Of a stretch of 33,470 bases of DNA, positions 1 through 33,470 are shown one piece after another. Location of the stretch: assembly GCA_032718475.1 (NCBI GenBank), contig JAUCBJ010006788.1, positions 1 through 33,470 of the forward strand, read 5' to 3'. Source of the DNA: Nemertoderma westbladi. Taxonomy: Eukaryota > Animalia > Xenacoelomorpha. The notes under the pieces were generated by a model. That model searched no databases and had not been told where the DNA came from. It saw only the letters and a program-made list of their open reading frames with translations. The translations under genes were made by a program, and so were the position numbers. Position 1 is the stretch's first letter, and the number at the start of each line of letters is the position of its first letter.

Positions 1-3000
1 ATAGCCGACAAATGAATGCCTTTTGGCTGAAATTTTCAGAGAACATGCCCACGCCATAGGTGCGTTTGTGGTATAAGTTTGAAGCCCCTAGGTCTAATGG
101 GCTAGGAGCGCGAGGCTACGTTATATCGAAAAATAGCGTTTTTTGAAAATTTTCTTACTTCCCCGAAGACAGGGCCAAAATGGCCAATTTCGGAAATCTG
201 AAATTTTGATAGATTACGTATAATTTATCTAGCTAAAAGTTCAGCGTAGGACATTTGGAGATTTGTTTTTTGTTTTCGAGATAATTTTGGATTTATAAAA
301 AAAAACGCGATTTTCGGGAAATTTTCCAACTTTGACCTTTGACCTTTGACCCTTAAAGGTCAAAAATCAAAAATCGTAGGGTTGAGCGATTCTTAGAATC
401 TGGAGTACTATACGCGTGCCGAGTTTCGGCTTCCCAGCTATTGTAGATCTCTAGATTCAGTGAACTCCGCGGAATATCCTATATGTAGAAACGTGTACAC
501 GGGAAGGTTGGCTTCCTGACTGCGGAAGCCAACGAATTTACTCTTTATTTTTTTACTTTCTGAGAGTCCGCATATCCAACGAGGGAGCGGATGCTAGGAG
601 GGGGAGAGAAGAGAGAGGATATATAAGAGGGGGGGTAGAGTTAGGGAATATGAAGGTTTTACAAAATGACTGACAGGTGTGTAGGTACACTGTACGGTGT
701 TGTAATATTATTCAAGAATGTAAATAGAATATTAAGTGTAGATATGAACTTCTGAAGTCTATATACAGTAGTAAACCCGCCATCCCTCCCAAATTACATT
801 AATATATTGTATTTTATAAATTGTTTGTCGTCTTATTCCTTGACCCATTGACTACAAGCCCTGTTAACCCCCTATCTTATCAACATATAATAAATTATTG
901 TATGAATAATATTCAATTGTTATAAGAAATTTGGGTACCCACATAATAAGCATGAATGGACAGGGTCATACCAGGGAAGGGGAGGGGGGGGGGGGGGGTA
1001 ATAAACATATTATATTTTATAGCCCCAATCCCATCAACACAAGTGTTGATGAGGATTGGGGAAAAACACTTTCTATATAAGAATAAATATAGTTTATCTT
1101 TGCACTTTGCAGTTTCATGGCCACCTCCATTTTCATAGCCAACCTGGAATTAAGTGCTTCTAACATCTTATGTATAATAGGTACAATTCCATCATAATGT
1201 ACCTAAAACATCTTAAAATATGTTTATGCATCTACTAATACCAAATTCAAGTTGATACAATAAGATTTACGAGATTTGAAAAAATTAAAAAAAAAATTTT
1301 TTTTTCATCATATATTTCAAATTCCAGAATTGAAAATGCTCTAATTTTTTTTCTATTGATTTTAATCGAAAACGGTTTCGAAATTTGGAATCAGCGCATC
1401 AATATTTACCAGAAAAAGTGTTTTCGGGCAAAAATTTTTTTTTTGCGCAAATCGTCAAAAATTGGCAAATCTCGTAAGGGGGGACCGCACCGTGATTTTT
1501 GGCCAAAAATAAAAAACGCTGAAATTTGGTGAAAAGTTGCGCAAGAATAAATGGTATAATAAGTTATTGGACCATTTTCGATAAAAACCACTTTTGGCCA
1601 ATTTATGGCCAATTAAGTAAAAAAAATTGGCCCTTTTTTAAAAAAGTTTGTCCCCCCTATGGCCCCTGAAGATTAATTTTTTTTATAAAACAATGTATAG
1701 TGGATTTGTAGAACTCAAAAAATCAGACAGGCTTCATTTTTTTTTTGGAGCCCCTAGACCAAGGGTTCTCGAGATATTGGCTTCCGAAAATTTGCGTTTT
1801 TTGAAAAAAAACTGAATTTTTGGTGGACAAAAATTTCCGTCGTCCATTTACTCCAAAACGGTAGATTTTTGTGCTTAACTTTCTGTCTACAGAAGGTAGC
1901 TATTGAGTAGTACTAAAACATGTTAAAGTTTAAAAAAAAAATAAGCAGAGAATTTTGAGAAAATTAATTTTCCCCAAAGTGGTTTTTTCCGATTTTGCAA
2001 TTTTCCACCTTTTGTCCACCCTTTTTCCCCCCCTAAAATTGACCAAGGTCCGGATCTGAAATATTGAGAAGGTAGATCCACCTTCCCTCTATTGATTAAA
2101 AGTGGAACGGTCTCGATCCGATATATACTAACAGAGCTACATAGCTTACGAAATTGGCTCAAATCGTCGGAAATTGGCGCCGTAATGTCTACGACTTGCC
2201 CATAGCCGACAAATGAATGCCTTTTGGCTGAAATTTTCAGAGAACATGCCCACGCCATAGTTGCGTTTGTGGTATAAGTTTGAAGCCCCTAGGTCTAATG
2301 GGCTAGGAGCGCGAGGCTACGTTATATCGAAAAATAGCGTTTTTTGAAAATTTTCTTACTTCCCCGAAGACAGGGCCAAAATGGCCAATTTCGGAAATCT
2401 GAAATTTTGATAGATTACGTATAATTTATCTAGCTAAAAGTTCAGCGTAGGACATTTGGAGATTTGTTTTTTGTTTTCGAGATAATTTTGGATTTATAAA
2501 AAAAAACGCGATTTTCGGGAAATTTTCCAACTTTGACCTTTGACCTTTGACCCTTAAAGGTCAAAAATCAAAAATCGTAGGGTTGAGCGATTCTTAGAAT
2601 CTGGAGTACTATACGCGTGCCGAGTTTCGGCTTGCCAGCTATTGTAGATCTCTAGATTCAGTGAACTCCGCGGAATATCCTATATGTAGAAACGTGTACA
2701 CGGGAAGGTTGGCTTCCTGACTGCGGAAGCCAACGAATTTACTCTTTATTTTTTTACTTTCTGGAGTCCGCATATCCAACGAGGGAGCGGATGCTAGGAG
2801 GGGGAGAGAAGAGAGAGGATATATAAGAGGGGGGGTAGAGTTAGGGAATATGAAGGTTTTACAAAATGACTGACAGGTGTGTAGGTACACTGTACGGTGT
2901 TGTAATATTATTCAAGAATGTAAATAGAATATTAAGTGTAGATATGAACTTCTGAAGTCTATATACAGTAGTAAACCCGCCATCCCTCCCAAATTACATT

Positions 3001-4981
3001 AATATATTGTATTTTATAAATTGTTTGTCGTCTTATTCCTTGACCCATTGACTACAAGCCCTGTTAACCCCCTATCTTATCAACATATAATAAATTATTG
3101 TATGAATAATATTCAATTGTTATAAGAAATTTGGGTACCCACATAATAAGCATGAATGGACAGGGTCATACCAGGGAAGGGGAGGGGGGGGGGGGGGGTA
3201 ATAAACATATTATATTTTATAGCCCCAATCCCATCAACACAAGTGTTGATGAGGATTGGGGAAAAACACTTTCTATATAAGAATAAATATAGTTTATCTT
3301 TGCACTTTGCAGTTTCATGGCCACCTCCATTTTCATAGCCAACCTGGAATTAAGTGCTTCTAACATCTTATGTATAATAGGTACAATTCCATCATAATGT
3401 ACCTAAAACATCTTAAAATATGTTTATGCATCTACTAATACCAAATTCAAGTTGATACAATAAGATTTACGAGATTTGAAAAAATTAAAAAAAAATTTTT
3501 TTTTTCATCATATATTTCAAATTCCAGAATTGAAAATGCTCTAATTTTTTTTCTATTGATTTTAATCGAAAACGGTTTCGAAATTTGGAATCAGCGCATC
3601 AATATTTACCAGAAAAAGTGTTTTCGGGCAAAAATTTTTTTTTTGCGCAAATCGTCAAAAATTGGCAAATCTCGTAAGGGGGGACCGCACCGTGATTTTT
3701 GGCCAAAAATAAAAAACGCTGAAATTTGGTGAAAAGTTGCGCAAGAATAAATGGTATAATAAGTTATTGGACCATTTTCGATAAAAACCACTTTTGGCCA
3801 ATTTATGGCCAATTAAGTAAAAAAAATTGGCCCTTTTTTAAAAAAGTTTGTCCCCCCTATGGCCCCTGAAGATTAATTTTTTTTATAAAACAATGTATAG
3901 TGGATTTGTAGAACTCAAAAAATCAGACAGGCTTCATTTTTTTTTTGGAGCCCCTAGACCAAGGGTTCTCGAGATATTGGTTTCCGAAAATTTGCGTTTT
4001 TTGAAAAAAACGGAATTTTTGAGGGACAAAAATTTCCGTCATCCATTTACTCCGACAAAAGTAGATTTCTGTGCTTAACTTTCTGTCTACAAAAGGTAGC
4101 TATTGAGTAGTACTAAAACATGTTAAAGTTTAAAAAAAAAATAAGCAGAGAATTTTGAGAAAATTAATTTTCCCCAAAGTGGTTTTTTCCGATTTTGCAA
4201 TTTTCCACCTTTTGTCCACCCTTTTTCCCCCCCTAAAATTGAACGAGGTCCGGATCTGAAATATTGAGCAGGTAGATTCACCTTCCCTCTATTGATTAAA
4301 AGTGGAACGGTCTCGATCCGATATATAGTAACAGAGCTAGAGCGCTTACGAAATTGGCTCAAATTGCCCAAAATTGGCGCCGTAATGTCTACGACTTGCC
4401 CATAGCCGACCATTGAATGCCTTTTGGCTGAAATTTTCAGAGAACATGCCCACTCTCTAGGCGCGTTTGTGGTATAAGTTTGAAGCCCCTAGGCCTAATG
4501 GGCTAGGAGCGCGAGGTTACGTTATATCGAAAAATAGCGTTTTTTGAAAATTTTCTTACTTCCCCGAAGACAGGGCCAAAATGGCCAATTTCGGAAATCT
4601 GAAATTTTGATAGATTACGTATAATTTATCTAGCTAAAAGTTCAGCGTAGGACATTTGGAGATTTGTTTTTTGTTTTCGAGATAATTTTGGATTTATAAA
4701 AAAAAACGCGATTTTCGGGAAATTTTCCAACTTTGACCTTTGACCTTTGACCCTTAAAGGTCAAAAATCAAAAATCGTAGGGTTGAGCGATTCTTAGAAT
4801 CGGGAGTACTATACGCGTGCCGAGTTTCGGCTTCCCAGCTATTGTAGATCTCCAGATTCAGTGAACTCCGCGGAATATCCTATATGTAGAAACGTGTACA
4901 CGGGAAGGTTGGCTTCCTGACTGCGGAAGCCAACGAATTTACTCTTTATTTTTTTACTTTCTGAGAGTCCGCATATCCAAC
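1..4981. repeat. ~2200-bp tandem repeat (macrosatellite or tandem array of a Helitron-like non-autonomous element), two full units plus a 580-bp partial unit
   Basis: ATAGCCGAC...GAATGCCTTTTGGCTG recurs at 1, 2202 and 4402. Identical ORFs are offset by 2200 (956/3156, 1406/3606). Similarity ends at GCATATCCAAC (4981). The array runs off the left edge. Confidence 0.95.
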
Positions 4982-5167
4982 TAGGTAGGGTCTAGATATG
5001 TTATGTAATAACGGCTAACATTCTCAGATTTAATATTGCCATCATAATCTTATTGTTATATACTTATTTATTACACTGTATAATTATGGGAGGCCATGAG
5101 TGCTATTATATTGCGGACATACAAGGTATCAAGGGCTTTGCGAATTTTAAAGATTAATATTTTGGTG

Positions 5168-5400
5168 GTTCACCCAGCCATTATTGCATGGCTGGGTGAA
5201 CAAATACAGTAGTTAAAATTTCAAATATAAATTTTAAAGTGTTTCCAGAAATGTCATCTTAGACTTTGCGTATAGTATGAATTACTATATAATATAAAAA
5301 TACTCCATGCTTTAGGCCAAAGATCATATAGATCATGATCAAAGGTCATATAAATGACCCTTTTGGGCAAATTGACAAAAATTGTGTATATCGTTAACTA
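5168..5400. mobile_element. Possible Helitron/Helentron-like terminal fragment with a perfect hairpin
   Basis: Perfect 14-bp stem GTTCACCCAGCCAT-tattgc-ATGGCTGGGTGAAC (5168-5201) next to a T-run. AAAGGTCA/TGACC motifs near 5341-5360 resemble those in the 2.2-kb unit. The class assignment is inference. Confidence 0.35.
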
Positions 5401-5880
5401 ACTAGCAGTTTGGCTGTAGCGTTTGGCGGAAATTCAAATTTTTAAAACGTTCCATTGGGCCCAACTCGAAATCCGTCGGTCGGACTCGCTCGAAACGAAA
5501 ATTTAGAAAGTGTAATGGGGGTCTATCCACCTACTGGGATAGTCGGCTTCCCCCTTATACCCTATCTCGACCAAATATACCCCTTTCTCAACATTATTCC
5601 CTGATTTCTGTATTGGGTGAGGAGGAGTATATAGTAGTTAGTGAGGGCTAAAGCCAATTTCCACCTTGACGGCGGTTAAAAAACAACCTCTATCATCAAG
5701 TAGGAATTCTAGCTACAGTATTTCTTCATATAAATTAGTTGCTCTTTGGCTTTGCTAGTTCACCAAAACCAATATCGGTAAATGTAACGGCTGGTATCCA
5801 AGGCACCTTTTAGTAGGAGAGTTTGTATTGGTCTATCACTCCATTACTTTATTTCATAAAACACACCAATTATTTATTCA

Positions 5881-5942
5881 TATAAACTGCCCCATTTACT
5901 AACATTGCGCTACTTTGCTTCCACTGGAGCAGCAGCAGCTGG
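5881..5942 (+). promoter_or_regulatory. Putative TATA box and short 5' UTR exon of the FReD gene
   Basis: TATAAA at 5881, a possible GT donor at ~5943, and pyrimidine-rich AG acceptors at 6015 and 6059 just upstream of the ATG at 6069. Confidence 0.4.
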
Positions 5943-6068
5943 TATTTAATGTTTATTAGGTTGCGTTTTATATTGTTTAAGTATGGCGTGTTAGTGTCGT
6001 TATATTCATTCGCAGAATATTGTATTTTAGTTTGTATTTAATTTCAATTTCGTAATCAGTTACCTAAA

Positions 6069-6173
6069 ATGTTCAAGGAATCTCTTCTACTTTTAACACT
6101 TGCAGCTCTTTTAGCTGTGGAGTGTCTGGAAGAGAGCCATGGGAAATTAACCGAATTGGTTGAAAGAGACAAT
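6069..6173 (+). CDS. First coding exon (signal peptide) of a fibrinogen-related domain gene
   Basis: Translates MFKESLLLLTLAALLAVECLEESHGKLTELVERDN, a hydrophobic signal peptide. It ends at a GTAAGT donor (6174) in phase 0, matching the TTTTAG acceptor at 8407. Confidence 0.75.
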
Positions 6174-6579
6174 GTAAGTTTGTTATTTAATGTAGAATCA
6201 ATGTGTTTGTAGAGCCACTGAAGTTCTAACTACACTTACAACTAACTTTTGCTGTTAAAGTTTAAATCTGCTAATCGCGTTCTACTGTAAGTACGATTGG
6301 TGCAAATCAAGATTCCGTTTGGTTGGTTGCACATTTGACTTCTGTAACCTCTCTGTGTCTCAAATCCTCTCCGACATCCTTATCCTATCTATAAAGTTAC
6401 ACTGTTCAAACTTCAGAATTCATCAAATTAAACGATAATAATAATAATAATATAAAAGTCACTTTTTCGAAATAATTTAGTTTCCTCCGCCGAAGCCATT
6501 CAACTTATTCTACCAAAGATAAATGTGCATGTAGACCTTCTGTACCTACCGTAAAAAGACCCCCACTTGCTCCACCAAA

Positions 6580-8304
6580 GCCTTTGTTAAATAAATGTGG
6601 GAGTAAGCCTACCAACCTTGTTAAATAAATGTGTGAGTAAGCCTACCAGGCTTTGTTAAATAAATGTGCGAGTAAGCCTACCAGCCTTTGTTAAATAAAT
6701 GTGTGACTAAGCCTACCAGCCTTTGTTAAATAAATGTGTGAGTAAGCCTACCAGCAGCCTTTGTTAAATAAATGTGTGAGTAAGCCTACCAGCTTTTGTT
6801 AAATAAATGTGTGAGTAAGCCTACCAGCCTTTGTTAAATAAATGTGTGAGTAAGCCTACCAGCAGCCTTTGTTAAATAAATGTGTGAGTAAGCCTACCAG
6901 CTTTTGTTAAATAAATGTGTGAGTAAGCCTACCAGCCTTTGTTAAATAAATGTGTGAGTAAGCCTACCAGCCTTTGTTAAATAAATGTGTGAGTAAGCCT
7001 ACCAGCCTTTGTTAAATAAATGTGTGAGTAAGCCTACCAGCCTTTGTTAAATAAATATGTGAGTAAGCCTACCAGCCTTGTTAAATAAATATGTGAGTAA
7101 GCCTACCAGCCTTGTTAAATAAATGTGTGAGTAAGCCTTGCAGCCTTTAACTTGTTAAATAAATGTGTGAGTAAGCCTACCAGCCTTTGTTAAATAAATG
7201 TGTGAGTAAGCCTACCAGCCTTTGTTAAATAAATATGTGAGTAAGCCTACCAGCCTTGTTAAATAAATATGTGAGTAAGCCTACCAGCCTTGTTAAATAA
7301 ATGTGTGAGTAAGCCTTGCAGCCTTTAACTTGTTAAATAAATGTGTGAGTAAGCCTAACAGCCTTCGTTAAATAAATTTGTGAGTAAGCCTACCAGCCTT
7401 GTTAAATAAATATGTGAGTAAGCCTACCAGCCTTGTTAAATAAATATGTGAGTAAGCCTACCAGCCTTGTTAAATAAATATGTGAGTAAGCCTACCAGCC
7501 TTTGTTAAATAAATGTGTGAGTAAGCCTACCAGCAGCTTTGTTAAATAAATGTGTGAGTAAGCCTACTAGCTTTTGTTAAATAACTGTGTGGGTAAGCCT
7601 ACCAGCCTTTGTTAAATAAATGTGTGAGTAAGCCTACCAGCCTTTGTTAAATAAATGTGTGAGTAAGCCTACCAGCCTTTGTTAAATAAATGTGTGAGTA
7701 AGCCTACCAGCCTTTGTTAAATAAATATGTGAGTAAGCCTACCAGCCTTGTTAAATAAATATGTGAGTAAGCCTACCAGCCTTGTTTAATAAATGTGTGA
7801 GTAAGCCTTGCAGCCTTTAACTTGTTAAATAAATGTGTGAGTAAGCCTACCAGCCTTTGTTAAATAAATGTGTGAGTAAGCCTACCAGCCTTTGTTAAAT
7901 AAATGTGTGAGTAAGCCTACCAGCCTTGTTAAATAAATATGTGAGTAAGCCTACCAGCCTTTGTTAAATAAATGTGTGAGTAAGCCTTGCAGCCTTAACT
8001 TGTTAAATGAATGTGTGAGTAAGCCTACCAGCCTTTGTTAAATAAATGTGTGAGTAAGCCTACCAGCCTTGTTAAATAAATGTGTGAGTAAGCCTACCAG
8101 CCTTTGTTAAATAAATATGTGAGTAAGCCTACCAGCCTTGTTAAATAAATATGTGAGTAAGCCTACCAGCCTTGTTAAATAAATGTGTGAGTAAGCCTAC
8201 CAGCCTTGTTAAATAAATATGTGAGTAAGCCTACCAGCCTTTGTTAAATAAATATGTGAGTAAGCCTACCAGCCTTGTTAAATAAATGTGTGAGTAAGCC
8301 TACC
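6580..8304. repeat. 35-bp minisatellite, about 49 copies, inside the FReD intron
   Basis: Unit GCCTTTGTTAAATAAATGTGTGAGTAAGCCTACCA repeated head to tail, with 34-39-bp variants. Confidence 0.98.
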
Positions 8305-8407
8305 TCTGCTAAATTGCTTCGTATTTGTATCTAATGGTGATGAAAACAAAAATATTTTCGAATTAATAGATAAATAATCTCAAGTTACGCAATATTTATT
8401 GTTTTAG

Positions 8408-9035
8408 GATAATGACCATGACCAAGATCTGGTAACCGTCCAAAACGCGTTAAACAATATATACGGCCATCTGATAGGGGTTCAGGGGATAAAGATTCAA
8501 CAAAGAGTTGATGGATCTGTTGACTTTTACCGCACCTGGAACGAATACGTTAATGGATTTGGCGACCCGAATATCAATTTTTGGTTGGGGTTGGAGAAGA
8601 TCCACCAGCTGAGTGAAGGCGGGGTGAAGTTGAGAGTCGATTTGTGGTTCACTGGAGACGGGGTGGGTAGATCCCAATGATGAAACAATGGTAAGCTAAA
8701 GAATTACTACAACGAACACAAATACGCGGAATACAACAACTTCTCTATCGGATCAGCTGCAACTAATTATCGCCTACATGTATCCGGTTACCATGGTACT
8801 GCTGGTGACGCATTGGATATTCCAACGGTGCACCATTCTCTACCAAGGACCGCGATAATGACGGGATGACTCCTACAACTGCGCCGTAGATCATACTGGG
8901 TCGTGGTGGTACAACAGCTGCGGGTTCAGTAGCTTGAACGGAGAATATGGTGCGGGGGTTCAGAAAGGACCTTATTGGGTCGTTTTACTGCATGGGAATC
9001 CGGCTTCTCGAGTTGAAATGAAGATTTGGATTTAG
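8408..9035 (+). pseudogene. Fibrinogen C-terminal (FReD; ficolin/tachylectin-5/angiopoietin-like) domain exon, disrupted as assembled
   Basis: Manual translation gives [39 protein letters not shown]...LRVDL...YAEYNNFSIGSAATNYRLHVSGYHGTAGDAL / YSNGAPFSTKDRDND / YNCAVDHTGSWWYNSCGFSSLNGEY...VEMKIWI*. There is an in-frame TGATGA at ~8678-8683 and frameshifts at ~8818 and ~8870. Confidence 0.9.
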
Positions 9036-9713
9036 TAAAACTGTAAGTTTTATATAAAATTACTAAATAATTCCAATAGAGTTGCGTTGGAAACTAACTT
9101 TTACATTTAATTATAAAATATATATAAATAACATTAATATAATGTAAAAAAATAATAATAAAAAATATTAAAATATAATATAAATATAATAATAATAATT
9201 AATAATAATGAATTCCGAAATAAATATCGTTTTTTACTATAAAATTATTTACTTTAACGTTTTTATTATGTATTTTGCAGTTAGAATTCCCAATAAGTTT
9301 TAGAAGAGACTGAATCTTGGCTATTCTGCTATATGTTACCAGTTTATATGTGTGATGGTTATGGGTTATTGGTTTATGTTTAGTTAATATTTACAATATA
9401 TTAATAAATTATATAGTTGCAATAACTTAACTTTATTTACTTAACTTGCTGTTAGACCAGGAGGGGCCGGTTGCATATAAATCAACCTTAGCTAAGGTGA
9501 ACCTTAACTCATAAGTGTTGCCTTAAATACTTCAACATCCGTATCAGTTGTTGTCTGCCTAATATTACCTAATATATTTTATAGAAACATTTTGAGAACG
9601 TCGGAGGAAGTCCGAGAGCAAAATTTGGACTTTTCAAAATCAGCTGATATAATTAAACAAATCAATTGGTAATTAAAATTCTTTATTACCTAATAATATA
9701 CAAATAAATCCTA

Positions 9714-10313
9714 TTATATTTTAACGCCTCTGTTTGAATATCGCCAGTTATTTGGTTTCTGGAACGGTTCCTGTGCCAAAGCGAGGGAGCGAAGAGGAGT
9801 CCTAAATGAACCGGAATCAGGGGCTGTCATACCAACCCGGATATATACCGAGCGATCAGTCACCCTGACTACGGGGGTCGGGTAGACACGGGGGAAACGG
9901 GAGTGGGGTCGGAATGATTCCGAGGTGGCGGCCCGGAATACAGGAGGGATATCAAGTGATATCCCCGCGGTAGTATCCGGGGTTACAGACGAGACTCGGT
10001 TGAAACTCCTCCGGTAAACCGACGTGTAGGGCCGGGTACCTCGCCCAGCTGTGTCACTCACCCACTCGATGTGGTTCGCAGACAGATGCTGCCGCATATC
10101 TCCGTAGGATTTAAACTTCCCAAACTTCTCGTCGAAATAAACCCGCGAAAGTTCTAGAACATTATTGTTGTCAGAGTGTCGGTAGATATCTGTCATCATT
10201 TCCCCTGCAGTCGTGTTCTCTCGGATTGCCAATGGTGGCGCCTCGTTTCTATGGTAATACCACGTGTGGTCTATTGGTAACCATGGCGACCAAGGATGGC
10301 TAGCTTTCGGCAT
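9714..10313 (-). CDS. Intronless 199-aa hypothetical protein
   Basis: Starts at ATG and is a GC-rich island in AT-rich flanks. TATATAAA lies ~75 bp upstream and AATAAA ~25 bp after the stop, both on the minus strand. No family recognised. Confidence 0.55.
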   Translation of the reverse strand: MPKASHPWSPWLPIDHTWYYHRNEAPPLAIRENTTAGEMMTDIYRHSDNNNVLELSRVYFDEKFGKFKSYGDMRQHLSANHIEWVSDTAGRGTRPYTSVYRRSFNRVSSVTPDTTAGISLDIPPVFRAATSESFRPHSRFPRVYPTPVVRVTDRSVYIRVGMTAPDSGSFRTPLRSLALAQEPFQKPNNWRYSNRGVKI

Positions 10314-10720
10314 ACTCAGAGAATATAGTTCGTCGAATTAATGATGAAGAAACATTTTATTTCATTCTACGTCTAACACTAGCAAATTTATATAAAGTAA
10401 CTCAATATTCCCACTCGAGGTAGAGCCGTACTTTATAAATAAAAATATACAACATAAAAATACCGGTTAATAACGATAATTTTGATTAAATTTGAAAATA
10501 ATTACAAAAAATAAACAAATCCACAAACATGCTAATCGTAATACAACCAACCCGAGAATAAGTCGGCCGTTAATTAGATTGGCATTAACGGTGTATTGAT
10601 TACCCCTCATCATGTTGCCAAGCAATAATTCTCTCAAGGTAATAGATGTTGCCATTCGCAACATCCCATTCGGGGGGGGGGGGGGGGGGGGGGGTTATAA
10701 AGCACACGCTACCCAATAGC

Positions 10721-10775
10721 GACACGTATTTTAGTGACACGTAATTTAGTGACACGAATTTTAGTGACACGAATT
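10721..10775. repeat. 15-bp tandem repeat, about 3.7 copies, after a poly-G run
   Basis: GACACGWAWTTTAGT x3 plus a partial copy; G-run at 10672-10694. Confidence 0.85.
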
Positions 10776-11410
10776 GAAATTAATATTACTCTACGTCCTA
10801 CGATACGTGAATTATATCAAATTTTGTCAACTACACGGAAAAACCAATAAGGACATAAAATCAGGTTAATTTAGTAAAACTTTTTATTATCATATTTGCA
10901 CTACTTGTTTTTTTCGTGCACCGGGGCACATTCAAAATGACCAGAAATTTTCTCGAATGTTATATTTGAGTTCTATAATCGCGATCAGCATCCAAAAAAA
11001 CCGCTATTTACTTCAAATAAATTTATTCTAGCGAGACATAATTATGACAATTTTCGCGCGAAAAATAATTTTGATGGGTTCCAGAAAGGGACCCCAGCAC
11101 GAAAGCTAACTCAGCCATAAATTATTGTTATATTTGAAACAGAGACAGTTTCACCTCCATTCTCCGTGGCTGAGCCAGAATTGGCTGAGAATGTGCAACC
11201 GTGCTGGAGGCCACAATAATTATAAAATTATTAGCCAAAATAATAGAATTATGAACCGCAACTATTAAAAACTGTGAAATTAATATGTTTTGTTATTAAA
11301 TTATATTATTATGTAACAGGTTAAAAAATATATGTGCCCGTCCCAGAGCCCTTACATTACGTGACCCAAAATAATAGAGATTACATAACTGTAATGTCGC
11401 CAGTTCGATT

Positions 11411-14400
11411 AAGATTACTGGCACAAAGGGGAGCAAGAGAATCTACGCTATTCTAGATTCAGCCTCATCTCACAGCTACGTGGATGAAAAGATAGCTGAT
11501 GTAGTGACGGATCTCAGACAAGGTAAGCGCGTCAGTTACACCATAAGTAATATGCACGGACAACGTGCAATACCAGTGACACGAGTTAAGTTATACTTAG
11601 ACACTCTTCTTCCGAAATCGCAACACAGCGAAAAGGAGAGGTCTTTGTTACCCTTTAAGGATTTGACTTTTGCGGCCACCAAGGACTTTAGTAACCTACT
11701 AGGTCCTGTCCCAGAACAATCCTTGGAGGACCGTAAGTATTTCAGACACCTTGGTGTACCTGAATGTCCTGTCAATTATAGATCGGTAGCAATGCTGATC
11801 GGGACAGACCAATTCAACCTACATCAAGTGTGGGAAACCAGACCATCGGCAGTCGTAGCAGGAAATGCATACGCCTGCAGAACGCCGATAGGTTGGTTTA
11901 CTCGAGCGCCTGTGCGCACACTGGATATAAGTGACGAGGAAGACGATATACAAAGTACATGTAGTTTATTAACTACAACGTCGACTCATTCCTTTTCACA
12001 CGATGTAGACTATACTACACTACATTCGACAAAACACGACAGACGTGTAACTAGTATGATAAGTCACAAGGAGCAGCTAATCCACCAGGTGAGTTTAGAA
12101 CTTGGGGAGAAGACGAGTCAGCCAGAGATTCCATTGACGACAGATGATAACGCCGGAAGGCTTGCGAGTCTACCTACCCCAATAACCTCAACAATACCCG
12201 TCGATATCGATGACGACGCGTTAAGAAACCATCAAGTGGAACAAGCTGCACTGGACAAAGAATTAACGGAGAAGACTATCAGGTGGTTAGAACAAGATAC
12301 AGCCGAACCTGGTAGCTACGAACCATGTATGTCGGAACAGGAGAAACAATCTCTGAAGATCATGGAAGATACTATCCGCCAGACGAAAGACGGACATTAT
12401 GAGGTAGGGATGTTATGGCGTAGCCAAAGTCCTAAACTCATAAATAACTACCCGTTAGCTTTAAGACGACTACACTCAATACGACAACGTCTATTAAAGG
12501 ACGAGAAAGCCCATCTGCAGTATAACACTCAGATGGAGACGTATTTGACCAAGGGATACGCTATCCGAATGACTAATCCGGAGATAGTGACTGACCAGAC
12601 ATATTACTTGCCACATCACTTTGTGAGACACCCCGATAAACCAGACAAAGTACGTGTAGTCAATGACTGTGCGGCTCTGTTTGAGGGAATGTCCCTCAAT
12701 AGTGAGTTGATGGATGGACCAAACATGAATAATTATCTTATGGGGGTGATTATGCGCTTCCGTCAGCGTCAAGTAGCCTTTACTTGTGACGTTGAAGCGA
12801 TGTTTCACCAAGTGAGAGCGTTAGAGCGAGACAGAGACAGTTTGAGGTTCCTCTGGTATCCGGAAGGAGACTTAAGTCTACCACCGGCGACTTACCAAAT
12901 GCAAGTTCGCGTTTTCGGTGCCAGGGACAGCCCAAACTGCACGATGTACGCCCTAAAACAAGCCGCTAGGGATCAGAAACACATGTATGACCCAGAGATA
13001 ATTAACATAGTAGAACGTGACTTTTACGTAGACGACGGTCTACAGAGTTGTGACACAGTAGAACGTGCTATAACAGTAGCACTTCAATTATGGGACTGCT
13101 TAGCGGGTGGAGGTTTTAACCTCACCAAATTCGCCTCAAACAGTGCCGAATTAGTAGACTCATTCGGAACGACTGAGCGTGGAGGTGGTGACATAGACCT
13201 AGAGTTCGAACCACTACCGACGACCAAGGTGTTGGGGCTCTTTTGGGACCCAAACACGGACAACTTTCGAGTGAGAGTGAGACTGGACAGTCAAGAAAAC
13301 ACACTGACAAAGAGATCATGCTTGTCAAAATTGAGCCGATTGTTCGATCCATTAGGATTCATCAGTCCAATAATACTGCAAGCCCGCATTTATATGCGCA
13401 TTATCTGGAAGGATGGACTGACATGGGACGAGCCGATCTCATCAGACCAAGTGGACTTATGGAAAACCTGGGAGGCAGAATTATCTTCGCTAGAGGATTA
13501 TTCCATACCCAGAGTCTACTTTCCATTACAAACAACATTTCCTGACAACTTGGAATTACATTGTTTTTCCGACGCCAGTGACAACGGATTTGGTGTGGCA
13601 GCGTACTTGCGCAGACAAGTAGACTCAGAAGAATTCGATGTTTCGCTCATTACTTCTAAGGCAAAAACAATGCCTACTAAGTATATGACGACACCACGAG
13701 CTGAGCTACAAGCCGCAACCCTGTCAACCACAATCGTGAACCTTATACAGATAGAACTACAGTCAAGTTTACAGATATTTTATTGGACTGACGCGACGTT
13801 GGTTTTATTTTACATAAACAACGACACACTTGAATTCAAGACATTCGTAGCTAACCGTCGCGCAGAAATTCTAGACCGTTCAATAAAAGAGGATTGGCGA
13901 CATTGTCCCGGACCACAAAACCCAGCTGATATTGCGTCGCGAGGAATGATGCCTGAGGAATTCTGTAAATCGGAGAACAAAGAATTTTGGCAACACGGAC
14001 CACAATTCTTACAAAGATCAACACTACATTGGCCGCCATTATATGACAACAAGTCTAACACCATCCCTAAGGACGCCGAAATCAAGAAACCAAAAAAGGA
14101 GAAGGCAAAGAAAAGGACGACGGCGGCTAAACTTAAGAAAAAACCGAAGGCGAAATGGAAGGATATAACTTCAAAGGTCAAGAATGGAAGACTTGCGAGC
14201 CTTTCTACACCAGACGTATCGCCAGACGGTCAACCAGACATGTTACTAGACAGCCAACCAGACATTTTGCCAGACATATCACAAAATGTTCAACAAGACA
14301 CTAGTAACATATTGATAAACAGTAAAGCCGCAGTTTCTCTATTGGAGCGGCCTTCTATTGACAAACAACCAGATACGTTACCAGACGTATCGCCAGACAC

Positions 14401-14503
14401 GTTACTAGACGGTCAACCAGACGTTTTGCCAGACACGTCACTAGATATTTCGCCGGATGTTCGCGAAACATTTTACCAGACATGTCACAAAATGTTCTAC
14501 TAG
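11411..14503 (+). CDS. pol: BEL/Pao pol, part 1: aspartic protease, reverse transcriptase, RNase H
   Basis: The frame is open upstream of the GTG call and reads KRIYAILDSASSHSYV (protease). Also LIGTD, YYLPHH, KVRVVND, SLNSELMDGP, DVEAMFHQV, FGARDSP, FYVDD, FDPLG, LHCFSDAS, PRAELQAA, WTDA, FVANR and NPADIASRG. Confidence 0.97.
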   Translation, partial: KITGTKGSKRIYAILDSASSHSYVDEKIADVVTDLRQGKRVSYTISNMHGQRAIPVTRVKLYLDTLLPKSQHSEKERSLLPFKDLTFAATKDFSNLLGPVPEQSLEDRKYFRHLGVPECPVNYRSVAMLIGTDQFNLHQVWETRPSAVVAGNAYACRTPIGWFTRAPVRTLDISDEEDDIQSTCSLLTTTSTHSFSHDVDYTTLHSTKHDRRVTSMISHKEQLIHQVSLELGEKTSQPEIPLTTDDNAGRLASLPTPITSTIPVDIDDDALRNHQVEQAALDKELTEKTIRWLEQDTAEPGSYEPCMSEQEKQSLKIMEDTIRQTKDGHYEVGMLWRSQSPKLINNYPLALRRLHSIRQRLLKDEKAHLQYNTQMETYLTKGYAIRMTNPEIVTDQTYYLPHHFVRHPDKPDKVRVVNDCAALFEGMSLNSELMDGPNMNNYLMGVIMRFRQRQVAFTCDVEAMFHQVRALERDRDSLRFLWYPEGDLSLPPATYQMQVRVFGARDSPNCTMYALKQAARDQKHMYDPEIINIVERDFYVDDGLQSCDTVERAITVALQLWDCLAGGGFNLTKFASNSAELVDSFGTTERGGGDIDLEFEPLPTTKVLGLFWDPNTDNFRVRVRLDSQENTLTKRSCLSKLSRLFDPLGFISPIILQARIYMRIIWKDGLTWDEPISSDQVDLWKTWEAELSSLEDYSIPRVYFPLQTTFPDNLELHCFSDASDNGFGVAAYLRRQVDSEEFDVSLITSKAKTMPTKYMTTPRAELQAATLSTTIVNLIQIELQSSLQIFYWTDATLVLFYINNDTLEFKTFVANRRAEILDRSIKEDWRHCPGPQNPADIASRGMMPEEFCKSENKEFWQHGPQFLQRSTLHWPPLYDNKSNTIPKDAEIKKPKKEKAKKRTTAAKLKKKPKAKWKDITSKVKNGRLASLSTPDVSPDGQPDMLLDSQPDILPDISQNVQQDTSNILINSKAAVSLLERPSIDKQPDTLPDVSPDTLLDGQPDVLPDTSLDISPDVRETFYQTCHKMFY

Positions 14504-16476
14504 ACACTAGTAACATATTGACAAATAGTAAAGCCGCAGTTTCCCTATTGGAGCGGCCTTGTATTGACAAACTACCAATTTTGACACACTTGAGCAACCA
14601 TAAGCACGGTGAAACCTCATGTATTACAGATGTGGGTAGTACCTACGCTAATGTAAATACAGGTGTTACTTTGCGCTCAAGAGACATACCAAACTCGCAA
14701 CCTATGGTGAAACCTGGGATTAATATCGGTAGAAAAATAAGTTTACCGAAACCCACTGACCCCATAGAGTTCAAACCACCATTAACGATCGACTTACGAA
14801 GTACTGACAATCAAGGTAAGAAGACGAAGAAGGACAAATTACTTGTAGACCCGGACGGATCAACAGTCAACAAGGGAATACTTACCGGCGGACCCGTGGG
14901 CCCTTCTAGTAAATCAAAACCTTCCAAATTCTCCATTGACTTACCTGATGACGTCACTAATACTCACGTCGACCGTATTGTAAACCTAACAGATACTTGG
15001 ATAAACGCTTGCCGAAAATTAGCGTGGATTGTACGTTTTGTACAATACGTTAAAGGCAAACGAGACTTTACACGTCGACTTACATTGACTGAGATTGACA
15101 GGTGTGAGATTAAATTAATTCGCCATTATCAATTGCGATATTTCGCACGCGAATTCACATCTATAAGTCAAGGTCAACCAATCAAGTCGTCACCAATACT
15201 GAGTTGGAGTCCGATTATTTATAATGGCTTAATTTGTCATAAATCTCGGCTTCAAAACATTGACTTTAACACAAACTTTAGGTACCCAATAATAATACCG
15301 CAACACCACGAACTACAACGTGCAATGATACTGGACGCACATTTACATCTGAAACACGCTGGAAGACACCACTGTCTTTCCTACTTACGTACAAGATTTG
15401 TATTAATTAGACCCAGTAAAGCGTTAAGTTCAGTGACACGTACGTGTATTATTTGTAAAAAGGTACATTCTAGAATAGGTACCCAAGTAATGAGTGAACT
15501 TCCACAAGCACGACTTCAAGCATTCAGACCACCTTTTACAGAGACTGGAATTGATTGCTTTGGTCCCATACATACGAAACGTGGACGTATACTAGTAAAA
15601 TGCTGGGGACTGATTTTCACATGTATGTCCAGTAGGGCAGTTCATATTGAACGTGTGATGGATCTTTCCACCAATGCGTTTATACTAGCATTGCGGCGAT
15701 TTATCGCTAGACGCGGACTAGTGAAATGCTTGTACTCAGACCAAGGGACAAACTTTGTTGGTGCTCGAAATGAGATTGCTAGAGCCTTTAAGAAATTAGA
15801 TCATGATCAAATCTCAAACGAACTACAACCTCACAAGATTGTTTGGAAGTTTAATCCTCCAGATAGTCCATGGAGAGGCGGAGTCTGGGAGAGATTGATT
15901 AGATCTATAAAGACAGCCATGGCAAAGGTCATTCCAGTAAACCACATATTGACAGACGACCAACTGACAACACTGTTTGTTGAAATCGAGGCAATACTAA
16001 ATACTAGACCAATAGTATTAGTACCCGATGACAAACAATCTCAGTTTGCTTTGACACCGGCACACCTGCTTATGCAGGCACCGACGACTTTGACGCCTAT
16101 TTCTATTCCAATAGAAAGCGATAGCTACGGTAGAAAAGCGTGGAAAATCATGCAACTACTGGCTAACAAATTCTGGGAAATATGGCAAAACCATTATTTG
16201 CCCTCTATTTCTGCCAGAACAACATGGTACAATAACACCCGCGCATTAAAGCCGGGAGACCACGTGCTGTTAGCAGAAGTGAATCTAAAAAGACGCTTCT
16301 GGATAACAGGTGTAATTTTAGCCACTCATCCATCTATGGATGGAGTGACAAGAACTGTGACGGTACGGACAATTGACGGTCGTACAGTAGACAGACCGAC
16401 TCAACGTCTCGTACTTCTTGAAGAGACTCCTAACGAGTCTGGAGACTACAAATCTCCAACTAGTATTAGTAAATAA
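14482..16476 (+). CDS. pol: BEL/Pao pol, part 2: linker and integrase (frameshifted continuation)
   Basis: Zn motif H-x4-H...CIIC; catalytic core TGIDCFGP, RAVHIE, YSDQGTNFVG and GGVWERLI; EAILNTRP, LTPAHLL, and a BEL-type C-terminal domain. The frameshift lies in the duplicated linker at ~14460. Confidence 0.97.
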   Translation: MSQNVLLDTSNILTNSKAAVSLLERPCIDKLPILTHLSNHKHGETSCITDVGSTYANVNTGVTLRSRDIPNSQPMVKPGINIGRKISLPKPTDPIEFKPPLTIDLRSTDNQGKKTKKDKLLVDPDGSTVNKGILTGGPVGPSSKSKPSKFSIDLPDDVTNTHVDRIVNLTDTWINACRKLAWIVRFVQYVKGKRDFTRRLTLTEIDRCEIKLIRHYQLRYFAREFTSISQGQPIKSSPILSWSPIIYNGLICHKSRLQNIDFNTNFRYPIIIPQHHELQRAMILDAHLHLKHAGRHHCLSYLRTRFVLIRPSKALSSVTRTCIICKKVHSRIGTQVMSELPQARLQAFRPPFTETGIDCFGPIHTKRGRILVKCWGLIFTCMSSRAVHIERVMDLSTNAFILALRRFIARRGLVKCLYSDQGTNFVGARNEIARAFKKLDHDQISNELQPHKIVWKFNPPDSPWRGGVWERLIRSIKTAMAKVIPVNHILTDDQLTTLFVEIEAILNTRPIVLVPDDKQSQFALTPAHLLMQAPTTLTPISIPIESDSYGRKAWKIMQLLANKFWEIWQNHYLPSISARTTWYNNTRALKPGDHVLLAEVNLKRRFWITGVILATHPSMDGVTRTVTVRTIDGRTVDRPTQRLVLLEETPNESGDYKSPTSISK

Positions 16477-17137
16477 TTAGGAGTTTACAAATAGATTTCC
16501 ACGTACCTGTACACCGTAATAAGGACAGCGGTAGAATTCCATTGTCTTTATATGTGAACATTGAGGGTGGTACCCTTATGTGTCACATAGGAGCGGGATT
16601 TGTAGGTATAAGAAATGGAATTCTACTTGGAACTCACAATATTGAGACATTTTCGAAAATTTAGACAATCCATTTGGATTTGAAAAATTTTTAAAATTTT
16701 CTCCAGTGAATAGATTTCAGGGTACAGTCGGGTGGAACTTAAAATTAGAGAAACAAGAGAGGAAGACTTGCGAGCCTTTCTTAAAATTTTAATTAAATTT
16801 TACACGGTCTTGTTTCAATAAGTTACGTCAATAAATAGACTCCCCTATATTTATTACTAATTCTTGACTGCTTATTTTCTGATAATAGTTTGGGATCAAA
16901 AGGTGAGTATTTTAGACTCACAGCCAGTTTAGCCCAAATTCGTTTTTATTTCGGCAAAAAATTTTAGATAAGAAGCAGCGTGTCATTAAAGAAACCCTAG
17001 ATCTTAGGCTATGGGTAGGAGGTTAGAGCGTTGTCGAGCCAAAAGGGCAGACGAAACTCTCACGTCTCCTCACAACTAACTACAAACTCTGTTGTATTCC
17101 CTCTAGTAGTAATGATTATGTAACTACACCCCTAATT

Positions 17138-20017
17138 ATGGAGAAAGGGATACAAGGAGAGCCGAGATGGGGATATGATATCCAAGAGTAGGCAGCAGCG
17201 CCATTCGAAAGATTTGGAGCCAAGGACTACACTATATTTGGTATAAAAGAATTATCAGAAAGTACAGCGAAACTCGCGAGAACTAAATATGACTCAAATG
17301 TATTAAAGAGAAGACAAAATGCATTAAATGAAAGAATCGAAAGTTTGCGCAAAACCTTCAATGAACTGTACCCGTACGACGCTTTGTGTGATACGGGAGA
17401 CATTAGCGAAGACCCCGATACTGAAATTAGTCGTTTGTATCATACCATGCAATACCTAAAGGCGCACGAACCTATGCCCGCGGTACGAGATGAATTCGAT
17501 GGAATGCACCTTTACAGACGAACTCGAGGGGACGATAGAGAAACCAAGGAAGCATTTTCAGTTTATAAACTTTATTATCAATGCGGTTCTTGTATGCGCG
17601 AACAACGAAATGCGATTCCGATGCGCTTGAATAAGGAAAATCCCGAACCGATATTGGCGAGGTGTTCGAATCATCAACAACTACGCTACCAGGAAGGAGG
17701 GTATCCTTTATCGAATCCATATCATTCGTTTGCTATGACTGGACCAAAGGCGGGAGAAACTGTCATTTACCCACCTAAGGTTGTTGAACCCGATGTATTT
17801 GAACTTACGCTGGACGAGGCGAATCAGTCAACCCGCGAAAAGAAAGAAGCTCTTAGCCTATACAGAGCCTACAAGGCTTTCGAGAAAGGTGAGATGGAAG
17901 AATGGGGCGGAAGACTCGCGAGCCTACCTTACCATTGGACGTCACACGATCAAACTCCAGCTAAGGAGATGACACCGGAAGTTTTCGAGAGCATAAACTT
18001 TGCTCAAAACGTTATTCAGAGACTACAGATTGCATCCCCGGAAAGGACAAGAGAAATGCAACCATATAGTACTTCAACTACGAAACCATTGAGTACGACA
18101 CTCAATTTTCCTATTAGTATACCAGTCCGACAGGATACGACGTACGAAATACCCATCGTGGATCATCCAGAAATCATTTCAAACTTGGAGTTTCTTCCTG
18201 CAGTTGTTTTCAGCGATATGAGTAAGATATATGATTTACGTAGACATATTACTCAAAAGGTCGTGTACAACGTCCCACCTCATATTCAAGACTTTAAGGA
18301 ACTGGATAGAGCTGGTGCCGATATAGCTCCGAGTAATTTGAAAGGATATTTAACCAAGACGATTCGTTTATGGATTGGAATCGGAACCTTCGAGTCGGAT
18401 ACAGATATTGCCGCGGATTGGCGAGGTAAGGTTATTCGTTTCGAAGATGATAAGGACATAGAGAAGATTTGGCAACCTTCGGAAGAATTGTTGGATGAAT
18501 GGAATAGGACGTTTAGATCGTTCCAGGAAAATGGTTACATGTTTTACGATAACGAGAGCGGCAGTCATCAACAGAGTTTGACTTCTAAGACTATACAAAT
18601 TAGAGCGGCGGACGGAGTCCTGCACGTTTTCAGTAGACAGAGGAGCGACAAACGAATGCCGATACCTCCAGCAAATACAAAGCGACACCATCTCATCACT
18701 GACATAGTAAAGAAGATGGACCAAGCTTGTAATATCGACGCTAGAATGCTACCGAAGATGGTAAGAAATATGATTTTAGATAAAACTGTTGTAAAGATTG
18801 GATCAGGAGTAAGGGAGGACTTAATTAGCGACTTCGCTGGCATGACGGACAGCGATGACCGACTACCGACACCTTACGTCGACACTCGACCTCTTATTTT
18901 GTGGTCTATAGAACAGGGATATTTTCGTGAGTATAATACTCAGAAGACTGGAACCGGATACATTTCCTACCTGTTATTCAATTGGGATTATAAGGAAAGT
19001 AAGAGAACCAAGTATATTGAGACTTATGGAGAAGGTGATACTCCAGATATGAGTGAGTTTGAATCACAGCTTAAATGGAGAGGATGCGTGTATTGGGCTA
19101 TTACGTCACCTCCAAGAGCGGTCTTACAATATTATTTAGCAATAGAGTCATCAGTGAATGTTTGCCTAATCGCCGACATTGTGTCTCGGACTCTCAAAAG
19201 ACATCCACTTTGTCTCGGAGAAGATCATACATTCTACATGGAAGGGAGAATTCATACCGACGTGTTTAGACGATTCCTTGAACCCTTCTACAACTCCGAC
19301 GCTCAGTGTAATGCCTTTACTCGAGCAGGATTTAGTATATTTCGAGACGTGTATCTTCGCTGTGCGGGATCTCTTATCGAAAGACCATCTATGTTTACAT
19401 TGTTACCCTATGAAGGAGAACGTATCGTGGAGATTACGGATGAATCACGGCAGACGCGCGCGCCTATCGGTCACCTTGGTGATGATTTCGAAGTAACTAC
19501 TACGATCACTGACGATCCTTTAGAGGAACTTCTTGAGATAGAAAGGAACCTCCCGAAGAAATCTCAGACGGAGATTCGACAACTTGAAGCAACAGATGCT
19601 ATAGTTTGTATACAACCTTCAGAAACCTACCAACCCATAGATCCAGATGATTACGATTATAGTGTGGGAGGAAGCGCTCGACCGATTGGAGATCTTATAT
19701 ACGAACGAGTGTGGTACCCTGCCAATACGATGTGTGGTAAATGTGGCGTCGCTGGACATCATATGACAAAGTGCAGTGGAAAGCACATTACTACGACTCA
19801 GCTAATCTGTGGATGGTGTGGAGATCAAGGGTCTCATACCTTTTATACTTGCTGGAGATTTATGGCTCAATGTACTTATTGCAATATAAAAGGGCATCGA
19901 GCATCTGAATGCCAACTAAGAGACATACCTTATGAACACGAATCTGCAAAACTCGTGAGAAAATTATTAAAAAAAATTACGTTAAAAAATACGCACAAAG
20001 AAGACGATTTCCGATGA
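17138..20017 (+). CDS. Retrotransposon accessory protein: degenerate DEDDy (WRN/EXD/Mut-7-like) 3'-5' exonuclease fold plus three CCHC zinc knuckles
   Basis: 890-aa ORF at 17345-20017, with an in-frame ATG at 17138 separated by one TAG (17189). Exonuclease-like blocks at ~18360-19190: IGIGTFESD, TIQIRAADGVLHVF, LPKMVRNMILDKTVVKIGSGVREDL, YVDTRPL, GTGYISYLLF and QYYLAIES. Knuckles at 19733-19912: CGKCGVAGHHMTKC, CGWCGDQGSHTFYTC and CTYCNIKGHRASEC. Confidence 0.75.
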
Positions 20018-20831
20018 GGGCGCATCTTGGATTTTGGGCGGTAAATCCCCAAACGATGATGTCGGAAGGATACATCTCCGCTATGCCCCAATATGGCGAA
20101 CTTATCGAGGTAGTCGATATTTTGCCCCACGACAGTGGATTCCGAGTAGTGCGCGAGTATCTATTACAGATTCACCCGGATAACAAAAACACGTGGAATT
20201 TTCAGAAAGTCGTTAATCGCATCACGTATGGTGAATTCGATCGTTTCCGAACTGAAAAGCGGAATAAAGGAGCTTGGTTAACCGTCGCATGGGCGTACCG
20301 AGCCGCGTTTTACCACAAACGTATACGAGCGAGCGTATTCGAGGAAGAGGAGGTCCTAGAGGCGACAAATATACCAGCCACTCCGGTTGCGCCGTCTGGA
20401 CGTCACCCTCGGGAGGACGGACAGGGTAGGATCATACGGGTCCAGAAAGTGGGCCAACAGTTAAAGAAGTCTATTAATATAGAAGAACGCAAGGGAGCTG
20501 AGCCGACCATTCGAATTACTCGGGATACGGTATCACTTCCTAGAGAACCAACAGGAGGATCGGGACACACACCAGCTGATCAAAAGGGTCTGCGTCGTCC
20601 GCTTCCCGCGCGTTCCCAGACGTTCTACCAACTGTAGTGACAACTGATCGGTCACGAGGAATCGGTCGAGGTTTTGGGATGCCAAATAGACGAATTTGCG
20701 AGGAAATAGTCGCACAGTCTCTCAACGTCCCAAGTAAACCAGTGACTCGTCCCATTAGTCCCATATCACGAGCAAAGTCACCTGTGCGCAGTTTTCGAGG
20801 ACGCGGCAGGGCTCGATCAACTAAGCGATAA
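20014..20831 (+). CDS. Probable frameshifted C-terminal continuation of the accessory gene (or a small downstream ORF), basic and Arg-rich at its end
   Basis: ORF 20014-20637 overlaps the previous stop (ATGA) and ORF 20637-20831 abuts it. Coding-like composition continues to 20831, then drops to AT-rich UTR. It ends RSFRGRGRARSTKR. Confidence 0.55.
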
Positions 20832-21383
20832 AAGGGAGGGCAAGGGTGGACGGAAGACTCATGAGCCTTTCTTATAGTTTCATTTGTAAAGTGTTATATT
20901 TTGTATTTAGAAAGTTTTATAGTTAGAAAGTTTTGTGCTTAGAAAGACTCATATTTTGTAATTATTCCGAACTTATGCAATCTACATTTAGGCATGAAAG
21001 TATTTGTAATTATTTGAATTTATGCAATATTTGAGATGCAATAGTAGATGGAAGACTCGCGAGCCTTTCTTATTGTTTTCATTTATTTGTATTTGTAATT
21101 GTTTGAATTTATGCAATATTGAGATGCAATAGATTTATATTGGTGAATTTAATTTAGATTTATATTGTACTTACTTAGTAAAGCCTTAAATACGTAAAGT
21201 TTGAATTTGTAATTATTTTGTATCGAATCATTACGTAGAAAGGAAGTATTATTTGAAATTTAATTGTAAATATGTATTAGTAGGTATTAAGTATTAATAG
21301 GTACTAAGTATTCTATAGTTTGATTGATTATTGGTGAAAACCGTATATTTTATGCACAATAATATCCTGTTTTCATGGAGCGG

Positions 21384-22027
21384 TATAGAATTATATTCCC
21401 TAAATGCCGTGGATTTTCAAAATTTTATTTTTATTCGAATTAACTTTGCTAAAAGATTACTTTGAGTCCTCATTTATATTTGTTATATCATTTGTACGCC
21501 TATTGGTCAAGTGGTTCAGTAGCTCAGTCGGTAGAGCGTTGGAAATTATATGTGTAGTAGGTATTGAGTTCGAATCCTAGTAAGTGCGAATTATTTTTTG
21601 TGCAGAATTTCAACTCATTTAAATTGACCGCTACAAATTAAAGTGCATTTGTTTATACCTAGATTAACCAATGAGGCTGTAGTTATTAGATTGTAACCAA
21701 TGTCGTGCAAGTTATATATTAGCTGGACCAATAGCTATCTTTAAAAACCTGTTAGAACCTATAGAACAATCGAGAATTTTCTCGATTGATTGCAGCACAA
21801 ATTTGCTATAAAAAGGTGCGATTTCGTTCATTAGTTATACTTTTCATCAATCGTATACCTTCTTATCTATATCTCAATCGTTTATCTTCTTGATTCACTA
21901 TCTTACATTGTTTATTGTATAATAGTTATTATTTGATTTTGTAATAAAAGTTAGAAATACTTGTCACATCTGCAAATTTTCTATCTGTTTTACCATGCTT
22001 CACCACGGTAAACCCAACTAAGGGACA
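21384..22027 (+). repeat. Candidate 3' LTR of the BEL/Pao element
   Basis: Follows GGAGCGG (21377, PPT-like). Contains three CCAAT boxes (~21669, 21697, 21728), TATAAAA (21807) and AATAAA (21943), and ends AGGGACA followed by ggaTGG. No second copy in the window confirms it and the 5' TG is not clean. Confidence 0.55.
21513..21599 (+). ncRNA. tRNA-derived sequence with Pol III A and B boxes; not an intact tRNA
   Basis: A box/D-arm TAGCTCAGTCGGTAGAGCG, B box GAGTTCGAATCC and a T6 run at 21594-21599. The anticodon and acceptor stems pair poorly. Confidence 0.7.
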
Positions 22028-23383
22028 GGATGGCCGGCTAGAGATCGGGCCGCAGCAATGAACGGGAACATCAAGGGAATGTAGACAGGAGACAACCCGA
22101 AATACCATCTTGAGTTATTCGCCCATCGCCTGAAAGGTTAGACAGCGTTCGATGCCTTGCTACCTAAGCGTAAGAGCAAAGATCAAAGGTAGAAGTAGTG
22201 ACACGCTGTACGCCTAAAATAACATCTTAGGGACTGTACTGTTTTAATTCAGGAAAAAACCGCAGTAGACCTTCATATTCCTACGGGGGGAGAGGAGAGA
22301 GAGAGCAGGCAGAGATACTAGTACGCAGATAGGACGTAGGCACACCGGTACGAAGCATACAATTGGTAGGGTGCAGCAAACTGTACGCCTAACTCTTGCT
22401 AAGTGCAGGTGCGTGTGCGACTATTTGTAGTACAACGGTGTCCATTGCATCAGAACTTGTAGGCTAGGAGGGTTGCTGTGTTTCACCTGAATTAGGATTG
22501 TACCGTTCAGGCGGTAGGGCAGTTTACGACTAGGCGCAAATAAATTGAGGCTATTAGGGATATACTAACATCTACCGTGTCCCCGCCAACGTCCTGATAG
22601 GAAGTTACCCAGCCTAACTAGGTGACTAAAATTCCAGATAAGAGCCAGGATAGCTATTAGTAACTGTACGCCTACTGTAGTAAACTAACACATTTCTTCT
22701 TAGTATTAGGGACCTGGTACCTAAAATTGCCGAATTCTGGGCGTAGCATTAACTTTATGCCTGAATTTGAGTCCTGGAAATACGCAAGAAGGGAAGGAGC
22801 CTTATCATTCGTGAGTATTGGACCTACAAGTTACAAAATTAGAATATTCGTAAAATGCACACCGTACCCAGTAATTATATATGTGAAGGAGGAAAACTGC
22901 TTTGACTGTTCAGAATTAACACACGCGCGTTAGAAATTATTTACACCTCAAAATATATAAAATTAACTTTCATCCGTACTGCGCTTTGCCCGCTAGTTAG
23001 ACATCTCCAAATCTCTGCACCTAGCTAGCATCCCTTTCGCCCAACCATATAAATTACACCGCGGCAAAGTATACGAGCCCCTTAGTCCGTCAGTGAATCA
23101 GCCTGATTTTAGGATTCGCTGCACGGGATTTTGTTTTATCGAAGTTTGTCTGCTCGTAGACTGTTTTCTGCCTCACCGGTTATAAGAGATCGATACTGCA
23201 ATATATTCGCTTACTTAGAGTTTACTGTTTTGGTGAGAAGGTCGGATTTATGATTTGATTCACAAACTTTACAGTAGGATATTGCAGGTATTGTTACTGT
23301 CTCTTCCAACAATTAGGCCTAAGTATAATAAGCAATAATATACACAGAAATTCGTAATAGAAAATACGAAAAAATACGTATAA

Positions 23384-24813
23384 CTAGTCCCCACACACTG
23401 AATTTATAATTAGATCGATCTCATCACGGTTAAAACCCAAAATATCGATTTCATTATTGCGGTAATTAAGTAGTTCTTTAATTAATTGAATAGCGCCCGG
23501 ATCCCCGTTTTTATACCACTTTCTTGATGCTACCTGCTTGGACATGAGCTTCAGTAAGTTCAACTCTTGACAAAAGTTTCTAATGCGGCGGAAGTTAACC
23601 CCACTGACTGTTCTACAATCTGGCAGAGAGACATTCGCGAGAAATCTGACACATAATTTATTGCTGTTGAGGAGAGACTGTGCAAAAGAAACAAACCGGC
23701 TGCAAATCATTGACATCGGATGCGGAAAAGTACACAAACCCTCCCCAATATAACAATGAGTTTTGTAGGGAAGGTTATAGACCGTACGGACATTAATATT
23801 CCATGCGCGACCCACACGCTGCGCTCCCTCTGACCAGATATCCCACAAACTGCTACCATACAAACACATCGCATATCTTCTTTGTATTTCAAACAAACAC
23901 GATGGATATGAGAATGAAAATTCCTGGTGTAAACTCCGTAATTTGCCTATAAATTGTCCTCTCTTACGAGTCATGTCTTGATCAAAGCTGCAGTTATAAT
24001 CAACAACATTGTCAAGGTGCATCACCTTCTTCACCCACGGAAGCTTAACTCCATCAAGTTTAACGTTATTACTAGGCTCAGACCAACGTTTTACAAACGG
24101 GATACACTTTGATTTGCTTTTTGCTGGGTCACTATCGCGGCTGAATTTTAATTTGTGTTTCAAAGAGAATTCCTCACAAATCGAGATCATAAATTGTAGA
24201 CCAACTATTGTAGGACATAATAACAATAAGTCATCGGCATATGCCAATACACCGAAATACACTGAACTGATACTGCAACCAACCTTGGACTTACGAAGAG
24301 CCACAATCAGTCTGTCTACAATGATACAAAAAAGAACCGGCAAGGCTACCGAACCCTGCCTGATGCCATTCGAAACCAAAAAAGGATCCGATAAATTGTT
24401 ACCCCGGCATTTAACACAACATGACTGTTCCTTGTTCATCCACAGAAGCACCCTTACAAACAAAACCGAAAAACCTTTCTTTAGTAACTCCAAAAATAAT
24501 GTTACCCAATCCATCATATCGAACGCTTTCGATAAATCAAGAAAACACCCATAGACTGGGGTAGAGAACCGCGAATAATGCGAAATGACTTCTTTAGCAG
24601 TCCATGTACAGCTGGTGGTACTCGAACCTTTTTGAAAGCCAAACTGAAGTTCATCTACAATAACTCTGTCCCCTTGAGAAAGTAGCATTACCCACTCAAA
24701 CACCTTAATAAGTAGTGAAGATAACGCTATTGCCCGGTAATTATTTGATTTACTGAGATCACCCAAATTGTCTTTAACCAATGGAACAAGAGAACAAGTT
24801 AGAAGGTACTTAA
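23384..24813 (-). pseudogene. LINE ORF2 reverse transcriptase domain and C-terminus
   Basis: NYRAIAL, QFGFQKGSST, FLDLSKAFD, GIRQG, LAYADDLLL and KSKCI motifs. Confidence 0.95.
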
Positions 24814-26366
24814 CCCTATTAGTACCGGGCTATAAAATGCTGTACAAATACCGGGAGGGGGTCATATTGACCCCCCCCTCTAAAATCTACAAATATTTAC
24901 GAAAACGTCTGATTTTTTGTTTGTACGTAGGTATCACTTGTCTGGATACGACCGAAAAAAAAAAATTTCGAAAAAATGTACTGGGGTGGTTATATTGCAG
25001 CACCAAAATTACAAGTAGTGCACAATTTTCACAAAATTTGAAAGTTACATTTTCGGCTAATTATTTTTCAATACAGGTTTTCTGGGGTGCAAAAAACATT
25101 GGAAAATATTTAAAAATGATATGATTACTATAAATGGCCGTTTAGTCCTCTCTGCGTAGGAAAAAAATGAAAAAAACAAGTAACCAGCACTTTTCAGGTA
25201 GAACACAAAATTTTTAATTCACTTATACGATGCTATAAATTCACATTTTCAGGTTTTCGATTGCGCTGATTCTAATGGAATACATTTCTAATATGCCAGA
25301 TCATTGATACTTGTATTTTTCGGCGTAATTTGGCAAATTTTGGTGCTAGCACCAAAATTCGTACCCATCACCAAAAAGTACAAGTTTGCGATGTCCAGTG
25401 CTGTTTTTATGGATTCCATCGGATTCAGGACCCTCATAAACCCGTATAACGCAAGAAACAAGGTGATACCATCTACTGATAAATTTGCATATTTTCCAAA
25501 ATTTGGTGCTGGCACAACAATTTTTACCCACTGGCGAAAAATACCAGTTTGAGAACTCTTATGAAATTTTTACTGATTCCATTGAATTCAGAACCATCAC
25601 AAACCCGTATAACGCAAGAAACAAGGTGACACAATCAATTGATATATTTGATGGTTTTCAAAATTTGGTGCTAGCACCACATTTTGCACCCACATCCGAA
25701 AAATACAAGTTTGAGATGTCTAGTTCGATAATTATTTATTCCATTGAATTCAGAACAGCCATAAACCTCTAAAATGCAAGAAATAAATTGTCACAAGCAA
25801 TTTTATCTATCGAAGGAATTTTCAAAATTTCGTGCTAGCACCAAAATTTGCACACAGCACCGAAAAATACAAGTTTGATACGCTTGGTGCAACTCGTATA
25901 TATTTCATCGAATCTAGAACCCCAAAAAACCCCAATTGCGTAAAAAACAAGTTTCAAACAATCAATTTACAAAATTGACATAATTCAAAATTTGGTGCTG
26001 GCACCAAAATTTGGCAACCACCGAAAAAAACAAGTTTGAAATTTCTAAATCAATTTATATGAATTCCATCAAATTTCTAACACCAAAAAACCGGTGTAAA
26101 TCAAAAATAGAGATGTTTCAATTCATATTTAATGAAATGTAATTTTCAAAAAACGTCTCAAAAAAAGTGCCAAAAGTAGGGTTAAAAAATGGTGCTATAA
26201 CTCGAAAAGTACCCAATATTTTTGAAAACGGTTTTCACTACTAGGAAGACAATAGATTTTTAGGAAAAGTCATAAAATTTCAGATTCCCAACTGCGTTTG
26301 TTTCAGAATTATAATAAAAAAACCATGGGAGGGGTCATATTGACCCCCCCCCCGGGTTTAATAGGG
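24814..26366. mobile_element. piggyBac-like non-autonomous DNA transposon, 1553 bp
   Basis: TTAA duplicated at 24810-24813 and 26367-26370. Termini CCCTATTAGTACCGGG and CCCGGGTTTAATAGGG form an imperfect TIR. Excision restores the LINE frame HGFVL|KYLLTCSLVPLVKDNLGD. No transposase ORF. Confidence 0.93.
25240..26100. repeat. Internal ~163-bp tandem repeat (about 5 units) of the piggyBac-like element
   Basis: Palindromic core TTTTGGTGCTAGCACCAAAA and variants at ~25341, 25504, 25666, 25830 and 25993. Confidence 0.85.
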
Positions 26367-27815
26367 TTAAGGACAAACCCATGAATGAGGAAGCTATTGA
26401 ACATTGTCGCAATGTGTGCGTGTAGTAATTCTCCTCCATTAATCAGACAGTCGGAATTAAAATCCAAAAGAACATCAGATTTCGAGTGTTTCAGTTTGAG
26501 TATAGCTGCTCTGACAAGTTCTGGAGTGATTTTATCCGAATCATGAACGGAGTAGCTGCTCAATTTAACAATAATTTCCTGGTCTAGCGCATTAGTATCT
26601 GTACCATATTCCTGGTTGAATAGCCTCGAGTAAATCGATGCAAAATTACCTGCAATCCCCTTACCATCTGCAATTCCATCAATGGTGCTGCTCAGCATAC
26701 CGCATTTACGCCCACGCAAATTCTTTATCATACTAAAAATATCATTATTATTATCCAGGCACGCTTGTAAAAATTTATCTCTCTTTACTGTATCACTCGA
26801 CTTTTTTAGACGACGTACCGCATATTTATATTGTGCTCTTGATGAACAACGTAAATAAAACAAATTACCGTTATTTGCATCTGGTTTACCAGCTGCACAC
26901 TACATATTATGCCAGAACATGGCTTCCGTTTTATACGGCTTCACATAATCATTCCACCCCGGCCATTGTTTATTATTTGAAGCACCTGATACCTGTAAAC
27001 AATTACATGCTGCTTTATCAATAGCATCTAACACCTCAAAACAATAACATTCTAAATCAATTGTGTGATCTGGGTTGTCACACAAAATATTGCTACACTG
27101 GCTACATTCTAAATTAAGATTACTGAGTGAATTATTTAAACAACTAATAAAATTTTCCTTTTCTGTATCATTTGCCTTTTGAAAATTAGGCTTCCGTTTA
27201 TTCACGTTGTCTAATACATCGGGTACAGAATATATTATATGAACGTAATTAAATTGTGCATAAATAGGGCTATGGTTAGATAAATTATCTCCCGAATGCA
27301 CAACCCCACAATCTGACACATTATCAATAAGAGTACTCGAACACATAAAACGATCAATTAACGATGTACTTATGGTGTTGTTGGCACAAAACATATATGT
27401 ATAATCTACCTCGTGGAAGTCCCATATGTCTACAAGACCAATCTCATTGAAAAATGATTGTACTGTACGAACATGTGCCGTGGATCGCACAAAATCGGTA
27501 TTCAAATCTCCCGCTAGCAATGTAAGGGGAGAACCGTTGTTATTTAAAACTGTACGAATGTCGTTCAATATTATCAAGAGTTCATCTGACACTGTATCAC
27601 GTAACTGTGGATCAACAAGAAAATACGCATTTAACAAAAGCAATGGGTTACTTTCACCGGGCAAACATAACTGAACAGCCTGCAAACGCTAATTACCAGT
27701 TTTTACTGTATTAACATTAATAAATTTCATCAATTCTCTTTTAATAAATATACATAGTCCTCCTACCGGACGACCACGTTGCTGCTCATTACGATAGACC
27801 GCAGGTTCTATCGGT
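26367..27815 (-). pseudogene. LINE ORF2 apurinic-like endonuclease (N-terminally truncated) and linker
   Basis: RGRPVGGLCIFI, LLNAYF, LAGDLNTDF, YTY, LIDRF, LSNHSPI and PGWND motifs. Two in-frame TAG stops, plausibly from TGG. Confidence 0.92.
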
Positions 27816-29428
27816 GTGTAGGTACAGGGTGTAGGAGACGGAGTGGGATGTATGGGGTGATCTGTGGTGTGGAGGGTGTGGGAGACGGAGTGGGAAGTAC
27901 AGGAGGATCTGTGGAGGGTGTGGGAGGTGGAGTGGGAAGTACAGGAGGAACTGTGGAGGGTGTGGGAGACGGAGTGGGAAGTACGGGAGGATCTGTGGAG
28001 GGTGTGGGAGACGGAGTGGGAAGTACAGGAGGATCTGTGGAGGGTGTGGGAGACGGTGTGGGAAGTACAGGAGGATCTGTGGAGGGTGTGGGAGGTGGAG
28101 TGGGAAGTACAGGAGGATCTCTGGAGGGTGTGGGAGACGGAGTGGGAAGTACAGGAGGATCTGTGGAGGGTGTGGGAGACGGTGTGGGAAGTACAGGAGG
28201 ATCTGTGGAGGGTGTGGGAGGTGGAGTGGGAAGTACAGGAGGATCTGTGGAGGGTGTGGGAGGTGGAGTGGGAAGTACAGGAGGAACTGTGGAGGGTGTG
28301 GGAGACGGAGTGGGAAGTACGGGAGGATCTGTGGAGGGTGTGGGAGACGGAGTGGGAAGTACAGGAGGATCTGTGGAGGGTGTGGGAGACGGTGTGGTAA
28401 GTACAGGAGGATCTGTGGAGGGTGTGGGAGGTGGAGTGGGAAGTACAGGAGGATCTCTGGAGGGTGTGGGAGACGGAGTGGGAAGTATGGGGGGATCTGT
28501 GGAGGGTGTAGGAGACGGAGTGGGAAGTATGGGGGGATCTGTGGAGGGTGTGGGAGACGGAGTGGGAAGTACAGGAGGATCTGTGGAGGGTGTGGGAGGT
28601 GGAGTGGGAAGTACAGGAGGATCTCTGGAGGGTGTGGGAGACGGAGTGGGAAGTATGGGGGGATCTGTGGAGGGTGTAGGAGACGGAGTGGGAAGTATGG
28701 GGGGATCTGTGGAGGGTGTGGGAGACGGAGTGGGAAGTACAGGAGGATCTGTGGAGGGTGTGGGAGGTGGAGTGGGAAGTACAGGAGGATCTCTGGAGGG
28801 TGTGGGAGACGGAGTGGGAAGTATGGGGGGATCTGTGGAGGGTGTGGGAGACGGAGTGGGAAGTACAGGAGGATCTGTGGAGGGTGTGGGAGGTGGAGTG
28901 GGAAGTACAGGAGGATCTCTGGAGGGTGTGGGAGACGGAGTGGGAAGTATGGGGGGATCTGTGGAGGGTGTGGGAGACGGAGTGGGAAGTACAGGAGGAT
29001 CTGTGGAGGGTGTGGGAGGTGGAGTGGGAAGTACAGGAGGATCTCTGGAGGGTGTGGGAGACGGAGTGGGAAGTATGGGGGGATCTGTGGAGGGTGTAGG
29101 AGACGGAGTGGGATGTATGGGGTGATCTGTGGTGTGGAGGGTGTGGGAGACGGAGTGGGAAATACAGGAGGATCTGTGGAGGATGTGGGATACGGAGTGG
29201 GAGGTATGGGGTGATCTGTGGTGTGGATGGTGTGAGAGACGGAGTGGGAAGTACAAGAGGATCTGTGCAGGGTGTGGGAGACGGAGTAGGAAGTACAAGA
29301 GGATCTGTGGAGGGTGTGGGAGACGGAGTTGGAAGTACAGGAGGATCTGTGGACGGTGTGGGAGACGGAGTGGGAAATACAGGATGATCTGTGGAGGGTG
29401 TGGGAGACGGAGTGGGAAGTACAGGAGG
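27816..29428. repeat. 42-bp G-rich minisatellite, about 38 copies
   Basis: Unit GGAGGATCTGTGGAGGGTGTGGGAGACGGAGTGGGAAGTACA. The stop-free unit explains the overlapping repetitive ORFs on both strands. Confidence 0.98.
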
Positions 29429-29549
29429 CATTTTGCGGATAAAAAGCGAATTTTAAAATGAATAACTAGTAAAAAAAACACTAGTTACCGTATAGAAATA
29501 TATACTAAGGTTGAGAACATTCACCATTATAGTACCAATAATTTAATTT

Positions 29550-29653
29550 GGTTCAGGACAATTCGGTCCCGGACAATTCGGTCCCATAACACAAAATAAA
29601 TGGGACCGAATTGTCCGGGACCGAATTGTCCGGGACCGAATTATCCTGCTTCC
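29550..29653. mobile_element. Tiny foldback-type MITE with modular 15-bp inverted repeats
   Basis: (GGACAATTCGGTCCC)x2, a 16-bp spacer, then (GGGACCGAATTGTCC)x3, bounded by GG..CAGG and CCTG..CC. No clear TSD. Confidence 0.7.
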
Positions 29654-31053
29654 ATTTTTACATGTAGTTATAAAGTTGGAAACAATTTCTATTAATAACA
29701 AATTAAAATACTATCTTATAAAATTGTACTTTTATAGCTAATAGGAATAGAACAGTTGTTAACAATAAAACAGGGGTAATATTGAAGGGGAACTTTTACA
29801 TAGCCCGATGTGTGAGGCGTTTTTTTTTTTAATTTTGCAGCATTTTTTCAATAAGTTTTTTTTTATATTTTAAATGGTAGCTACTGTAGAACAATTATAA
29901 TATTATGTTCAAATAAAATAAAACAAGTCGGCAATTGAATCAAATAATATAATATAATAATTTGATAATGTTTTTTTGAATGTTAAAGAAAAATGTCAGT
30001 TATTTGTTATTGAAAAAATTATGTTATAGAACAAATATTTAATACTAAATTTAATTATAAATTAATAAATAATTTTTCTTTAACTACTTAATTATACAAT
30101 ATACAATATAAACCTACTAATATTATGTTAACTTTGTGTGTTTCAAATATTTGGTTTAGCCAGGAAAATCTGCAAATCTGACAGTTTTAATTTAATTTGT
30201 TTTTTAATATATGATATTTTATTGTCTACTATTGCTGTTGTGATGGAATCAAGTGCCGACGCGTATCTTAATCTGTAAAGCGAGGTCTTATCAATGGTTC
30301 GAGGAACCAGGCAAAAGAAAACAACTAACGAGGAGGAAAAGTCAATCACTGATGCCCTATCTAAGATGTGCGCAATGTACACAATGGTGTTGGGGCGTCT
30401 CGCGGATGCTCGTCAAGAAACGGTGTAAGCCAACCATGAAGTAATCCGTTGTAAAGACCTATTACTACTAAGGGGACAACCGCTTCCACCCCCCGCACAC
30501 CCGGTTCCGCTGCCGGAGGTACCGGTAGTGGATCTAATACCCCCCCAGAAACAACCAACAACCCGTGGATAGATCCACACCGACGCCGGTCAGCTAGTGG
30601 CTTCGCTAGACAGCGCAGTTCTACACCAGGACCAGCGCAGCCTATGGAGCCCCGACCATCGGCAAAGGTTATCACAAAAAGAACGCTAGTTCAACGACCA
30701 GTCGTTATCGCAACCGGTTCCGGAAGTTCGGAAACTTCCGCTGGCCTACAGGCAGTTGCAAGAGCGCCCGCTCGACGTCTCCAACGGGATACAACAGTAG
30801 TATACAATACTATGACACTGCTTCATGGTCACCCGTAGCCCATCATTACCGTCCATTTCTGGTACTCTGTCCAATCAGAAGCCACTATTTCAACCTTTTG
30901 CGGTGGTCGTTATTATTTCAACCAATCAGATGTCAGCATTTAATCCGTAACCATGGCAACTTCTCAAGTTCCCGCATCTTCCGCTAGAGGCGTTATTAGT
31001 CACCCAACGCTACTCATCCGTCCAATCATAAGCCTTTATTTTACAAGTGTTCG

Positions 31054-31275
31054 GGTGTCTACAGGTAACTTCTACTATTTTTCAAATCGCTATTTTTCAC
31101 CAACCAGTATTTTTCATATTTACCAACCTTTATTTTACAGACGCTAGAGGTGTCTACAGGTAACTTCTACTATTTTTCAAATCGCAATTTTTCAGCAACC
31201 AGTATTTTTCATATTCACCAACCTTTATCTTACAGACGCTAGAGGTGTCTACAGGTAACTTCTACTATTTTTCAC
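31054..31275. repeat. ~94-bp tandem repeat, about 2.3 copies
   Basis: GGTGTCTACAGGTAACTTCTACTATTTTTCA at ~31054, 31149 and 31243. Confidence 0.9.
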
Positions 31276-31825
31276 CAGTAACTAAATTTAATTTTGCAAT
31301 TTTTCAGATAACAAAATATTCAACAGGGTTCGAACTCGGGACCATTATAACTCCCCACATTCCTCCACTCACTCCCTCATCCAACCTCGAGAGAAAAAGG
31401 CGATAAATATCTGAGTTATACCATAGTCATTGAATTCTTCATCTTCATCACCGGTAGCAGATGTTTATAAATAGCTTCTAGTTCCTTAACATAATTACTA
31501 TAGCGTAGAATACATTAATTCGACTATTAATAATAATCAATTTCTTTTATCGTTGTAACTGATCGATCAACTAAGTTGAATATAAGTTAGAATGACAGGG
31601 CTAGCATTGATTACGTTGCATCTGTTACACGTTACTGCTATTTCACTCTCTAACTCACGCTAATGTAATAAATTTATCTGTACACGTTGCATCTGTTACA
31701 CGAAGCTACTATATTCCTCACTGTAAGTCACTCTGCTGTATTAAAGCAACCATATAAACCGAAGTTTTACAATCTAATAATCATTTATTTAGTTTTTATT
31801 TTTCAAAATAGTTTTCATTCTAATT

Positions 31826-32872
31826 ATGGATTTATTTAAAAAAACTTCAAGCAATACTTGGAAATTTACATTTAATAAATATACCTGTAGTATTGTTTAT
31901 GGCAAGTACTTTATATTACTCTCATGCGATAGCAATGTAACAACGTGCTTCTCTTACCTGGATACACTCTACCTTCTAGACGTCTTAGAAATATTATTCA
32001 ACCGACAAAAGGAATCACCAGTTTCAAGAGGTAATATTTATCCTAATATAGAATTTACAAGAGGAAAGTTAAATATTTCCACCTGTGTTATTACTGAAAA
32101 CGTATATATTCAGAAGCAAGGCAAATGTCAAATTCTAAACAAATCACTCATTAATTTATTGCTTCAGAGTAAGACAGAAATATTAGAATTGTTATCACCA
32201 CCACTCGAAATAATAAATCAGTGTTATGTTGTTAATTTAACCAACCCATCTTTTGTTGGTTTTGTAAGCAAATATAAAGGAGCGACTTATATGGGACTAT
32301 GGGAGATTTCAGCTAGATATTCTGATGCTATTGGTCTTAGGTATTATAATGGGTTTAACTTAACAGCATCGGAAGTAAATTCATTGTGGTATGAATGGAA
32401 TTATGAAATTAGTAACGAAGGTGTCTTTTCAGAGCTAGATACGGACGATAAAGTAGCTTTATCTGACCGACTTAAAGTAAAAATAAATGTACAAGAAAAA
32501 AAAGTAATTATTACAGACAAGGAAAGCAAATATTTACAGTTACATTACGATAAAGACATACCTCATATAGAGTTTCTCTACGATATGATGTTAAAGGTTT
32601 CATCAACTGATATAGCAGACGGTTTCGTGATTCTATATCCACCAACTTGGAAGTTTAAGGATAATAAGTCATTTCCAGAAGTAGTTTCATCCACATTTAA
32701 TCCAAAGACATACATCGAAGAGACCTCGAGTGATAGAAAGCGCAGATCTACATCTCAATCATCTTCCATTCCCAACAATGATTCTATACCTACAAAGAAA
32801 ATAAAAGTTACAAAAGCAAGTGAAGAGGTAGCAGATTACAATAAGGAACATATAAAAACAGTATCAGATTGA
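31826..32872 (+). CDS. Intronless 348-aa protein with a possible PC4/Sub1-like ssDNA-binding domain and basic NLS-like tail
   Basis: Long ATG ORF in AT-rich DNA, with ATATAAA at 31752 and an Inr-like TCATTT at 31781. FVSKYKGATYMGLWE...GFNLTASEVNSL resembles the PC4 pattern VxxFKGxxxIDIRE...KGISLxxEQWxxL. RKRR and KKIK lie near the C-terminus. Confidence 0.6.
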   Translation: MDLFKKTSSNTWKFTFNKYTCSIVYGKYFILLSCDSNVTTCFSYLDTLYLLDVLEILFNRQKESPVSRGNIYPNIEFTRGKLNISTCVITENVYIQKQGKCQILNKSLINLLLQSKTEILELLSPPLEIINQCYVVNLTNPSFVGFVSKYKGATYMGLWEISARYSDAIGLRYYNGFNLTASEVNSLWYEWNYEISNEGVFSELDTDDKVALSDRLKVKINVQEKKVIITDKESKYLQLHYDKDIPHIEFLYDMMLKVSSTDIADGFVILYPPTWKFKDNKSFPEVVSSTFNPKTYIEETSSDRKRRSTSQSSSIPNNDSIPTKKIKVTKASEEVADYNKEHIKTVSD

Positions 32873-33423
32873 TTTATTATTAACTAGAGACTTTTCTTTT
32901 TCAGTTTCACACTGACTTGTAAAGGTAACTTTTTATCACAAAGCGTGATTATTATAAAGTATTTGCATGTAAAGGTGACTTTATTGAGTAAATATTGGTG
33001 ATAGTTTAATGTGAGCACGGGATTAGGTATAAAACATTCGCATGTAAATGCGTGAGTTTACACCACCATAATAAAACATTTGCATGTAAAACCTACTTTA
33101 TCAATGAAAATTAAAAACGCATTAGACACATCTTGGTTTAGACTTGATTTTATTATAAAGAATTCAGTTGTAAAAGCAACTTTATTTATGATATTAGTTT
33201 CCAATGTAACTGTTATTTATGATTGGTTGGTCTAAGTAGAAACTTGAAATATATATATAAAGAGCTCAACTGATTCATTCGAGCTCATTCTGAAAATATT
33301 AAATTAATTAAAGTTTAGATATTATATTTTATTTGTGTTGAGTAGCTTATGAATTTTTTTTGATTATATATATATATAACAATATTCATATTAATTTTAA
33401 ATTGTTTTTAGGATAATAAAGAG

Positions 33424-33470
33424 ATGGATAAACAATTGAAATGTGCATTTTGCCCTCTTCAAATTTCTAA
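33424..33470 (+). CDS. Possible start of a further gene (CxxC, perhaps a zinc finger), cut by the window edge
   Basis: Upstream are a reverse CCAAT (~33222), TATATAAA (~33254), an Inr-like TCATTC (~33275) and a TTTTTAG acceptor (33411). It reads MDKQLKCAFCPLQIS. Confidence 0.35.
   Translation, partial: MDKQLKCAFCPLQIS

Follow-up and report, generated by a model that had tools for sequence, protein, structure and literature searches.

The locus analyzed here, a BEL/Pao retroelement of Nemertoderma westbladi, carries one near-palindromic 21-nt sequence many times over, which raises the question of whether this repetition reflects selection for a signal and, if so, in which molecule the signal acts. 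Our preferred reading, held tentatively and with slightly less than even confidence, is that a selected 21-nt hairpin, present 8 to 9 times along the element, serves in the sense-strand RNA as a packaging and dimerisation tag for the zinc knuckles of Gag. It is based on the copy number, the location of all copies on the same strand, their unrelated flanks, the varied peptides and codon phases, the two-sided changes in the stem, and the absence of the motif from other BEL loci. To judge from the cited account, RNA selection and dimerisation by LTR retrotransposons are little known outside Ty1 (PMC6844567). Our literature search returned no account of cis-acting RNA signals in BEL/Pao elements; any extra ORFs of BEL elements that are annotated in supplements or repeat databases could bear on novelty. 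A nearly literal, covarying 21-nt hairpin that is repeated through coding sequence represents a directly testable signal.

The host element and its accessory gene

The window (the whole stretch of DNA analyzed, 33,470 nt) contains an element with a Pao-type RT-RNase H, an integrase with DUF5641, and the order PR-RT-RH-IN, which identify it as BEL/Pao; its best relatives are approximately 40% identical. The first pol piece (11378..14503, + strand; protease-like, RT, and RNase H; Peptidase_A17, E 1e-41) is 5'-truncated, and both gag and the leader are missing from the window. The second piece (14362..16476, + strand) comprises the integrase and DUF5641, and the pol frame of the window copy is broken within a duplicated linker. 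The linker between RNase H and integrase shows a lineage-specific expansion (14070..14965, + strand) that contains two hairpins and exceeds the linkers of other BEL loci by 800 to 860 nt (15 of 21 loci aligned at both ends). Of the two LTRs, the primer site, and the polypurine tract that a complete element would have, a 3' LTR-like stretch with TATA and AATAAA is what was seen, and the ends of the element are provisional.

Downstream of pol lies an orphan accessory ORF of 941 aa from stop to stop (17192..20017, + strand). Continuous high read depth supports the original prediction that it is part of the retroelement family. In the window copy, an in-frame stop (17189-17191) cuts the ORF off from an ATG at 17138. 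Judging from sequence signals, the interval 16830..17140 (+ strand) may hold the gene's own promoter and a 5'-UTR intron, with AATAAA at 16830, a donor-like site at 16903, a branch-like site at 17076, and an acceptor-like site at 17106, ahead of that ATG. The ATG of a short downstream ORF (20014..20637, + strand; no family match) overlaps the accessory stop (ATGA).

The accessory protein had been described as combining zinc knuckles with an exonuclease fold, and the first part of this description holds: three CCHC-type knuckles were identified (19733..19912, + strand; zf-CCHC E 0.004, below the cut-off), whose best PDB match is a nucleocapsid (E 0.025). The exonuclease fold is without support, as no Pfam or PDB sequence match to a DEDD/DnaQ exonuclease was obtained and two single-sequence fold models (pLDDT 32; best Z, 4.2 and 4.0) gave no meaningful match. 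A by-eye likeness to Maelstrom or DEDD domains was likewise rejected for lack of Pfam support. Searches for relatives yielded 0 of 5161 candidates for the protein, and 0 of 35 candidates for the knuckle region (longer proteins only); pattern scanning of metagenome contigs gave 24 matches, none of them a relative. Residues 1-836 had no match in 1.84 billion representatives, and for a protein with no detectable relative among these the hairpin offers a first handle. According to the description of bdelloid rotifer LTR retrotransposons that carry a DEDDy-exonuclease ORF3 (PMC5408684), these share with our element an additional ORF 3' of pol; in contrast to ORF3, the accessory protein is larger, has three knuckles, and has no DEDD-family match, and the cited part of that description makes no mention of a repeated hairpin.

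Number and placement of the hairpin copies

The six 21-mers predicted originally, at 12155, 14186, 16761, 17909, 20852, and 21050, were all found in a direct check on one strand and with the expected letters. At up to 3 mismatches, a pattern that was derived from these six sites themselves gave 12 matches in the window, namely the six sites, each with its mirror image, and none of 100 shuffles reached this number (mean, 0.07). Leave-one-out profiles, run alongside, scored each held-out copy at 24.7 to 35.9 bits, compared with at most 19.4 bits at any other place. The six copies are thus real, but their number was underestimated: the true count is 8, possibly 9, since the six-copy profile found three more on the + strand inside the element, of which those at 19449 and 14887 are solid and that at 15361 is borderline. 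These were chosen by the profile using sequence alone, with no structural information. The best three profile matches in the element beyond the six are all on the + strand and have 6 of 6 stem pairs; 6 stem pairs were present in 0 of the 15 other matches in the element at 4 bits or more. Within the 33-kb window the motif is confined to the element, as originally noted, with 0 copies elsewhere; the comparison of inside and outside drew on the window, public contigs, and other BEL loci.

Five or six of the 8 to 9 copies are coding, and the copies are kilobases apart; four or five belong to the gag-pol part and four to the accessory part. The copy in the protease-RT linker (12155..12175, + strand; loop UGCG) encodes GRLASL and has G.U at pair 6-15. 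Other family contigs commonly have a 9-nt gap that reaches into its first three positions, and this gap over its 5' end, which accounts for 10%, 53%, and 100% of the depth in runs X1, X3, and X4, counts against the preferred reading. The expanded linker holds a copy at 14186..14206 (+ strand; loop UGCG, peptide GRLASL) and a new degenerate one at 14887..14907 (+ strand; loop CGUG, peptide GGPVGPS). For the latter, 0.11 are expected per element by sequence score, and a full stem was present in 6 of 109 null matches. The ninth copy, a borderline one that lies where the integrase binds zinc (15361..15381, + strand; peptide GRHHCLS), has a complete 8-pair stem and a loop, CCAC, that is not YRYG; it scored 13.6 bits (E 0.15), with 1.2 expected by score and 0.028 with a full stem.

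Between the pol stop and the accessory gene, a non-coding copy (16761..16781, + strand; loop UGCG) is followed by an AT-rich tract and then by the AATAAA at 16830. The accessory ORF contains one copy at 17909..17929 (+ strand; loop CGCG, peptide GRLASL) and a new degenerate one at 19449..19469 (+ strand; loop CGCG, peptide RQTRAPI), which is in a codon phase different from that of the GRLASL copies and of which 0.007 are expected per element. Two copies are 3' non-coding: that at 20852..20872 (+ strand) has the loop CAUG in the window and CGUG in other family contigs, and that at 21050..21070 (+ strand; loop CGCG) lies with it in a local duplication of ~198 nt, the number of which differs among contigs. 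The copies at 14186 and 16761 are identical and also have a few upstream bases in common; in general, flanking sequences are at chance identity. Neither the motif nor the accessory ORF was present at 21 other BEL loci.

Constraint on base pairing

Three coding copies share a frame, with GRLASL at codon phase 0, and constraint had been placed at the nucleotide level. The first statement was confirmed, and the second is supported by the other peptides, the other codon phase, and the non-coding copies, on the basis of which a protein-level constraint on GRLASL was discarded. Given GRLASL, the probability of the observed codons is ~0.002 per copy.

The predicted base-paired stem is supported by the copies at 19449, 14887, and 15361, and not by the evidence originally offered for it. 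Pair 8-13 is U-A in six copies, C-G in 14887, and G-C in 19449 (and A-U in 15361), whereas pair 4-17 is A-U in seven copies and G-C in 14887. Because the extra copies code for different peptides and vary jointly on the two sides of stem pairs, it is the pairing that is constrained, rather than GRLASL or a double-stranded DNA site. The covariation score was 0.232, compared with 0.120 ± 0.028 in shuffles, none of 500 of which reached it; slid controls gave at most 0.116. Counting against this, just 2 of 8 pairs show two-sided changes, which 145 of 500 shuffles match, and there are 3 cells with such changes, matched by 20 of 500. Pairs 2-19, 9-12, and 10-11 combine a fixed G with a C or U partner, the G-C/G.U pattern of the + strand. 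Pair 6-15 is A.C in seven copies, G.U in one, and G-C in none; A.C and G.U wobbles are isosteric.

As delimited by the pairing pattern, the loop is UGCG in three copies, CGCG in three, and CGUG in one, or in two if the family form at 20852 is counted. The covariation that had been read from the cores CTCGCGAG and CTCATGAG did not hold, as CTCATGAG is a private single change and not a compensatory one: essentially all read depth at position 20861 is G in four of four runs, so that the family loop of this copy is CGTG and the CATG of the window is private. The private change falls on a CpG. Methyl-CpG decay is not favored as the origin of the loop variants, as CpG depletion was seen in no part of the window (o/e 0.83-1.25). 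Conservation of the two UTR copies across the family is not significant, with variation at 1 of 42 motif places and 24 of 299 flank places (P 0.16), a point against the preferred reading.

The stability of the hairpins is unremarkable (z of -1.74 to +0.62 against shuffles), which counts against the preferred reading, and the hairpin was the full minimum-energy fold in context in 2 of 6 copies tested. Self-duplex energies ranged from -20 to -28 kcal/mol, compared with -1.5 to -6.3 for the hairpins. Rfam covariance models gave no match at E up to 5 (10500-23500), and neither did ARAGORN. The Smaug recognition element has the loop consensus CNGG(N), and the Roquin decay element has a YRY three-base loop closed by C-G. 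The hairpin is unlike both, since the third base of its loop is Y and the covariation at pair 8-13 fixes a four-base loop.

A proposed dispersed tag for packaging and dimerisation

In the packaging reading, the hairpin would act as + strand RNA, with a stem that probably consists of G-C, G.Y, a loose pair, R-Y, G-C, an A.C/G.U wobble, C-G, and any Watson-Crick pair, followed by the four-base loop. The Gag knuckles may bind a YRYG loop by way of its exposed G. Single hairpins would be weak, and for this reason many low-affinity sites would act cooperatively during Gag assembly on the RNA. Since the self-complementarity of each site extends through the loop, two genomes could pair with each other at the same site by refolding into a duplex, which would link dimer formation with Gag binding. 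Copies would last mainly where the protein tolerates them, in expanded linkers and UTRs, and degenerate elsewhere.

This reading has partial parallels. The minimal packaging signal of Rous sarcoma virus is described as containing SL-C, whose UGCG loop exposes a G that is held by the N-terminal CCHC knuckle of the nucleocapsid (PMC8833184; PMC7599994). Common to both are a short stem, a UGCG-type four-base loop (predicted here, and exactly UGCG in three copies), and a reverse-transcribing element with CCHC knuckles. SL-C, however, is described as one copy in a 5'-leader three-way junction, whereas here 8 to 9 stand-alone copies are found in pol, the accessory gene, and the UTRs, with a conserved A.C wobble and putative knuckle binding. 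Multiple weak, degenerate stem-loops with a common loop motif along the genome, coding regions included, are also reported as dispersed packaging signals of ssRNA viruses, namely, MS2, STNV, enteroviruses, and HBV (PMC6281560, PMC4751978, PMC7793301, PMC5699041). According to these reports, coat proteins are their readers and SELEX is needed to see them with any ease, whereas our motif is nearly literal over 21 nt and resides in an LTR retrotransposon. Our literature search found no description of dispersed signals in LTR retrotransposons, to which the proposed tag would carry this mode of packaging over from ssRNA viruses. Ty1 PAL1/PAL2 and the MoMuLV DIS are described as 5'-region palindromes (PMC6844567; PMC7599994) that, like our motif, are self-complementary and able to pass from hairpin to intermolecular duplex; unlike it, they are confined to the 5' region and are not one repeated motif.

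Further points count against packaging. Gag, the proposed reader, is not in the window. According to the two sources just cited, the signals known from retroviruses and Ty1 are clustered in the 5' leader. Furthermore, four copies lie within the predicted accessory mRNA, where a packaging signal selective for the genome would not be expected.

Alternative functions and origins

The same + strand hairpin might instead be a post-transcriptional self tag that serves export, localisation, translation, or defense against silencing by small RNAs, with the orphan accessory protein or a host protein as its reader; we consider this possible though not probable. It would fit the division of the copies between gag-pol and accessory parts, both with UTR copies ahead of a poly(A)-like signal, the lack of both motif and accessory ORF at the 21 other loci, and the three knuckles of the accessory protein, which is a possible reader. 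However, this protein has no fold or family assignment, and the residue right after the first cysteine of its knuckles is G, G, and T, whereas this position is aromatic in the nucleocapsid knuckles that align with them; as the CCHC reader, the knuckles of Gag are more likely. Joints in X1, X3, and X4 revealed derivatives that lack ~2 kb of the accessory ORF, which are neutral at best for this self tag. Possible but likewise not probable is RNA-level self-recognition, in which a BEL family would have gained an orphan triple-knuckle protein and, along with it, evolved a private hairpin barcode, repeated 8 to 9 times in pol linkers, accessory gene, and UTRs, by which the protein would mark every family transcript for export, packaging, or silencing protection.

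That the motif works through the minus strand, as antisense RNA or minus-strand cDNA, or as a cruciform in DNA, for instance as a pause or recognition site in reverse transcription or in the integrated copy, appears unlikely. In 7 of 8 copies the minus strand is slightly more stable, with G.U instead of A.C at pair 6-15, which counts against + strand RNA, and two-sided changes suit any intramolecular pairing. On the other hand, pair 2-19 turns into A.C in 6 of 8 copies on that strand, the last loop base is A in 3 of 8, and energies with DNA parameters are merely 0 to -2.4 kcal/mol.

The original prediction had also considered a dimer-binding DNA site, and the two-sided changes weaken this alternative to the point of being very unlikely: if a dimer bound the duplex, there would be no reason for positions 8 and 13, or 4 and 17, to change jointly. 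Its model would be VANC, which binds VANDAL motifs and lifts silencing; the VANC21 motifs are described as being likewise of the same orientation and family-specific (PMC5735166), and our near-palindromic motif is also accompanied by an element-encoded orphan protein. In that description, however, the motifs are 9-nt duplex DNA sites that belong to a plant DNA transposon, lie in tandem repeats outside coding sequence, and show no pairing constraint, whereas here copies are mostly coding and kilobases apart, with unrelated flanks and pairing covariation; the absence of CpG depletion throughout the window is a further argument against it. Finally, a neutral 21-nt palindromic unit, spread by template switching and tolerated in expanded linkers as it is seven codons long, could account for the identity of 14186 and 16761 with their few shared upstream bases and for the local duplication of the two 3' copies, but is highly improbable given that diverged copies with flanks at chance identity retain the stem via two-sided changes, that 19449 is in a different codon phase, and that 15361 lies within a conserved integrase region.

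Similar sequences outside the family

Peptide traces of the motif in Pol relatives were not convincing among the best 120 of 329, and no BEL loci in viral contigs were obtained. Pattern scans returned 1 viral and 50 metagenome stretches with one site each. The pol and accessory ORFs had 0 tblastn matches in these stretches, which resemble palindromes of bacterial terminators or of the REP type.

Motif copies and nucleotide constraint

A pattern search of the window allowing up to 3 mismatches recovered the six 21-nt near-palindromic hairpins of the original prediction at their claimed places on the + strand (12155, 14186, 16761, 17909, 20852 and 21050): its 12 matches were these sites plus their mirror images, whereas 100 shuffles averaged 0.07. 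Because the pattern had been derived from the sites themselves, leave-one-out profiles were applied; held-out copies scored 24.7 to 35.9 bits and other places at most 19.4. No copy was found in the window beyond 12155-21070, which agrees with the claimed confinement to the element. All six copies are real, but the count was too low. A sequence-only profile of the six added copies 19449, 14887 and 15361, the top three element hits beyond the first six, each on the + strand and with all six stem pairs; such a set occurred in none of the 15 remaining element hits of at least 4 bits. Copy 19449 (17.9 bits; 0.007 expected per element from 1000 Markov nulls) encodes RQTRAPI in a different codon phase, and copy 14887 (12.3 bits; 0.11 expected from 1000 Markov nulls, with all six stem pairs in 6 of 109 null hits) encodes GGPVGPS. 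Copy 15361 (GRHHCLS) is borderline, with 6.8 bits and 1.2 expected, or 0.028 with the stem (1500 nulls); a covariance model built on the other eight copies ranked it next (E 0.15).

The 30-base flanks of the nine copies show chance identity, except for AT-rich tails common to the three non-coding copies, and the codon choice in the three GRLASL-encoding copies has a probability of about 0.002 per copy given the peptide alone. Other peptides, another phase, unrelated flanks and this codon choice therefore define a stand-alone 21-mer under nucleotide constraint, as had been proposed.

Stem, loop and covariation

In the eight copies other than 15361, pairs 1-20 and 5-16 are always G-C and pair 7-14 always C-G. 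Pair 2-19 is G.U in six copies and G-C in two, 4-17 is A-U in seven and G-C in one, 6-15 is A.C in seven and G.U in one, and 8-13 is U-A in six, with C-G and G-C in the others; 3-18 is loose (four A-U, four mismatched), and the loop is YRYG. Copy 15361 has A-U at pairs 8-13 and 6-15, yet its loop is CCAC. The covariation score was 0.232, compared with 0.120 ± 0.028; no shuffle among 500 reached it, and slid controls did not exceed 0.116. Two-sided changes, however, involved only two pairs (matched by 145 of 500 shuffles) and three cells (20 of 500). Base pairing of the motif is very probably under selection. Folding of the hairpins is weak (-1.5 to -6.3 kcal/mol) and does not surpass that of shuffles (z -1.74 to +0.62). 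They form the full minimum-energy fold in context for two of the six copies tested, whereas self-duplexes reach -20 to -28 kcal/mol.

The host element and its family

The host is a BEL/Pao retrotransposon, with Pfam matches to Peptidase_A17 (E 1e-41), DUF5641 (E 1.5e-21) and an integrase zinc domain; its closest proteins are about 40% identical. The window's copy lacks gag, and its pol lies in two frames, with the break inside a duplicated linker; two further ORFs follow, the accessory one of 941 aa and then a short one. Within the linker, 14209-14577 contains 12-nt tandem units encoding a PD-rich peptide and a 206-nt duplication; the frame break is located here.

Contigs from runs X1 and X3, which sample other family copies, span 30 of 30 bins of 10600-23500. 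Summed depth was about 13,000 to 85,000 across both pol and the accessory ORF, against 15 to 55 for most single diverged contigs listed; depth does not equal copy number. This bears out the claimed tie of the accessory gene to the element, and we infer that both belong to one high-copy family. The CATG core, previously considered compensatory, is not: essentially all depth at 20861 is G in all four runs (three samples) and 20862 is without an alternative letter at 2%. The family loop at copy 20852 is therefore CGUG, and the window's CAUG is a single private change. Among the 40 of 1040 substitution entries and 12 of 94 gap entries listed for the family contigs is a 9-nt gap placed at 12149, which counts against invariance of copy 12155. 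It reaches into that copy's first three positions in 10% (X1), 53% (X3) and 100% (X4) of the depth; the outer stem is either lost or remodelled. Loose ends occur at 20875 in all four runs and joints skip 125 to 265 nt; the 3' region rearranges directly behind the hairpin, and unit number is variable. Within 20790-21130, 1 of 42 motif places varied, compared with 24 of 299 flanking places (P 0.16), which is consistent with constraint but not significant.

Joints 17277-19310 and 17293-19422 (X1, X4, X3) mark family derivatives in which about 2 kb is missing from the accessory ORF (17192..20017, +) but both the knuckles and hairpin 19449 are retained. One of the joints falls within a lone CTCGCGAG core (17273). 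Sequence features suggest a predicted promoter and 5' intron for the accessory gene, and the ATGA stop-start overlap with the next ORF (20014-20017) points either to translational coupling or to a break in the window's copy. Positions 21600-23311 comprise an LTR-like stretch (TATA 21807, AATAAA 21944, CA ~21968) and, behind it, about 1.35 kb that likewise has family-level depth and ends in CCAACA. Immediately upstream of this LTR-like promoter, a tRNA-like stretch (21505-21600) that carries a T run and sequences resembling polymerase III A and B boxes had no ARAGORN or Rfam call and no complement of at least 11 nt within the window; high read depth suggests that it is part of the family.

Other BEL elements and databases

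The comparison set comprised 21 BEL loci (RT 30 to 40% identical) on animal-like contigs within bacterial bins. The motif was not found in them (best profile score 15.1, against 25.8 to 36.4 for the window's eight; best model E 1.7), nor was the accessory ORF. Searched de novo for dispersed 20-mers, the window's element yielded the motif, 13 of the 21 loci yielded nothing and, among the top four families, the other 8 yielded only periodic arrays. The RNase H-integrase linker, where two hairpins sit, is expanded: it is 800 to 860 nt shorter in other loci (15 of 21, both ends aligned). The protease-RT linker that contains copy 12155 exceeds that of locus L056 by about 70 residues. Matches elsewhere (fifty metagenome, one viral) were all single sites with no BEL neighbour. 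The motif is a real, covarying, family-specific signal with a putative reader, seen in one family only.

The viral match (L001:4500-4520), a perfect hairpin accompanied by a T run, immediately precedes an ORF that begins, by eye, like a bacterial reverse transcriptase; the hairpin is probably a terminator and a coincidental match. The 21 BEL/Pao contigs, nine from a single bin, lie in GTDB bins named as bacteria and are apparently eukaryotic contamination.

Possible function

The motif may be a + strand RNA tag, with Gag knuckles as candidate reader, the reading that we favour, though tentatively; knuckle binding would promote packaging and dimerisation of element RNA. We take the exposed G of the Rous sarcoma virus UGCG loop to be its second base; that base is G in seven of eight motif copies, and the eighth also has G there in its family form. 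A Rous sarcoma virus knuckle sandwiches an exposed G of the UGCG loop (PMC8833184; PMC7599994), MoMuLV (PMC7599994) and Ty1 (PMC6844567) palindromes switch to duplexes, and dispersed weak signals drive ssRNA virus assembly.

That the tag acts post-transcriptionally, with the accessory protein or a host protein as its reader, is possible but rather unlikely. The accessory protein ends in three CCHC knuckles (best PDB match, retroviral nucleocapsid 2ihx_A, E 0.025, the Rous sarcoma virus protein), all lacking the aromatic residue that directly follows the first cysteine in aligned nucleocapsid knuckles. It had no relative in sequence searches and no Pfam family above cut-off, which leaves its exonuclease label unsupported. 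Action as a minus-strand or cruciform form is improbable; evidence on the working strand is mixed, as pair 6-15 and total energy in seven of eight copies favour the minus strand and the fixed G facing C/U at 2-19, 9-12 and 10-11 favours the + strand. A VANC-like duplex-DNA site (PMC5735166), akin to the dimer-binding site once considered, is very unlikely because two-sided stem changes favour base pairing and speak against a plain duplex site. Neutral copying is equally hard to credit.

LTR elements with extra ORFs are known (PMC5408684). The searched literature, in which few subscription journals are represented, gave no account of an internal hairpin repeated within a BEL/Pao element.

Other features of the window

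An interrupted minus-strand non-LTR retrotransposon (23384-27688; RVT_1 E 8.5e-19, endonuclease remnant), lying after the CCAACA end, contains a nested insertion with ~163-nt repeats. The window also holds a 2.2-kb tandem repeat (1-4700), a 35-nt satellite (6550-8300), a 42-nt G-rich satellite (27740-29460), a gene fragment that by eye is fibrinogen-domain-like, intronless and broken (8400-9035), and a minus-strand ORF (9714-10337) with a Pfam HDNR match at cut-off (E 5.4e-06).

Follow-up and report, generated by a model that had tools for sequence, protein, structure and literature searches.

The window analysed here is a stretch of 33,470 nucleotides from Nemertoderma westbladi (contig JAUCBJ010006788.1), and it contains a retrotransposon copy with two reading frames, ORF3 and ORF4, downstream of pol (Table 1).

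A BEL/Pao element with two genes after pol

Judged by its sequence, the element has a Pao-type pol and is a member of BEL/Pao (Belpaoviridae), with matches to Peptidase_A17 and DUF5641 and, from reading frames and Pfam, the domain order PR-RT-RH-IN. The copy in the window begins near 11.33–11.40 kb, just before the protease; it lacks both gag and a 5′ LTR, and the reading frames upstream of pol contain no gag. Its pol frame is broken near 14.46–14.50 kb, a site at which the window departs from the contigs of other copies. Given the 5′ truncation, an LTR pair could not be demonstrated. Self-BLAST of the region 20.6–23.4 kb for a direct-repeat LTR gave no long partner within the window, and no site of nine purines followed by TG was found as a PPT. 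A preliminary description of the locus had placed the coding region before a candidate LTR; a cluster of promoter- and poly(A)-type signals is indeed located at 21.67–21.97 kb and is a candidate portion of the 3′ LTR with approximate limits, but no direct-repeat LTR was found within the window. A tRNA-like stretch near 21.5 kb was called by neither ARAGORN nor Rfam and was discarded.

Table 1. Features of the BEL/Pao copy in the window (residue numbers refer to P0001)
Feature	Position	Strand	Remarks
BEL/Pao pol, first frame: protease, RT, Pao RNase H region	11378..14503	+	ORF; Pfam Peptidase_A17 E 1e-41
BEL/Pao pol, second frame: integrase	14362..16476	+	DUF5641 E 1.5e-21, Integrase_H2C2 E 1.5e-4
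Non-coding spacer, pol to ORF3	16477..17137	+	4/5 listed inter-copy indels
ORF3, about 960 codons	17138..20017	+	ATG 17138, stop 20017
Probable DnaQ/DEDD-fold domain, residues about 431–670	18482..19201	+	Insertions relative to WRN
ExoI candidate D453-x-E455 (YMFYDNE)	18548..18556	+	NF004963 register
ExoII candidate D543 (KIGSGVREDL)	18818..18820	+	WRN-type match
ExoIII candidate A, Y612-x3-D616 (YGEGD)	19025..19039	+	Canonical YxxxD; 27/64 MAFFT runs
ExoIII candidate B, Y648-x3-E652 (YLAIE)	19133..19147	+	After W635...Q646; 0/64 MAFFT runs
Three CCHC zinc knuckles	19733..19912	+	Starts 19733, 19808, 19871
ORF4, 207 codons (207 aa)	20014..20637	+	Basic, pI 9.8; ATG overlaps ORF3 stop (ATGA)
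LTR-like cluster	21668..21969	+	Three CCAAT boxes, TATA (21807), AATAAA (21943), ends TGTCACA
21-nt near-palindromic motif, six copies	12155..21070		12155, 14186, 16761, 17909, 20852, 21050; all within element

Approximately 3.8 kb of same-strand coding sequence had been described after the integrase. The long frame was recovered, but the coding sequence is divided between two ORFs with a total of ~3.5 kb, and 16.95–17.13 kb is non-coding. In the window copy ORF3 is interrupted by one in-frame stop at codon 18 (17189–17191), where all aligned depth differs from the window in the three of three runs that cover the site. The stop-to-stop frame downstream of it (17192–20017) comprises 941 codons, corresponding to the 941-aa protein P0001, and a frame of this length is expected at this composition with a probability of 2e-27. 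All three zinc knuckles of the preliminary description were found, two with the spacing C-x2-C-x4-H-x4-C and one with C-x2-C-x5-H-x4-C; Pfam zf-CCHC matched the third at E 0.003, below the cut-off. No transmembrane helix was detected in ORF3 (best 19-residue hydropathy window 1.38), as had been stated before, and no fusogen family was matched in profile searches. The presence of three CCHC knuckles together with the lack of a transmembrane segment argues that ORF3 is not an env gene. ORF4 gave no family match in profile searches, and its C-terminus is unsettled because copies differ in length near 20585. Splice-site-like sequences were noted by eye in the spacer near 16.89–16.97 kb and are candidates.

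Among the contigs of run X1, 3,703 aligned to 16.9–20.9 kb, falling into four identity classes of 1228, 1381, 797 and 297; one 981-nt contig covering 17974–18954 differed from the window at 181 positions and by two gaps. A sister family is about 81% identical. Contig cover is unbroken from the integrase to past ORF4, and contigs of runs X4 and X5 cross the integrase end into the spacer. Substitutions between copies of ORF3 were mostly silent (24 of the best-supported 28 out of 268, against an expected fraction of 0.32; binomial p 6e-9), including 7/8 of those listed inside the probable exonuclease domain, while the same count for pol gave 8/21. None of the five listed indels lies inside ORF3; four of them fall at 16.95–17.13 kb. 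At D543, the listed codon variant leaves the amino acid unchanged. ORF3 is thus a real gene and part of a multi-copy BEL/Pao element, and the pattern of substitutions supports purifying selection among its copies. Its description as an element-carried, non-env accessory gene is supported by the divergent copies, the silent changes and the lack of a transmembrane helix. DNA joints that skip 17277–19310 and 17293–19422 represent deletion derivatives without most of ORF3.

Copies of the 21-nt motif are found in pol, in the spacer, within ORF3 and downstream of it, and GRLASL is the in-frame translation of the three that lie within coding sequence. An RNA hairpin was not supported, all six copies folding no better than shuffles (z -1.4 to +1.3). 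One match to the motif in a viral contig corresponds to chance expectation.

The candidate exonuclease domain of ORF3

The preliminary description had proposed a DnaQ-like fold with GTFESD as an ExoI block lacking the canonical DxE, GVREDL as ExoII and YLAIE as ExoIII. The last two sequences occur as quoted, but GTFESD was used as ExoI by 0/64 alignments and not by the NCBIfam match either; a canonical D-x-E is carried by YMFYDNES (residues 449–456). Among 18,950 NCBIfam models the sole match of ORF3 was DnaQ epsilon (NF004963, E 0.016), positions 4–66 of which align with residues 449–512 of P0001, profile positions 8 and 10 being the D and E of DnaQ members. Both structure models predict a strand at this D-x-E, as expected for ExoI at the end of strand 1; the statistical support is weak. 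For ExoII, D543 was aligned in 40/64 alignments and D547 in the remaining 24, pairwise BLAST of ORF3 against a WRN-type exonuclease gave E 0.002 across the region, and the segment score was reached by 4/500 shuffles; the ExoI and ExoIII segments gave no score. The DnaQ and WRN-type signals come from separate families and follow one another in the correct order. ExoIII has two candidates: YLAIE is present, in a context that by eye resembles W200...Y212 of WRN, but YGEGD fits the canonical motif, its D616 being 73 residues from D543, the same spacing as D143–D216 in WRN, with low confidence at Y612/D616 in the guided model. A preference of the guided model for YLAIE was dropped after its alignment was inspected, and both candidates were retained.

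No search for the exonuclease fold passed a curated threshold, and neither PF01612 (DNA_pol_A_exo1) nor any other Pfam nuclease matched ORF3. Whole-domain HMM comparison with bacterial profiles was not significant (11 and 24 of 1001 controls scored at least as high), the RNase D set gave no match, hhalign of the whole domain against bacterial profiles returned a probability of 0.7%, and glocal whole-domain alignment yielded z 1.5–3.6 with inconsistent registers. Neither a block-chain test (62 and 20 of 300 shuffles) nor a purpose-built DnaQ HMM (105 of 1000) reached significance, and unrelated families matched ORF3 about as weakly (HydF, E 0.023; Copper-fist, E 0.014). Unguided fold prediction was unsuccessful (pLDDT 33.5, best Z 2.9). 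The guided model reached pLDDT 62 and pTM 0.60, with 116/254 residues at 70 or above; its best structural match (Z 10.5, rmsd 4.3, 161 aligned residues) and its top matches to Nibbler (TMq 0.50) and EXD2 (E 2e-3) are circular owing to the guidance. With the DnaQ match at the DxE and the WRN-like ExoII on one side, and sub-threshold scores and the failed unguided model on the other, we consider it probable, with good confidence, that the domain has a DnaQ fold. Given that fold, the balance tips slightly towards an intact catalytic set of D453, E455 and D543 plus D616 or E652. The earlier argument for a (pseudo)nuclease rested on the misplaced ExoI and fails with it, and the ORF3 protein may be an active nuclease. 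The motifs are not proof of activity, since Egalitarian keeps all five catalytic residues without needing them.

Relatives and comparison with known systems

Searches for homologous proteins with ORF3 retained 0/7,015 and 0/1,903 candidates, and phmmer against 1.84 billion representative proteins gave two matches, both confined to the knuckles and corresponding to knuckle regions of retroelement-type proteins. No relative of ORF3 was found among viral, metagenome and genome contigs or by tblastn against phages, and PDB sequences gave chance matches only. Metagenomes yielded twelve BEL loci and a single gypsy-like one (38–59% integrase identity), none with a match to ORF3 or ORF4; as these loci mostly include little DNA past the integrase, they are uninformative on the distribution of the two genes. 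One other candidate, L146, was a false match from a phage.

In line with the preliminary description, DEDDy ORF3s occur in bdelloid Juno and Vesta (Ty3/gypsy) and in Athena/Terminon elements (PMC5408684; PMC6431247), and the role first proposed for them was 3′-end processing of element RNA (PMC5408684). The rotifer study found intragenomic variation to be neutral in the sequenced ORF3s (env and GDSL types), with no activity demonstrated. Sequences of the Juno, Vesta and Athena DEDDy ORFs did not appear among the results of the homologue searches. The ORF3 described here shares with them a separate non-env position after pol, a probable DnaQ-like fold, the lack of a transmembrane or signal segment and possibly one changed acidic residue (DEED in bdelloids), but differs in its BEL/Pao carrier, its ~960 aa with three knuckles and its coupled ORF4. 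A DEDDy ORF had also been attributed to nematode Cer1, but the word "exonuclease" is absent from the main text of two Cer1 papers. No DEDDy ORF in BEL/Pao was found in the literature searched. Env genes of BEL/Pao elements are of the F type in Roo and of the chuvirus gB type in mosquitoes (PMC13524379, PMC8742986); like these, ORF3 is a third gene between integrase and 3′ end, but it is probably nuclease-like and lacks a TM helix or fusogen match.

The order of the motifs and the KxGxGxxxD-type ExoII block resemble Nibbler/Mut-7, EXD1/EXD2, WRN exonuclease and RNase D, whereas the large insertions (88 aa between ExoI and ExoII, compared to 59 in WRN) and the appended knuckles do not, and the match to this group is below every curated threshold. 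DnaQ epsilon (DEDDh) aligns with ExoI of ORF3 and with the PIP...HLIT stretch after it, but around ExoII the protein resembles WRN, and the two ExoIII candidates belong to the Tyr type. In RICE1 the last Asp is replaced by Glu, and the enzyme is active (PMC5451212). Egalitarian is an RNA-binding adaptor with an EXO domain, but is encoded by a host gene, and its DEDDy residues are retained but dispensable for RNA binding and function (bioRxiv 2025.08.03.668247). Cer1 CERV is a retrotransposon accessory protein that targets genomic RNA and is needed in its export (PMC10309623), although the text of that paper does not mention an exonuclease.

Possible functions of ORF3

The best explanation, to which we assign a probability of about 0.5, is that ORF3 encodes a BEL/Pao accessory DnaQ-fold 3′-5′ exonuclease with knuckles that would shield element RNA from silencing. 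ORF3 would be expressed from a subgenomic, probably spliced RNA, and ORF4 would be translated by stop-restart at the ORF3 stop. The knuckles and the exonuclease domain would together bind single-stranded RNA, and the protein would likely trim or clear RNA 3′ ends, so that element transcripts escape host small-RNA silencing. The deletion derivatives suggest action in trans; among the functional options, action in trans with either element RNA or small RNAs and slicer products as the target is given slightly less than even odds. We regard as doubtful the more specific proposal that env was replaced in this BEL/Pao lineage by a two-gene counter-silencing module, composed of an active knuckled DnaQ exonuclease and the coupled basic ORF4 protein and acting perhaps via the 21-nt dyad motif.

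The same fold could serve an RNA adaptor that binds the genomic RNA of the element for export, localisation or packaging, in the manner of Egalitarian or CERV, with catalysis dispensable. The three knuckles and the basic coupled ORF4, the precedents of these two proteins and the 21-nt motif, repeated along the element as a possible binding site, are compatible with such a role, but ExoI and ExoII keep their acidic residues, the D543-codon variant is silent and the motif as RNA folds no better than shuffles, and we consider the adaptor rather unlikely. A replication role, namely trimming of the tRNA primer, genomic RNA or cDNA 3′ ends, or proofreading of RT, would agree with a fold that acts on RNA and ssDNA, with the bdelloid 3′-end proposal and with an NCBIfam match to a proofreading subunit; with ORF3 separate from pol rather than fused to it, with deleted derivatives in existence and with the gene set of canonical BEL/Pao elements limited to gag, pol and, in some cases, env (PMC8742986), it appears quite improbable.

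The weak whole-domain statistics could also indicate that the domain is not DnaQ-like and that ORF3 encodes a knuckle protein of unknown kind, such as a diverged second product resembling gag, its motifs having arisen by chance; the two library matches to retroelement-type knuckle regions and the gag-like position of the C-terminal knuckles fit this reading. It is improbable considering that no capsid family was matched and that the superfamily named beforehand was the only one matched in NCBIfam, in register at the DxE, a coincidence unlikely by chance. Finally, no single contig reaches from pol through ORF3 to the LTR, as would be compatible with a host gene beside the element or with a passenger that was transduced recently and serves no function for it. 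The probability of this is very low: ORF3 is intronless, on the same strand and present in many divergent copies, contig cover runs unbroken from the integrase past ORF4, the 21-nt motif is common to it, pol, spacer and downstream DNA, and purifying selection is seen among the copies.

The extra genes of BEL/Pao elements in the literature searched are env-like, from which ORF3 differs. If true, a conserved nuclease-fold gene in BEL/Pao would be a further independent capture of this enzyme class after those of rotifer gypsy and Penelope-like elements, suggesting a recurring advantage to retroelements. Since copies of a single family show selection and candidate catalytic residues can be pointed out, the function of a transposon DEDD protein becomes testable on one protein. 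Were the counter-silencing module true, the retrotransposon would encode a nuclease directed against the small-RNA pathway of its host.

Run X4, alone of the four runs, displayed intron-type joints in neighbouring host genes (9042–9281, GT..AG, and 10430–10552), a weak hint that X4 may be RNA; it contains a gap-free 1,887-nt ORF3 contig.

A selected accessory gene in a BEL/Pao family

ORF3, which lies behind the pol gene of a BEL/Pao retrotransposon, is a real, selected, non-env accessory gene of its family. Its in-frame stop was contradicted by all aligned depth in the three covering runs, showing that it is peculiar to the window copy. In agreement with the preliminary description, the 941-aa protein read from behind this stop carries three CCHC knuckles at its C-terminus, and no TM segment was found in it, as claimed for a non-env product. 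By eye, a C-x2-C ... C-x2-H pattern was also seen in the unassigned N-terminal part of ORF3 (17582–17674, residues 131–161 of this protein), possibly an extra zinc site.

Coding and regulatory features of the window
Feature	Position	Strand	Characteristics
Host-type ORF	9714–10337	-	Pfam HDNR, E 5.4e-6
BEL/Pao pol, first frame	11378–14503	+	Peptidase_A17, E 1e-41
BEL/Pao pol, second frame	14362–16476	+	Integrase_H2C2; DUF5641, E 1.5e-21
ORF3	17138–20017	+	ATG; codon 18 is a stop in frame, 941 open codons follow
ORF4	20014–20637	+	207 aa, pI 9.8; start within ATGA overlapping ORF3 stop
Three CCAAT boxes, TATA box, AATAAA	21.67–21.95 kb		downstream of ORF4
LINE, endonuclease and RT	23384–27688	-	RVT_1, E 8.5e-19
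Open frame, 359 codons	31793–32872	+	no Pfam matches

Copies of the region were taken from public contigs of four of the nine listed sequencing runs, aligned to the window. On 16.9–20.9 kb lay 3,703 contigs from run X1 and 1,488 from X3, in identity classes from 99+ down to <90%, a spread explicable only by many divergent copies. Contig cover was unbroken from pol through ORF3 to ORF4 and contigs crossed the integrase end, none of those aligned individually spanning the whole unit; one 981-nt contig with 181 differences and two gaps covers the exonuclease-like region. Among the five listed indels between copies, four fell in the 660-nt spacer between pol and ORF3, one in ORF4 and none in ORF3. 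Within the best-supported 40 of 268 substitution rows, 28 lay in ORF3 and 24 of these were silent (expected fraction 0.32, p 6e-9; crude dN/dS ~0.08), so that dN/dS among copies, the check proposed earlier, indicates purifying selection. Counted in this way, 8 of 21 substitutions were silent in pol (top of 795 rows) and three of six in ORF4. The listed pol substitutions were mostly fixed differences between the window and all other copies, and we infer that they are neutral changes private to the window's dead copy. DNA joints omitting 17277–19310 (X1, X4) and 17293–19422 (X3) skip most of ORF3, and hence derivatives without most of the gene exist and ORF3 is dispensable in cis.

The pol domains are ordered protease, RT, RNase H, then integrase, and the frame is disrupted in the window copy near 14.46–14.50 kb; short internal duplications surround the break in the RNase H–integrase linker (14209–14577). 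Neither gag-like sequence upstream of the protease nor a 5′ LTR was found in the window, indicating a 5′-truncated copy. The CCAAT/TATA/AATAAA cluster is plausibly a piece of the 3′ LTR, for which a partner LTR would be the proof. Repetitive DNA extends beyond it (21970–23311, second TATA at 23048, ending in CCAACA adjoining the LINE) and represents a long LTR or, alternatively, a different repeat. Within the high-copy 3′ region, 21505–21590 resembles tRNA A- and B-boxes, with no call by ARAGORN or Rfam.

ORF3 is accompanied by a second, coupled ORF and by a cis-motif present in several copies. This near-palindromic 21-nt motif occurs six times, within the element only (12155, 14186, 16761, 17909, 20852 and 21050; chance expectation 0.02, with a pattern itself derived from the copies). 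Three copies lie in coding linkers in one common frame (GRLASL), and at the copy at 20852 a ~79%-identical contig joins the window again. A folding test lent no support to a stable RNA hairpin; the motif may be a DNA-binding site.

The nuclease-like domain of ORF3

We consider a DnaQ-like fold likely (probability roughly 0.8), ORF3 probably being a divergent DnaQ-fold nuclease with knuckles. The exonuclease-like fold described earlier receives weak support from local matches. The one matching NCBIfam family among 18,950 was DnaQ epsilon NF004963 (E 0.016 domain, 0.09 whole protein; residues 449–512 against profile 4–66). DnaQ members have their ExoI Asp and Glu at profile positions 8 and 10; D453 and E455 of YMFYDNE fall on these if the alignment is ungapped there, and GTFESD, initially chosen as ExoI, was thus the wrong block. 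Independently of this, the segment MILDKTVVKIGSGVREDL aligned with the ExoII blocks of two proteins, RNase D from E. coli (E 0.53) and a WRN-type exonuclease from Bacteroides (E 0.002) whose nearest solved relative is WRN; 4 of 500 shuffles equalled the segment's score. On the other side, no nuclease family of Pfam or PHROGs matched ORF3, and tests on the whole domain (HMM, hhalign, glocal, block-chain) gave weak or negative results. The WRN/RNase D profile left the ExoI and ExoIII segments unscored, 105 of 1000 controls reached or exceeded the ORF3 score with a custom DnaQ profile, and unrelated families matched at similar E values. All custom profiles were bacterial. Apart from two knuckle-only matches, the searched collections (proteins, viral, metagenome and genome contigs, phages) yielded no homologues.

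Of 64 MAFFT runs, forced alignments that do not in themselves prove homology, 40 placed ExoI on D453/E455. ExoII was assigned to D543 by 40 runs and to D547 by the remaining 24; for ExoIII, 27 runs chose Y612/D616 (YGEGD) and none Y648/E652 (YLAIE). AlphaFold gave no confident model from the single sequence (best Z 2.9). An alignment of 51 rows from bacterial DEDD proteins, supplied as a guide, gave a model with pLDDT 62 and pTM 0.60, a best structural match at Z 10.5 (rmsd 4.3, 161 aligned) and a best Foldseek E of 2e-3; the 50 rows of a VIA comparison were, by their titles, DEDD-type nucleases or polymerases containing such a domain. As the input alignment dictates the fold, this model shows compatibility only, and it favours neither ExoIII candidate. 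The acidic set is complete (D616) or has one Asp-to-Glu change (E652), with which RICE1 is active according to the accessible text of PMC5451212; the pseudo-nuclease reading is possible, though the residues do not point to it.

Published elements and possible roles of ORF3

Accessory genes of this kind are already known from other retroelement groups. In the accessible parts of PMC5408684 and PMC6431247, DEDDy ORF3s are described in the bdelloid gypsy elements Juno and Vesta and in Athena elements, their activity not shown, which upholds the precedent cited earlier; for an exonuclease in Cer1, two papers on that element and the accessible text of PMC11662393 offered no support. In PMC6338049, as far as accessible, the DnaQ-like domain counts as a well-known accessory domain among LTR elements. 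The extra genes mentioned for BEL/Pao in the ICTV profile and in the accessible parts of PMC3118150 and PMC13524379 are env-like ones only. No BEL/Pao exonuclease ORF was found in the open literature searched (Repbase, GyDB, subscription papers and supplements may contain one), and as far as our searches reach the BEL/Pao carrier, size and architecture of ORF3 are new.

Rotifer ORF3s are typically expressed via spliced messages (accessible text of PMC5408684); by analogy, a subgenomic RNA would serve to express ORF3, with stop–restart yielding ORF4. The knuckles would keep single-stranded RNA bound during the trimming of 3′ ends by the putative nuclease. Considering that the gene is absent from canonical BEL/Pao elements and that deletion derivatives occur, we prefer a trans-acting helper countering host surveillance as the proposed role. 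An Egalitarian- or CERV-like adaptor ranks behind this helper, and a replication accessory ranks third.

Neighbouring features

Judging from the element class and its neighbours, the host is presumably an invertebrate animal. At ~24814–26366 the LINE is interrupted by another element. This insertion, which we take to be piggyBac-like, has inverted ends (CCCTATTA), is flanked by TTAA on either side and contains 163-nt internal repeats. In run X4, an intron-type joint lies upstream of the HDNR ORF, and a GT..AG intron is skipped after a disrupted coding sequence (8370–9040, +) that, by eye, is presumably fibrinogen-C-like. Repeats at 1–5000, 6550–8300 and 27740–29260 comprise a 2.2-kb unit repeated in tandem (two complete copies plus a partial one) and 35-nt and 42-nt minisatellites.
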